Shown: positions 1-64,000 of the stretch, one piece after another | Position numbering within the stretch: position 1 is the first letter of the stretch | How the letters are laid out: each line of letters starts with the position of its first letter | Source: Ascidiella aspersa | Lineage: Eukaryota | Assembly: GCA_963924565.1 (NCBI GenBank) | Contig: OZ004611.1 | Coordinates: 21,142,001 to 21,206,000 of the forward strand | Length of the DNA: 64,000 nucleotides | Direction: 5' to 3' | Notes under the pieces: generated by a model | Told to the model about the DNA's origin: nothing | Databases searched by the model: none | Seen by the model: only the letters and a program-made list of their open reading frames with translations | Program-made: the position numbers and the translations under genes

Positions 1-424
1 CCGCTTTTAAGTTAAGTTTAAAATTAAAAAACGGTTTCATAGATGCAAGGAAATTTTGATTTTGCTACAAACAGGTAAGTAGGACAAAAGGGTATTAGTC
101 AGACATAATTGTCCATGGCCGTGTATTAAGAGGAGGTATTAGGCTTTATAAGTAATGTAATTACAACAAGAAAAAATGTTTTTAAAACCTTATTTTTTTA
201 AAAAATTTCTATTTTATCTATTACACTATATTAGAAGTATTAGCTTGGTTAACGCATAAACAATTTATACATAACAGCATTTATATCATGTTTACTTACG
301 TAAACCGCTTTTAAGTTAAGTTTAAAATTAAAAAACGGTTTCATAGATGCAAGGAAATTTTGATTTTGCTACAAACAGGTAAGTAGGACAAAAGGGTATT
401 AGTCAGACATAATTGTCCATGGCC
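1..424. repeat. Direct repeat, period 304 bp (1-120 = 305-424), cut by the window edge; each copy has a possible 32-nt + strand exon (43-74, 347-378)
   Basis: Identical 120-bp block CCGCTTTTAAG...GTCCATGGCC at 1 and 305; contains tttcatag|ATGCAAGG...ACAAACAG|gtaagt. Confidence 0.8.
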
Positions 425-566
425 CATAGAATATTGCTTTATAATTAGCAATTACCTTTTTTGCCTGCAGTTACATGGATTAATTAGAAATAAGTGGTCA
501 ATAAACAATAAATGTGACTAATTTATTAATTTATGAAAAACTTTTTATGTTAAACGGTTGTTTTTT

Positions 567-1026
567 CAGGGTTGTTAAAGTCAATGCCTTGCTTATCACA
601 TTTTCTAATGACTTAACTTGACTGAAGCAATTTCGATGAAATGAGTTAAGTTGGCCCAACTCTTTTAAACAAATGACTTGACTTGGACTTAAGTCATTAC
701 GTTAAATGCATCCAATTGGAATTAAGTGTTTACATTAAACTTTTTTGCTAAACTTTAGATATTTATTTTAATTTAAGCATGTAAAACAATTAGCTTGTTA
801 TGTGTTGCGTTTTTGTTATTTTTTAGTTGAGATATTGGGCTCATATTAAAAGGACAAGTTACCAATTTTATTTGTTTAACATTTTTTTATATCAATGACT
901 TCACTTGGAGTTGAATTGATGATTTGGACTTGACTTGTTATTGTTTTAAAGACTTGACTTGTACAGTTGGCTTACTAATGAGTTGACTGGGACTTAAGTC
1001 ATTTCGAATTGACTTGTTTGCAGCAT
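567..1026. mobile_element. Dispersed repeat/MITE with internal GACTT-unit arrays
   Basis: Many GACTT/GACTTGACTT units; related copy at 41925-42166, fragment near 50907-50945; ends resemble CAGGGTTGT...ACAACACTG inverted termini. Confidence 0.55.
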
Positions 1027-1544
1027 TAATGACTTTTAGTCTATTGTAGTGTGAATGATTTCCAATAATCTTGTAGTCCAAGTTTGAGACAATCTTATAC
1101 CATCCTGGGATAGGAAAGTAAGACAACATTAAATTAATTTTCTATTGTACATTTCAGCTGCTATGTGCATTCGAAATATAATATAAATTTGTAGTGTCAA
1201 TATTAAAGTCTTGAGGTCACTTACGGCCTGTTCTTTTTATTAAATGCTTGGATGTAGAAGTATCTGACAGGCAAGTTGGCAGCACTTCTCAGTCCAGGTC
1301 CCCAGACTTGCGTGTTTGCAGGTTCATATCGGGCAGCACCAGTTGAATCCAATACAAAAATAAGTGCAAAAAACAAAGACAGGTAACAAAACATGACGTC
1401 TGCAAAATTAAAAAAGGAATACTAATAAAACCGTGCAGCACCAGTTACAGTAGTGCACACAGAAACAACACACAACGAAAGGATCAAACTGCCTTCCAAA
1501 CGCTAAAGCAAAACAATTGAACTAAAACAACATTAATTCCGACG

Positions 1545-1760
1545 GCGCTCGTCTAGAATCCTACCACAACGAACATAGAATCCTACCACAACGAACATAT
1601 TAGGGTTAGGGTGCCGGTTAGCGTTTGGGTTTGGGTGAGTCCAGTAATAGTGTTAAACAATATTACTTGACCTACCCACACCCAAACACTAACCGACACC
1701 CTAACCCACGTTTTGTGCATTGCTTAATAATTAATTTAACGTTGTGGTAGGATTCTAGTC
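1545..1760. mobile_element. MITE family A (TIR ~GCTGGTCTAGAATCCTACCAC)
   Basis: GTCTAGAATCCTACCACAAC ... GTTGTGGTAGGATTCTAGTC inverted ends, internally palindromic; related copies at 5254-5438, 53184-53338, 60570-60940. Confidence 0.75.
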
Positions 1761-2138
1761 AAATGTATCGAAGGGATTAATTATCGTATTACAAAACCTT
1801 TGCTACAACGCTTCGCGAGGCTGCACCATGAGTCGCCAATGGCGGCAAGGAATGCTTGGAAATATTTCAAGCGTTTAGCAGTGAAATACGTTGGACAAAC
1901 AGCATTCCAAATTCCAATGCCTAATGAGGGTGTTGTGTACTGTACGCTGCACGTGAAACGTCTTTATCGCGTCTTAACAACATTGGTCGCGTTTAAAGAA
2001 ACGACTATTTTTTGACACGTTTACAATATATTCCAGAATGGGAAATTCCCTAAAAGTTTTAGCCTTTACTTCTCGAATAACTTTTAGTTTACGACAAGCC
2101 CTGAACGCCTTGAAACAGGTAAAGCCACGTATTGCCAG

Positions 2139-2511
2139 TGTAGTGGATTATTTGGAACTCTGTGACCCCGTCAACTCTGTCCATTCTATGAACAGCCTGC
2201 CGGCTGAATCGCTCATGTGGTCACTTTAATTTCCCGTCGCGTATTGCAATTTTGTTGGTCGTATGGCCGATTTCCTAAGTCGTGTTTTGTGTCGCGTTTT
2301 CTAACGAATTAGTAATTACTCACATCTGTCCGATGTAGGCTATATAAGAAATGTTGTAAATCGTTAATTTAGCAGTTCCACTGTTCACTTAGCTGGGGTC
2401 AGATCGCTACGTTCCGTACACGGAGGTAATTATTGTATGTATCGTAAGTACTGTTTGTCGTTCGTTTGTTTAATTGCAATAAATATTCTATCATTGTGCT
2501 TAAAACCCACA
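2139..2511 (+). mobile_element. Solo LTR (Gypsy-like, 4-bp TSD CCAG)
   Basis: TGTAGT...CCCACA termini, CCAG at 2135-2138 and 2512-2515, TATA (GGCTATATAAG ~2338), AATAAA ~2478; motifs shared with 61700-62054. Confidence 0.75.
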
Positions 2512-3195
2512 CCAGTTTCTATTTTTCGTTGCGTCATAGCTAGTCAATACACGGTACCTATGAATACTATCGAACATTTACTTTTTTCTACGTGAGGAGT
2601 TCGCCAGAAGTAAATCAAAACTAAATTTAACATAATGACCACCTCAGGTCAAAGCCTCAAAGAGGGCTTCACTAAATAGGAGTTTCGTCACGCATTTAAT
2701 AGAAAGATTGTATGTTCTGCTGCAGTCGACTGTTTTTTATTTATACTTAATCACAATGTATGCATATTACTAAAACAGGAAAGCGGTGGCAAGGCTCTTT
2801 AAAGACAACCGGGGGTTTCGATTCCAATAACTCAGCACTGCAACCTTAATTGAAGTAGTGTTCCTAACATTTTCCAAGGCCTTTTTCCTATCTTTGCGTT
2901 CACCTGGTTTCAGCGCCTATTTTTCGCTAACTTTCATACAAACGTATCAACACTGAACTTGCGTAAACTGGCAGCACCACAATACGCGATTATAGACCAA
3001 TTTAATTTAAAAAACTTTGGACTGGTAAAACACATGCATAACTGCTTTAAAGGTAATCATAAACAGGAAGCCGCCCGCGTACCATCTGAAAACCCCTACG
3101 TGTAACACACTGTATACTGTCTGATGTGTCCATTACTTATTTTAAAAAAGCTTTCTTTCAACGACATTTCCAGAGGACAAATATGAAATCGCACT

Positions 3196-5707
3196 TTAAA
3201 GAGTTTTATTTAATAACAAACGTTTGGTTTTGAGTAAGTCCCGTTTGGAAGGCTTTTTCACCGATCTTGAGAGTTTCATGGAAGATTTCTTCTTCGATTT
3301 TGGTGTGCACTTTACCGGTTTCTTTGTCACTTCTTTGGCATCAGTGGATTTCGAAATTTCATCGCATGTATTAGCTTCCTCTGTTGCACTAACCATTTCA
3401 AGATCGATTTTGGGCACCGTGGAATCATCTTGGTCATCACATCGACGTAACGACCTCTTCTTTATCTTAACTGACTGTGGAGGTGTTTTAAAGTTAACTT
3501 CTTCGTCCTCTTCGTCAATTATCATTTCGGCACTGACATCCATTACTGGGAGCTCATCTTTGGAAACTAAATATAAAAATGGAAAAATAGGTTATTTTTG
3601 TTAAGGAAACACCTCAGTAAATTTTGGTTAATTTTGGTCAAAAAATAAAAACCTTTTGCTTGAACTTTCTGAGCATCATCTGTGTTCAATCCCTGTGCTG
3701 CAAGTTTTCTGGGAGGTGGTTTCCAATCAGCTTTTGCAGTTAGCTAGAGAAACGAGAGTTGTTAACAGCGGGTAAATCTTAAAACAAATTCAAAAATTTG
3801 ATGATTGACAAAATACCTTTGACAAATCAAGGTCCACGCCAAGCTCTTTTAGTTTGAGGCCCAACTTTTCAATCTTCCTTTTTCTCTTTTCATCCCTCTT
3901 AGCAACCTTCAAGTTTAGTACATAAAGGTAAAAAAAAATTTAAATCAATGCCTTAGCACCAATTGGGTCACACTTACCAGCAACCTAATATAAAGTAAAA
4001 AGTAAAAATAGTGATGTATCATAAAAATACCTATTTCACATGATGGTATATCAAATTGTCGAGTTTTTACATAAAGCATATATATTTTAGTTTTAGAATA
4101 ATTTTATGAACAAAAATAACTTTTTTTTGTATTTTATACAATGTTTATACTCGTGGTATACAATTAGAAGTAAAGTTAAACTGGTCACTTACTTTTTTGG
4201 GGTCTTGACTTTGATTGTTGAATTTCCTTATTGCAGTTTTCCGCGTACATGGTTTGGTGAATATTCTGTTACAACCCTTGAATGTGTCAAGATGGACTTT
4301 ATCTTTTGGCAACAGTTCACCTGAAAATAAAATTTTACAAATACATTTAAACTTAAGAGTGGTAAATATTCAGTGCAGTGGATCAAATTATGGTAACAGA
4401 GAGCACTATAACTTACATTTCAGGCAGTGTTCAAACATCAAATAATTGTTCATTGTTTCAGCCACTACCTTGGCCACAGCTTCACATTCAAATTCAATGT
4501 AAGCATAGCCTTTTGACCGTCCAGTCTGTAAAACAAAAGGTGTAAAATATGTATTTACTCAAAACATTAAAGATTTAAACAAATTATTTATAAATAGTAA
4601 ATAAATTAATTGTATACCAAGTGCAAATTTCAACAAATCTGTTTTAAATATGACTGTTTACTATTTACACTAAAAGTAACAGCGGTATGAATATTTGTGT
4701 TTACCTTTTTGCTTCTTGACAATCTCAGTCGGGTAACTGTTCCAAATTGTTCAAAGTATCTTTTCATTTGTGGTTCGAAGAATCCATGGGGCAAATGCTT
4801 TATGAACACAACTCCACGATCAGTAGAATCAAACGCATCAGGAATTCGTTTCTATGACAAAAAGTATAACTATCTTGGTTAAAGATGTCTAAAAATGTTA
4901 CCAACAACTGACCCAATCACACCCAATTGCATTCGAGTGCCTTCCCAGTCTGCATTTCATGGCCCCTACTTAACGCAGAGATCTTAAGGTAAAAACCTAA
5001 TTTTGAGGTGTGCAATTACAGTTTTATGCACACCTAATGATAATCCTCCACAATTCAGCTTTTTTTTTTAAATTAGGTGTGCAATTTACTAATTCAGGTG
5101 TGCACACTAATTATCCGGGAAAAAGAAGAACCCTACCTGACACAGAATACAGACTGGGTGCATGCCAGTGTATTCCTGCCCAAGAACTTTTATTTTTCTT
5201 TTTATACCAGTGACAACATTAGGCAAAAATATTGCCATGTTACAATACAAATAGGACGCTGGTTTATAAAATACTACCACAGCGTTGAAACAATTTTTAA
5301 ATCAACGCACAAAATTTGGGTTAGGGTGGAGTTTGGGCATTTGGGTGTGTTAAGTATTATAAAATTTATTAATTAATAATTATACTTGACCTACCGATCC
5401 AAATAATGTGCGCTGTGGTGGGATTCTACAACCGCGCCAAAAAAGAATGAGTATGACTAATATAAACAACAAAAAAACTGTCTTATATATGTTTTTCTTG
5501 GTCATACATTTATATTTTTACTTCAATTTGTCGCACGTTTGTTTGTGCAACTGTATATTTATATCTAATTCACCTGGGCTGCTGAGTAAAAAAACTCACC
5601 TTTTTCTTTAATTTCTTGAACTTTTTCGACAGCTCAGTTTGCTGTGTTTGATCGAGCGCTATAAATTCCAAGTTTTTCTTACTTTTGCCCGTATTGGGGT
5701 CCGTCAT
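3196..5707 (-). CDS. NIFK: Nucleolar protein interacting with FHA domain of MKI67 (NIFK/Nop15 family RRM protein), 7 coding exons
   Basis: Exons ~5600-5707 (ATG), 4705-4851, 4418-4525, 4192-4319, 3817-3906, 3653-3743, 3196-3566 splice with GT-AG into ...[74 protein letters not shown]..., the NIFK/Nop15 RRM signature, followed by a basic C-terminus. Confidence 0.9.
5254..5438. mobile_element. MITE family A copy in NIFK intron 1
   Basis: Degenerate TIRs CGCTGGTTTATAAAATACTACCAC ... GTGGTGGGATTCTACAACCGCG; internal GGGTTAGGG motif as in other copies. Confidence 0.6.
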
Positions 5708-6445
5708 ATTGCACGAAAGTTCGCAATGTAAAACAACTCAAAACAATTTTAACAAATTCCTTTTGGACAACGTTTCCTTGAGAAAGCCTACAATTTCTAA
5801 CAGCGCTTTCACTCATTGGATTTTATCTCACACGTTGTTCTGTGACCATTTTTATTTTTTATTAAATAGCAATATATTAATATCTGTATATGATCAACTT
5901 TCCTCATAAAAAGTATTTTACAGTTTTTCATATTTTTGTTCACCTAAATTTTAAGAATTTGTCTATTACATTTCTGAAACTGTCAACTCATCACAACAGT
6001 GACCAGACACATTTGAATCCAGCAGGATTAGCCTATGCGTAAACGTAAACAATAGGATATGAGGATGTTTTTGGCAAACGGTTTTGTCCGTCTAACAAGT
6101 TTTGTTGGGGTTTGATTTGCAATATGTGTAGAGCGTATAGGTTTTTTTATATATGATTGCTTTACAATAACAGTTTAGCTATAATTTTTTGACAGTAGAT
6201 TTGGCCACAATACTGCCTAATAGTTAAAATAACAATTACTTATGCTAACATCTCATCCAAATTCTATTGGTTCAAATTATTTCAGTTTTGCAATTTAATA
6301 ATTAACATTATTTTTGTTTTAAAAAATTTTAATGCTTATTTTCAGTATTTAAAGTTCATTTTGACAATTTTCTTTTAATTAAACAACCAATTATAGATAT
6401 ATATATGTTTATTTTTTTTTTAGCTATATTGTTTAAAACTTTAGC
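5708..6445. promoter_or_regulatory. Head-to-head region of NIFK and RNF181 (probable bidirectional promoter plus RNF181 5' UTR/intron)
   Basis: Start codons ~740 bp apart in divergent orientation; acceptor-like sites at ~6345 and ~6423 upstream of the RNF181 ATG. Confidence 0.5.
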
Positions 6446-6913
6446 ATGGCCTCCTACTTTGATGAACACGCCTGCGAGCCACATGAATGGGAGGGCACAT
6501 CCGAGCCAGCAGCTAACCTAATGGATTTGCTCCGTCACTACCTGCAACAAGATTCAGAAGACTGGATGACATTGCTGCCACAGGGTGAGCGTCTGGCGCC
6601 ACCTGCCAGCAAAAAGGCAGTGGCCGACTTGCCGAGAAAACAAATCACCCCTTCGGAATTGAAAGACAGGCCAAAGTGTCCGGTGTGTTTGGTGCCCTTT
6701 GATGCTGAAGAAGAAGTAATACTAATGCCCTGCGAGCATTGCTTTCACAAAGACTGCCTTTTACCTTGGTTACAAAAGACAAACTCATGTCCCCTCTGCA
6801 GACATGAGTTGCTAACGGATAGTCCAGAGTATGAGGAGTACAAAAAAGAGAAGGGCAGGGAAAAAGAAAGGGAATATAGGGTTGAACAGTTGCATAACTC
6901 TATGTTTGGGTAA
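6446..6913 (+). CDS. RNF181: E3 ubiquitin ligase RNF181 (RING-H2), intronless CDS, 155 aa
   Basis: MASYFDEH N-terminus, PPASK motif, RING-H2 CPVC...CEHCFHKDC...CPLC and C-terminal LHNSMF are characteristic of RNF181. Confidence 0.95.
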   Translation: MASYFDEHACEPHEWEGTSEPAANLMDLLRHYLQQDSEDWMTLLPQGERLAPPASKKAVADLPRKQITPSELKDRPKCPVCLVPFDAEEEVILMPCEHCFHKDCLLPWLQKTNSCPLCRHELLTDSPEYEEYKKEKGREKEREYRVEQLHNSMFG

Positions 6914-7157
6914 AATTTTTGTTGTGTTTTTGCAATAGTCTGCATTTGTGAGACAGTAGATTTATTTACCACTGTCTTAAAGTGCGTACAAAATTGTTTA
7001 CTTTTATAGGTTGTATGTTTGTTTTTAGAAAACGTTTTACACTTGTTATAAAAATTTGTACAGATCTACCTTTTAATATGCGGAATCAGGATTTTGGAAA
7101 ATATGTTGTATTATCACCCAATGCAGTATATATACATTTTTTACTGTTACTTTGGGA

Positions 7158-7457
7158 CAGGGGTTCTTAAACTAGTTTTATAATGTGCACCCCTAAACAA
7201 ATTTGGGTTTCATTGGCTAGGGTCTGCATGAATTTTTCAGAAAAGTAATGATAGTCTGACATATTATAAAATCAGTAGAAAATCAACAATTTAAGTCAAC
7301 AAATACTTTTAAGGAGAAGGTGCCAAAAGATTTTTATATTAAACTAGTTATTTACAGTTCTACAGTTTTTAAATATACTCAAAATTTTAATTAGGTCTTC
7401 ATGGATCTCCCAAAACTAAAACTAGTTTCTGCACATTCGGTTGATTAAGAATCCCTG
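7158..7457. mobile_element. hAT-type MITE in the RNF181 3' region
   Basis: CAGGGGTTCTTAA ... TTAAGAATCCCTG termini; degenerate 8-bp TSD CTTTGGGA/CTTTAGGC. Confidence 0.6.
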
Positions 7458-8584
7458 CTTTAGGCATTTTTACAATTGTTATGTGCAATTTGTATTATTG
7501 TATAGTTTAAGCGTTACCGATAGTATTTACTAAACCAATAGAAGAAATGGTATAGTTAATTCGAAGTTTTATAAGGGCAAATAAAACTGTTGAGAATATC
7601 AGGTAAAATTTTCTCAATTTCTGTTTTTTATTGGTTTGAAATAATACAAAGTATCAACAAGTCAGCACAAAGCTTTGTTTTTTTTTCAATTTATTAAGCA
7701 CCTCAGTTTTAAAATAGAAAAACATCAGGTGTTCCAAAAAAAACGATAACAATACGAGTGGAAAACAACCTTCTCAGATTCTAGCACAATGCAAGGAGAA
7801 ACAAAAAATAAAAACGAATACACAATAGAGGGATAATTTTATACAACAAAAAACAGCTTTGTCAATGATTTGTAAAAACGCATCTCTGTTTGATTCGCTT
7901 AAAAAGTTGACACACGTGCGCGCACGCAGGAAAAAGGAGATTGAACAGTGAAGAAGCAAAGATCTAAGGCAGTATGAAAAGGAGAAATGACGAAAACAGA
8001 ACACGCGAACGAACAACCACTCGATTTGACACTACAGTGGATTGTGATGTCACAATAAATAAGGTAGTCGGTGACGGGGACGACACCGTTGAACGGAATC
8101 CGGGAAAAAAAACTACGAAACACACAACCGTGACTTGACACTGCCACTTAGGGGCAAAAACAACAAACTTGTGGGTAGTTTGTAACTTGTAGGTGTGGGT
8201 TCAAGGGGTCGGGTTCATAAGCGGTTAAAGCCTATATTAATTTGAAATACTATTCCAGGAAAAGCAATTATTCATTCTTTTTTTGACGGCTAGGGTCGAT
8301 GAGCAGGTGTGGACTTGAAATAAAATAGAGGTTGTGATTAACAAAGTTTAAATTTAGAAGATTACCCAATCACAACAAAGCCGCTTTTAAAGGGTTAGGT
8401 TCGCGGTTAAATCAAGTGGAGCAGGTGCCGGGTTTGACGCTTTGCCAAGAAACAAAATCGTTCACTGCGCAGTCGCGGCAATTTTGCTAGTTCGGTTCCG
8501 CGCTGTGCCATCATGTGGTGAAGGTAGTAGTAGCAGTAGACGCGCACACACACACTTCAAACAATAACAGTTAATCGCCGCCGC

Positions 8585-11500
8585 TTAAGAATAGGACCGC
8601 GTGCACTCGTGGATTAGCTGACAGGGCAGCGAACCCCGGTTGAGGCGGTAAAAGTCCACGAACTGGATGAGGTCGATGAAGCGCGTGTCTCCATTGTCGA
8701 TCGTGTAAAAACACTGGCCGTTTTTCTCGACCTGCAAAAAGAATAAACGTAATCTATGATCAGAACATCAAGAAAAAACGATAACATCGGTTTGTGTGGC
8801 CATGAAACAAATTTAAACGGCCCATTTTAGAGTAAATTAATGTCACAAATATTATCACTAGGTTACGGGAAAATCGGAAGTCTTAAAAACACCCTCGCAA
8901 ACGCTTATTTTGCTGCTGCTTTTTGTTTTCAATACACACAAGTTTGATTATGCGGGTAATGACACGAAAATGTATAAGGTACTAAAAATTAAAAAACAAC
9001 ACAAGCATAGCAATTTTTAAATGAACACTTAATACTGTTTAACCGGCCTACTTGAAGAGTTGAAGTATTAAATAAACGTGACTGAAATCCTTGGGTACTT
9101 TGCAAGCAAAGCCAAGAATCAACCTTAAACCTGGGCCTTGAGGTTAGCCAACCAAAATATGTCGGGTTTTCCCGGTATTAGGCATTCGCAATGCATAAAC
9201 AAATGCCAGTAGCCTACGGCGAGAGTTGAACTCGCAATTGAGGCGTCGCCAAACAACATACGTCTATATGGTTCAACTGAAAGAATTTATATTAAAAATA
9301 TTTGTGGTGAGTTGCATTATCGAAAACGCCCTCGTGGCATTTTCAATCGTATTCCATCAGTCTCTTAAAAATATAGAACGTTATTATTCGCAATCAGTTA
9401 GTGATAATTAACACTTTAAAGGTCTGAAAATTGGCATTTGAATGTTTATTAAAAATTTAAACATTTAGAAATACTTTTGCTATGCAGTGTTTAGTTATAG
9501 CATCACAAATAATTGTCAAAAATAGCCCCTACACTTGTCAGATTTTTACCGCGTGGAGAATAATTACACACCAGTTAAGAACCACTGTCCAAAGAACAAT
9601 CAACCAATATTAAAAAGGGAAAGAACTATATTTTTGCTTCACAAAAAATTTTCAAAATATTTTTTCAAGTAACACGTATGCGGCTATTAAATACAACCTT
9701 ATTTTCATTAATAACTGGAAAAAGACCCGAAAGCCGCCAATATGCTGCCAAGGTCAACATTTGTTCCAAACTAGTTATAGTCCAGCTGTGGAAACATACA
9801 ACGGCTCCTAAGACCTATTTAACAATTCTCCTCAACTTTAAAAAAAAATCTTCCCCAAGAGTTGCCACCCAAGTCGATTTACAAGCGACAAGATGTTTAC
9901 GTTTCAGGAACAAAGTAAATCAATAGCCTCAGTGTCTCCCAAAACCCTTTCAAATTATTGCTGCGCCAAACGGCTGGCAAACAAATGGTGAAAGATAGGT
10001 AATTCATTGAACTGGCGTTCGACAAAGACACAAAACCATTCCCACCCGCACCGATTTAACAAGCAATAAAGTTGTGTGTTGTGTGCGGGTGGAGTTTATC
10101 TTATAGGGGAGAGAACACGAGGCAAGTCAGACGAGACTCAACAACTCTAGGTTTTTATTTACGCGCCAAATAAACCACAAAAAGCCCAACGTCGCCTTTG
10201 TGTTAAATTGGATTTTCCCAGGGCTGTAAACTCAGAGTGAACTGGTCGTTATAACAGTTGCGAACCCAACTTAACGAGAACTGGAAACCATATTAAGGAA
10301 AAATGGATACTTAAATAAGGTGGTTTATCGAAATGTAGTGAAATTTTTGACACCTACACAATTAAATCAGCAAATGCTTACAACACCCGGAATAAAGGAA
10401 GCGTAATTTTCGCAAAATATATTTAAGAATTTTTTTTTTTTAGCTGATATTCAATTATTTCTAACTTATTGAAAAATTAAAAAAAAACATTTTTAAGCGC
10501 TGTGGTGTGTCGGCGATCTATTTTTTATAAAAGGTTATGATAAATATTGGACTTACCCGAGTGACAGGAATATGCCTGGGCTTCTGGTTGTGGCATAGCG
10601 TCACAACGATTCCGCCGGGTATCGTTTGGCTTTCTCTGATCAAAAACGTTCTGAAAATAAAAGCCGTCGTAACGTAACCGCGAGACAAAAACTCCTACTG
10701 CCAAAAAGTTCACTCAAATAAACTTTGCTTAATGTACAAACGTAGTTCTTCATGGTTTATACGTAACATTAAACTGTGGAGTGCTGTACCGTAACTACAG
10801 GACAAAAACTCACAAATTAAACTTTACTCAATGTGCAAACGTAAGTTTTCAAGTTTTATATGTAACATTAAACTGTAGAGTGCAGCCACGGCAGGATTCG
10901 AATTACAAAGGTGGTAACTTGGATAAAATCCTAAAGAGTTAAAAAAGGTGGTAACTTGCTTGAAATCCCAAAGAGTTAAAAACAAGCAAGCGCCCCTTAC
11001 TCGCCAAGCTCGCGAAAGAAGTTCTTCGTAAAAAAAAAAAAAATCGCGAAAAAAGAATCATTTCTCACCCGTCAATGTTGCCGGTCCTTAGTATTTCTTC
11101 GTTGGCTTCCTCCCTGGAGATCTTACCGTAATACCACGGCTGGGTTTGGTGAATGGCTGAAGAGACAAGAAACAACTTGTTAAAAGGAAACCAGCGATGT
11201 TTTTTGCTTAACCAATTGTTGGAATAAAATAGAAGTGCATTTAAACAAGTGGTTGAACATTTTTTTCAAAAATTTTCCTTTTTTTTTGCGTTTCGCCACA
11301 ACGTTTTTCACAATGTTATTTATATCGAGCCGGAAAATATAAATAATTGGAAGCATAAGCGTTTAAACCTAATTTGAAAAAACATCGTACAGAAAAAGCG
11401 GAACTCTATTTTTAGGCAATATTGACCATACATTTAACATATTTAAAAATTTTTAGAAAATTTTTATCCTTCAAACAATGCAGTGGCAATTAACATCCCG

Positions 11501-14500
11501 TAAAATCGAGGACATAGATCTTTTTTACTCACCTTTGGCGAACCAGGCGGTTTCCCTGGGAGGGGCAGAATTGTTGCCGAGGTAACCTCCTCGATCTGCG
11601 CAAGATAAAAAACACGTTATTTAACGAAGGTGGGTGTTTAGCTTTTTAAAGCACTACAGATTGCCAAATGGATTGGGACATTGTAATCTCTGCGGCAATT
11701 CAGCTTTGCACTATACAGTAGAGATCGGGTCAATTCAGCTTTACTCTTGAAAAGTGCCTCAGTAGATTTCGGTGGACTGGGTAAAACGAGTTTGTCTGAA
11801 ATGTGTTTTGCTTTATCGTTTTACTAAATTTAAACAGACTAAAATTTAGCTCATAAAGGTTCGAAAATCAATCAAACGACTAGCTGCCCAGTTTGAATCA
11901 GTTTAATGGAAACAACGTTGTACTGAGCAGCTGTACGTTTTACAAATAAAAACAGGGAAATATTATACCCTGTGGCCTGGCCACAATGCTTGAAAATAAT
12001 ATTTTGAACCAAATTGAACGGATATGAAGCCTCAAGTTTTCGTAATCTAGTATCATTTGTACAGTTTATATAGTGTTTTATTGGCTGTTTTAAAATAACA
12101 ATTGTCTTCATTTGACCTTAGGTTTTATTTGGCTGTTTAAAAAACACTTACTTTTTCTGTTTTTAATACTTTTTCAAAAAAAAAAACGTTTTAAAACCTG
12201 ATGAACCCAGGGTACGATTGATCAGCTTCCGTCGCCATGACGACTGCTGCTCCAGCTCGAGCATTGCGACCTCCTGCGGATCTTTGATCACCCGGCCAGT
12301 GGCGCCGCGGAAGTCCATGGGAACGAGGTAGCCGCCGTCGTGATGCTGTAGACACAAAATGGCGTTCAAATAAAGTCGTGAATAAGCGTTCGAAGACAAA
12401 CAAACACTTTCCAGACGAAACACAACGCATAACCATTGGAAAAATAAACATGGAGAACAGGATAATGATAACAAGCTTTGGATTAGGCCATCTCTTTCGT
12501 GTTGGGTTTATTATTTTTGCCTTTGCAGGTTTCATTTGTATAAACAGTGGGAAATTTTCTGAACTACCAACTGCCTAGCATGGGTGATTCCTTCAATAAA
12601 TAAATTTTGCCAGCTTTAAAAGTGTACTAGTCTGGCAAATCAACTTTTCGACAATACCACACGCTAAACCACGCAAGCTTTTGCAGAAGAAAGTAGTAAT
12701 CATTGCTTGAATTCAAGGCTCTCTGAATGGAGTCGTACACTGGCAATAAGCAAAACGATTCTCAAGCAGAAAAAATGGCAGCATTGCAGCAGCCTTAAAA
12801 CCACAAATAGAGAACGGAGTCGGCCACTCACGTTTATTGATCTGTCGCTGGACGAACGAATGAGGTTGGACGGAACTTGTCGCCTTGCGCTTAAGTAAGA
12901 TTCGTAGAAGCGGCTTCCGTTCTAAAGCATAAGAAATCGCAGATAAACACAACGTATTATTTTTGCCGACACTTCTATAGACCTGTCAAGTTTTAGCATA
13001 TTGCACTTAATCATAAAACTAATCTACATACTTTAGTCCAGGGTTTCTTAACCAGGGGCGTGGAGAACTGTTCCAAGGGAGTGAAATCACAGAAAACGTA
13101 TTACTGTTATTTATTTATTTAATCAGGTAAATATAAAACTAACTCAGATTTTGGTATCGTGTTACTGTTTTATCAATTACTTGTATGAAAATAAAATTAC
13201 AAAGGTTTGTTATTTAAGCAATTCTATAAAGGGGTGCGAAAATTGGCTGGTGATTTAAAAGTGGTACAGCTAAAAAAAAGGTTAAGAACCAATGCTTTAG
13301 ATACTATTAATGTTTATCAAGCGTTTTCACAGGTTTTAAATCATTCGAAAATTTTTAAAGACTTTCGGTTTTTTTGAAGAAGGCTGGAAAAATTTTAAAG
13401 ACATTCGGTTTTTTTGAAAGAAGGCTGGGCATAAGCGTAATTGAGGGTTTATAACGTTGCTTGGAAAATAGGGATTAGACCAGTGTTTCTCAGCCTTTTA
13501 TGGCTGGCGTCACTCCTATAATAAATATATTGCGGCACCCGTTACAAGATTGTTTAGACAATTTAATAGAATATCACAATAAACGGAACTGGAACAACAC
13601 ACATCAACCCTACACAACCTAGGAAGTTATACCTGGATTTATTCCACTCTAATCCTACACAAAAAGTTCTAAGAGTTAAGCAAAAATCAGATTCTTAGAT
13701 TATTAAAGATTTTCAAATATCTCTCGGCAATCTTGAGCTTAAAAATTGGCACCCAAGGGTGTCGCGGCACCCCGGTTGAGAACAACTGGATTAGGCCAAT
13801 GCCCCAGCTTTAACATATACTTACCATTGTGAGTCGGAGCCCGGCGATCCATGCTGACCTTAAGTGGTTGGAGTCGGCACAAAACCATCGGATGAGCGCG
13901 CCGCTCGTGAGGGAACGAGGCTGAAAACAAAACCCGGTGGTGAAAAACTTGATTAAAAAGCGTCAAGTAAAAAAAAAAGTTTAGTAAGGTTCATACGGCG
14001 CATAGCGTCCACCTTAAACTATGAAAATTTTTAGGGTTTTTCAATATACGATTTAAATTTTTCAAAGGCGCGAAATAAGCCAACATAAATCTGAAAATTT
14101 CACTCAATCCTATCTGCGGTATACTTCCCAACGCAATGCGTGTCTGCGCTATATCCAAATCCAAAATACGCGACGACGGTTTATTTCGGGAGCACAATGC
14201 CCTGGAACGCAAAAAGCGAGCGGCGGCCAACAACCAACATACAGAAAAAAGCAGCAGGAAATCCGAAAATTCGCGGGCGGATGGCGCAACCTTTTCGAAG
14301 CAACGAGAATCTGTCGATACTGACAGCAATTGGGCGGCGCCGGACTTCTTGCCTGCCGAGCCACTGAACGACTAGAAGCGAGCGAGATACTTACTTTTAG
14401 GCAAAAGGTAAAGGGCGTGGGAGAGTTGCCGCAAACTTTCTTATTGCCAATAGGAAACCAGACGTGGGCTGAATGGACCTCGGCGATGCACACGAGATGC

Positions 14501-17500
14501 CGGGGGTCCTGGATGAAAAAAGCGAGATTTAAAATTGGGGGTCGTTTGGCAATACACCGTGATTTTTGAGGAATAAACCAAACTAGTGTTTTATAGCGTA
14601 ACACAAATATTTTTGTCAAGATGCCGGGGGTCCTTAAAGAAAAAATGCGAAATTTAGATTGAGAGGGTCGATTGGTAAATATTCCTTGCTTTTTGAGAAA
14701 TACACCAAACTAGTGTCTTATAATGAAAAACAAATCTTTTCGGGATAATTGGAGTGAAAAAAACGAGCATTTTTCAAACAGTCAATCTGTACATTTTAAA
14801 ACTATCCGTTTAACATTTTTAAAACTATCCGTTTGTTAATTAATAATATTTTAATAAAAAGGTACGATACCTTTTTTTATTTTATAGAAATTTAAACGAT
14901 AATCAGCGAACAAAGAGTGGGTAAAGTACCACAATGGAGACAATACGCTTTCTACTTATTTAACAAATTTAAATGTGCATTGTGTTACGTTGCTTAAAGA
15001 AAAACAATGGTGTTAATGAAACATCCAACCCAAAGCTAATCAACTTGGGTTTCGTAATATGTTAATACATGAATTAGCAACAGTTCTAAAGTAGAAATCA
15101 ACCATGGATAAAAACACTCGAAAATGATATAATACGCCGAACGTATTCACAACCTATTAGGTAGCTCACCAACAAGACTCTTGTCAATGCAAAAATCGCA
15201 AGAAAACTAATTTAAGAAAAACAAGTCCGGAGTCATAAAAACTGCCTTCACTTGTGTGGACTTGACATTTAAAGCCAAAATACAATCAAGGAATCACTCA
15301 ACCAACCTTGCTGGTGTTCTTATTGCTGTAGTAGAGACCGGAATTCCTCAGAACGCAGTAAAGTTTTTTCCAGCTTCGTTTTCCCACCTCTCTTACGTGG
15401 AGCCAGCCGCACATTTCAGGCGCCGTTTTCGTAAGAATGTGCTAAAAAAAGCAGGAAATCGTAAACCAAAAATAAAACGGTTTTCCTTTTTGCGTGTAAG
15501 CCAAAGGATCAAACGTACAAATATAAGCATTTATAGCCCTGATGATTATTTCCCACATAGGTTGTCAAAATGTCGGTGCACTTAATGTTTTAATGCCTGG
15601 AGGCAACCGTATAACGTTTTAGTTTTATTACTTTTAACGTTATTAGGATTTATTTAGATTACGTGAGTTCTGGTGTTAGTTGTGCCCTGTTTAGCTATTG
15701 GAATGTCTAAAAAATACTTTTAAATAGCCGATAAAGCAAAAAATGTCGTATTAAAAAAAACTCTTTACTGTATTAGGTTGCGTGCACGCCATTTTTAGCT
15801 AAACGATACGCATAACCACACATTAAATGCAAGCAAGACAACACTTTAACCTGATTAAACATTATTGATGTTAAATAGAATTTCTTAAGTTTAATTGTAA
15901 AAGGCGCACAGTGAATTAAAGATTCGGGGAAATTGCAGCATTAACTCACGTTGCAATCCGCAACTAACAGAATATGCATAAGCATTAATACTGATAAATA
16001 TAAAAGCACAATAGGCACGCATATAATTTTGACCTCACCTGCATTTGGAGTCTTCTAACACTGTCGATATTTTCATTTGAAGGCGAGTTGACAGGAAAGG
16101 TTAACATGTCATCAGGAAGGCATAACTAGGATATTGTATAAATAAATAAAGTATTAGTCAAAACGTCGAAATGGGCTTTGATATTTTTCATTCAACGTAT
16201 AACTACAACCTCCGGCCATTGCTCTAATGTATAACACATACGAGGTTAAGGTCAAGTGTTTCACCTTAATGGAATTCAATTATTTACGAAACCGATATTC
16301 GCACCTCGGGATTTTGAAGTATGCTATATTTGGAGGGAGTTTTGTTGAGGCATAATCGACAAAGCACATCTTGATCCTGGTTCATTGTGACGTCGTCCAT
16401 TATTTCGTAATCCTCGATAAATCGTTCTGAAGAAAAAAATCAAAGTTGTCAAAAAGAAAAAAGGCGTTATACAGTAACTGAAAGTCACAACACCTTAAGC
16501 GCTATTTTTCAGGAAATTAGATTGGTATATTAAAAACTGATTTTGACCTTCAGAAACTTTATTTGATGTAAGAGGTTCCAATTCAGTAGTCAATATTTAA
16601 CATTAAAATTGGTTTCATATTTTGAATATCGGTAAACTTATATTTTACTATAACAAGTAGGCCATGAAAAAATGTAGGAAAAGTGTAAAAACATTAGTTT
16701 AGTTATTTTTTTAGGGGGAAACGTTTTTACCACTACCAAAAACTGGTGATTTCGAAAAATTCTATATATTTAAAGTAAAAATCAAAAATGACTTTAAAAA
16801 TATCTTCTCACCCAACATGGCGTCGGTGTTCTGTTCGATAACGGACCAGGTTGCTATGTCCGGACTTCTGTGTATTTTAGTGAGGATGTTGTGCAAGAGG
16901 AGGGCACACGTCGACGAATGCGGAAGTTCGATTTCCTTCCAACAACCCAAATCAGAAATCCACACGTTCCAAAAGACCTAATAAATTAAAAAAAAATCGA
17001 GATACAATTGAAGCGTCACTAGTTTAAATAAATGACTATGCCTTATCGGGCATTTTCATTAAAGGTTCTAAATGCTATCCTGAACTTAATTGTTATCCAT
17101 GTGAAAAATTACTGAAAAATACCCTTACAAACGAATTTGGCCATATACCTTACCTGTTTTGTTCCATTGCGTTGAATTTTGCACGAAGATATCCTTTCAT
17201 TCTGCAAAAAGTATAACAATGCAAGTTCAAAGTGTACAAGTTGCAGAAGACATGTTACGAAACAGGCTAACGGTTTTCCTAATTCCTTTATCTGTTATTG
17301 TATTTACCATAACCAAACAAAGGCCAGACGACTGTTTCCTGTTATTCGCTAAAAAGAGATCGGGTCGTAGCTAACTATGCAAATAGACTGCCTGCGGTAA
17401 TGCCGTCTGAAAAGCGTAACACTACTATATAAAAAACATCCTGGCAGGATGCATCGATAAGGAAATTCCCCATCCTTAATTTGACATAGTGCTTCATCAA

Positions 17501-20500
17501 GTTGGCCAAAACAAACGTACAGGAGACTGCAGCCACCATTACAAACAACATGTAGACAGAATGTTGTCAATAAGGCATTCATAATTCCATATAAAGGTAT
17601 TGAACTTTAAAAAACTTTCGGAGCATTATTATGCATTTGTTATTTTATACATTCTTCTATTATAAAGCACGTCCACAATATTTTAGTACTTAAGGCTTTA
17701 CTTTCCTTTATCAAAATATCACATCTTTACCAAACTGTCAACTTTTTAAACTTTGTTTACAACTTATGCATTATTTTACATTTGTCATTTTATACATTCT
17801 AAAAGTACGTCCAGAAGTATTTTACTACAAGGCTTTACCTTTTCATCATTAAAGTATCACACCTCTACAACACTCTGTTTACAATTTATGTACTGCGTTT
17901 AAACCAACCTTTCGTTTTGCTAACATTGGGTCAGTAGGACGAGGGGTGGACGGCATTGAAAGCGGAGAGGTCGGTTGAGGGGCGGACGAGGCAAGGTCAG
18001 AATGTGACCCGAAAAACTTCCTGCAATGTAAAATCAACCTATTCTGTTCAAGATAAAATCGAAACAATAACATTACATATAGTTAGCTTAAAGAAAATTT
18101 AATAAAAAATTTTGATTGATTTCTAAATGTTCAAAAGCAAACTGCAATACCTTGAACTATCTATATCCATTTTTAAAAAACAGTTTGTCAACCAACTTGT
18201 TTTACCTAAACACTTTGTGGTCTGCAATTGGTTGCTTTTAAGAAAAAAAAGCAAATGATACTCGGAATTTCTGCACAAAAATATTTATGCACTACCTAAA
18301 CAAATCAACCACAATTCCGCTTATCTGTAAGTTTCCTCCACTTTTCAAGCGCTACATGTTCAACACCAAAAACGCAAAACCAGAGCCTTTATAGCTGCTG
18401 TTGTAGCGGAGAGCAGAAAAATGTATAAAAGAAAATCGTAAATGCGTCAACGAACCTTTTACTTAGGATGGCTACAGGGAGGGATTTAAGGATGTGGCGC
18501 TCGAAGAAATTGGACTTGCTCGTCGTATGGCTTTCCTCTTCGCTTGTAATTGACTCGTTACTCGTGTGGAGGACATGAGTTTCTAAGAAAGGCAAACAGT
18601 ATAAAAATATATATATATATCCATTAAAACACAGCAATAATGTGAGAATAATGGTCTGCGCTTGTAGTTAGTATATATTGTTTATAGCCCTTTTTTAAAT
18701 GAAAAATGAAAATGATCCATGATGAGTTCCTGAAAGGAAACAATTTAAGGTTTTACTGAATATTTGTTTGAAAAAGAGGAGTTTCTTAAGTAAACTGTTA
18801 AATGTGCAAAATCAGCCCAATTGATGTAACCTGAAAACTATTCATGTATCTGAATACTAAAAGAATGTACTCGAAGTAGTACAGGTCACCTTTTACAAGT
18901 TAAATATATACCACATGACACAAGGCAAAACTTCTCACTTGAAACCTTAAGAGCATACCGGCACGATTTTGCCATGGCCACGACCCGCAGAACAACTACT
19001 GGTGATGCACCAATCGAAACATGTCACAAAAATGTCCGGCTAACCGCAAGGCACAAGGACCACAAGGTACATGGGCAAAGTGACGGTTTCTGCAGTGACG
19101 CACATTACAAGTAGGCACAGCCTAGGTGGCCAGATTTCTGTTCAAAATGATCATGTCAGTTCAAGTGGTATTTGATGACAAGAGTCCAGAGAAGCGACCG
19201 GCCTGTTTTGTGACCACTTCTGAGAAACAGTAATAACTTTCAGTTCACTAGTTTTACCACATCATTGCATAACCTTGGGCAGTAAACTATGTGAGACCAA
19301 GGCATTGCGTAGAAAATTTCATATAAATTAGTTTCGATACTTACATAAATATTTACTCATCAAGATGAAGCAATTAGAAATTTCATAGTTATTATTCATG
19401 AAACCTTGCTGTAATCCAAGAACAAACAGACCAAGACTCAAAACTAATTTCACTAAAACGACAAAATAACAAATATATCGTAAAAAGCATTAAATTCTAC
19501 CTGGGAAAGCTTAAACTAACCAACAAGCTACAAATCTAGTGACACGGAAACAAATTCTCCACAAAGGGCTAAACAGGTCTGGGTAATAACTTAGGAATGT
19601 ATATACTAACATTGATAACACATGCCAGTCATACCAATTAGACTTACTAAGAACTAATCTTCCACCACATACCATTTTATCACTACAAAACTACAAAGTT
19701 TTGCTTGACTTCGTCACAAAAATATCAATATCTACATATTGTATTAATTTATATATTTAATTTTATTTGTTAAACTTCTGACATGTGATCAATTCATATT
19801 TTTCACTGTAATTTAGCTGGCCCAATTGCTAAATTCTAATGCCTGAAAATGGCACCTTGTAGTATCACAGTCACTAAAGCACCAGCATTAACTAGTAAAG
19901 TGCCAAAGTAAGCAAACAATCACAAACAAAGTCTAATCACAGCTTTGATGAGTCAAACCTGGCACAGAGCTGGTAATAAGCCAGTCTGGACCTGGAGAAA
20001 ATCCCCTTTTCTCATTCAAACAAATCCAGTGTCGTAATAAATAGAGGAAGTTAGTCATCGCAGTTGTGTCATACGGAGTTACATCCCATTCAGTACTGAG
20101 TAGCACTGGCTATGTTTTATGAAATTACATGTAAAACAGTGGCAAATCTATCAACACTTCCTAAAGTCATTTTTTTTTAATATTGCCTTTATGACCAAAA
20201 GAGTAATGCATGACGAAAAGAGTATTGCTTGTGAAAAAAAAAATTAAAATAGGATATAAAAACAAATTTAGAGAATGGAGTTGTTATGTCAGTATATATT
20301 AATACGCATTTCAATTACAACACTCGGTAGTAAAATGCGGTGGGGAAAGTTTGATCCAGTTTCAAGTTTAAATAGGTTTGCGTGGGTGTACATTTAAAAA
20401 CTTACACAAATTTCCTAAGAGCTATAAAAAAGTGTGACTAGTGGAAATATGTGCGGCAGTTGTAAGAGCGCATGGGGTCGGTAAACCTCAGCAACCTATT

Positions 20501-21865
20501 TTAATCGGAGTTTGCCCAAAATTATTTCTGGCATTGCATCTGTAATTCCAAAACTTATTTATATAATTTATTTATAACTCATAGAATGAGAAGCACTAAC
20601 GATAAACTTCAGTGTCACTTCTGCAGATTAAGGATATCATATATCAAAAACATGGGGATTGTATGTACCCCAAACACTACACATGTCTATAAACACAGTG
20701 AAATCTTGCACCACTTGGAACATGCACTGATAAGAAGCCTACACATTTATGTACACACATAGAGTGTAATCAAATACCCCCACTATTATGGAATAAATAG
20801 GTCTAAAACAGTCTGAGCACACCTGTTTAGATTAAATATACATAAATCCAGTAACTAATGCAAAAATGCTGCAACACACAATTTACAAGTCAGCTTAAAG
20901 CCTTTTTGTATTATTACAATGTATTTATAAATCAAGGTTATTGTTACAGTGTATTTGAACAAGTGTGGTATAAACTAAATCAATCTGCTTTTTTAATTAC
21001 AGGTAGTTGAAGGGGCAGCTATTTTATAACACAGCAAAATTAAAAAAGTCTTCCCTATTGAACAAACTTTCATTAAAAATAAAAGAGGGTAAATTGACAA
21101 AATTATTAATTAAGTTAATTACCTCCACCACCAGAAGAACTGCTGATATCAGTTTGGGAAGATTCTTCATTGCCGCTGTCGATTTGTGATATTAGAGCAT
21201 CGAGGTCAACATCATCATCTAAAAAAATTATGTCAGTTGAATACTTGCATTTATTTTTGAAAACACAAAAATTTGCATTTATTTTTGAAAACACAAAAAA
21301 GTGAAATAAATTAGATATATTACTTTTTTTGTATATAAAGTTTTGCCTGTTTGTTGCAACAAAAATAGTATGAAATATTGTGTAAAAAAGCGGGTCACCT
21401 TTAAGAGTTAACTGGTAAACTTTCAGAATACCATTAGCGAACTATTAGAAGTTTAATATAACTTTCTTCAGGTGGGAACTCTAAGAGCAGACTAACAATG
21501 ATGAGGGGTCAAATGTCTCTAGAGTTTGACGTAACAGATTTGTTCCTTAGGCCACTGAATAAACTGCTACGGTACAATAGAAGGCACTCTGTATGATGGG
21601 CACTTTGGTGTGTAGGCACAAGCTTTCAAGCAACAGTTCAATTGTTTGGCAAACGGCGGCAGAGCCCGTAATTGTGAAAATAGGCGCCCTCGAGAAGTAG
21701 GCATTATTTACAAAACATGACAGGCGTGGTCCGGCAATCGCCGTAACTCTATAGCCGCTGCGGAGAAGTGATTTACGTCAATGCTGACACCAAAGTCCTA
21801 AATTGATTACCTTTTGAGCTTAAGCCATTGAGCTCTTCTGTTTGCACGATAAGACACGGCTCCAT
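8585..21865 (-). CDS. GRB10: GRB7/GRB10/GRB14-family adaptor (RA-PH-BPS-SH2), ~17 coding exons; the N-terminus may extend into upstream exons
   Basis: Approximate exons: 21811-21865 (MEPCLIV..), 21123-21218 (DDVDLDAL), 18456-18582, 17908-18020, 17154-17201, RA 16812-16977 and 16304-16426 ([14 protein letters not shown]), 16039-16125, PH 15307-15440 ([28 protein letters not shown]), 14394-14508 (DPRHL), 13824-13920, 12821-12921, BPS 12197-12346 ([17 protein letters not shown]), 11533-11595, SH2 11068-11156 ([17 protein letters not shown]), 10557-10650 (TFLIRESQ), 8585-8731 ([25 protein letters not shown], stop). Probably a pro-ortholog of GRB7/10/14; the symbol names the closest-looking member. 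Confidence 0.9.
13039..13294. mobile_element. hAT-type MITE
   Basis: CAGGGTTTCTTAACC ... GGTTAAGAACCAATG termini; TSD CTTTAGTC/CTTTAGAT (6/8). Confidence 0.6.
13481..13788. mobile_element. hAT-type MITE
   Basis: CAGTGTTTCTCA ... TGAGAACAACTG termini; TSD GATTAGAC/GATTAGGC (7/8). Confidence 0.75.
14495..14740. repeat. Diverged ~124-bp tandem duplication spanning a GRB splice acceptor
   Basis: AGATGCCGGGGGTCCT...CCAAACTAGTGT...ACAAAT occurs twice with offset 124. Confidence 0.75.
17630..17892. repeat. Diverged ~145-bp tandem duplication in a GRB intron
   Basis: TTTTATACATTCT...ACGTCCA...AAGGCTTTAC...TATCACA...TGTTTACAA appears twice. Confidence 0.6.
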
Positions 21866-24800
21866 TTCAAGGAGCAGTTTCTCCTTTTTACTCAGTTTCA
21901 AGTTTGACCTACAAGGATATAAAAGGTTACGGGAGCGGTCACACAAGAGCTTAATATGCATTTTGTACTTTAGTTTTAATTACTCTTGCATTCTGACTCG
22001 TAACACATAGCTTTCGAGGTGGCCCAGTTAAATAAGTGCATGTTCTACTTATAAAAAATGACTGAACATGTCAAAGTCATAACTTTGGTTTAATTTGATA
22101 AACCTAACAATGTATATTTGGGTTATCCAGACAACTTTAAAAAAAATAATGACAACTAGTGATTTTGTTAAACTTTTAGAAGGTGAAAGTAGCCTGGAAA
22201 TTAAACTTTGAAAACAAACAAAGAAACAAACAAAATTACTTTAAATGTTAAAAAAAAAAAAAAAAACTGCTAATGAAAATAAATAATGTTATTAAATTAG
22301 GCCCTAATGAATATTGTCACTGGTAGCGATTGTTCTATTGGACAATGAAATTTAAAATTTGCATACAGTAAAACCAAAGCGTTAATCATAGGATTTTTTG
22401 TGGTAATACTTCAATGGCAAGCTTATAATTATTGTACTCTGGGTAAAGGATTTTGGAAGTTTTCAAAGATTCTACAAATCGGATAAGCTGGCATGGTATT
22501 TCCAAGTACGATCTAACCTTTCCGGGAACTGTTTTCTACACATAAAAACAAAAATTCCAGCTTGTATATTTTGCAACCCGGTGGCTGATGCCAAGTAAGA
22601 CAGGCAAAATAGGCATACAATAGGGCACTTACCGTCTTTTTGCGACGTGTATTAATCCTCCAAAGGATTTTTTTGGTGTCTTTGATGTCAAAAATACCAG
22701 GAACGCCCACTCTGCTGACCAACCAACAATTATGTCATTAACGTCGTTAATGCCTGCAGGCCGATTTAGAACTTGGACATGTAATGTAAAGCACTTACGC
22801 TAAGCTGCAGGGAACATGTGACAAATTGAGATTTAAGACGTTTCGGAAACTTGCTTTCAAAGCGAATGCATAGAGTACTACCAACAAGAAATCGACAGGA
22901 GATAATAAATAATTTTCAGTTTAGTAACACAAACAAACACATCACAGAATAAACTAGCTTTTTCGACACCAACTTAAAGCATTGTCCAAAACTAAGATTA
23001 AAAAACTAAATTTCTAAATTTAATTTCAATCTATATTTTAAATTTGAAAACATAGTAGGAAATACACAAGTTTGGATTTAATCCAATTTTACAAAAAGTA
23101 ATTATGTTGTGTGCAGTTCAATTGCAAAAAACTTATCCCTCAATTAGGACTGACCTTTAATATAAATAAACTTCTACTAAAAAAACAACTTTTCAATAAA
23201 ATAATAACGTTCAGTTACTGGCAACTTTCGGTAATTTTAATCTAACAGTAAAATTCTTGGAATCTACAAAATATTAATTAACTGCAAATAATACAAATGC
23301 AAGCGGCAACAACTGAAGCAATGATTATTACATCAAGGCCATTAACCTGCCACATCTCTCTCTTCACCTGTATGACTGTGTACTTTAGCTGTGCCATTGC
23401 ACAAATGCCGACTGTTTAGCACAGGTCATGAGCAATATACCGCTGTGAGAGCAGGCTCAGCCTTTTACTCCTGGTTAAGCAACTGTAGCAGCATTGGACT
23501 GATACGGACCAGAGATTGTGGCGGCTTGAAAAGAGTTAGCAGTTGCAGCATTGAAACCCTTGTTTGCATAGGGGGAGAAGTTCGGCTGCCTTCCAACATC
23601 AATAAAATGTCACAGAGACGTTCTTTGTCAGTGCAATATCTCGCCTGTGGCCTGGCAGGATTCGACTACTGGGTCAACAATCCATTTGCCACATTTAATT
23701 GGCCCCGGCGGCCGACATTGTCATGTGCGTTGCCAGTGGCACACAAAGACAGTTATAGATTGCTGACATGTCTGCAATGCCAGTGCACTTTCCTGTCACA
23801 CTTGACCTCAAACACATGGTAGACAAGTATTTAAAGTTCAATATAACTTGCAGTTTGATATTTGCCAAACAGGCTGTAATGTCACCCATATCCTTTGCAT
23901 ATCTTGACCTACATTTTAGGAAGTGTGTGTGATTAGCAAAACCACGGTCAATAGAAATACCCATATATTTACTATAGATAGGCCTGCAGGATTATAGAAT
24001 GTTAAACTTTGGAAAATATTGTATGCAGACTCCTTGCCATTTTTGACCTAATTTTAACCTGTGAGCTGGTTGATGATATTTTTTATTTACAATGCCAGTT
24101 TAGTACAACATCCAAACAATGCATACCCAGAAGTCAAATTCACATGGGAACTCAAAACCAGTGCTGACCTACATAATTGCTGCAACATTTGGCTCTCAAA
24201 GGAGTAAAATCATGTGCAAATTTACTTTTCTAAAAATAGCACTCTCAAGAACATTACAAAATGCTACATATACATAGAAGGTACTCAAAAGACTTGAAGA
24301 TGGCAAACATTTATCTTTCCTTCACTCGTTTCCTATATATTCATCATCCTTTTCAATCAAATAATGTTTATTTAAGAACGACATTAGCAGAAGTGGTTGT
24401 GGACTTAGACCCCTATAGGCTAAGTTAGACTTTGAGTAAATGTGTTGGGCAAATAACTCCCCGCCAAAAAGAAAAACTAACGCTTATTACCTGTTAACAA
24501 TATATAACAATAACACTATACAAAAATGATTGTCTGTAGTACTTAACGCCAAGCAAACCGTAATTATTATTATGTCAGAGTCAGACTTGTACACTAAACA
24601 ACTTAATTAAACTTTGTGAATACGCCAAGATCAGTAAAGACTGTACTATTTCCAACAAAAATAAAACAGAACTTTTATTAATACCAGATTAGCATATACG
24701 TAATCAAATAGTTCTCGTAAATTTTGCACATACCAAGCTCACAGCCTTTTTACTTCTGTCAAGCAACTAGCCAGCACTTAGAACAATCTTGCAGCTGTGT

Positions 24801-25139
24801 GTAAATCCGGCACGCGTATTGCGAAATCTCGTTACACTTCGAAAGTCAAACGAAGAACGTTAGTTTAGGCAGGCCGCAAATTATAGCGCTAAGCCGGATA
24901 CAAAAATCGAATTAACCTTTGTGCGTCTATGTCATGTTCAGCCGTAACTAAGCGTAACAGCGACACTAACCAGACTCGTGATTTGTCAAAGAGAACGTAA
25001 AAGAAACATGTTTACAATTTACAGTATTTGTCTTTTTATACTCTGCAAAAGTAAATGCACAACTGTGCGCAGTAGGCAAAAAATCACCGTAAACTCAATC
25101 TTGCAAATTATCTTTAAACTAAAACGTCGGCAAACAAAC

Positions 25140-25800
25140 TAGCTTTACTATACCTCTCCATTAATTAAAACCTTACGTAAAGAGTGACACCTTGAGCCTG
25201 TCAACCACGCAAGTAACTAAATTCGATTTCGCTAGTCGCTTGCAAACATCACGGAAAAAGTCGCCTTTCTTCGGCTTTAAGTCGAAATCTAATTGTCTTT
25301 GGCGCACAGACGAGGTGATAACGCATGAACGTTGGTCGAGCGATAGCGCGTCAAAGGCTACAGTGTGCATACACTGGCGCTCGAATACCAATACGACCGA
25401 CGAGCCGCGGCCGCGATGTTACGAGATATGAATGGAACAAGCCCTCGAACGGCGCGAGCACTCGTACCCGTGCCGCCGCTCGTCTACTTCAAACGGCGTT
25501 GCCGCCCGGACCGTTGTCGACGGGTGTGAATGAGCTCGTATTACGTCACTCTTTTTCGGCCGCTCGGCTGTTTATGGTCAGGAAGGAGACGGCGCGTTTA
25601 CTATTTGTGCGCGCAACCGGCGAATATGACATGAGCGTACGGTTTTGTGACACGTTTCTGCGGCCGCTGCCGAACACTTGAATTATTGATGCCGTTCGCC
25701 GATCGCCCCGCGTCGCCGCACGCCCAAGAATGCAAGGAATTTACAAGAAAATTGGCGATTGTAAATATGGGAGGGGAGTTCAATTCGGGCTCGAACGGAA
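25140..25800 (-). promoter_or_regulatory. CpG-rich putative promoter/first-exon region of the GRB gene
   Basis: Sharp CpG/GC island upstream of the first coding exon; minus-strand donor TTTAC|gtaagg at ~25177; a second candidate upstream exon ends at 22632 (ACG|gtaagt). Confidence 0.5.
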
Positions 25801-27088
25801 ATTGCTCTATGTAACACGCATGGGTACGACACGTCGATACTATTCCGTGTCTACCAAGATTATTAAAAAAGAAATATTATCTGACGTTATCGACAAATAA
25901 GCAACACTCTCCGAAATTCTACGCCCGGATTAAATGGATTATTTCTTTATTGTTATTACCAGAATATTATCGATAAAATCTGACCTTTATTGGCAAGCGC
26001 CTGCCTGGCCACAATTTATATTTGTTTACCGACACCATCACTAAAGTTTAAATATCCAAATTCCACTTCAACCAACATTCTTTCCAAAGGTTGCTTTGTG
26101 CATTTTTTTCATTTGGCTTGCCAGTCACTTGGTTATTAAGGCAGGGTCCTTGCTCTTTAATGCAAAAAAATAACAAACAAACAAACAAACAAGGAACATC
26201 GTATTCTTGCATACAAAAAAAAACGTGATTGATTAACTCCGGATAGCATCAGCGAACGCACGTCCTAAGCCTGGCGAAGCGGCAAATTTGTTATTACTGA
26301 GGTGTTTAGCACACAAGCCCTTCGAAATATATCAGCAAAAAGCACGACCCTGCGAAACGAACTTGCGATTGAAATGCGATCAGCTGAAGCAAAGCGTAAA
26401 GTGCCGGTTTATTTTCTGGGAAGGAATGAATCAACGGGTATTAACCTTGTCACCCTAAGCACAAGATTGAATTACGCCCTAGGACGAATGCGGGCGGAAT
26501 TTAAAGAAATATTTAGCGGGTGCTGAAACTAAACCGTGACACCAGGAAATGTAAAAGTACATCTCAGATTATTTAAGGACCAATTTATAAGCCCGACCCC
26601 TCCAATGTATAACTGGTCTGTATTAAATTGTCTCGCGTGTTTTAAAATAAATTAATATAACAAAACATTTTACTTGTCAACTGGATAATAGGGAGACCGA
26701 ATAATTATAGATTGTCGATTTTGTAGTTTATTTTAAAGAAAACACAACATCAAAAACGCGCAGTTTTAATGCAGCGCTGCACAATTTCCTTCAATTCCAC
26801 AATCCGTTAGGAACTCGCCAATAAACGCCGTCCAAACCTCGCTTTTATTGCGGTATACGAGCAATCACGGGGGGAAAACCACGTAAGTGTGACGTCATTC
26901 GCTTGCTTGGTGACGTCAATGCTATTCTCCAAGGGCCTGGCGCTGGCAGCAAGGCGAGATGAATAGAGCACTCCGTAGAGGCCGGAAAAATCGAAGTTTT
27001 CTGATGAAAAGTGACGAGGCGAGATTGCAGCGAAAAGCATCAGATCGCTTCGGATAGTTCTAGCTGGGACAGATCGCCCGAGATTCGT

Positions 27089-30000
27089 TCAAGTCTCCTT
27101 GTCCCGGAAGAACTGCGAAACAGATCGGTTTAATTATTAATCGAGCGGCGCATTGCGGGGCGCTGGTTGGTCGCGTGTATTAATGGTGGTTGGTCGCGTG
27201 GTCGTTTCGGTTGTCACCCGCAGATTTGAAACGGGGCAGCAAAAAGTTTTTAAACATGAATTAAGGCAACATGCTCACGATAAGGAATGTCGGATAATAT
27301 CAAAATCGGTGCGGATGCCAAACAAACTGATCAATAGGCATTTCAGCCATGGGTTGCAATTGAACGCACGATTTGTAGGTGTTTTCAAAACGTAAATGAC
27401 GAGCAACCGAATTGAACTTTGCACGCCAAAATTTTTTTTTAATAATTTTTTTAAAGCGAAATTATACCTTGATCATATTCGTCTAAGTGACCATAGTAAC
27501 TACGTCATTTGATTTTGGGCGGTCGCACTTTTGTCCAAAACTAAACATCGGGTATCGGTAGAGAATAAAATTTAAGGTACCAGATTTTCCAGCGAGACGA
27601 ACCTTTAACAAATCTCGGAATTCAGTAAACGTGGCTGGCACACGGATTTCAAACCTGGCGCTCGGAAAACGTTCGTTATCACAATTTTCCATCTCTTGTC
27701 TACATAATTTTTTTAAATACAGACAAGTCGTGCCTTGAGTATTACGGCGAACATCTCTCAATAGTATAGCGAGAAGGCAGATAAGGTGAATATACATAGT
27801 TATAACATATGGGGTTAAAATATTATTTGCAGTTTGTTTTCAGCTGATCGTTTTGCGGGCCCACAGTAAATAAATAGCGTCTTTAAAAACTATTTATTCT
27901 TGGTGTTGATTTTCGTTTAACATTTGTTAAACTTTTGGTTTTCGTTTATTGCATCTTTTTGTCTTTCATTATACAGTAGGTATAGTGCGCGAACTACAAA
28001 AATCTTAAAAAATTGTCATTACTAATAATACTCGTCGAAAAATCTTTTTGGGGATAAAATATTATACATGAAAGATTAAATATCAGGGTAAATATGAGAC
28101 AAAGAGTAAACAGGTAAAATTTAACCCTTAACTGAACTAACAGTGTTGCATATAAAATGGCGTTTTTCGGAATGGTTGCGATAAAACACTGTAAACCTTC
28201 TGAAAAAAAAACGCTTCGACGCAAAATTATGTCACCGGCCAAATTCGCCGCCCCTTCCCGCATTGTGGCTGTTTGGGTGGCGCGATGCACTTCGGCCCGG
28301 CCCTAGTGCCCTCAAGTGTACGGGAGAGCACACTCAGGCCCTCGGCCGCGAAATTGCAACAACGTAGCGGTCTGGCAATTGCGTCACGAAAAGAGGATGC
28401 GATTATCTGGAGTGCGCCCGTTTGGATTTCGCAACGCCAATGTCTCGCAACGATATCCGGAAAACAATGTCAATTCCGGGTAACGCCAATCAGCTATTGA
28501 AAATCTCACTGGAAATTCGGCAAATGTAATGACGAAATTACAAAATGACACAACACAAAAGGGGAAAACGCTGTTTCGGATAGCTGATGATATCTGTCTG
28601 ACAAAATCGACAAGCTGACGAACTGTTTCGTAATAAACAAAACAGAAAACAGCGTTGTTTTGTGTCTGACAACTGCTTGAGCAAGATATTACGTCATATT
28701 TGATTGACACCTAATCCAATGTGCATTAAAATTGAGTTGGGCAAGTGTGATGATGGTGATACAATATTAAATAATGACTTTTTGCTCGCAACGAGTGTTT
28801 GAAAGAAATATGTAACAGTGCTTCCACCTCATACAAATACCGGTCAAGGTTTTAAATTGATTGTGAAGTTGTTTGTCATGACTCATGACATGTTTTTAGG
28901 AGACAATTTTGCGAAAATTTACAAGAAGTTTTGCCCATTGTTAACTTAGGATTTGGAATTTTGCAGAACGTAATTTTTGAAGATTGAAAATTTGCAAGAA
29001 GATTTGCCCATTGTTAACTTATTTAGTAATTTTGCATGAAATTATCGAAGCTTGTAATCACCTTTCGAACGGCCACGCACGCTTTTCCGAACTGTTGCAC
29101 TTGTTGGAGGTGCGCCGCGATCCAACTGGGCAGTTTGCCGCTCACCGAAGCCTTCTGGTACCTTCTATCCAGCAGCAGGATGCACGCGTAGTCGGCCCTG
29201 TGTTACGTCACAAAGCACGTTGCATAACTCGGCGTTTTCAAACGTAAACAAGTCACCGGCTGCTTCAAACGGCAACAGATTTCGGCGGCGTTTATACGAC
29301 GCGCAATTTGCGAACGTCCGGTGTTTACGACGCGCTAGATGACGTCACTAAGCACACGCACCTGTGACGTATGGCGCGTCCGATCGATTGATTGACAGCC
29401 TTCATGCAGAGGTCCTCGTAGTGGACTTGGCCTCCGGTTCGTCCGTCCTTGTCTGGCGGCTGAAAAGGAGGTGTTATGTAACGCGAGAGGATTATGCGAC
29501 TGCGTTACATAAAAAAAATTCTAGGAATTTCCTCGTACTTTACTGGTAGTTTTCATAACAACAACGTTTTTTTGGGAAAACCAAGTTTAGTTTCGGGATG
29601 AACAAATTTGCTGGTTAATTTTTATCGCCAGTTATCTAATTTTAGTAAATTTGTTTACTTATCCAGAGATCTCTGTCCAAGATCTGCAATAAAGTTGTAA
29701 GCTCTCATTGAAGTTTTTTTTACGTTTGAAATACGAAAGACTGAAACAACAATTAAGCCAACCGTATTAAAATCAACGCTAGGCCTCGAGTCAATATTCT
29801 GCGACGTAAAATTTCAGTGTACCATGTTTTTTGTCAGGTAGTCCATCTTTTCTTTCAGCTCAAGCGAGTAGAGATTCGGGTAGGGCAGACCGACCATGAC
29901 CACGCAGCGTCCCATATCATCGGAAAAGTTTATGCCTTCGCTCATTTTGCCGCCAACGACGCTAAGCAAAATCGCCCCTTGAAACAAACGAAAAAAATAA

Positions 30001-33000
30001 AAGTGATTGTCGCAATTGCATTTAAATCTTAGACAAATAGGAAACGTATTGACGCTGGAATCAGCATTTTTTTGAGAAGGTCCACATGAAATTAGAAATT
30101 TGTTTTCTTTTGGGGGGGGGGACAAAAATAATATGAAGTAAGCGTTAGTTTTAAGAGAGTTGTTGAAAGGACTGTACTGACAAGCTGGTAATAACAGGGA
30201 AAGTTAGGTTGCCCATGTTTTGCTTACTTAATAAGATATTTCTTCTAAAATCGGCATAAAAACTCGGGGGCCAGCCAAGACCGCGGGCCATTATGTTTCA
30301 ATTCATTTTTTTGATTACATATTTCCCCCCTAAACGACTCAAAAACCTTTCCCAGACAACGCAAGTTTCTATGGCATGGCATTTAGCGGAAAAATATTTT
30401 CGCCATTTTCCTAATCTGCTTCAATTTCTTGGTCTAAGCACCGGGGTTGCGCAATCGGACGTCGCGGTAAGCAAGGGAAATGGTATGAAAAAATTACATA
30501 CAGCTTTCATGGTAATTGGTTGACTTTCTCGAAAAATTACGATATTTGTGCGGCATAAGTATTTCATTGACGTAGGTTTGGGCAAATTGGGTGATGTGAC
30601 CCGTTAAAAAGTTATGTTAAGCAAACAAGGACTCGCTAAACTTGTTGCGGCACACAACTTAAGTGATAAATTGGTCGAATTTAGCAACGGAAATATCTCT
30701 TGAATGATCACGAACCAGTTAAGAGGGTTATGTTTGTAGAACGCGTAAATGGAGATTATGATAGAAAGGCGAAATGTTTGTTTTTCGTTTTATCTCAAAC
30801 ACTGCTATTAGCCAGCTTTCGCAAATAGACCAGTACAAAAGAAGTCATTTATAGTATAGATTTTAATCACGAGAAGCTGTTCATATTTCATATATACAAA
30901 CTCCCCACTACACAACAATTTTATAGGCTTAGGTAAAAGCTGTGCTATAACTGCTATAATTCAAGGATTTGTTCCAAGACAAATTTATAAAGAGTTTGGC
31001 GGTTAAGATAAACGAACGACAATTAGCACAAAGTATTCGGCATTTCGGCGAGTTATTACATCTATACCAAAAACTCCGTCCAAGCAATTGAGCAAACGAC
31101 ATGCTGAATCGATAATAATTAATTCGTACGTAAATACAAATAAATTAGTGGACACCATTAGGAAGAAGTGGACGGAAATTTACAGAAAGCGTGCCAACAC
31201 TTTTGGCGAGTGTGATTCCGTCAAATTTAATTCAAATTAAACGGCGTATAACGTTAAACATGTCGGGTAAAACCGAATCTCATTTAAAAATGTGAAATTT
31301 TATTCTTTTAGGTGTCAGAAAATCTGCCACGCAGTGACGGTTTATAAACAGCAGTTTTAGTTGTTGTCTTTGTCCATGTTATTCTTGGATGTATTTTATT
31401 TATTTATTTTACATTTTAATATTTTAATATTTTTTTACTATTTTTTTGTGCTAATGATAATATTTACATGGCGAAATGCACATTATTAAAAGTTTTGCAC
31501 CTTGCTGACTGATTTTTGTTCGAAGCGGTGCGCTTCTCAAGGTATTAAACGAGTTTCGTTAGAAGTTTTCCCATTAACTGCTGCAGTTACCGTTGACTTT
31601 TGTCTTGTCCGCGTCGGAGGTCCGTTCAATGCACTTCGAGTATTCGGCCAGAATTTGCTCGACCCGATCAGAACGCTTCGGTTCCCTGAACACCTGTCGA
31701 TCACAAAGGAAGCGAACCGTGACTCATCGCGGTCCGGCGCAGGCGCCCGCCGAAAAATTTGACCCGAAATATGGACGAGGAAAGTCGGCGGTAAGAGGGG
31801 GTTAATTCGTAGCCCCGCCAATCAAACTAAAATCCATTATCCTGCCATGACGTCACACGAGAAGTGACTTCATGCATAAAGGGATCGTGGTTGCCATGGC
31901 GACAATCAACTGTAGGCTATGTTTTTATTCGCATAAATTGATTGACACCCCCGTTTCATGGCAACTTGTATAGCCTTTCTACTTATATTGAAGATTCTCA
32001 GCCTAATAATCATGTCGCGGTCATGGTACGTTTCCAGACGCGGCATATTTGGTATTTCTTCAGGATCAAGGATCTGTGCCATTTCTGCCCCAAAGCCTCA
32101 ACCCAAAAGGCAAAATCGCGGTTCGCAAAAGCAGCCAAAGCGGAAAAAGTAAACTTAAAAGGGTCGCCAAGTGAACCGCCGACCCAATGGCGCGGTAATT
32201 AGCACCGGAGCACGCGAGAAGCTGTTTCCCGGGTCACCCCGATAGCGGGTCAACGACTTACGCCGATCAGCTCGGCTTTTTCCTAATACGGCGCCGGGAT
32301 AAGCAACGCTGGCGCGACCGCTACCCTCAGAAACTTTCGCCGGCTAGACCCGCCGCCTTTTGTTGAAATCGAGCACCGCCGGGAGAAAAGCCGTTCGAAA
32401 AAGGCGAGAAATCGCGCAGAATATTCTCGAACACAAAGTGGCGATTAATGGCAACATTTTAGATGAAAATTTATTTGCAATCAATGATTGCAGCGGAAAT
32501 TATTAACTTTTTTCTTTCATAATCGCATAGAATATGTGTTTTTTTTTATTTAAATAAACCAAGCTTAGGCGATGAAACGCCAGGTTAGGAAAATAACCCC
32601 CCAGAGTAATCAAGTTTGAACTTACAATACGACTGTTGGAAAACGCACCCTCTAACTCTTTTTTTTTTTGAGCCACGTAACACTTTATGAATCTAAATAA
32701 CTTTCGATACACAAAACAAAAAAATTGTAATTTATTAATGCATGGAAATAAATAACTCAACAACAATTTATTTGCTTTCCACGTTTCTTAGTGCAATACA
32801 TGGGCCTGTTTGGATGAGAACAAAATTGACACTCGGGTCGTATTGCACCCAAGCAGCAACAGGCTCATGTAATTACAATTCTATCATTATAAAACCCCGG
32901 AAAAAAAGCTGTTCGGAAAAGGTGAGAAAGCGCGCAGAATGTTCTCGAACACTGCGTTCACCTTTAAACGCGGGCGGGCTAGCCTTACAGCAGGTGTTAA

Positions 33001-36000
33001 CTATAAGCGCGACAAACACAAGGTGCGAACCGTTTACGGAAACTTGAAACCAACAAGGCCACAGCCACCTGGGAAATCTTGGGCCAGCCGGTTTGCCTAT
33101 TGATCTATAACCGTGGTAAAGTATTTGTGGAAAAGTGATTTTGCGGGATTTTAACAAATGCCATATTTGTATTTAAAGGTGAAGCGATTGACGAAATATG
33201 TCAAAAGCCGCCGTAAGCAACTTTTAAAATTTAGGATGGCAACAGAACATTTAACTTTTAGAATATGTTTATTTAGTTCAAATATTCATTAGACTTTGCT
33301 GTGTAAGTCAAATTCAGTTATTAATTAGTTCTAGTCAAACAAAAGAGAAATATATTTCGCCACAAAACAGGGGTTACTTAAATTGAATAAATGTGCTCGC
33401 ACTAGAAGTCATTGTCGTCATTTACGTGTAAGGGTGAGGAGATATCTTCATATGTTTCACATTCAGTTTGTCAGTTATTTTGATTTTAAGCTTTGTATGT
33501 GTATTAACAACAGAATCTGGCCCTCCAACAGAACACATAATGCCGACGATAAAAGTTCTAAAATTTATTAATAAAAGCTTGAGAAGCGCACCGCTCCGAA
33601 CAAAAAGATTTTTGTTCGGAGCGGTGCGCTTCTCAAGCTTTTATTTTGATTTTCTGTTTTTTTTTAAGGGACATGGTAAATTGCTAATTTATACAAGGAA
33701 ATCACATGGCTACATTCGGGACTAAACATTTCAAAGCGACTTGCTACTTGGCGTGAAAAACCAGTCTCCTTTCAGTGATTTTCGAATGACGAAATTCGGG
33801 ACGATTACGAATACACAAATTGCCGAGCGGCGAGATAGCTATTTCAAGCCGGGCTCACTTGAAGAAGAGTCGAAACGCGAAACTACACGTGCGCCACTTC
33901 ACGTGTTGTCCCGGGCCTGGAAATGTGGACAATGTCACGTTCGCAGTTGGCGCCGCAAAGCGACGTCCCCACTGAAACGCAGCTGTACAACCAAACGGCG
34001 AAACGCGAAGTTAAAATCAACGAGCGGTGAGCGCCCGATAACGGGATCCCAGTGGGTATTTAGCCTCTCTAGAGCGACTAACGCATTAAAATTGGACGCG
34101 TTGAATGGCGTCACTTTCGCTTAGTTTCAAGTTTTCGATTTTTTTTCGCATTTGCAATTACGCCTCACGTATTATTTCTGTAGAAACATGAAAACGCAAA
34201 AGAGGCGGTTTTTACTCGTTTTTGAAGTCCATTTTTTTTTCATCAACATTTCCACCAGCGGCTTGCACTAAAAAGACGCAAACCATCGACAAATTAAATT
34301 AAAGTCGCAAATGAATAACGATATGAAGTTTTTGACGGTGTAGTGAGCCATTGATAAATGTCATTGGTGGTCCTCCTTTGGCGCACAGAAATAGGCTAGA
34401 AGCCAACTGGTTAAAATAATTCTTTATCGCATATTTTCGGTTAAAACCTAGCTCTATTTTACGGTACCCAAGCTTTGTGGAATATTTTTGCCCAATATAT
34501 TTTTATTTTGTTTTGGCGTTCATATTAGTAGTCCAAGTAGTCCTCTGTGCGAAGTTCAAGTCGATTTGTTTTCGGTGAAATTATAATTACCTATACATAA
34601 ACACTTTAAGTCAACAGCCATTTTAATTTAAACCAAGAAAGACCGTTGGCCCCCAAGCAATAAGGTTACTTTTTATGACGCCACGTTTAGATGTAACTTT
34701 GTGACGTCAAATTTTGACGTAATCTTGTTACGTGAAGGTATGGCGTGACTAAGTTATGGAACGTTATGACAGTTGGCCCCAAAGCACCGACCCCCAATTA
34801 TAAAACGCGTAATGCCAAAAAATGAAAACGTTTCAATTCTTAGCACTCTAAGTGGTGCAAACCTCCAAACGCTTATATTAACAGAACAATTTCGCGACCC
34901 ACAATTCCCTATAGCCTAAGTGCAAACGCTTTCTGTCTTTATCTTCTTTTTTTACCTTCTTTTTAGCCTCGATCCTCGTTAAGAGACCTGCTTCGCTCCA
35001 GCGGCGGTGAGCGGTGTTCTCGTAGTCGTACGACGGAAAAAAGCAGACCACGCCGCCCGGCACAAGGTTGCACAGGTTCAGGAGTGTGCGGCCAACTTCG
35101 TCGATCTGCAACCACAATTTGGCAGAGATTTATTTCGCTTATGTTAGAATTGGACAACGTCGGGACTCGGCGTAAGGTCTTAGTCGGTGTTTTTTTGGTA
35201 GGCTTGCAATTATACGAGACATTTTTGTACGTTAACTTACACGACAGGGGCGACCAGTGGCGAATCGAAGAGAAACAACGTGGCCATGTCCCACACAAAA
35301 AATGTTTTTTGCCTATTTTAAAGTAAAATATTTAGCCCAAATGCGTCGTACGTCCTTTAGTGTAACATCAAAAATAAAAGTTTAAGCAACTTAAACCTTA
35401 TAAAATAAAGCGTTTTGCGCTATGCTTGGATCGATTACATCGTTTAAGTAACAGCTGTCCAATCTAAAACTTAAACGAACTTTTTGGTGTTTCTAAAGTT
35501 ACTTTTAGGACGTCAGTTTAGATGTAACATTTTGACGTAACAGTGTGACGTCACGGTATGGCTTGACTATGTGACGTCACGTTATGACGATACTTTGTGA
35601 TGTCATCTCTGAAAAAAATGTCATGCCCCACCTCAAATTAAATTCCTACAGATGCGCGCCTGCTCGCCATTGGGAAATACATAGTTTTATAGGCAGGGCT
35701 CAAACCGAAAAATGAGCACGCTACTGATGACCAGGGCAAGATCCATAAAAATAAAAATGGATCTTTTTTCATAAAATAAAATAAAAACTTAAAAACACCT
35801 ATGTTGGTATGCGCAAATTGTAGCTTTGAAAAAAAATTTGATTGAAAATTGGTAATACCTTTTATTTAACAGACCTGCTGGCGCCTTAGGTCCGGGGCAT
35901 TTTGCTTGTAATGAGATTATTTCCTTGAACGATTTGCTGTAATTTCAAAAATGTTGCTACTTGTCGTAACATTGTGGGCGCTAATTGCTGTTTTTCCAAA

Positions 36001-39000
36001 GCCTCTATAGGTTAGAGTGTTTCCCAACGTGGCCGGTACCGCCCCCCTTTGGACGTTGAAAAGTTACAGGGGGCGTTGTGAGTTTCTTGATTAAGGGGGC
36101 ACCAAACCCACATTATGGGTGTTCATAAAATTTTATCGTATCACTAATTATACTAGTTGTATCACGCTACAGCTACAGCATAATAGTTCACAAAACTCGT
36201 TAACTTACAAATATTATTGTAAAATTTAGGCCATTGTTTAAACTTGTATATCGTGGTAGCCAACTAGAAAGACACGAAATGCGTTATCTCTTCCTTAACG
36301 TACTTTGTCAACTGTCAAGAGACACACAACAATTTGACAAACACTTAAACAAGTTGTACTGTGTAGTGACCACTATAGTCTATAGGCCTACATAAAAAGC
36401 AGCATGCCGTGACCCATGGTTATCTAAGCCTGTACCACTGCACAATATTGCTTTATAAATGCGTAAAATTGCCACAGTTTACTACTTTCACAATCTATTG
36501 TTATTATATTATATAATGCATTGTTTTATAATCTGGGTCAAAGAACTTGGTAAATATAAATAAATGAAGTTTCTCACTCCTCCGTCAAAGTGAAATAATT
36601 GATAAAGAACACTTTTAGAAACTAAAATAAGACAAACTAAGCACACAACTCTAAAATAAGTTCTTAGACATAAGCACATTAGTGTTCTCTAAGACACTGC
36701 ATCCAAAAATAAGCACAAATCTTAGAAATAAGCACGGTATGGCAACCCTGTTTATAGAATATCTGCTATGGTGAGCACGAATACAGATTGCAACGCGTTT
36801 GACAGTGGAATTTAATAAGGATTCTCGTGTAAATAGTGAATGCGCTGGACTTTTACCATGCGTCATTCGCTTGTTTAATTCGCCGTTGCAGTTGTATCAT
36901 CAGCAATTTACGACATATTGGCCTTTGGTGTTTAACATAATTAGTGACAAACAGTTATTGGCGTTCAACCTAATTCGTTGCAAATTAACTCGTCCACCTA
37001 GCAACAACAATTTTTTGCTGAAAGGCAAATATGTCAATCAGCTCTCGCCCGAAGCAAATTGCATGTGCATTGTCGGCGAGTGCAAAATCTCAACCCTTAG
37101 TTAGCCGTGCGGAGAGGAGTTCTGTATCGACCTTGTGGGATTCGGTTTAGGTTCAATTTTTAGAGTTTGGGAGTGACGGATTTTAAACAGCCCTGACCAC
37201 AAGTGGTAATCACTCAGTTTTCTCCAGAATTCGCGAATCGGTATTTAGACAAAACTTTCTCATTACAATGAAATGCATTGCTTCTTGCAGGTGGTATTTA
37301 AACAATATAAACGCAACTTATAAAAAAACATGTTTTTTAAGTTATAAAATCGCGATGACAATCGTTTTCTTATATTTTAGACAATCCCATATACATCAAA
37401 TAAATAAGTTATATTGGTAAATAGAGCTTGGTTGATAATTCCGTTTGGTTGATAATTTCAGAAAATGGCGATATTTGTAACGAGTTCGAATGCTATATAG
37501 GTTGAGCTTGTCGTGTCCCTACTGGTAACACTATAATCCCAGCAAACTCCCCTGTTTTATCCTTAACAGCGAGAAACCGGTTTCGAGGCTTTGAAATCTC
37601 GAGGGCTGCGAATCGTCATGAATTGAAAGCGAAAACAGCGATGAGAGAAAGCGCGCAGTTGCGATAAACGACCCGTGCCTTGTTTGTCGCGGCTTGTATA
37701 CGCACTTCGCGCGTCGGTCCTATGACTCACGACGCTGTACTGGCTTTATACCCAGGTCAGCGAAACCGCTTGCGCAAAGGAAAACACTTGGCGAACGTCG
37801 CGAGTGTACCTGCACGACAGAGCGTGCACGCACATACACACACATTCGAACGCGTCGAACCGGGGTGGTGTAAAAGTCTGTTAAACATTTTCACCGGCTA
37901 TGTTTTTGTTGATTGTGGCTTTAGAAAACTAGGTAATGCATATCGTTGAAGGTACCGCGAATACGTGGAATGCTTCGAAAGCAAACCGGCTGAGAACAAG
38001 AGCGTATCCTGTTTAACAAGGAAACCTGCACACACATATGTGTGTTAACCACTGTGATCTACCCCTTCTGAAGCTGCTTTTTGACAACAAATACGGCTTA
38101 CATATCATTAGCAAACCGAAAGCCATCGCAGACTAACCGAATCTGTCAATCAATGATGCAAGCAGGGCAGGCTAGAAAAATTTTTCAAAACTTTTCTAGC
38201 CTGCCCTCCTTGTAGCTTAGATCGACAGATTCGTTGGGTCTGCAATAACTTACGGTGTACTATATTTGACAAGGTTCATACAATTTGTGTTGTCGATGCT
38301 ACTCGAAAAATCTATAGACGAATTTTAATTAGTCATATTTCAAAACTAACAATTTTTTATGACCTGCAACTAATGAAAGGTAAAACAACACAAATGTAAC
38401 GTAATGGTTTGCATTAAAATGCAATTTACAAAAAATAAATTGCACGGTCAATACGCGCAATAAGCGGTTTAAGGATACATGCTCATAGCCCAGTTAAAAA
38501 GGATCAGCTTATACACTATGTTAGGTAATTTAAAAGCTATTAGGAGTGATAAGAGTTGCGTGTATTCAACCTCCGTACTCCCCAAAAGACAAACACTACA
38601 AATGCGGGCAACCAATGCGGTTTCTCGTTAAGGGAGAAAATTCTACAACGTTGTCCAAAGATAACAAATATCGCCTGTTTCGCTGCAGCGTTACACAACT
38701 GGGGAGTACGCCAGCCGACGTACGGGCACACATATTTAATTAAGTTAAACTCTGTGCATCAGATATACCCTTCAAATGGTGGACACAGCTAGATACGAGG
38801 ATATTTCGATCAGTCGTCATATAAAAATGTTCAAAGCGGCATTTATCATCCACACAGTGGCGAATAATGACAACATTTTAGATCATACATGCAGTGGCAA
38901 TCATGAACTTTTTTTATTTCGTCATCGCATAGAATATGTGTTTTTTCTCAATACGTGGGCCTGTTTGTATGAGAACAAAATTGACGTTCGGGTCGCATTG

Positions 39001-42000
39001 CACCTAAGCAGCAACAAGTTCACGTACTATTGCAAAACGAGTGTTATTGTTACACAACAATAAAATAGACGAATGACAATAGAACATTTTAACTGCTGAT
39101 AGCCTACCTAAAACAAAATCTAACTACGTTCATTGTGTTATACCAGTTTTGACTTCAATTTCTTGCGGAAACCTGACGATCTTCAACGAAATACCGGTTG
39201 AACATCACTGCTTTAACTCACAGTTTGGGCTATTGGACCAATCGTTAAATATTTGTTTTGTTTACATTATAACAAGTGGATATAGACATGAACAAAACCT
39301 TTCAAATGCTTAAAGACATTTGGAGTTTCATACGAGCGTTTAACGATTGCATTCCAGTGCCTTCCCGCAAAATATCTTGGGCATTGAATTCTTACCAGGC
39401 AAGTGACAACATTTGGCGTGAAGTATCGCCAACCTTGTAAATTTGCAATAAAAAAATGGTTGTTTTGTGCGTATATATATCGTTCTATTTTGGCGTATGA
39501 TTTTGGCAAATTTTTTTTTTGCGCAAACCTTTGCCGGCCACAAGTTATGAAATGCAGTCAGGAAGATTGACCTCACTAACCAGCTAATTTATCTTTTGCA
39601 TATTTACTTATGGATTCAGCAAATATATTTAGGGGTTAAACAGATTCTATCATGTCTAAGAAATCTATTGTTACCCCGGGCCACGGTTTAGATCAGTGAT
39701 TCCCAAACTGTGTGTCGCGGCACACTAGTGTGCTTCGAGAGATTGTCAAGCGTACCCAAACATATTGTAATTTTGGAAAAAAAGTTATTAGTATTACCAA
39801 TAGACGCACACACGCAAGCATTTTAGACCTAAATACGCACAATCCATTACAAATCAACAATATTGAGACATTTACATACATTGTGTGTCGTGTGTTGAGG
39901 GCAATTGTAAAATTACTCTATTGTTGTTCTGTTAAAAGTGCACCGCGAAACATTTAAGATTTTTTTAGTGTGCCCCAAGCTAAAAAGTTGAGAACCACTG
40001 GTTTAGATTGTGGTTCGGCTTTGCGAACTCCAGAACAATGAGTCTGTTTTCGCGTAACACGTGATGGGGGTGACTCAGGTAGGCATTGTACTTAATTTCC
40101 GTAACGAGAAAGCAAAGTCAACAATTACACTCCGGATATAAATCGCACCCGTGAATGGCACTACGCATTTAAACAAGGCCGAATTACGCACACCGAACCG
40201 CCGTCCGTAATTCAAACACCATGGGACAGATTTGTCGTCACTGAAAAAGTCGGAGCAGTTCGGTATTTGCTTTGTTTGCGAATTCGATGATTTGTGAATG
40301 ATTCATGCGGTGTTTCGATTGCTTTGCCGCAGCAGACAATTCAGCAACAACGTAGACAGAAAATGGACGAAACGGAGGTAAATTAACTTCGTGGTGATTC
40401 GACTTGGGCTTATGACGCTGAGCTAATCCTTTTACGTCGAACCCAACATTCTTTTGCGGTCCGTTGGCATTTTTTGTGTATTTGAAATAAACTTTCTCAG
40501 TAAAAAGTGAAGTACCCGTCGAAAGTAACTTGGCTTTTTAATAACACAAAAGCAAAATTATGTTCACTACCTTAAAAACATCACATTGGCACGTTTTAAT
40601 TACATGAATTCTGTTCATTTGTCATTATAATGACAGTATTTGTAATCGGATTGAACGGCTGTAATATTTTAAAATATCGGTTATCGAATAACATTCGAAG
40701 TATCCGAAATCCCGCACAGCGGTCATAAAATACATAATAATGGATTTTGTTGCTACATTTTACAAATCATAACACGATTTAGCCAATTGAAACCTAAAAA
40801 TATACGTAATACCATCACCCATACTCCTATTAGACACCAGATTTTTTTTTTGCTTTTTCTCGACTCGTTCCCTTCTGAGCCTGCATAGCTCAGTTGGTAG
40901 AGCGACGGTCCCGGCTTGACCGGAGGTCGTGAATTCGAACCTCACTTCAGGCTAGTTGTTTTTCTAGTCTGCCCTGCTTGCATCATTGATCGAGTCTGCA
41001 ATGGCTTTCGGTATACTAATGATATGTGAGCCGTAATCGTTGGTCAAAAAGCAGCTTCAGAAGGGCAAGATTTCAGTTGTAAACACACATATGTGTGTCC
41101 AGGTTTCATTGGAAGCTATTAACCAATTAAAATTAAACAGTATGTCAGCTTAGAATACTCCTCGACTTTATTTATGCAGCTGTGCAGTTTGTTAGACCAG
41201 GAGTTGCCAACCTTTTAGGCCTTAGGGCTAACCTTCATGAAACATAAATACTTTGCAGCACCTTAGTAGTATTTTCTCTAAGTGGTTAACTGTAGTGTTA
41301 CAATAAACTAACTTGAAGCAGTGTACATCAACTGTACACAAGGCAGAAAAAAACAGTGGATTTGCTGACTTCCTTTGTTAAATATCTCTTGACAATCAAG
41401 GATTATAAATTTCTTTCGATACCCTTTTGAGTTAGAAATGTCAGTTTGTGTTGGGTTTTCGCAACCTACCATTTTGGGGTTTCCCCTTTTTTCAAAGGTG
41501 AACTCAAACGCCTCGCCGCTCGGTCCGCTGGAGAGCGCCAGAGGAAGCAACTGTGCGGCGCCGTCGATCACGTGACCGCAGGAAAACTCGACGATGCGTG
41601 ACCGGTGGCGTGAGGTTTCCGCGTGGGCAAGCAATTGGTCGACGAGGCATGACGATGGCTGCATCGTACCGCCGGCCACTATTAGGGATCTACAGTCCTG
41701 CAATGTACGGGGAAAGCGACGTTCAGGCATAAACATTAGTTTTTTTTTTTAAGTCAGTTTTACTTTGGCCTTCAGGATATTTTTAATTTTAGTATCTGTT
41801 GAACCTATACTAAAGCATGGTAAGTAGCCCTACAGTACTGACCACCTTTATTCTTCATGATCTATGTACTACAAAATGAAAATCCACGGGAACCGGAGAA
41901 TCTACAGAACTCATATTAGATAACGTGGTGTAATGACTTAAGTCAATTACTTGACTTAAGTCTTTTGGACAAATGACTTGGTTTGAAATGAAGTGTTTTG

Positions 42001-45000
42001 TATTTCTTCTTGCTCTCATTTTTACTTCACTTGACTTGCGCAACTGATGACTTGGACTGGGACTTGACTTGTTATTTATTTAAAAAGACTTGACTTAGAC
42101 TTAAGTTATTTTACAAATGACTTGACTGGGACTTAGTAATTTAAAAATGACTTGTTTACAACACTGTTAGACAATGCTGGTTTACACCATGGAGATTCTT
42201 TAAATCCAGCTGCGCAAGTACCACTTACGTCCAGTATGTCCTTGAAATGCAGCGACGGATTCAACAAAAGGAACTTTAGGCCGGCTTCACCGTTCGTTGA
42301 CGTCACAGCAACCCGCGCGTCACGGCTGCATGACGTAAGAGAGCCGATGAAGCTTTCGACGTGCAGGAGCGGCGAACGCATTGTGACGTCATCGTGTGAC
42401 AGCGGTGGTTTGGAATCGCCCGGAGATTCTGCTTATTTGATAAAACAATTTTGTTTAAAATAATTTGTTATAAGTTTTAGAATAACGATAAACGTCGACA
42501 AATCAATCTGAAGCGTCTAATCAAAAGACAACGAATTAAAAAGGGCAATGTGTAGTACTTCGGTTAAATCTGTTTGGTTATCACATAATAAAATACTGTG
42601 ATTTTAACAGTTGTTATATCAGCAACGCGATCAAAAAAATATATAAGAATCATAATTTGCGATTTAAACTAACTTGTTGTTAAAATTCTTGTTAAAACCG
42701 TTTTTTAGGAATTCTGTAATTCTAATTCTAATCTTATTTTAAAACGCTATAATAAATCTAGTTGTACAAGTCTGTCCTGTGTCCTGGTTAGCATGCCACA
42801 AACCAAATAATACCTTTTCCAGAATTTTTGACGTCTTTCAAAAACGTGGAAAGAGACGACGCGGATTCGATTCCAGCTTCACACTTCTCCACGAATCCGG
42901 AAATCTTCTTGGCGATTTGACTTCTTTTGCAATATTTCAGCAACTGATAAAAATAAATGTTACAAAGATTAAACGATAAAGTAGGCGTGTGCTATAAATT
43001 TTGAGGTTTATTGGAAATACATTATCGTTGGTAAGTGCGACCTTCTAAGTGACTGAACACAATTATAAACACAAACGAAGACATAGTCCATGTTACTCTT
43101 CTCAGTATACTCAGGGATCACATGTTCTCATTTAAAATAATTACATTTTTTTTCTAATGTACATTTTTTTTTCTGATTAATTATGGGTGATAAAATCAAA
43201 AAAAATGAATGGTCCCCATTAAAGACACTGAAACCACACAAATCTCCTTATTTTTGCATATGGCGTTTTTTCCTAGAATTATTAATGATATTTTTATTTG
43301 TCCTTTCGTAGACGGAAAGAGTTTCAACCATTTTTTTTAACGTATTACCGAAAAAAAACATGAGAAAAACTAAATCACTTATGGTGTAGAAGAGTTTAAA
43401 CACTTATGGTGTAGATGAATTTAAAATGGTTTAGGGGTAAAGAGAGGTACTCACTGTCGTAACAGGGTTTTTTTGTGATGCCAATTATGCATATACTTAT
43501 ACAAAAAAGGTGAAAAATTCTTTAAACCTAAAACTTCACTGGAATTGTACAATGTACATACAAGACTCTTTTTTGTGACGAAAATGGTAGGGATACTTTT
43601 ACAGCCGTTTAAACTTCTGCATTTACCTTGAAAAAGTTGATGTTGTCCAGTGAGCAATGAAATAAAAAGTCGTTGATCGTAAATAGTTTTTCTGTCAACG
43701 TCTTTTTTTCTAAAAATAGACATCAAAGCGTGATCAAAGATATATTTCAGAGGTCGTTCTGTATTGTGGATATGTTACTAAATGATTCTAAGGTACAAGA
43801 TCGTAAATAAATATAATCTCTTATTGCAATGAACAAGTAAGTATGGACTGCGATTAACACGAAAGCATTACTGTTTTTTTTTCGTTTGAGTGAGGATTTA
43901 CGCAAAAAGTCAGTTTAAATAAACTTTCTTTGTGACTAAACTGTTTCGTCGTCTTGTCGATTTTAAATTTGTGTGCCATAAGTGAAACCAAACTCAAATT
44001 CAACTAAATAAGCTGCTCTTTATCATTGATGTGGAACCAGAATCGTTTGTTTTCACCATTCGGATTCAGGCAGATTTTGTTATTCGAAAGAATACTTTGA
44101 TTAAATAAGCTGCTAATAATTAAAAAACTTCAAGTTTCTTTTACAAACAGCAATAAAACTACTTATCAGCTGTTTTAAACTACATTGTTGCAAACAATGC
44201 CCTTTGTCATCTAACAACATTACAAATAACTTTACAGTGAAATGTAAACCAAAAGGTTAAATAGAAAATAATTAAGTGGATGTTTTAGCGACTTTTAGAG
44301 CATCACATTGATTTTTTTTTTTGTACACAACAAAGTAAAAAAAATGATTACACCGAATAAAAAAAAGTTTCATTTTGGATTTTATTCAAATTTAACTGGT
44401 TTTACCAGAAAATTTTCCTTAATATTACGTCATAAAACATATTGTGTTGCCTAGCAACGAAAAGTTGACAAATTGCCAAAAAAATCGGAAATTCAGTTGA
44501 GACTAGAGGAGGATTTGGTGTACAGGTGCGATTATTTGAGAGCTATTTTGGAGAATTTAAGTGCTATTTTGAAAATTATTGAGAGTTATTTCGGAGAGTT
44601 TAGAGAAAAAGTCGTTGAGACTTGCAGCTTTTGAACGCGCAATGGCATTCAAAGCAGTTTGGATTCTGCTTGCCGTGTGCATTGGCGTATTTTTTGTGAG
44701 ATGTGGAGCGGTAACTGAGGTGCCGCCGCTGAATGATCATCCCACATATGCCGATCTTCGATTGGTTTTGGAGGAAAAATACAACAAAGGGATTTTGGAA
44801 ATTCAGCAAAAACAGGTGAAATAAATGGAGAAACTTTAAAAACCTTTTTAAAATCCAGCAAAATAAACTCATACTAAATTATATGTCTATAATTTATTTA
44901 AACTTCGATTAAAGTTCGTGTTGACAAAATGCCTAATCGCTCAATAAAATTTATTTACTGGATTTTTTTTGTAAACAGTATAAGATAATGTGCACTGTAA

Positions 45001-48000
45001 AAAATATATAAACATATATTACTTTTTTCACAGGATGATTCATTGACATGGTTCGGTTTGAACCCACTGGAAGTATGTGAATCGGCTGAAAACCTAATTG
45101 GACTTGACATTTGTGGCCCCATCAAGGCTTTATTTGCCCGAACAAGAGAACACGAAACAGTAAGTCAGAGTATAGAGAGTTCAAATATATACAAAGCACT
45201 AAAACCACGTTAATGTTAGTATTGTTGTCGTTGTTAAGTACGAACCTTAATACCTTGCTGACTACGCAAGTTGTTTCAACCGTTTTTAAAATTTTCAAAG
45301 TCAGTACACATTTTTTAGCCAAAAAGTGTAACGTAAAATTAAATTATTTTTTTTTAAAAGGTTGCTTTGGCCAAAGCGCTGCATCTACCGCCACCGCGTG
45401 GCGTGTGCCGCAAACGGCGACTCGCGAAATTGGAAACAGCTTTGGTAAGTTTAAAATCGAAGGACAGCGCATGTTTAAATTTAGTTCGCCTGTCGTTCTG
45501 TTGCCTTGGTAAACACAAATCGAAGGCCAAATTTAAAAACAAAAAATATATAAAGCCTCTCTACTCAATTTCCAGAAATCTATCAAAAATCATTTTTAAG
45601 TACGCATAGAAGTTGTTCAAGTGTTATTTCAAAAAAAGCAACATATTTTGAATTCGATTTAGGTTTTAGAAGACATCGACTACGCGCCTGCAAGCGCAGT
45701 AACACAAACCAGTGATCCGTTGGCGGCAATGAGTTGGTGTATGTTCAACAAGGCGATTTGTGTCGGATGGGCAAACGCTAAGGAACGGGCGGCCATAGCA
45801 GAAAGCGCGATTCAAGCACAGGTAAGACTCTTGGAGCTCGGTTTTAAACCAAATTTGACGTAAACCACAAAGCAACTTACGATAAGTCCGTATATATTTC
45901 TATCTGAAACCGGTTTGTAAACGAAAATTTGGGAAAGGTGTAGGATTGTTTATTCAGTCAAACGCTAAATAATGATTAGTTATTAAGTCCAACGCTAAAA
46001 AATAAAATAAACCAGATTACAGTTTTAAAAATAGCGACAAGACAGTGGTGAACCTAGGATGGACCTGACCTGGCCATACATTAACCCGTCATTATTGCCG
46101 TGTCGCAAAATCTCTTTAAGTAACGTTTTAACCCAGTTTTTAATGCCGTGTCATTTAGTAACCTATTATTTCTTTGGTTTTAGATCGACACACCGGGATT
46201 CGAGAAGAAAAAGTTCATTCAACCGGTGTTGATCGACTCGCGACTGTTCTATCCGCTACTGGCCCTACTATTTTGCGCTTTTCTGCGGTTCAGAAAGCGA
46301 CGCGCTTATCCTTACATTTCGCCATGATTTTCAATAAAATATAATTATTTTAAAGCCGTGTATTGGACTGTTGGACGTTGGTGCTATTACTAGGGTTGTG
46401 TTTTATCAAAAAGCAGCACATTTTTTCTAGTTATGAATATGGTTTAGTGGTAAAACTTTTTTAGAATATCCGGTGACTGAGCCCGAAAGTTCTTGTGCGA
46501 GCCTTTTTGGCAAATGTTTTCAAAAAAACAAACGTTTAGCGTTAATACACAAAAACATATTTTTGGGATACGTTAATTTTGGGTAACTACTATTTTCCTT
46601 TATTTTTTTTACAAATATAACAACAAAGATAGTGGTGATTTTATTGCAGGATGTAAGTTTTTACTAAGAGCAGTTTTTCTCGATATTTTTTAGGCGGCGA
46701 CCCGCATACTGAGTAAAACAACAATTCTATTCACTGATAGTTTTTTGTAAAGCAAACAAAATAAAAAATAATAGCATAAAAATAAATGAATTTAACTAAC
46801 ATAAATCATGGCTTCGTATGACTTTCGCAATTTTCTCTAAATTTGGATAGTTTCTGATCAGAACCAATCTCATAAAATCTCAAACCATATAAAACTACTG
46901 CAGTCGGAGACCAAACCAAACCAAAACAAACAGCAAACACATTGATTGCGAAACACTTACTTGGAGATTGGCAATAAACATAAAACGTTCTTTCTTAAAC
47001 AGAAAAGGTCTTCTTACTCACCCTTGCTCGGCGCCAATGCCTCTTGCAGACGTTTCACCACGAATATGAGCTGATTGACGTAAAAAAGATTTTTAGCCTT
47101 CAGTCGCTTGATGAATTTCTGCTGATATCGAATCAGCTGGTTCCGCGCCTGCGTCACGCATTTTCCAGAAATCTTCAAGTAAAGATTTGAAAGCAAAGCG
47201 TCAATTTTCGATACAGATTTATGCAGGGATTTTAAATGGTTGTAGTTCTATACCAGGGGTGGGAAAATGTATTCAATGGAAGAGCCATTTGCAAAAAATA
47301 AAAGTATCAGAGAGCCTCAAAATTATTTCAATACAAAAACGGTAAATAATGTAAGTTCAACAATAATAACAGAATTGTAATATACCAAAACGGTATCAAT
47401 TCAACACAATAATAATAACGGTAATAGCAAAATAACACGCACAATATTACCAATATCAGTATTTTGTTTGATTTGCTAATCTCTGAAACATTAACAATAA
47501 AATTGCGTTGACTTGTTGTTAACTATCTCTTTGATTCTATGTCTAGGGTTACGTCATAAACGAAATGCTGGCCTTAAAAAAAGAAAAAGGGAGAAACGTT
47601 CATAAACGGTACTCTTTGGTAGCCGTTTGTTGTTTTGGAATTTTACGATTCTACTAGAAGAGCCACAAAAAACATGCCGGCGAGCCGCATGTGGCTCACG
47701 AGCCGCAGTTTGCCCACCCCTGTTCTATACAGTGTAGTTATTTTAGGTTCTGCAGTATATAGTTGTTCTATTTTCTTTTTCTTCACGTTTCAAACCCGTA
47801 TTAGATGTCGACAAATCATCTTTTACAAGATGCAGCATTCAAATCAGACCAGGGGCTTGCTCTCGCAGTTACCGATATCTATACGTACCACAAGGCTTGT
47901 ACTATTTTTCTCAGTATTGTTAAACAATTCATGATATATTTAATTTAAGAACGGATTAAAGTGTAACGATGTTTCGGCGCATGCTGTAGTGTATTTTAGT

Positions 48001-51000
48001 TAAATTCTTTTTAGACTTTTTATCGAAAAGAGTCGAGATTAATAACCAATAGATTGTTATTTTTTTAAGTAGCAATTAGTTCCTTTTCATACAAGGGATT
48101 TATGTGAAAACAAATGAAGTGATAAGTAGCTTCACATTTACCGCTTTTTTTATTAGAAGCATATTTTTATATACACACATTCCGCTTACAGTTTCAAGCC
48201 AGCCTAGTTCCAAGCCAATACTTAAACGATAGTGGACACATATTGTTACGTGCTTAATTAGCACTACAAAATTATCACCGGTTGCTAATTACGCCGACTG
48301 TAAATTCTAACATTCATTATTAATTTTGCGCCTTCGTTCTTAAATGTAGGGCTAGGAATTAGGTTTTCGCATTTCAAGACACATATCCAATTGAAACACG
48401 TTGTGCCCTGTAGTGCGTTCATGTCGACAATATACATTAGTGATTGAGATATCCGATACTTTGTATTTTATTCCGATACCGATAAAAAAACGCCGATCGA
48501 ATACCTTTGCCAAATGATGTCAATATTGTGGCTAACTATGTAAAATTTACCAAATTGGTAATGTTTTTCGGGTTGTTCAGATAATTGCTATAGCACTTTA
48601 AGTAACTTAGTTTAAGCAAGCAATCGCAAACCATGACTGAAATTGCGATATGTATGAAACTTGGAATATCGGCTCCGATATGATTATATCCCTAATATGC
48701 GCCGCCGTTCACAAAGCAATCGCAATTTAAAAGCTATACAAAATAAAAGTACGAGTCACTCCTACCCGAACGGAATACATGGAGTTCATAGCTTCGACGA
48801 GGTTGTGCGCTTCGTCCACTATTATCACCGAATCCTTGAGTCGAATTCCCGAGGCTTCCCGTGTAGATCGGTGCAGTAGGGTCTGATAAGGCAACACGAC
48901 CAACTGGCAAAGCGAAATTGAACGCCTAAAAGCGGAGTCGAATGCGAAAATATGAACTTTTTTTTCATTGCGAAAACAGAATTCGTTAAGTAAAATCAAA
49001 GTGCGTGAACCTAACAAATTTTACAGCAAAATTTTCATGTTTACTTGTGATGCTTTCAGTTTTACAGAGAAAGGGCGAAAAACTGTTTTACCCCAGCTGT
49101 CAAACACCAGGATATGGAAAGTTGTCGACGTTGGAAAAGCAAAATATAAATTTCGAACGTGTATATAAAAAAACAGCTATTTTGACTAATTACTATAATT
49201 TTTAGCGACACCTTTTCATACTTCTTATGTCGTTTAACAAACAATATAATAAAAATTCAGGAATTACTACCGGGTTGCATAGTATGGACACGCCTCTATC
49301 GACTTTCCCTGCTTAACGACGTCTTCAATGTCGTGCACATCTCGAACAATTGTTTCCGTAAGATCCGATATTCCTTCGTTGTTGCTATAGTAACAGCAAG
49401 TCCCGGTGGAGGCTACTTTTCGTCTTTTTTTAGGTTGTTCTGTAAAACCATGGCATTTTAACTCGTTATAACCATTAAAACAAACAAATTTGTTATAAGG
49501 TGATGACATAATAATAAGAATCCGCAATACGAACCTGTGGCTTTATCATTTCTATTTGCGTTTTTCTGCATTTCAAGACATCGGTCATTTATCTGAAAAT
49601 ACCAAATGTACGCTAAGAATAAAATCATTATTACAGCTATCATTGTGATTTTAAACCATTTTAGATTCGACTGTAATGCAGAACTTTTTGTAACTTACCA
49701 ATTGCAGGGATTTCAGTTTTCTTACAGCTTCGTTGACACAGAGTGAATTTCTTGAGGCGAGGGTTGTCACAGTAACCGTAAACTGGCCTTTTTCTGTACT
49801 GAGGGATTTTCCAAAGGGGGACTTTTTTAGTTCATTCACAAATTGTGATAACTGAGAGTGAGTCCTGCTGCAGAAATATATCTATAATAGAGAACACAAT
49901 GTCTCATTAAGTTAGAATTGATTAACTTAGCTTTAATTTAACATAACTTTATTTATATCTTGCAAATTAAAAAAAAATCCAGAAAAATAACAATTTTATA
50001 AGTTACCAAGCAAACATAGTATTAAAAACTGCATTTTGTGTGTATCATATATATTAGCAAGGCAGATACATAAAATTAAAACACTGAAATTACCCAACAA
50101 AAATTTAACTACACCAAACACAACCTAAATAGGCAGTAGAAAGAAATCAATATTCAGTAATTCTTACTCTGGTCATGTGATCTTCATCATTAGTTTGCCA
50201 TTTATTGCTTTCTTCATCTTCATCATGACTTTCATATTCTTTTGGCACTAAATCTTCCATATTGTCATCTGTAATTAAATTGGATAATTGTAGAGATAAG
50301 AAGCCACACATACTTTTTTACTGATTTTTGTATTGTTAGTTCTTTTTTTATATTTGTTTTGAACAGCTAGGTTTGTTTAGTGAGAATTATGATGAGTAAA
50401 CAAGAACTTAATTTTACAGACAGAAACTACCCAAATTGTTTTGTGTGTTGTCCTTATATGACTCAATTTCCTTTCTAGCTTTTTCCATTATAGCTAAAGT
50501 TTCATCCTCTTGTTTTCTCTACAAAAAACATTTTGTTGTAAAACAAAACAAACATAGTTAAACTTATAAATAAAAAATAAAAAATAAATAATCAAGGAAA
50601 TAAAAGTAAAAACTAATGTATAGAAATAGGCAATTGAAATTTTGTAGCAAATATAAAATTAGGGACAACAAACTTAAATACCTTTTTTCTATACACTTTA
50701 CTACTTGATTTAACATCCAATGACCCCGTTTTATTTTTGATCATTTTCATAGTAGTTTTTCTTTTTAGTCTTTCTTCTTGTACTTGTTTTGCATCTTCTA
50801 CATCTTTGCTTAAAGCCTGACGATCTTCAAAGTCTTGAATCCAATCCAGACTATTGCTTGAGTGTGATGGCTGTTTTAAAATGACAATGGTTGATTGATT
50901 ATTTACAAGGTTGTGATGACTTAAGTTAAATGACTTGACTTGTCTTTAATCTTTTGTACAAATACCATAAATTAAGATATTTAGGCAATTGGTTTGGTTT

Positions 51001-52067
51001 GAAATTTTAGTGTATTTGTAGCATCTGTTTGGCTTCAGAATACATACCTTGATTGTTTTCTAAAAAGTGTTCTTGATATTTGATTTAGTTTTTGGTGGTT
51101 GCTGTGTGAAACAATGCTTGAAAAAAAATTTAGAAGACCTAATCCAGATTGAAACTATTCTTCATTGCGCAAGCAGAGTTTATGCAGCTTAAAATTATTT
51201 AAGTTTTGTAATGAAGTTACTTCTTAAATTTGGGCGACTTAAATTAAAGTATGATACCGTAAGAGTGACTGACATGTTTGATCTACAACAAATTTTACAG
51301 CGATATTGCATGTTCATGGGGACTGAAGGTAATACCACTGCTGGAAAGTATGGCAGATCTCGACAAGATCTCACGGGTGCACAGCCGAAAAAAAATCCGG
51401 GTGACCGGGTGCAACAAAGGCCAAAAAAGTGCACATCGGGTTTACTTTATGATTTTCCGATGCATTCTGTATTGCATACATTGCACTGTAAACGTATTCC
51501 GCACAAACGTTTTACATATTTCGGGTGGCAGTTCGGATTTTTTCGGGGTGCACTTTTGAAAGTTTGACAAAATCTCGCGGGTGCACTTGCCATACTTTCC
51601 ACAGTGGGGTAATACTAAATCCCCCGCGCAGGCCCAACTTTTTAACCTGAAAGGCACTGACATGCTATCCAAAAATAACTTGTTTAGAACTATGTTAGCA
51701 GAATGATAACTAAAATTTAACTATTAAATAAAATGTACAACAAAGCATTTAAGTTGTATACATGTTTGTTGTCTTCTAACAACTTGTTTATTCTGCTTTC
51801 CTCTCTGTCTTCATGGTCCCTAAGCCATGTTAGAGACCCACATATAAGAGAAAGTGACTTTCCAGTTCCTGAAAATTCAATTATGCCGTTAAATTGTTTT
51901 TTTTTTTGCAATAAAAAAGCCTAGAAAAAACCTGTTGGGCTCTCAAAAATGCCAATCTTTTTTCCTTCAATTGCAGCATACAAACTCTTCATGAAATCCA
52001 GCTGGATGGAATACGGTTCGAAAGGAAATGGGAACCCTTCTGGTGGAAAAAGTTTGCAATCGTCCAT
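27089..52067 (-). CDS. DDX11: ATP-dependent DNA helicase DDX11/ChlR1 (Fe-S DEAH helicase), ~20 exons
   Basis: ATG 52067 ([23 protein letters not shown]|[10 protein letters not shown]), [14 protein letters not shown] (~49880), Fe-S Cys motifs (LCVN, NDRC, ACPYY), [10 protein letters not shown] (~48800), TINDFLF..DNINFFK (43627-43709), LKFLLLNP (42228-42428), [16 protein letters not shown] (41469-41697), [13 protein letters not shown] (34956-35105), VFREPK (31590-31693), [29 protein letters not shown] (29823-29978), [15 protein letters not shown] (29362-29459), [18 protein letters not shown] (29062-29197), terminal exon FFRDKET* (27089-27112). Confidence 0.93.
27487..27507. promoter_or_regulatory. 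RFX X-box-like site with an adjacent CRE half-site in the last DDX11 intron
   Basis: GTGACCATAGTAAC (reverse strand GTTACTATGGTCAC) immediately followed by TACGTCA. Confidence 0.4.
31812..31965. promoter_or_regulatory. Intronic promoter-like module: GC box, CCAAT, CRE and two RFX X-boxes
   Basis: GCCCCGCCAATC (31812-31823), TGACGTCA (31848-31855), GTTGCCATGGCGAC (31890-31903), GTTTCATGGCAAC (31953-31965). Confidence 0.6.
32438..32880. mobile_element. Dispersed repeat (related copy ~38855-39030) flanked by a diverged ~52-bp direct repeat
   Basis: Shared GTGGCGA..CAACATTTTAGAT..ATCGCATAGAATATGTG..TGGGCCTGTTTG..GAGAACAAAATTGAC..AAGCAGCAAC; flanking repeats at 32383-32434 and 32901-32952. Confidence 0.6.
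33570..33645. repeat. Perfect inverted repeat, 37-bp arms, 2-nt loop
   Basis: AATAAAAGCTTGAGAAGCGCACCGCTCCGAACAAAAA-GA-TTTTTGTTCGGAGCGGTGCGCTTCTCAAGCTTTTATT. Confidence 0.95.
38020..38262. mobile_element. Two head-less SINE bodies in inverted arrangement (imperfect palindrome centred ~38185)
   Basis: 38020-38180 is the reverse complement of the SINE body at 40958-41108; 38192-38262 is a more diverged + strand copy starting at the same TTTTCTAGCCTGCCCT point. Confidence 0.7.
39347..39562. mobile_element. MITE family B (TGCATT(C/T)CA termini)
   Basis: TGCATTCCAGTGCCTT ... GGCCACAAGTTATGAAATGCAGTCAGG; homologous to ~55397-55620 and ~59763-59985 in RPL23 intron 3. Confidence 0.65.
39694..40000. 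mobile_element. hAT-type MITE with a perfect 8-bp TSD
   Basis: CAGTGATTCCCAA ... TTGAGAACCACTG termini; GTTTAGAT at 39686-39693 and 40001-40008. Confidence 0.85.
40879..41110 (+). mobile_element. tRNA-derived SINE (head with A and B boxes plus body)
   Basis: GCCTGCA TAGCTCAGTTGGTAGAGC (A box) ... GTGAATTCGAACCTCAC (degenerate B box) TTCAGGC; aberrant anticodon arm; the body recurs at ~38020-38262. Confidence 0.75.
41925..42166. mobile_element. GACTT-array repeat/MITE copy
   Basis: Same GACTTGACTT...GACTGGGACTTA...GACTTGTTT layout as 567-1026. Confidence 0.6.
44425..44458 (+). promoter_or_regulatory. CRE-like site and perfect RFX X-box upstream of the nested gene
   Basis: TTACGTCA (44425-44432) and GTTGCCTAGCAAC (44446-44458), ~185 bp upstream of ATG 44642. 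Confidence 0.65.
44642..46327 (+). CDS. Uncharacterised 228-aa signal-peptide/single-pass membrane protein, nested antisense in a DDX11 intron (5 exons)
   Basis: Exons 44642-44815, 45034-45159, 45361-45444, 45663-45821, 46184-46327; all four introns GT-AG and phase 0; no stops; signal peptide [23 protein letters not shown]; C-terminal [14 protein letters not shown] then RFRKRR; AATAAA at 46333-46338. Confidence 0.8.
47254..47722. mobile_element. hAT-type MITE with a perfect 8-bp TSD
   Basis: CAGGGGTGGG ... CCCACCCCTG termini; TTCTATAC at 47246-47253 and 47723-47730. Confidence 0.85.
48438..48694. mobile_element. Probable MITE with CCGATA/TATCGG subterminal motifs
   Basis: TAGTGAT..ATCCGATAC..CCGATACCGATA at the left end, ATATCGG..ATATCCCTA at the right end; no second copy seen in the window. 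Confidence 0.4.
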
Positions 52068-52453
52068 TTAGGCGGTAAATTTTTAATTTTAGCGGCTAAA
52101 ACATGACAAAACCAAGATAAAAAAAACTCACAATTTAGAAAAACACACAAGACTGTACGAATTTCGATTCGCGCGTTTAAGGGAATTTCCCGAACTAAAT
52201 GCCAAGTGTTCGTATTAAATATTATCTCTATATGAATCAGCACTGAAAGATTATTTTTCAAAAGTACTAAAAAACATAATTGCGTTGAATATTAAAATCT
52301 TGGACATCAAAAGCAAACCAAAAGCAAACAAAACAATATCTTTAGGATACAAGTATTTGAATTAATGGCATTTTTGCTGTAGGCCTACAGTAGTTCATTA
52401 AAAGTTAAAAAAGCGAAGTTAGTTGAACATAAGGGTAATCTTGTTTGCTCTGT
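52068..52453. promoter_or_regulatory. Bidirectional promoter region DDX11/MTX2 (duplicated at 56434-56819)
   Basis: Divergent start codons ~390 bp apart; local CpG cluster with TTTCCCG/TTCGCGC (E2F-like) motifs. Confidence 0.55.
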
Positions 52454-54056
52454 ATGTCCTTATTACAAGAGGCGTTGTTCAGTCAAATGGCGGGTAAGTG
52501 TTTAAGTATTTTTTTGTTGTTGTAATATAACATGCAACAACCATACATTGCAGGTTCAGATGGAGTGCTAAACGACATGATATTATTCAAACCAGATGAA
52601 GGCAAGTCAAAATGTTGTATTTGAATTTCTGTCATAAAAAACAACGAATTAGCTTTTTTGTTTTAGAAAATCAAATTCTTGTCAACGAAAATGCGGCCTC
52701 AATTTCTGTACAAGCTTTTTTCCGAATGTGCAAGTTGGAAGTTCAGGTAATTATGCTAGGTATAATGTGATAAATCAATATTCAAGGGTGTTTTTCCAAT
52801 AGGTACAGCACCGCACAAACACTGAACACATCTCACCATCTGGGAAGGTTCCAGTCCTATTATCTGGAAATTTTGTAATTTCTGAACCATTGCCAATATT
52901 TAACTTTATTAGCCAGAAAGTAAGTTAAAAAATTTAAAATATTTACCTCAAAATAAAACATAGTTAACTACTGTAATGTATTTCTTTTTAGGGATTATCT
53001 CTAAGCAAACATTTAAGTGACAAAGAAAATCAAGACCTGAAGGCCTATATTGAGCTTATCAATAATATCCTTATTCCAGCTGAATTGTTTATTATGTGGT
53101 TACACATGGATACTCTGAAACAGGTTGAATGAACATAAATATTTTTATATTAATATATTCTTTATCAGTACACATGAAGGTTTGGTGCTGGTCTCGAACC
53201 CTACCACATTTTTGTTTGGGGTTTTATATTGCTAATATTATTTGGCTTGGGGTGGGTAAAGTATTATAATTACATTAATTCTCCCATTTCTATTTATTTC
53301 TCGTAGGTTAAATTTAAAGTGGTAGGTAGACCATCGCCAAAAGTTTTTAAATAGGTACTTACAAGCCAACAAAATATTAAAAGCATACATAAACAAAAAC
53401 TGTACATAATCTTTTTCATGTTAAAGGTCACTTGGAAAAGATATGGGCATCCCTACCCATGGCCCCTCAATCACATTTTATCATTTTGCAAGCAACAGAG
53501 TGTTACAAGTTACTTAAATGCAATTGGGTGGGGTAAGAATCAAAGGTCACTTACCACAATGGATGAAGAAGTACGAATGTGTTGTGCGGCACTGTCACAA
53601 AAATTAGGCAACAAGGTTTATTTCTTTGGAGACAAGTAAGTGTAAATAGTTTGGCAAGCTGCTTTGTTCTTTTTAATTGTATTGACAATTAACACATTTA
53701 AACATATTTTTTTTTTTTTTTTGCCAAACGCCTTAAACCAAATGGCAAACTAACTTCCCAACCACACCTTATGCAAATGTTACACAATCTAAGGCGGAAA
53801 TCCTAACTACAGATAAACTTCTATAATTAAATTGACAACACCTAACTGTAAAATTCACAGGTGAATAAATTGCTTTTACAGGCCAACAGAGCTGGATGCA
53901 TTAGTGTTTGGTCACCTCTACACCATTATCACTACAAGCTTGCCAGACAACAGACTTGCAAAGACCATTCAGCAATTCCGAAACTTGGTCACATTTTGCC
54001 AAAATATTGATGCATGCTATTTCAAAAGTAAACGATCGACATCAGATGTAGAATGA
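52454..54056 (+). CDS. MTX2: Metaxin-2, copy 1 (7 exons)
   Basis: Exons ~52454-52493, 52553-52601, 52667-52746, 52803-52919, 52992-53123, 53427-53635, 53882-54056 give MSLLQEALFSQMA..QILVNENAASISVQAF..SPSGKVP..RYGHPYPWPLNHIL..PTELDALVFGHLYTI, matching vertebrate MTX2 motifs. Confidence 0.92.
53184..53338. mobile_element. MITE family A copy in an MTX2 intron (duplicated at 57550-57704)
   Basis: GCTGGTCTCGAACCCTACCAC ... GTGGTAGGTAGACCATCGCC. Confidence 0.6.
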
Positions 54057-54059
54057 TAT

Positions 54060-54656
54060 GTTGTTATTTATGTTTTGTTTTCGTGAAGTCTGTCTAATAA
54101 ATGTTTCACTATTTATGCAACAAAGTATTAAAACATCTCTTTTTCCTGTAAAGGTATATTTGAGAAATGACCGGTTTTGCATCTAGAAAACGTATTGTTA
54201 TTTGTTATTTATGTTTTTGTGAGGTATGTCTAATAAATGTTTCACAATTTATGCAATGATGAAGTATTCAAAACATATTTTTCCCAGAAAGGTGTGTTAG
54301 TAGTGGTCCCCAATAAAATTGTATTAGTGGATTTAACAATTGCCTGGACCCCTACTGAAGTTGTGACTTGTGACAGTTATATGTCTGTCTAATAAATGTT
54401 TCACTATTTATGCAACGTATTAAAACATCTCTTTTTCCCAGAAAGGTATATATTTGAGAAATGACCGGTTTTGCATCTAGAAACGGATTGTCATTTGTTA
54501 TTTATGTTTTTGTGAGGTCTGTCTAATAAATGTTTCGTAATGAAGTATTCAAAACATATTTTTCCCAGAAAGGTGTGTTAGGAGTGGTCCCCAATAAAAT
54601 TGTTTTAGTGGATTTAACAATTGCCTGGACCCCCTACTCAAGTTTTGACAGTTATA
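54060..54656. repeat. ~295-bp tandem repeat built from two related subunits in the MTX2 3' region (duplicated at 58426-59022)
   Basis: GTCTAATAAATGTTTC recurs with AATAAA at 54096, 54232, 54391 and 54525. Confidence 0.85.
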
Positions 54657-54863
54657 ATAACTAGAGTAGCTGTAGGTACTAAATTTTCCTAAAGTATATA
54701 TTCTTCTGTTTTAGCAACTTTTCTCACTAGAATAGGTTTATTTTTACCGAAATGCACAGGAACAATTATACATCTTTCTGCTTAACAACCTTATTTTGAA
54801 CTTTGATGAACATTAAAGCATTCTCACAGAAGATAAAAAAGCAGTAGGCCATGATAACATTTA

Positions 54864-55832
54864 TTATGCGATAGAACTTGCATTTGACGCTATCCTTGGC
54901 CAGCAATCTGCGCATTCTTTGGCGACGGGTCCAGTGATTGCAGAGCCTGTGAAGCGTAAGACAACACTATTATCATACTTTAAAACAATAACCTGAAATA
55001 AACAAGGGGGCTGAATAAATTAGATATAAAGTTAAATAGGCATTTTAGAATTATAATTTTTCACTTTTGATAAAAATACCTTTCATTTCGCCTTTGTTAT
55101 TTACAATCACCCCAGCATTGTCTTCGAAGTACAAGAATTGCCCATGCTTCCGATGAATCGGCTTTGATTGTCGAATTATTACAGCCGGATGGACTAAACG
55201 AAAAATATTTCGTATTATTCCTTTATAAAAACACATATACAACACCAGAAGGTCTCCGGGATGGAATTTTTTAAGTTGTTTTGCTCAGAAACAAGAGAGT
55301 ATCAACAACTTTGGTTCTGCCCCGAAAGATGGTTGAAAATGTTTCATCACAGCTTTATTAATAATGCTAAAACTAAGTTTTACGTGGCTGATGTCACTGA
55401 TGCATTCCAGTGCCTTACCACCAAAGATCTTTGGCGTGAAATTCTGCCAAAAACCACAACAGTGATGTAATTTTGTGTGAACATCACCAGCATAGTCAAT
55501 TTACACAGAAAAATTGCCGTTTGTGGTGTATATATGGTCCTATTTTAGCGTCTTATTTCAGACAAAATAATTTATGGCAAGAATATTTGGTGGCCACAAG
55601 TTATGAAATGCAGTCAGGCCTCAGAGCAGGCTAGATGTGTCTAACAGTCTTTTCTTAAATGGAAATCCTTGATTTATAAAACTGATTCAGTTATGTGACC
55701 AACCTTTCTTTCGAAGTTCAGGCTTTCCCTTTTTCACTGTTGCAAGAACGACATCACCAACACTGGCTGCTGGCAAACGATTGAGGCGACCTCTGATGCC
55801 CTTTACAGCAATAATGTAAAGGTTCTTGGCAC
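54864..55832 (-). pseudogene. RPL23: Partial RPL23 copy (exons 3-5 only) created by the tandem duplication
   Basis: Appears identical to 59230-60198 but lacks its own exons 1-2 and promoter. Confidence 0.8.
55282..55354 (-). ncRNA. C/D box snoRNA, SNORD2/snR39B-like (duplicate copy)
   Basis: Identical to 59648-59720. Confidence 0.75.
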
Positions 55833-55931
55833 CTGACAAGCACAAATTCAACAATCAGTCGTAAATTTTGTTATTTTCACTATTCAGTCGTAAATTTTGT
55901 TGTAGTCATCACATAATGTATGGGCAAAAGG

Positions 55932-56006
55932 TTGCTCAGAAACATGAGAATATCAACAAAATGTTTTCTGCCCCGAAAGATGGTAGAAAATGTTTCATCA
56001 TTGCAA
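55932..56006 (-). ncRNA. C/D box snoRNA, SNORD2/snR39B-like (duplicate copy)
   Basis: Identical to 60298-60372. Confidence 0.75.
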
Positions 56007-56316
56007 ATCAACAATACACAAAATTAAAACAACTATAATAAAAGTTCAGAATTAGTTTCATTTAAAAATAAAGTGCACCAAAAAGTTAACAATCGATGGA
56101 GCAGCGATTCGCTTTTTGGGGTGAAGCTGGATCTGTTAAAAAAAAAACACTTGCAAATGCACTTGCTGTATCTTCCACAGTGGCTTGCACTATTAATAAA
56201 AAAGGCACTGGTCTAGAATTTCACCACTGCGTTCAAACAATTATTAAATCAGCGCACAATATTTAGATTAGTGTTTTGGTGGGTAAAGTATTATTGTTAT
56301 ATTTATTCTTACACAT

Positions 56317-56433
56317 TTAAATCTTTTTTCCTTCAATTGCAGCATACAAACTCTTCATGAAATCCAGCTGGATGGAATACGGTTCGAAAGGAAATGGGAA
56401 CCCTTCTGGTGGAAAAAGTTTGCAATCGTCCAT
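56317..56433 (-). pseudogene. DDX11: Truncated DDX11 exon 1 copy (38 codons, stop at the duplication junction)
   Basis: [38 protein letters not shown] followed by TAA (56317-56319) from RPL23 intron 2 sequence. Confidence 0.8.
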
Positions 56434-56819
56434 TTAGGCGGTAAATTTTTAATTTTAGCGGCTAAAACATGACAAAACCAAGATAAAAAAAACTCACAAT
56501 TTAGAAAAACACACAAGACTGTACGAATTTCGATTCGCGCGTTTAAGGGAATTTCCCGAACTAAATGCCAAGTGTTCGTATTAAATATTATCTCTATATG
56601 AATCAGCACTGAAAGATTATTTTTCAAAAGTACTAAAAAACATAATTGCGTTGAATATTAAAATCTTGGACATCAAAAGCAAACCAAAAGCAAACAAAAC
56701 AATATCTTTAGGATACAAGTATTTGAATTAATGGCATTTTTGCTGTAGGCCTACAGTAGTTCATTAAAAGTTAAAAAAGCGAAGTTAGTTGAACATAAGG
56801 GTAATCTTGTTTGCTCTGT

Positions 56820-58422
56820 ATGTCCTTATTACAAGAGGCGTTGTTCAGTCAAATGGCGGGTAAGTGTTTAAGTATTTTTTTGTTGTTGTAATATAACATG
56901 CAACAACCATACATTGCAGGTTCAGATGGAGTGCTAAACGACATGATATTATTCAAACCAGATGAAGGCAAGTCAAAATGTTGTATTTGAATTTCTGTCA
57001 TAAAAAACAACGAATTAGCTTTTTTGTTTTAGAAAATCAAATTCTTGTCAACGAAAATGCGGCCTCAATTTCTGTACAAGCTTTTTTCCGAATGTGCAAG
57101 TTGGAAGTTCAGGTAATTATGCTAGGTATAATGTGATAAATCAATATTCAAGGGTGTTTTTCCAATAGGTACAGCACCGCACAAACACTGAACACATCTC
57201 ACCATCTGGGAAGGTTCCAGTCCTATTATCTGGAAATTTTGTAATTTCTGAACCATTGCCAATATTTAACTTTATTAGCCAGAAAGTAAGTTAAAAAATT
57301 TAAAATATTTACCTCAAAATAAAACATAGTTAACTACTGTAATGTATTTCTTTTTAGGGATTATCTCTAAGCAAACATTTAAGTGACAAAGAAAATCAAG
57401 ACCTGAAGGCCTATATTGAGCTTATCAATAATATCCTTATTCCAGCTGAATTGTTTATTATGTGGTTACACATGGATACTCTGAAACAGGTTGAATGAAC
57501 ATAAATATTTTTATATTAATATATTCTTTATCAGTACACATGAAGGTTTGGTGCTGGTCTCGAACCCTACCACATTTTTGTTTGGGGTTTTATATTGCTA
57601 ATATTATTTGGCTTGGGGTGGGTAAAGTATTATAATTACATTAATTCTCCCATTTCTATTTATTTCTCGTAGGTTAAATTTAAAGTGGTAGGTAGACCAT
57701 CGCCAAAAGTTTTTAAATAGGTACTTACAAGCCAACAAAATATTAAAAGCATACATAAACAAAAACTGTACATAATCTTTTTCATGTTAAAGGTCACTTG
57801 GAAAAGATATGGGCATCCCTACCCATGGCCCCTCAATCACATTTTATCATTTTGCAAGCAACAGAGTGTTACAAGTTACTTAAATGCAATTGGGTGGGGT
57901 AAGAATCAAAGGTCACTTACCACAATGGATGAAGAAGTACGAATGTGTTGTGCGGCACTGTCACAAAAATTAGGCAACAAGGTTTATTTCTTTGGAGACA
58001 AGTAAGTGTAAATAGTTTGGCAAGCTGCTTTGTTCTTTTTAATTGTATTGACAATTAACACATTTAAACATATTTTTTTTTTTTTTTTGCCAAACGCCTT
58101 AAACCAAATGGCAAACTAACTTCCCAACCACACCTTATGCAAATGTTACACAATCTAAGGCGGAAATCCTAACTACAGATAAACTTCTATAATTAAATTG
58201 ACAACACCTAACTGTAAAATTCACAGGTGAATAAATTGCTTTTACAGGCCAACAGAGCTGGATGCATTAGTGTTTGGTCACCTCTACACCATTATCACTA
58301 CAAGCTTGCCAGACAACAGACTTGCAAAGACCATTCAGCAATTCCGAAACTTGGTCACATTTTGCCAAAATATTGATGCATGCTATTTCAAAAGTAAACG
58401 ATCGACATCAGATGTAGAATGA
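56820..58422 (+). CDS. MTX2: Metaxin-2, copy 2 (appears identical to copy 1)
   Basis: Same exon structure at offset +4366. Confidence 0.9.
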
Positions 58423-59229
58423 TATGTTGTTATTTATGTTTTGTTTTCGTGAAGTCTGTCTAATAAATGTTTCACTATTTATGCAACAAAGTATTAAAAC
58501 ATCTCTTTTTCCTGTAAAGGTATATTTGAGAAATGACCGGTTTTGCATCTAGAAAACGTATTGTTATTTGTTATTTATGTTTTTGTGAGGTATGTCTAAT
58601 AAATGTTTCACAATTTATGCAATGATGAAGTATTCAAAACATATTTTTCCCAGAAAGGTGTGTTAGTAGTGGTCCCCAATAAAATTGTATTAGTGGATTT
58701 AACAATTGCCTGGACCCCTACTGAAGTTGTGACTTGTGACAGTTATATGTCTGTCTAATAAATGTTTCACTATTTATGCAACGTATTAAAACATCTCTTT
58801 TTCCCAGAAAGGTATATATTTGAGAAATGACCGGTTTTGCATCTAGAAACGGATTGTCATTTGTTATTTATGTTTTTGTGAGGTCTGTCTAATAAATGTT
58901 TCGTAATGAAGTATTCAAAACATATTTTTCCCAGAAAGGTGTGTTAGGAGTGGTCCCCAATAAAATTGTTTTAGTGGATTTAACAATTGCCTGGACCCCC
59001 TACTCAAGTTTTGACAGTTATAATAACTAGAGTAGCTGTAGGTACTAAATTTTCCTAAAGTATATATTCTTCTGTTTTAGCAACTTTTCTCACTAGAATA
59101 GGTTTATTTTTACCGAAATGCACAGGAACAATTATACATCTTTCTGCTTAACAACCTTATTTTGAACTTTGATGAACATTAAAGCATTCTCACAGAAGAT
59201 AAAAAAGCAGTAGGCCATGATAACATTTA

Positions 59230-61299
59230 TTATGCGATAGAACTTGCATTTGACGCTATCCTTGGCCAGCAATCTGCGCATTCTTTGGCGACGGGTCCAG
59301 TGATTGCAGAGCCTGTGAAGCGTAAGACAACACTATTATCATACTTTAAAACAATAACCTGAAATAAACAAGGGGGCTGAATAAATTAGATATAAAGTTA
59401 AATAGGCATTTTAGAATTATAATTTTTCACTTTTGATAAAAATACCTTTCATTTCGCCTTTGTTATTTACAATCACCCCAGCATTGTCTTCGAAGTACAA
59501 GAATTGCCCATGCTTCCGATGAATCGGCTTTGATTGTCGAATTATTACAGCCGGATGGACTAAACGAAAAATATTTCGTATTATTCCTTTATAAAAACAC
59601 ATATACAACACCAGAAGGTCTCCGGGATGGAATTTTTTAAGTTGTTTTGCTCAGAAACAAGAGAGTATCAACAACTTTGGTTCTGCCCCGAAAGATGGTT
59701 GAAAATGTTTCATCACAGCTTTATTAATAATGCTAAAACTAAGTTTTACGTGGCTGATGTCACTGATGCATTCCAGTGCCTTACCACCAAAGATCTTTGG
59801 CGTGAAATTCTGCCAAAAACCACAACAGTGATGTAATTTTGTGTGAACATCACCAGCATAGTCAATTTACACAGAAAAATTGCCGTTTGTGGTGTATATA
59901 TGGTCCTATTTTAGCGTCTTATTTCAGACAAAATAATTTATGGCAAGAATATTTGGTGGCCACAAGTTATGAAATGCAGTCAGGCCTCAGAGCAGGCTAG
60001 ATGTGTCTAACAGTCTTTTCTTAAATGGAAATCCTTGATTTATAAAACTGATTCAGTTATGTGACCAACCTTTCTTTCGAAGTTCAGGCTTTCCCTTTTT
60101 CACTGTTGCAAGAACGACATCACCAACACTGGCTGCTGGCAAACGATTGAGGCGACCTCTGATGCCCTTTACAGCAATAATGTAAAGGTTCTTGGCACCT
60201 GACAAGCACAAATTCAACAATCAGTCGTAAATTTTGTTATTTTCACTATTCAGTCGTAAATTTTGTTGTAGTCATCACATAATGTATGGGCAAAAGGTTG
60301 CTCAGAAACATGAGAATATCAACAAAATGTTTTCTGCCCCGAAAGATGGTAGAAAATGTTTCATCATTGCAAATCAACAATACACAAAATTAAAACAACT
60401 ATAATAAAAGTTCAGAATTAGTTTCATTTAAAAATAAAGTGCACCAAAAAGTTAACAATCGATGGAGCAGCGATTCGCTTTTTGGGGTGAAGCTGGATCT
60501 GTTAAAAAAAAACACTTGCAAATGCACTTGCTGTATCTTCCACAGTGGCTTGCACTATTAATAAAAAAGGCACTGGTCTAGAATTTCACCACTGCGTTCA
60601 AACAATTATTAAATCAGCGCACAATATTTAGATTAGTGTTTTGGTGGGTAAAGTATTATTGTTATATTTATTCTTACACATTTATCCCTTCCATGTAATT
60701 TCAACTTTGACAAATCTGTTTGTTAGTGTTAAAATAAATGCGGTAGGATTGGATTTTTTGACCCACAATGGTCTCACTAAACAACAAACAATAATTGCCA
60801 TTTTGGGTTAGCATTGGGTTTGGGTAGGTCAAGTATACTTTATTTAATCTTCCATATTTATTTCTTTTGACGCTAACTCTCACCCTAACCCAAATATTGT
60901 GCGTTGGTTTATTAAATCTGGTAGGATTCTAGACCAGCGACCCACATTTTATTATAATTTAACTTACCAGTATTATCAGCGCAGTTAACAACTGCTCCGA
61001 CTGGTAAACTGAGAGTGATTCGGAATTTTCCTCCGACTGCTCCTCCACGTCCTAAAAGATAAAATAAAAACGGTGAAATGTAGCCAAGCGCAAAGCTGTT
61101 TAACACATCTTAACGTAATGACTAGGTTTCAAGAACGGGTTGTTTATCCGCTATGGATAGAGATTATAGGCGCTTTAAATAATTCAAGTTCGACAGGAAG
61201 GTCATATAATCACTTCTGCCAAATCTAATGTTTTACACCGGCATCTAAATAACGATTTTCATGGATTTTTACTTGCAAAAACTAACCTCGCTTCGACAT
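59230..61299 (-). CDS. RPL23: 60S ribosomal protein L23 (uL14), 5 exons
   Basis: Exons 61287-61299 (MSKR), 60968-61051 ([29 protein letters not shown]), 60070-60198 ([30 protein letters not shown]), 59445-59558 ([26 protein letters not shown]), 59230-59312 ([27 protein letters not shown]). Confidence 0.97.
59648..59720 (-). ncRNA. C/D box snoRNA, SNORD2/snR39B-like, in RPL23 intron 3
   Basis: Sense strand TGATGA (C box) ... ACCATCTTTCGGGG CAGA (guide + D') ... CTGA (D box); the guide is antisense to conserved LSU rRNA CCCGAAAGAUGGU. Confidence 0.8.
60298..60372 (-). ncRNA. C/D box snoRNA, SNORD2/snR39B-like paralog, in RPL23 intron 2
   Basis: TTGCAA TGATGA ... ACCATCTTTCGGGGCAGA ... CTGA GCAA with a short terminal stem; boxes and guide are conserved with the intron 3 copy while flanks differ. 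Confidence 0.8.
60570..60940. mobile_element. MITE family A copy in RPL23 intron 2, containing the duplication breakpoint
   Basis: CTGGTCTAGAATTTCACCAC ... TGGTAGGATTCTAGACCAG; only its left part is present at ~56205-56319. Confidence 0.7.
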
Positions 61300-61320
61300 G
61301 TTTACTGGTTGAAAAGAACC
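61300..61320 (-). promoter_or_regulatory. 5' TOP/TCT-like initiator of RPL23
   Basis: Minus strand reads TTCTTTTC AACCAGTAAAC ATG, a pyrimidine start typical of ribosomal protein genes. Confidence 0.6.
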
Positions 61321-61699
61321 AGTCTTCTAAACTAGATTCTGAACACAACATTTCGAGAGGCGCTATTTCATACATTTTTCAACAATGGGTTCGGCTATGT
61401 TAATAAAAGATAAACGAAAACGCTTAAATCTTTAAATATTCTCGAGGTAATAATTGAATAAAAAATATAATTTACTACAAAAACATTTTGTTTAAAATTA
61501 TACGTTCTAAATTCAAACATTAAAATTCAAATTAAAAAATGTATTACCCTCGATGATTTTTCATAAGGCAATGCACTTTTTAGTTGGCCGTAAACGATAC
61601 TTCATTGAAATCATGCTTATGGCGTAATTTATATTAATACCGTTAAGTTAAATTTGATAAACAACAAAAGTTGGTACTGTTTTATTTTGATGAACATGG

Positions 61700-62054
61700 T
61701 GTAGCAGCTTTGGAAAATCGGTCCCAATCCTGTTCGGACCGCCGGTGTGACGTCAACGTACGTCTGCATGTGTCTATGATTTAAACTGCCAGCTTATTGC
61801 TACTGGTGTTTCGTTAACCGTCCAAAATTTCCTGTTTTTCGTTGCGTCGCCGAACCGCATTGTTATAAAATTTAATTAACGCCATGTGGTACAAAGTAGG
61901 CTATTTAAGGGATGGCGGTTTATATGAAAACCATCAGTCTTATGTGCTCTGGTGGAGTCCTCATTGTACGTATCGTAAGTACCTGTCACTGTCAGTACCG
62001 TTTATCGTTTGTTTATTCACAATAAAAATTATTCCATTCTGATTCGGACCCACA
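61700..62054 (+). mobile_element. Solo LTR (4-bp TSD ATGG), related to 2139-2511
   Basis: TGTAGC...CCCACA termini; ATGG at 61696-61699 and 62055-62058; GTAGGCTATTTAAG TATA, ATTGTACGTATCGTAAGTAC and AATAAA as in the first LTR. Confidence 0.75.
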
Positions 62055-62899
62055 ATGGTAATATGTAAACTATTGTGATGACCACATTAATGAACAGTGA
62101 TACACCCATTTGAAATTAGATTGAAGGTGCAAAAACGCAGCCCTTGGGCAACAAACTACTGGCAGATCGGTTTGGAAAAGGAATGAAGAGATGACATATA
62201 GCCTATGTCTTTAGGTTCATGACAAGCCTTGGTTTTCACGAGAAAAATTTATTAAAATACTTCGACGGTAATTCTGAGTTTGTAAACGCTTTGTTTGGGA
62301 AAGTAAATAATTGTTTCAAGGTATTTTTCCGCGTTACCATTTTTTGGTTTTAGCAAATGGCAGTAAACCTAGAGAGCAAAAACACAATTAAAAGCACTTC
62401 CTATAGCATACCAAGTATAATTTTTAAGACTGTTTATCGTAAGTTGCTGAACTTTCAACCAGCGTTGGTTTTTCAAGTATACATCACTGGGGTACAAGCC
62501 ATGTAGTGTTCTTTAAAAGGGTCGTACAAAAATTAGTTACACATTGAATTACAGAATATAAAAGTGTTATAAAGATAAACATAAACAACTAATTACAATC
62601 ATTTCCGTTTCCAACGAAAACGCCCTAATTTTTCTGATGATAACAGAGGTAATCTCGCCAAATCATATTTAAATTTAAACTGGGTGCAGAAAAGCTTTCC
62701 AGACATCATGCGCATCATACGCCAGACCGACGGTGCCAGGCTCGCTGGCTGCTTAAAACGATGGCAAGTTGTACGACTGTAAAAATAAATCCAGTTGGAT
62801 ACCACCTGTTTGTGTAAGCAGGTTCGTAACTCGAATCTTCTATTGCTTTTCAGTATGCACACCTGGGTACAAGCACATGGTCTGTTCTGTAAACCATCA

Positions 62900-63779
62900 C
62901 TCGTCGGAGTCCCGAAAGCAGTTTGTATTTTTAAACCGCATTGACATCAAATTCACAAACTACGACATATTGTTTAGTACCTACGTCAGACGAACGACGA
63001 CGATAGAGTAGAGAGGAAAGGGAGCATTTTGATGATGCAACAGTGACGCAATTCCGCTCGATAAAAACACGATCGATCCGAAAGAAAAATGGGAATTTTT
63101 TTCACGATGTTGAAAAGTAAAAATCGCAGAAGAGAAGTTTCTTTTTTGTACGCACCCAATATATGATTCATAGAAATGTCGCCATTTTAGGAATCGCGAA
63201 ACTTTTACCAGGAATGACGTAACAACAGCAAAACGAGCTGTTGCAAGAAGGGGTGTTAAGGGAGGGTGGGGTGGGTGGGTGGCTAGCGACGTTCGTACGG
63301 ACCTGACACGCAGAGAATAAAATAAAAGCAAAAGTAATTTTTTACAAAAAATAATAAAGAAATACAGAGAGAAATAAAGTGGGGAGAGGGCGGGCGGCGG
63401 TTGGTGACGACGCAGCGCTACTTAAAAAAACACTCACAACCGCAGCCGGGTTGGGGCAAACAAAAAAATACGAAGTTCATTCATAAAACGACGACGAAAA
63501 TTTACAACGACAACAAGTAGTAGTAGTAATAGTGGTTATCGGGTAGTTGAAAGTCTGTTAAGAGGTTGCTTTTTTGTGTGGTAGGGTACTTTTAGTAGCT
63601 GTCTATGTTTTTCAGGTCTTCGCTCGTCGCCACGGCAAGACGATGACGTCACGAAAGTCGTGAATGACGTCAACGGCGATATGCGGCAGTTGGTGCTGTT
63701 TTGGTTGTCGGTCGGTCGGTCGGTCGGTCTGTCTGTGGCCCGGCGAGGAAATATCACTTGCAACTGGATCCGAAGTGGC
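62900..63779 (-). other. Possible terminal exon and 3' UTR of an unidentified minus-strand gene entering from the right
   Basis: Acceptor ttcgcag at 63780-63786; one frame gives (x)HFGSSCK* (stop 63754-63756); downstream composition resembles the GRB 3' UTR; (CCGA)n microsatellite at ~63707-63730. Frame and identity not established. Confidence 0.3.
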
Positions 63780-64000
63780 CTGCGAATTTCAAACGTAAAC
63801 AGAAAATGAGTTTCGATTGTTTCGTCACAGTTAATTGTTACTGCTGGATGTTTTTACAATCCAAAACATACAATTTGCCAATAAATTAGGAATGGGTGTG
63901 TACTGTGTATATGTACTTTATTCTGCTATAACACTATGTTTTGTTTTCCACTATATACCATTGTTCATATCTTTGGATTGGTGATCTAGGGATTTTAAAA

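Follow-up and report, generated by a model that had tools for sequence, protein, structure and literature searches.

Paired RFX X-box and CRE sites occur in three introns of a DDX11/Chl1-type helicase gene. A sequence-only reading of this DNA took the last pair to precede a nested gene and the other two to mark further promoters, so that these introns would host a battery of co-regulated ciliary or germline transcription units, or starts for truncated DDX11 or GRB transcripts. Which of these sites serve as promoters, and what do the others do? We addressed this question in the window, the whole stretch of 64,000 nucleotides that was analysed.

Three X-box/CRE modules lie within DDX11 introns

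The host gene (27113..52070, minus strand) carries DEAD_2 and Helicase_C_2 matches, and five of its exons align to an ortholog locus of a related species, L001, at 65–91% amino acid identity. Its 5′ introns are mostly short and its 3′ introns span 1.6–6.4 kb, among them those that contain modules 1, 2 and 3 (29061–27113, 34955–31694 and 47021–42944, respectively, minus strand). All three paired modules that had been read from the letters were confirmed in the sequence.

Module 1 (27487..27522, unstranded) lies in the last DDX11 intron and consists of an X-box, GTGACCATAGTAAC (27487–27500), a CRE-like site, TACGTCA (27501–27507), which abuts the X-box without a gap, and a GC-box core, GGGCGG (27517–27522). 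The terminal exon with its 3′ UTR (26710..27112, minus strand) follows 375 bp beyond the module; it has an acceptor at 27112 and seven codons to the stop, and its 3′ end is approximate, with AATAAA at 26849 and 26732. Minus-strand RNA over this exon amounts to 0.91 in the bin 26584–27250, or about 1.5–2.2 per exon base. A location of module 1 outside DDX11 is ruled out by this exon, its acceptor and its RNA.

Module 2 (31813..31965, unstranded) contains a full CRE (31848–31855), a CCAAT box (31818–31822) and a main X-box (31890–31903), as had been described. The GC box proved only partial (CCCCGCC, 31813–31819, overlapping the CCAAT box), and the second X-box (31953–31965) is weaker, with two mismatches to the two-half consensus, and fails the strict published consensus. 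A DAAF9-domain Pfam match over the second X-box (E 0.003, 20 residues, score 17.9 versus a cut-off of 27) was judged to be chance. The GC/CCAAT/CRE/X-box architecture of module 2 looks promoter-like, an observation that speaks against an enhancer role.

Module 3 (44425..44498, plus strand) comprises a CRE-like site, TTACGTCA (44425–44432), a perfect 13-bp X-box (44446–44458) and an initiator-like TCAGTT at 44493. The X-boxes at 27487, 31890 and 44446 all match the strict consensus RTNRCC N1-3 RGYAAC, which we took from PMC2375033. The gap between CRE and X-box is 0, 34 and 13 bp in modules 1, 2 and 3, and because it differs, no fixed RFX-CRE grammar emerges, a point against composite elements. 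At each of the three modules the DNA depth is that of a single copy (about 59 at module 1), ruling out a transposon origin from high-copy families.

The modules share a CpG-rich domain (24801..49500, unstranded; CpG o/e 1.30 versus 0.55 and 0.57 on the flanks), which also contains 26 CRE-core sites and which, judging from its CpG content, may be unmethylated. DDX11 is followed, in the same orientation, by a putative GRB7/10/14-type adaptor gene (8588..22750, minus strand) with a PH match (E 1.5e-6) and a weak RA-like match (E 0.008) in Pfam; its SH2-like last exon has no Pfam match, and the family name is our reading of the exon translations. Its 5′ end possibly lies in a CpG-rich stretch at 25.2–25.9 kb.

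X-box and CRE pair more often than local chance predicts

Of the five strict X-boxes in the window, three have a CRE core no more than 50 bp away. Across 300 block dinucleotide shuffles, the number of X-boxes averaged 1.03 (maximum 4) and the number of pairs 0.023 (maximum 1). With the real CRE positions kept, the binomial p is 0.0008 for the window and 0.002 for the CpG-rich domain, values to be read with a 50-bp cut-off picked when the motifs were already known and with the window itself as background. X-box and CRE thus pair above local chance, and the pairing that the sequence-only reading had emphasised stands out against a local background (3/5 paired, shuffle mean 0.02). A looser, window-wide set of ten X-boxes gives p values of 0.008 at 50 bp, 0.046 at 100 bp and 0.20 at 200 bp. 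Furthermore, a GC-box core occurs within 40 bp of just 2 of the 26 domain CRE cores, namely those of modules 1 and 2, which are both ordered GC-CRE-X; 3.6% of the domain lies within 40 bp of a GC core.

We consider it unlikely that only module 3 is functional and that modules 1 and 2 are post hoc chance pairs in a CpG-rich, CRE-rich region. This explanation draws on the frequency of CRE cores (26 in the 24.7-kb domain, about one per kb), many of them inside repeats or coding exons, and on the near-perfect X-boxes that coding exons also contain; in the looser set, two of the three perfect X-boxes fall inside probable coding exons (11573 and 49381). Very many windows were scanned, so that p values of 0.001–0.01 are expected somewhere. 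In addition, modules 1 and 2 have no RNA beside them in the sampled library, and no counterpart of either was found in L001. Set against it are the low shuffle and binomial probabilities and the GC core of module 1, which the sequence-only reading had not named and which fits the order of module 2.

The comparison with L001, a single species, covers modules 1 and 2, since that locus lacks the intron of module 3. In the intron orthologous to that of module 2, the module is absent, and downstream of the penultimate exon, where the last exon was not located, the X-boxes are unpaired. None of the three strict X-boxes in L001 is paired with a CRE, and between its non-coding DNA and that of the window nothing is alignable, with alignment scores inside the null. 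The lack of alignable sequence and of an X-box+CRE pair in L001 speaks against composite elements. One sequence common to module 1 and L001, TGACGTAG, is not significant, with two copies in L001 and three in the window.

Module 3 precedes an expressed antisense gene

As the sequence-only reading had it, module 3 precedes a nested gene (44642..46327, plus strand), with its X-box 183 bp upstream of the ATG at 44642. The five-exon open reading frame (44642–44815, 45034–45159, 45361–45444, 45663–45821 and 46184–46327) lies entirely within the DDX11 intron 47021–42944 on the opposite strand, and all four introns are GT-AG. It encodes 228 amino acids with no internal stop and eight cysteines, and AATAAA follows at about 46333. 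Plus-strand RNA reaches a depth of 21–29 at the seven listed positions in exons 1 and 2 and is 0 at intron position 44960; the stretch covered by the RNA takes in these two exons and stops short of exons 3–5. The bin of the nested gene holds about 8,165 aligned RNA bases. In the sampled library this RNA is about 10 times deeper than that of DDX11. No junction reads for the gene are among the 15 joints listed of 620.

The protein has a hydrophobic N-terminus, as in a signal peptide, and a hydrophobic segment from about residue 196, as in a C-terminal anchor, suggesting a small single-pass membrane protein without a detected relative. Exons 1 and 4 have no homolog at E<=1, a weak blank for such short queries. 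For exon 2, a search of 1.84 billion proteins gave a single match, to a protein with a matrixin domain plus repeats (34%, E 5e-5 summed over four repeats), which we judged weak. There was no usable match of the exons in Atlas, no Pfam match for any of the five exons (short queries), and no relative of the whole protein in 80 loci; exons 3 and 5 were compared with Pfam and the 80-locus set. With no homolog identified for the protein, the ciliary or germline label attached to these units finds no support. The literature covered, with subscription journals mostly outside it, contained no report of a DDX11-nested gene or of an ascidian X-box+CRE module.

Modules 1 and 2 are RNA-silent in the sampled library

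The RNA evidence comes from one library and 6% of its reads, and trans-splicing could conceal a start. In this library, the bin of module 1 (27251–27917) has no RNA on either strand, and the bin after module 2 (31920–32586) has 0 plus-strand bases and 40 minus-strand bases. Over the exons of DDX11, depth is 2.1 on the upstream side of the two modules and 0–2.2 on the downstream side, so that 3′ coverage shows no step-up past them in this library. A splice-site gene finder gave no convincing gene model after either module; this finder is crude (its sites were chosen automatically for 6 of the 15 donors and for as many of the 15 acceptors, some probably wrongly), and its control was only partly recovered. 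A codon-usage model was too weak to use (leave-one-out exons -0.19 to 0.25, background -0.30 +/- 0.21). The Rfam matches were limited to hairpins scoring under the threshold and a single tRNA-like one.

Less probable again, in our view, is that modules 1 and 2 are cell-type-restricted promoters, active for instance in testis or ciliated epithelium, that drive either truncated DDX11 or nested units, the one at module 2 being read from the plus strand, opposite to DDX11. Their motif order is promoter-like, the stretch 32000–32460 downstream of module 2 is CpG-rich (GC 0.53, CpG o/e 1.41), plus-strand RNA amounts to 193 bases in bin 32587–33253 and 300 bases in bin 30586–31252, and the ATG at 32012 could open a plus-strand model with three exons and 238 aa. 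That model scores 12.5, lower than 6 of 42 arbitrary starts (maximum 16.8) and than the control (20.2); its exon 1 has no plus-strand reads, its exon 2 starts at a dispersed repeat, and the bin over most of its exon 3 has 20 bases. Three candidate open reading frames had no Pfam match at threshold, and in the vicinity of modules 1 and 2 no Rfam family reached its gathering score. Units under common control should be expressed together, but in one and the same library the nested gene is transcribed while the flanks of the other two modules are silent. The missing step-up in DDX11 depth argues against truncated DDX11. In mouse testis, moreover, the RFX2 and CREM gene sets are described as nearly distinct (PMC4498915). 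With modules 1 and 2 RNA-silent in this library and no counterpart of either found in the one related species compared, the idea of a battery of hidden units under common control is unsupported.

More doubtful still is an RFX/CREB cassette in the 3′ introns of DDX11, a housekeeping helicase gene, made up of the orphan membrane-protein gene and cell-type-restricted starts at 32 kb (antisense) and 27.4 kb (reading through the DDX11 terminal exon into GRB, with its trace removed by trans-splicing); if true, it would couple DDX11, GRB and the orphan gene in ciliated, neural or sperm-forming cells. Least probable is that module 1 is an upstream GRB promoter, transcribed leftwards through the DDX11 terminal exon, with an outron that spliced-leader trans-splicing removes and that is invisible in RNA-seq: the order of module 3 (CRE, X-box, start) would by analogy point module 1 towards GRB, a minus-strand initiator-like hexamer lies at 27399, and Ciona trans-spliced genes lose their start sites from the mRNA (PMC4691747), but such hexamers are common (1.3 per kb), the outron would measure 2–5 kb against a Ciona mean of 438 bp and mostly <500 bp (PMC4691747), it would have to pass a strong splice acceptor of DDX11 as well as poly(A) signals, the CpG-rich candidate promoter at 25.2–25.9 kb is closer, and trans-splicing in this species is assumed from Ciona.

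Discussion

We give an even chance to the reading that all three modules are RFX-CREB/ATF composites, with module 3 a promoter and modules 1 and 2 enhancer-like, yielding at most unstable RNA, or else silent in the tissue sampled. At each module, an RFX factor would bind the X-box and cooperate with a CREB/ATF-type bZIP factor on the CRE. Module 3 would act as the proximal promoter of the nested antisense gene. Modules 1 and 2 would be enhancer-type elements, without a stable transcript in the sampled tissue, and their target may be a neighbour in the CpG-rich domain, either the nested gene or the GRB-type gene, the closest one to module 1. The enhancer role of modules 1 and 2 was reached by elimination, in a single library.

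In human neurons, RFX3 and CREB are reported to share 567 sites, with RFX3 promoting CREB binding (10.1101/2025.02.27.640588). The modules resemble those co-bound elements in having an X-box beside a CRE in one element, and differ in being known from sequence, in a tunicate-like genome and inside the introns of a gene unrelated to them. RFX and CREB motifs are reported to have both promoter and enhancer activity, and RFX motifs to be biased to distal enhancers and to raise eRNA (PMC4971761). Such distal enhancers likewise carry both kinds of motif outside promoters; their activity was assayed with reporters in mouse neurons, whereas modules 1–3 are read from DNA letters. The RFX/DAF-19 ciliary promoters share the strict X-box consensus of the three main sites and, for module 3, a position 183 bp before the ATG; in the Drosophila work, RFX regulation is not predicted by the X-box alone, and the best predictor there was conservation across species (PMC2375033), of which the comparison with L001 gave no sign for modules 1 and 2. 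The nested gene also differs from those targets in having no known ciliary homolog.

The MHC class II S-X1-X2-Y module combines RFX5, CREB and NF-Y with a fixed X1-X2-Y order and spacing. Module 2 is similar in having an X-box, a CRE and a CCAAT box. The modules depart from that class in their spacing (0, 34 and 13 bp), in the CCAAT box in one of three and in their palindromic, RFX1-4-type X-boxes; without the fixed order and spacing they do not belong to it. Antisense nested genes inside introns are a familiar arrangement, which the gene described here follows as a multi-exon gene on the opposite strand of an expanded intron with what is probably its own promoter; it differs in encoding a protein without a relative in exon-wise searches. 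RFX5-CREB cooperation is also stated in 10.1101/2025.02.27.640588.

The general lesson is small because RFX+CREB composite elements and nested genes are both known kinds. Locally, the gain is a candidate RFX target without detected relatives and two testable elements near GRB. If RFX-CREB pairing were general in tunicates, which reaches beyond one window, the cooperation would date to the tunicate-vertebrate ancestor.

Pairing of X-box and CRE sites in DDX11 introns

The minus-strand DDX11 gene extends from ~52070 to its terminal exon at 27112, as judged from Pfam matches (DEAD_2, Helicase_C_2), exon boundaries and the first exon. Its introns contain three X-box and CRE clusters: module 1 (27487–27522) in intron 29061–27113, module 2 (31813–31965) in intron 34955–31694, and module 3 (44425–44498) in intron 47021–42944. 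Every motif named in the sequence-only reading was found in the sequence, confirming its motif observation, with the second X-box of module 2 being weak and its GC box partial. With the strict X-box consensus of PMC2375033, the window contains five X-boxes, three of which have a CRE core ≤50 bp away; in post hoc tests against a local background only, 300 shuffles gave a mean of 0.023 pairs (maximum 1), and keeping the real CRE positions gave p values of 0.0008 for the window and 0.002 for the CpG-rich domain (24801–49500). A looser X-box set (n = 10) gave window-wide p values of 0.017, 0.031, 0.008, 0.046 and 0.20 at 20, 30, 50, 100 and 200 bp, respectively. In a GC-box test of the same post hoc, local kind, a GC-box core lies ≤40 bp from 2 of the 26 CRE-core sites in the domain, those of modules 1 and 2 only. 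Full CREs are abundant in the window (12 versus 0.75 in shuffles), some fall within a repeat or coding exons, and coding exons also carry near-perfect X-boxes (49381, 49763, and probably 11573). Chance as the source of modules 1 and 2, which this abundance would favor and the pairing statistics disfavor, is unlikely.

Three of the 12 full CREs belong to a repeat family (34677–34770 and 35521–35605) whose 26-bp units abound in CRE-like octamers. At 26890–26918, within what is probably the DDX11 3′ UTR and 570 bp away from module 1, a weak X-box-like site is flanked by two full CREs with 21 bp between them. A weak X-box-like site with two full CREs (63626–63672) overlaps a short open frame at the GC-rich window end.

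An expressed nested gene behind module 3

The proposal that module 3 precedes a nested gene is borne out by an expressed, spliced plus-strand ORF behind it, which runs from an ATG at 44642 to a stop at 46327 in five exons (GT-AG at 4/4 introns, 228 aa, zero internal stops). An initiator-like TCAGTT lies 35 bp downstream of the module 3 X-box, and the protein is hydrophobic at its N-terminus and from about residue 196. We mapped ~6% of the single RNA library X3 (7.79 million records) onto 25250–45240, with nested exons 3–5 outside that stretch. In bin 44593–45240, first mates map to the minus strand at a depth of 12.6 and are absent from the plus strand; since DDX11 exon bins show the opposite mate bias, the nested-gene RNA is plus-strand. 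The seven variant exon positions have a depth of 21–29, against 0 at position 44960 in an intron; four of these variants are synonymous, three are nonsynonymous and none creates a stop. No junction reads appear among the 15 joints listed (605 further unlisted), and the X3 mapping reported no pile-up of starts or ends.

Exon-wise homolog searches were blank or gave weak matches, and no link to cilia or sperm was found. Exon 2 (45034–45159) bears a weak resemblance, probably by chance, to the matrixin/peptidoglycan-binding protein P0113 in its C-terminal repeats (34–36%, E 5e-5 over four repeats). An additional one-mismatch X-box lies inside intron 3 (45500–45513).

RNA and gene models at modules 1 and 2

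The sequence-only reading further held that modules 1 and 2 mark hidden ciliary or germline units or starts of truncated transcripts. In the mapped part of X3, the module 1 bin and two bins rightward contain zero reads on both strands. Bin 26584–27250 holds 607 minus-strand bases, a depth of 1.5–2.2 over the DDX11 terminal exon, and internal exons have depths of 1.1, 1.6 and 2.1, with one at 0 (only a few reads each); because terminal-exon depth resembles that of internal exons, nothing points to internal DDX11 starts. Just after module 2, the next bin contains 0 plus-strand bases versus 8,165 for the nested gene, and a high-copy repeat makes up most of module 2's own bin (31253–31919), which is therefore unreadable. 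Plus-strand bases in bins 30586–31252 (300) and 32587–33253 (193), one or two reads each, are unexplained; they may be repeat matches, because most reads (2035 of 2124 mapped) fit only partially. A crude gene finder, compared with 42 arbitrary starts, scored module 3 at 20.2, exceeding 42/42 (maximum 16.8), module 2 at 12.5 on the plus strand and module 1 at 5.4 on the minus strand, with no model in the remaining two directions.

The pairing and the module 3 gene thus stand, but hidden units and internal DDX11 starts at modules 1 and 2 do not appear in the mapped part of X3. Tissue-specific units hidden there, with the X3 reads against them, are quite doubtful, and the germline label is weakened by a report that RFX2 and CREM drive nearly distinct gene sets in mouse testis (PMC4498915).

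One high-copy repeat carries a perfect 37-bp hairpin (33570–33645), and a partial copy lies close to module 2 (31513–31547); the only miRNA matches are below threshold. A tRNA-Ala-like sequence (40878–40954; ARAGORN, Rfam 43 bits) within a very high-copy repeat is probably a tRNA-derived SINE or MITE.

The CpG-rich domain and a related locus

CpG o/e is 1.30 across 24.8–49.5 kb versus 0.55–0.57 on both flanks. In Ciona, gene bodies are reported as the methylation target, with promoter or intergenic DNA unmethylated (PMC3827831). By that pattern, the greater part of DDX11 appears to sit in an unmethylated domain, a setting that would fit regulatory DNA. Downstream on the same strand is a gene (8588..22750) that we read as GRB7/10/14-type (PH match, weak RA-like match); module 1 as its trans-spliced start is improbable, given that Ciona outrons are reported to average 438 bp (PMC4691747).

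Among 80 retrieved loci, a close ortholog is L001, a related species' DDX11 locus (90% on the query exon), which is likewise CpG-rich (CpG o/e 0.86–1.38) and has the same exon pattern with similarly long introns. Module alignments to L001 score within the null, and 0 of its 3 strict X-boxes are paired with a CRE core; module 3's intron is absent from L001, whose last exon was not located. This lack of conservation is mild evidence, because exons alone align. An overlapping CRE-half/X-half site (9987–9999) and a perfect 13-bp X-box (11482–11494), both downstream of the penultimate DDX11 exon in L001, could be counterparts of module 1 that have undergone turnover, at no significance in the test run.

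A 4,366-bp tandem duplication (51941–60684) with almost identical copies (alignment score 4355 of 4366), real or an assembly artefact, contains the first exon of DDX11 and the DNA upstream of it, together with one GST-C (metaxin-like) exon and one exon of RPL23; the second DDX11-exon copy is cut off at the junction. DNA run X2 mismatches only 6 of 3,274 bases at 25675–28948, versus roughly 0.4–3% in its other listed pieces, which may reflect constraint or, equally, a shared haplotype. For an RNF181-like ORF in the window, the best named matches come from Ciona intestinalis (59%) and Clavelina lepadiformis (56%), other matches reach 65%, and on this basis the source is treated as a tunicate.

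Proposed RFX and CREB/ATF composite elements

The most likely reading, which we hold with even confidence, is that each module would be a composite element for RFX and CREB/ATF, one of the three acting as a promoter and the other two as enhancer-type or tissue-silent elements that may target GRB or the nested gene. In mammals, RFX and CREB co-binding (10.1101/2025.02.27.640588) and dual promoter/enhancer activity of RFX and CREB motifs (PMC4971761) are reported. RFX/CREB composite elements and nested genes are both already known, and the firmest result of the analysis is the orphan nested gene.

Follow-up and report, generated by a model that had tools for sequence, protein, structure and literature searches.

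A compact gene of five exons lies on the + strand of the 64-kb window (the whole stretch of DNA analysed here), with a coding span of 44642-46327 (Table 1). The gene is contained within an intron of the DNA-helicase gene DDX11 of this ascidian, which is read from the opposite strand. Exons encoding DDX11 residues 394-448 and 455-483 were found on its two sides with no DDX11 match in between, and the host was identified by its best match, DDX11 of Phallusia mammillata (73% identity), followed by that of Ciona savignyi (64%). The antisense nesting claimed in a preliminary description of this DNA is borne out by these flanking exons, and the arrangement resembles that of other nested antisense intronic genes in being an independently transcribed unit, antisense to its host and confined to one of the host's introns, that has a promoter and polyadenylation signal of its own. 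Each exon length is a multiple of three, all four introns are bounded by GT-AG and lie in phase 0, and GC content is 0.44-0.60 in exons versus 0.23-0.35 in introns. The polyadenylation signal described 5 nt past the stop codon is present at 46333 (AATAAA). Genome searches with exons 1, 2, 4 and 5, each used separately, indicated a single-copy gene, and a local tblastn search detected no paralogue within ±100 kb. Literature searches found no papers on this gene and no report of a nested gene in an ascidian DDX11.

Table 1. Features of the nested gene and its surroundings (positions in the window).
Feature	Position	Strand	Remarks
Host DDX11 intron	43710..47021	-	3312 nt; contains the whole gene
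CRE/ATF-like octamer TTACGTCA	44425..44432		weak; 13 copies in the 64-kb window
Perfect palindromic RFX X-box	44446..44458		no mismatch; ATG 184-196 nt downstream
Core promoter and 5′ UTR	44459..44641	+	without upstream ATG
Exon 1	44642..44815	+	174 nt, aa 1-58; predicted signal peptide (~23 aa) and start of ectodomain
Exon 2	45034..45159	+	126 nt, aa 59-100; CX11C, predicted helix-loop-helix
Exon 3	45361..45444	+	84 nt, aa 101-128; lone Cys116, RKRR 117-120
Second X-box-like site (1 mismatch)	45500..45515		intron 3; overlaps forkhead-type GTAAACA; may be chance
Exon 4	45663..45821	+	159 nt, aa 129-181; predicted long helix carrying CX6C
Exon 5	46184..46327	+	144 nt, aa 182-228; stalk; hydrophobic anchor, short and containing Cys212; basic stop-transfer; YXX-hydrophobic motif in a tail of 7 aa; stop
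Polyadenylation signal AATAAA	46333..46338	+	5 nt past the stop

Transcription was assessed in a stranded RNA run (X3, tissue unstated), of which about 6% of reads were used. First-mate depth in the four bins covering 44411-46014 was 12.1, 8.85, 3.74 and 7.45 on the - strand and 0 on the + strand, which by the usual library convention denotes RNA of the + strand; in the non-repeat DDX11 bins, read direction was opposite to that of the nested gene. Depth at individual sites was 19-29 in exons 1-4 (21 at 44776/44783 in exon 1, 22-29 in exon 2, 22 at 45381 in exon 3, and 19-20 in exon 4), exceeding the non-repeat bin means of DDX11 (0.4-2.7), and fell to 0 at the intron 2 sites 45171 and 45334. 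The bin means agree with coverage of the exons alone, and the bin holding exon 5 had a depth of 5.67 in the mate direction of the gene. Splicing was read from exon versus intron depth, the 15 of 559 joint records that were listed being repeat records with no junctions of the gene among them, and surplus depth in the first bin suggests that transcription starts at approximately 44500-44580. Exons, reading frame and exon-confined RNA thus agree with the five-exon, phase 0 splice model that had been proposed, and we regard it as confirmed that this is a real, transcribed and spliced gene. At least 12 coding variants were found among those listed, six synonymous and six non-synonymous over 162 and 522 sites, respectively; these 12 give a pN/pS of ~0.31 and none creates a premature stop. 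Both of the indels listed within the gene are intronic.

The spliced product of 228 aa has the features first attributed to it, namely a predicted signal peptide, an ectodomain with five cysteines, an RKRR motif, a hydrophobic segment, a stop-transfer sequence and a short tail. Kyte-Doolittle (KD) 19-mer values peak at the N-terminus (2.4), where a hydrophobicity reading makes signal cleavage after residue 23 plausible, and at residues 196-214 (1.8), a short anchor with about 14 apolar residues. Cysteines are located at positions 13 and 21 in the signal, at 73, 85, 116, 154 and 161 in the ectodomain (CX11C, a lone C, and CX6C), and at 212 in the anchor. Residues 117-120 (RKRR) conform to the furin consensus, which in substrates lies in an exposed stretch on the lumenal side, and the tail conforms to a tyrosine sorting-motif consensus; RX[KR]R appeared in 338 of 10,000 shuffles (3.4%). 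Anchoring by GPI was considered and set aside, as a 13-residue basic C-terminus extends beyond the hydrophobic stretch. Fold predictions were made on single exons rather than on the full spliced protein: for exon 2, single-sequence AlphaFold2 predicted helices at 11-22 and 28-41 (pLDDT 82), and for exon 4 AlphaFold2 predicted helices at 19-28 and 30-51 (pLDDT 59).

External searches for homologues used exon-sized queries and were, for that reason, weak. None of the five exons matched a Pfam family at E≤10. Against a library of 5.8 billion proteins, exon 4 (run against the longer class) gave 10 candidates, none of which scored, and exon 2 gave no candidate with three common 5-mers; this k-mer search detects close relatives only. 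DDX11 of both Phallusia and Ciona was recovered by the same search, which indicates that tunicate proteins are represented in the library. In a phmmer search of 1.84 billion representatives, exon 4 had four matches (E 2e-5 to 9e-4), which were rejected as tandem-repeat proteins with scores summed over repeats. Among PDB sequences, one match to exon 4 (E 0.12) and a match of exon 1 to TREM1 (E 0.22) were taken as chance, and exon 2 had no match. The best ESM Atlas value for exon 4 was 0.88, to unnamed prokaryotic clusters and with recognition below threshold, and exon 2 had no usable match. Exon 4 also gave 595 pattern matches in metagenome contigs and 47 in viral contigs, none of them confirmed, so that nothing points to descent from a viral envelope gene. 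The initial failure to recognise a family was upheld exon by exon in Pfam, PDB, the protein libraries and the ESM Atlas, and by these weak searches the gene appears to be an orphan, with no homologue or family detected.

As first described, the promoter X-box is perfect, with zero mismatches, and lies near the likely start site; the window holds only two such sites, the promoter copy among them, and an X-box with at most one mismatch occurs in 14 of 637 300-bp windows. Genome-wide, we counted 97 exact copies against 4-8 expected from Markov models. About half of the first 30 fall in coding-looking frames and six in one repeat family, and when 150 of the 326 listed frames, from seven exact X-box loci, were compared with Pfam, no neighboring gene could be named. 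RFX sites concentrate at the transcription starts of ciliary and spermiogenesis targets, according to the available text of PMC4498915 and PMC5838959, and the latter gives a full X-box within ~500 bp of the start site as the window for RFX targets, within which the perfect X-box of the nested gene falls. The available portions of PMC4498915 also state that RFX factors drive genes unrelated to cilia, those of MHC class II among them, and that RFX2 and CREM targets in mouse scarcely overlap; no RFX data were found in the accessible parts of PMC4691747 and PMC4427456. The proposed connection to RFX and ciliary genes stands in part. An X-box with at most one mismatch was found within 2.1 kb upstream of four of five tektin genes, versus 13 of 74 background 2.5-kb windows, but at none of four B9/IFT20 starts, making four of nine in total (an MKS1-like locus, whose start was not located, was left out of the count), and many exact copies are coding or repetitive. 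X-box and CRE were not supported as a paired signature; the CRE-like octamer is common, with 13 copies in the window. The forkhead-type pattern RTAAACA, overlapped by the second X-box-like site, has a frequency of roughly one per kb across the window.

We tentatively favor, at somewhat short of an even chance, the view that the gene encodes an RFX-driven, helical, single-pass surface protein of cilia or sperm, predicted to be a small type I protein. Bound to the perfect X-box close to where transcription starts, RFX would drive the gene independently of DDX11, with expression proposed in cells bearing motile cilia or sperm flagella. The signal peptide of ~23 aa would route the protein to the secretory pathway, residues ~24-195 would form a mostly helical bundle, and the basic stop-transfer would set the topology. 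For the mature protein we infer disulfides, cleavage, a sorting motif and a binding role. Cys154 and Cys161, spaced i/i+7 on one predicted helix, would pair with cysteines of other helices, and the odd fifth cysteine may be free to form a dimer or other inter-chain bond. Cleavage by a furin-type convertase may occur behind RKRR120, leaving an outer piece of 11 kDa and an anchored piece of 12 kDa, and the tyrosine motif in the seven-residue tail may sort the protein to endosomal or acrosome-like vesicles. Since there is no catalytic or signalling tail, the protein would act through contact with a binding partner on a different cell or surface, and its proposed role is that of a surface adhesion or recognition molecule.

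Comparison with known proteins yields partial likenesses. The CX11C helix-loop-helix predicted for exon 2 recalls the central hairpin of saposin-like proteins, which have six cysteines with an N-terminal CxxC; in contrast, the orphan protein has five ectodomain cysteines, no N-terminal CxxC, and no Pfam or structural match. IZUMO1, SPACA6 and TMEM95, small type I membrane proteins of vertebrate sperm that serve gamete adhesion and fusion, also have a signal peptide, a helical cysteine-bearing ectodomain and a single anchor; RFX-type regulation is plausible, and they are candidates for a protein working in a similar way. This superfamily is marked by expression restricted to sperm and by being required when gametes fuse. 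IZUMO-type four-helix bundles carry paired CxxC cysteines, whereas the ectodomain studied here has none, its pattern being CX11C, a lone C and CX6C, and it likewise has no Ig domain and no Pfam match. Homologues of IZUMO1, SPACA6 and TMEM95 are reported as unidentified in ascidians (PMC9265791). Two ascidian sperm proteins, Urabin (a GPI-anchored CRISP protein) and HrTTSP-1 (type II, with EGF, ricin and protease domains), share lineage and a proposed egg-coat binding role but differ in domains and topology as given in the available text of PMC9265791, and none of their domains is found in the orphan protein.

Other roles for a protein of this architecture have to be weighed. It could be a pro-ligand anchored in the membrane of sensory or neurosecretory cells that are RFX-positive, freed by furin-type cleavage and acting in a juxtacrine or paracrine manner, and SCF, CSF1 and FLT3L are anchored ligands of comparable design. 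The signal peptide is consistent with this, as are the Cys-stapled helical ectodomain, the RKRR motif, the anchor with its very short tail, the perfect X-box and the CRE-like site, yet we consider it unlikely: RKRR sits mid-ectodomain, between predicted helical segments and not adjacent to the membrane, and the protein is without a known homologue or receptor. We are similarly doubtful that it is a broadly expressed, fast-evolving membrane protein of the secretory pathway or endosomes, with an X-box that is incidental or read by a ubiquitous RFX. Its easy detection in RNA whose tissue of origin is unstated, with an exon depth of 19-29 that exceeds DDX11, points in this direction, along with the short anchor, the tyrosine motif and the numerous exact X-box copies outside promoters. 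However, chance would rarely place a zero-mismatch non-coding X-box less than 200 nt from an ATG (14 of 637 300-bp windows even at one mismatch), and for housekeeping proteins of organelles homologues can usually still be detected, whereas the exon-sized searches found none here.

The preliminary description overlooked a match in gene anatomy to class II helical cytokine genes. It raises the improbable idea that the product is a membrane-tethered, possibly shed cytokine of the IFN/IL-10 type, a group with a five/six-helix fold, and that it is the missing ligand for class II cytokine receptors in tunicates. Lamprey and lancelet interferons were found by a filter on gene anatomy, which in a lamprey screen led from 132 genes with 0-0-0-0 phases to 14 short ones with a signal peptide and then to one that was helical (available text of bioRxiv 10.64898/2026.05.30.728932). 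The nested gene has the five coding exons and 0-0-0-0 phases of such genes (that preprint and PMC2654155, as far as their available text goes), a predicted signal of ~23 aa (KD 2.4) against the 22-23 aa asked for, a length of 228 aa against one near 200 and a limit of <300 aa, and predicted helices in exons 2 and 4. The genome also holds two receptor-like genes with no ligand detected, both with Tissue_fac matches just over cut-off and with TM-bearing exons. For one, on C1 at ~16.25 Mb, the top PDB matches were IFNAR1 (E 0.002) and then IL10RB, IFNGR1 and IL20RA; for the other, on C7 at ~10.32 Mb, the exon tried gave only an unrelated PDB match. From Ciona, one class II receptor (PMC3210801) and a JAK (PMC3670263) have been published. 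Against a cytokine, what exon 5 encodes is a membrane anchor followed by a tail instead of the final helix of a soluble protein, no ISRE, NF-kB or GAS motif, as would suit an IRF/NF-kB/STAT-inducible promoter, was found in 43720-44641, and no exon matched a Pfam cytokine family at E≤10, although exon-sized queries are insensitive. The Interferon and IL10 profiles, PF00143 and PF00726, matched neither this genome nor the controls, a result that does not in itself show absence. The exon-size order, 174/126/84/159/144, is unlike the long-short-long-short pattern of IFN/IL-10 genes, and the gene differs from them further in being single-copy and unclustered and in having no sequence match. Supposing that phase 0 applies to about half of introns, as is generally the case, ~5% of genes with five exons would have all four introns in phase 0. 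In the available text of bioRxiv 10.64898/2026.05.30.728932, Foldseek searches of AFDB and Styela clava placed the IFN fold only in lancelets and vertebrates, and the accessible part of bioRxiv 10.64898/2026.08.17.745176 held no ascidian or urochordate terms.

That the locus is not protein-coding at all, being a chance splice model or a non-coding antisense RNA, would be in keeping with exon scores of just -1.9 to 4.7 under a codon model trained on DDX11, with the failure to find a homologue and with the absence of the gene's junctions among the records listed, but is scarcely credible in view of exon-confined RNA from one strand with zero depth at intron sites, an open frame of 228 codons with signal peptide and anchor, a pN/pS of ~0.31, and the intronic position of both listed indels.

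The verified gain is a modest one, an orphan surface-protein gene of a kind that fast-evolving ascidian genomes probably hold in numbers. If the cytokine interpretation were true, its consequences would be larger. Interferons are reported in lancelets and lampreys and were not found in tunicates, according to the available text of bioRxiv 10.64898/2026.05.30.728932; the gene would fill this tunicate gap, and would show a tethered, protease-released form of the interferon/IL-10 type. Because it passes the published gene-anatomy filter, folding the spliced protein would directly probe the idea of a missing ligand. For the RFX-driven surface protein that we favor, the significance would lie in fertilization. 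According to PMC9265791, no proteins of gamete fusion are known from ascidians, nor have ascidian homologues of the vertebrate factors been identified; a helical orphan with a single membrane pass and RFX control would be the kind of candidate to include in a screen for gamete-fusion proteins.

Joining the five exons of the orphan gene, which runs antisense within an intron of DDX11, produces a single open frame of 228 codons. All five exons have lengths divisible by three, each of the four introns has GT-AG borders, GC content is 44-60% in the exons versus 23-35% in the introns, and an AATAAA polyadenylation signal lies 5 nt past the stop. The product is predicted to carry a signal peptide (hydrophobic N-terminus, KD 2.4 over a 19-mer), a helical ectodomain with cysteines at 73, 85, 116, 154 and 161 and RKRR at residues 117-120, and a single anchor (residues 196-214, KD 1.8), then a basic stop-transfer segment and a tail of 7 residues; no N-glycosylation sequon is present in the 228 residues. 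The preliminary description was accurate on every one of its sequence claims (exons, frame, cysteines, RKRR, AATAAA, X-box and TTACGTCA). AlphaFold2, given each exon alone as a single sequence, models exon 2 as a helix-loop-helix (pLDDT 82), for which structural searches returned nothing specific, and exon 4 as helices at 19-28 and 30-51 (pLDDT 59). Cys154 and Cys161 fall at i/i+7 along one predicted exon 4 helix, a spacing that would favour bonds between helices over local ones. As a furin-type site, RKRR is suggestive but not decisive; when the ectodomain was shuffled 10,000 times, RX[KR]R appeared in 338 of the results.

Features of the orphan gene, its promoter and the receptor-like genes
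Feature	Location	Strand	Basis or context
CRE-like octamer TTACGTCA	44425		
X-box	44446-44458		upstream of orphan ATG
Orphan exon 1	44642-44815	+	splice model
Orphan exon 2	45034-45159	+	splice model
Orphan exon 3	45361-45444	+	splice model
Orphan exon 4	45663-45821	+	splice model
Orphan exon 5	46184-46327	+	splice model
Class II cytokine receptor-like gene	contig C1, ~16,246,000-16,250,000 (loci L066, L073)	minus	FN3-type exons, PDB matches
Second class II receptor-like gene	contig C7, ~10,312,700-10,318,500 (loci L065, L075)	minus	marginal Pfam, exon anatomy

The host gene was identified from a minus-strand DEAD_2 exon (Pfam) whose best matches, among 120 listed of 330 proteins at E<=1e-5, are the Phallusia mammillata (73%) and Ciona savignyi (64%) DDX11 proteins, which makes this an ascidian genome, probably that of a phlebobranch. 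By tblastn, Phallusia DDX11 residues 394-448 align to 47205-47041 and residues 455-483 to 43710-43624, with no DDX11 match between 47041 and 43710; splice sites place the intron at 47021..43710, enclosing the entire orphan gene and its promoter. High-copy DDX11 intron repeats (40802-41202, 41949-42166, 44010-44130, 47218-48420 and 51228-51628) show very high contig depth and numerous loose ends. Nearby, a head-to-tail duplication of 4366 bp (51954-56319 and 56320-60684; 99.98% identity) spans the first coding exon of DDX11, a metaxin-like GST_C gene (+) and an RPL23/uL14 gene (-); it must be a very recent event or else a product of the assembly.

One RNA run and two contig sets from the same species were mapped to 40000-52000. 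Across four bins covering 44411-46014, first-mate minus depth in the RNA run was 12.1, 8.85, 3.74 and 7.45 and plus depth was 0, whereas non-repeat DDX11 bins had depths of 0.4-2.7 in the opposite direction. This opposition shows that the library is stranded and the orphan RNA plus-strand, as had been proposed. At 44776 the depth was 21 and at 45381 it was 22; exon 2 had 22-29 and exon 4 had 19-20, and depth was 0 at intron 2 positions 45171 and 45334; assuming exon-only coverage, the bin means correspond to 16-28-fold depth. The 15 joint rows listed, of 559, are all repeat-derived, so the splicing claimed earlier stands on exon-restricted coverage and not on junction reads. Among the 40 variant rows listed (385 further), at least 12 are coding, split evenly between synonymous (6, over 162 sites) and non-synonymous (6, over 522 sites) changes (pN/pS ~0.31); none of the 12 creates a stop, and both indels listed within the gene are intronic. 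Searches of the 308.6-Mb genome with exons 1, 2, 4 and 5 each returned the exon itself and nothing else, and local tblastn found no paralogue in the window together with 200 kb of flanking sequence. The orphan gene is shown to be an independent, spliced, constrained, single-copy gene.

The exact X-box 13-mer has 97 genomic copies, against one for a backwards control and 4.3-7.7 expected under window-trained Markov models of order 0-4. The first 30 copies include 6 from one repeat family, ~16 in coding-looking frames and 8 that are non-coding; with so many repeat or coding copies, promoter enrichment must lie below the raw ratio. That dispersed family (loci L010, L011 and L024-L027; C1 ~8.50 Mb, C2 ~4.25 Mb) is 77-88% alike, and ten further exact copies cluster on contig C5 at 5.10-5.33 Mb. 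In passages from two studies, RFX sites concentrate at the start sites of genes for spermiogenesis and cilia (PMC4498915, PMC5838959). Allowing one mismatch or none, an X-box precedes 4/5 tektin starts, our positive control, by 310-2009 nt, and precedes 0/4 B9/IFT20 starts (a count that leaves out one MKS1-like locus), the background being 13/74 2.5-kb windows and 14/637 300-bp windows. The X-box/CRE pair, previously read as a signature, loses that status, because the octamer occurs 13 times in the 64-kb window and mouse RFX2 and CREM targets scarcely overlap (PMC4498915). In the likely 5′ UTR (44525-44600), a short motif of TATTT-GAGA type can be picked out by eye three times, each time imperfectly. 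Elsewhere, two near-identical B9D2-like genes face each other (C2 10,702,452-10,706,049), and two near-identical tektin-like copies lie on C9 (23,611,523 and 23,625,630).

We tentatively propose, at somewhat under even chances, that the orphan gene encodes an RFX-controlled, partner-binding single-pass protein of motile-ciliated or sperm-forming cells. RFX would control the gene in such cells; the ectodomain would be braced by inter-helix disulfides with one cysteine left free, furin might process it, and a Tyr motif might direct sorting. The protein would act by binding a partner, since it has no catalytic domain and no signalling tail. RFX also figures in an alternative that we consider unlikely, in which the product is a ligand that RFX-positive sensory or secretory cells shed; an organelle protein with broad expression is doubtful to the same degree.

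The absence of a recognised family, reported from the outset, held across single-exon queries of 28-58 residues, which found no relative among 5.8 billion proteins (word-based, needing close identity), in Pfam, the PDB or the ESM Atlas, or in metagenome and viral contigs. Such short queries and a close-identity search could miss a diverged Phallusia or Ciona orthologue or a remote fold relative, and the product may have diverged from another established family, a reading that overlaps with the others. Four matches among 1.84 billion representatives were rejected as repeat artefacts. The orphan differs in cysteine pattern from the IZUMO1/SPACA6/TMEM95 group and is not shown to belong to it, or to Urabin or TTSP-1 as described in PMC9265791; its mode of action may be likened to that of small single-pass sperm or cilium proteins.

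A tethered class II cytokine is far less probable. In the sections consulted of a recent preprint, the filter that yielded lamprey and lancelet interferons asked for five exons, introns phased 0-0-0-0, a signal of 22-23 residues, a length of <300 residues and helices; of the lamprey genes, 132 remained after the phase step, 14 after signal/size and 1 after helix. The preprint's structural screen, in which Styela clava and AFDB were included, gave no interferon in other invertebrates (bioRxiv 10.64898/2026.05.30.728932). The orphan gene has this anatomy, and the genome holds two class II receptor-like genes. The C1 gene matches IFNAR1 (E 0.002) and, more weakly, IL10RB, IFNGR1 and IL20RA in the PDB, and also has a TM exon plus cytoplasmic frames rich in Ser/Tyr; the C7 gene has Tissue_fac marginally above the Pfam cut-off and two FN3-like halves, together with a TM exon and an extended cytoplasmic frame, and the exon tried against the PDB gave no receptor match. 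The two could form a receptor pair; for Ciona, the published passage names only one class II receptor (PMC3210801), and a JAK has also been published (PMC3670263). Three FN3 exons with identical scores also lie ~24 kb apart on C8 (22.78-22.83 Mb). Against a cytokine, the orphan's final exon is an anchor, no ISRE, NF-kB or GAS consensus occurs in 43720-44641, and no profile matched, either in Pfam for exon-sized queries or with the interferon and IL10 profiles in the genome or the controls. IFN/IL-10 genes, moreover, have a different exon-size order. We do not assign the orphan gene to the class II cytokines. That it is non-coding we regard as barely credible.

We found no paper on this gene, and judge it to be a real orphan that is new but belongs to a familiar kind, a nested gene for a lineage-restricted single-pass protein; its reading as a tethered cytokine combines low probability with high interest.
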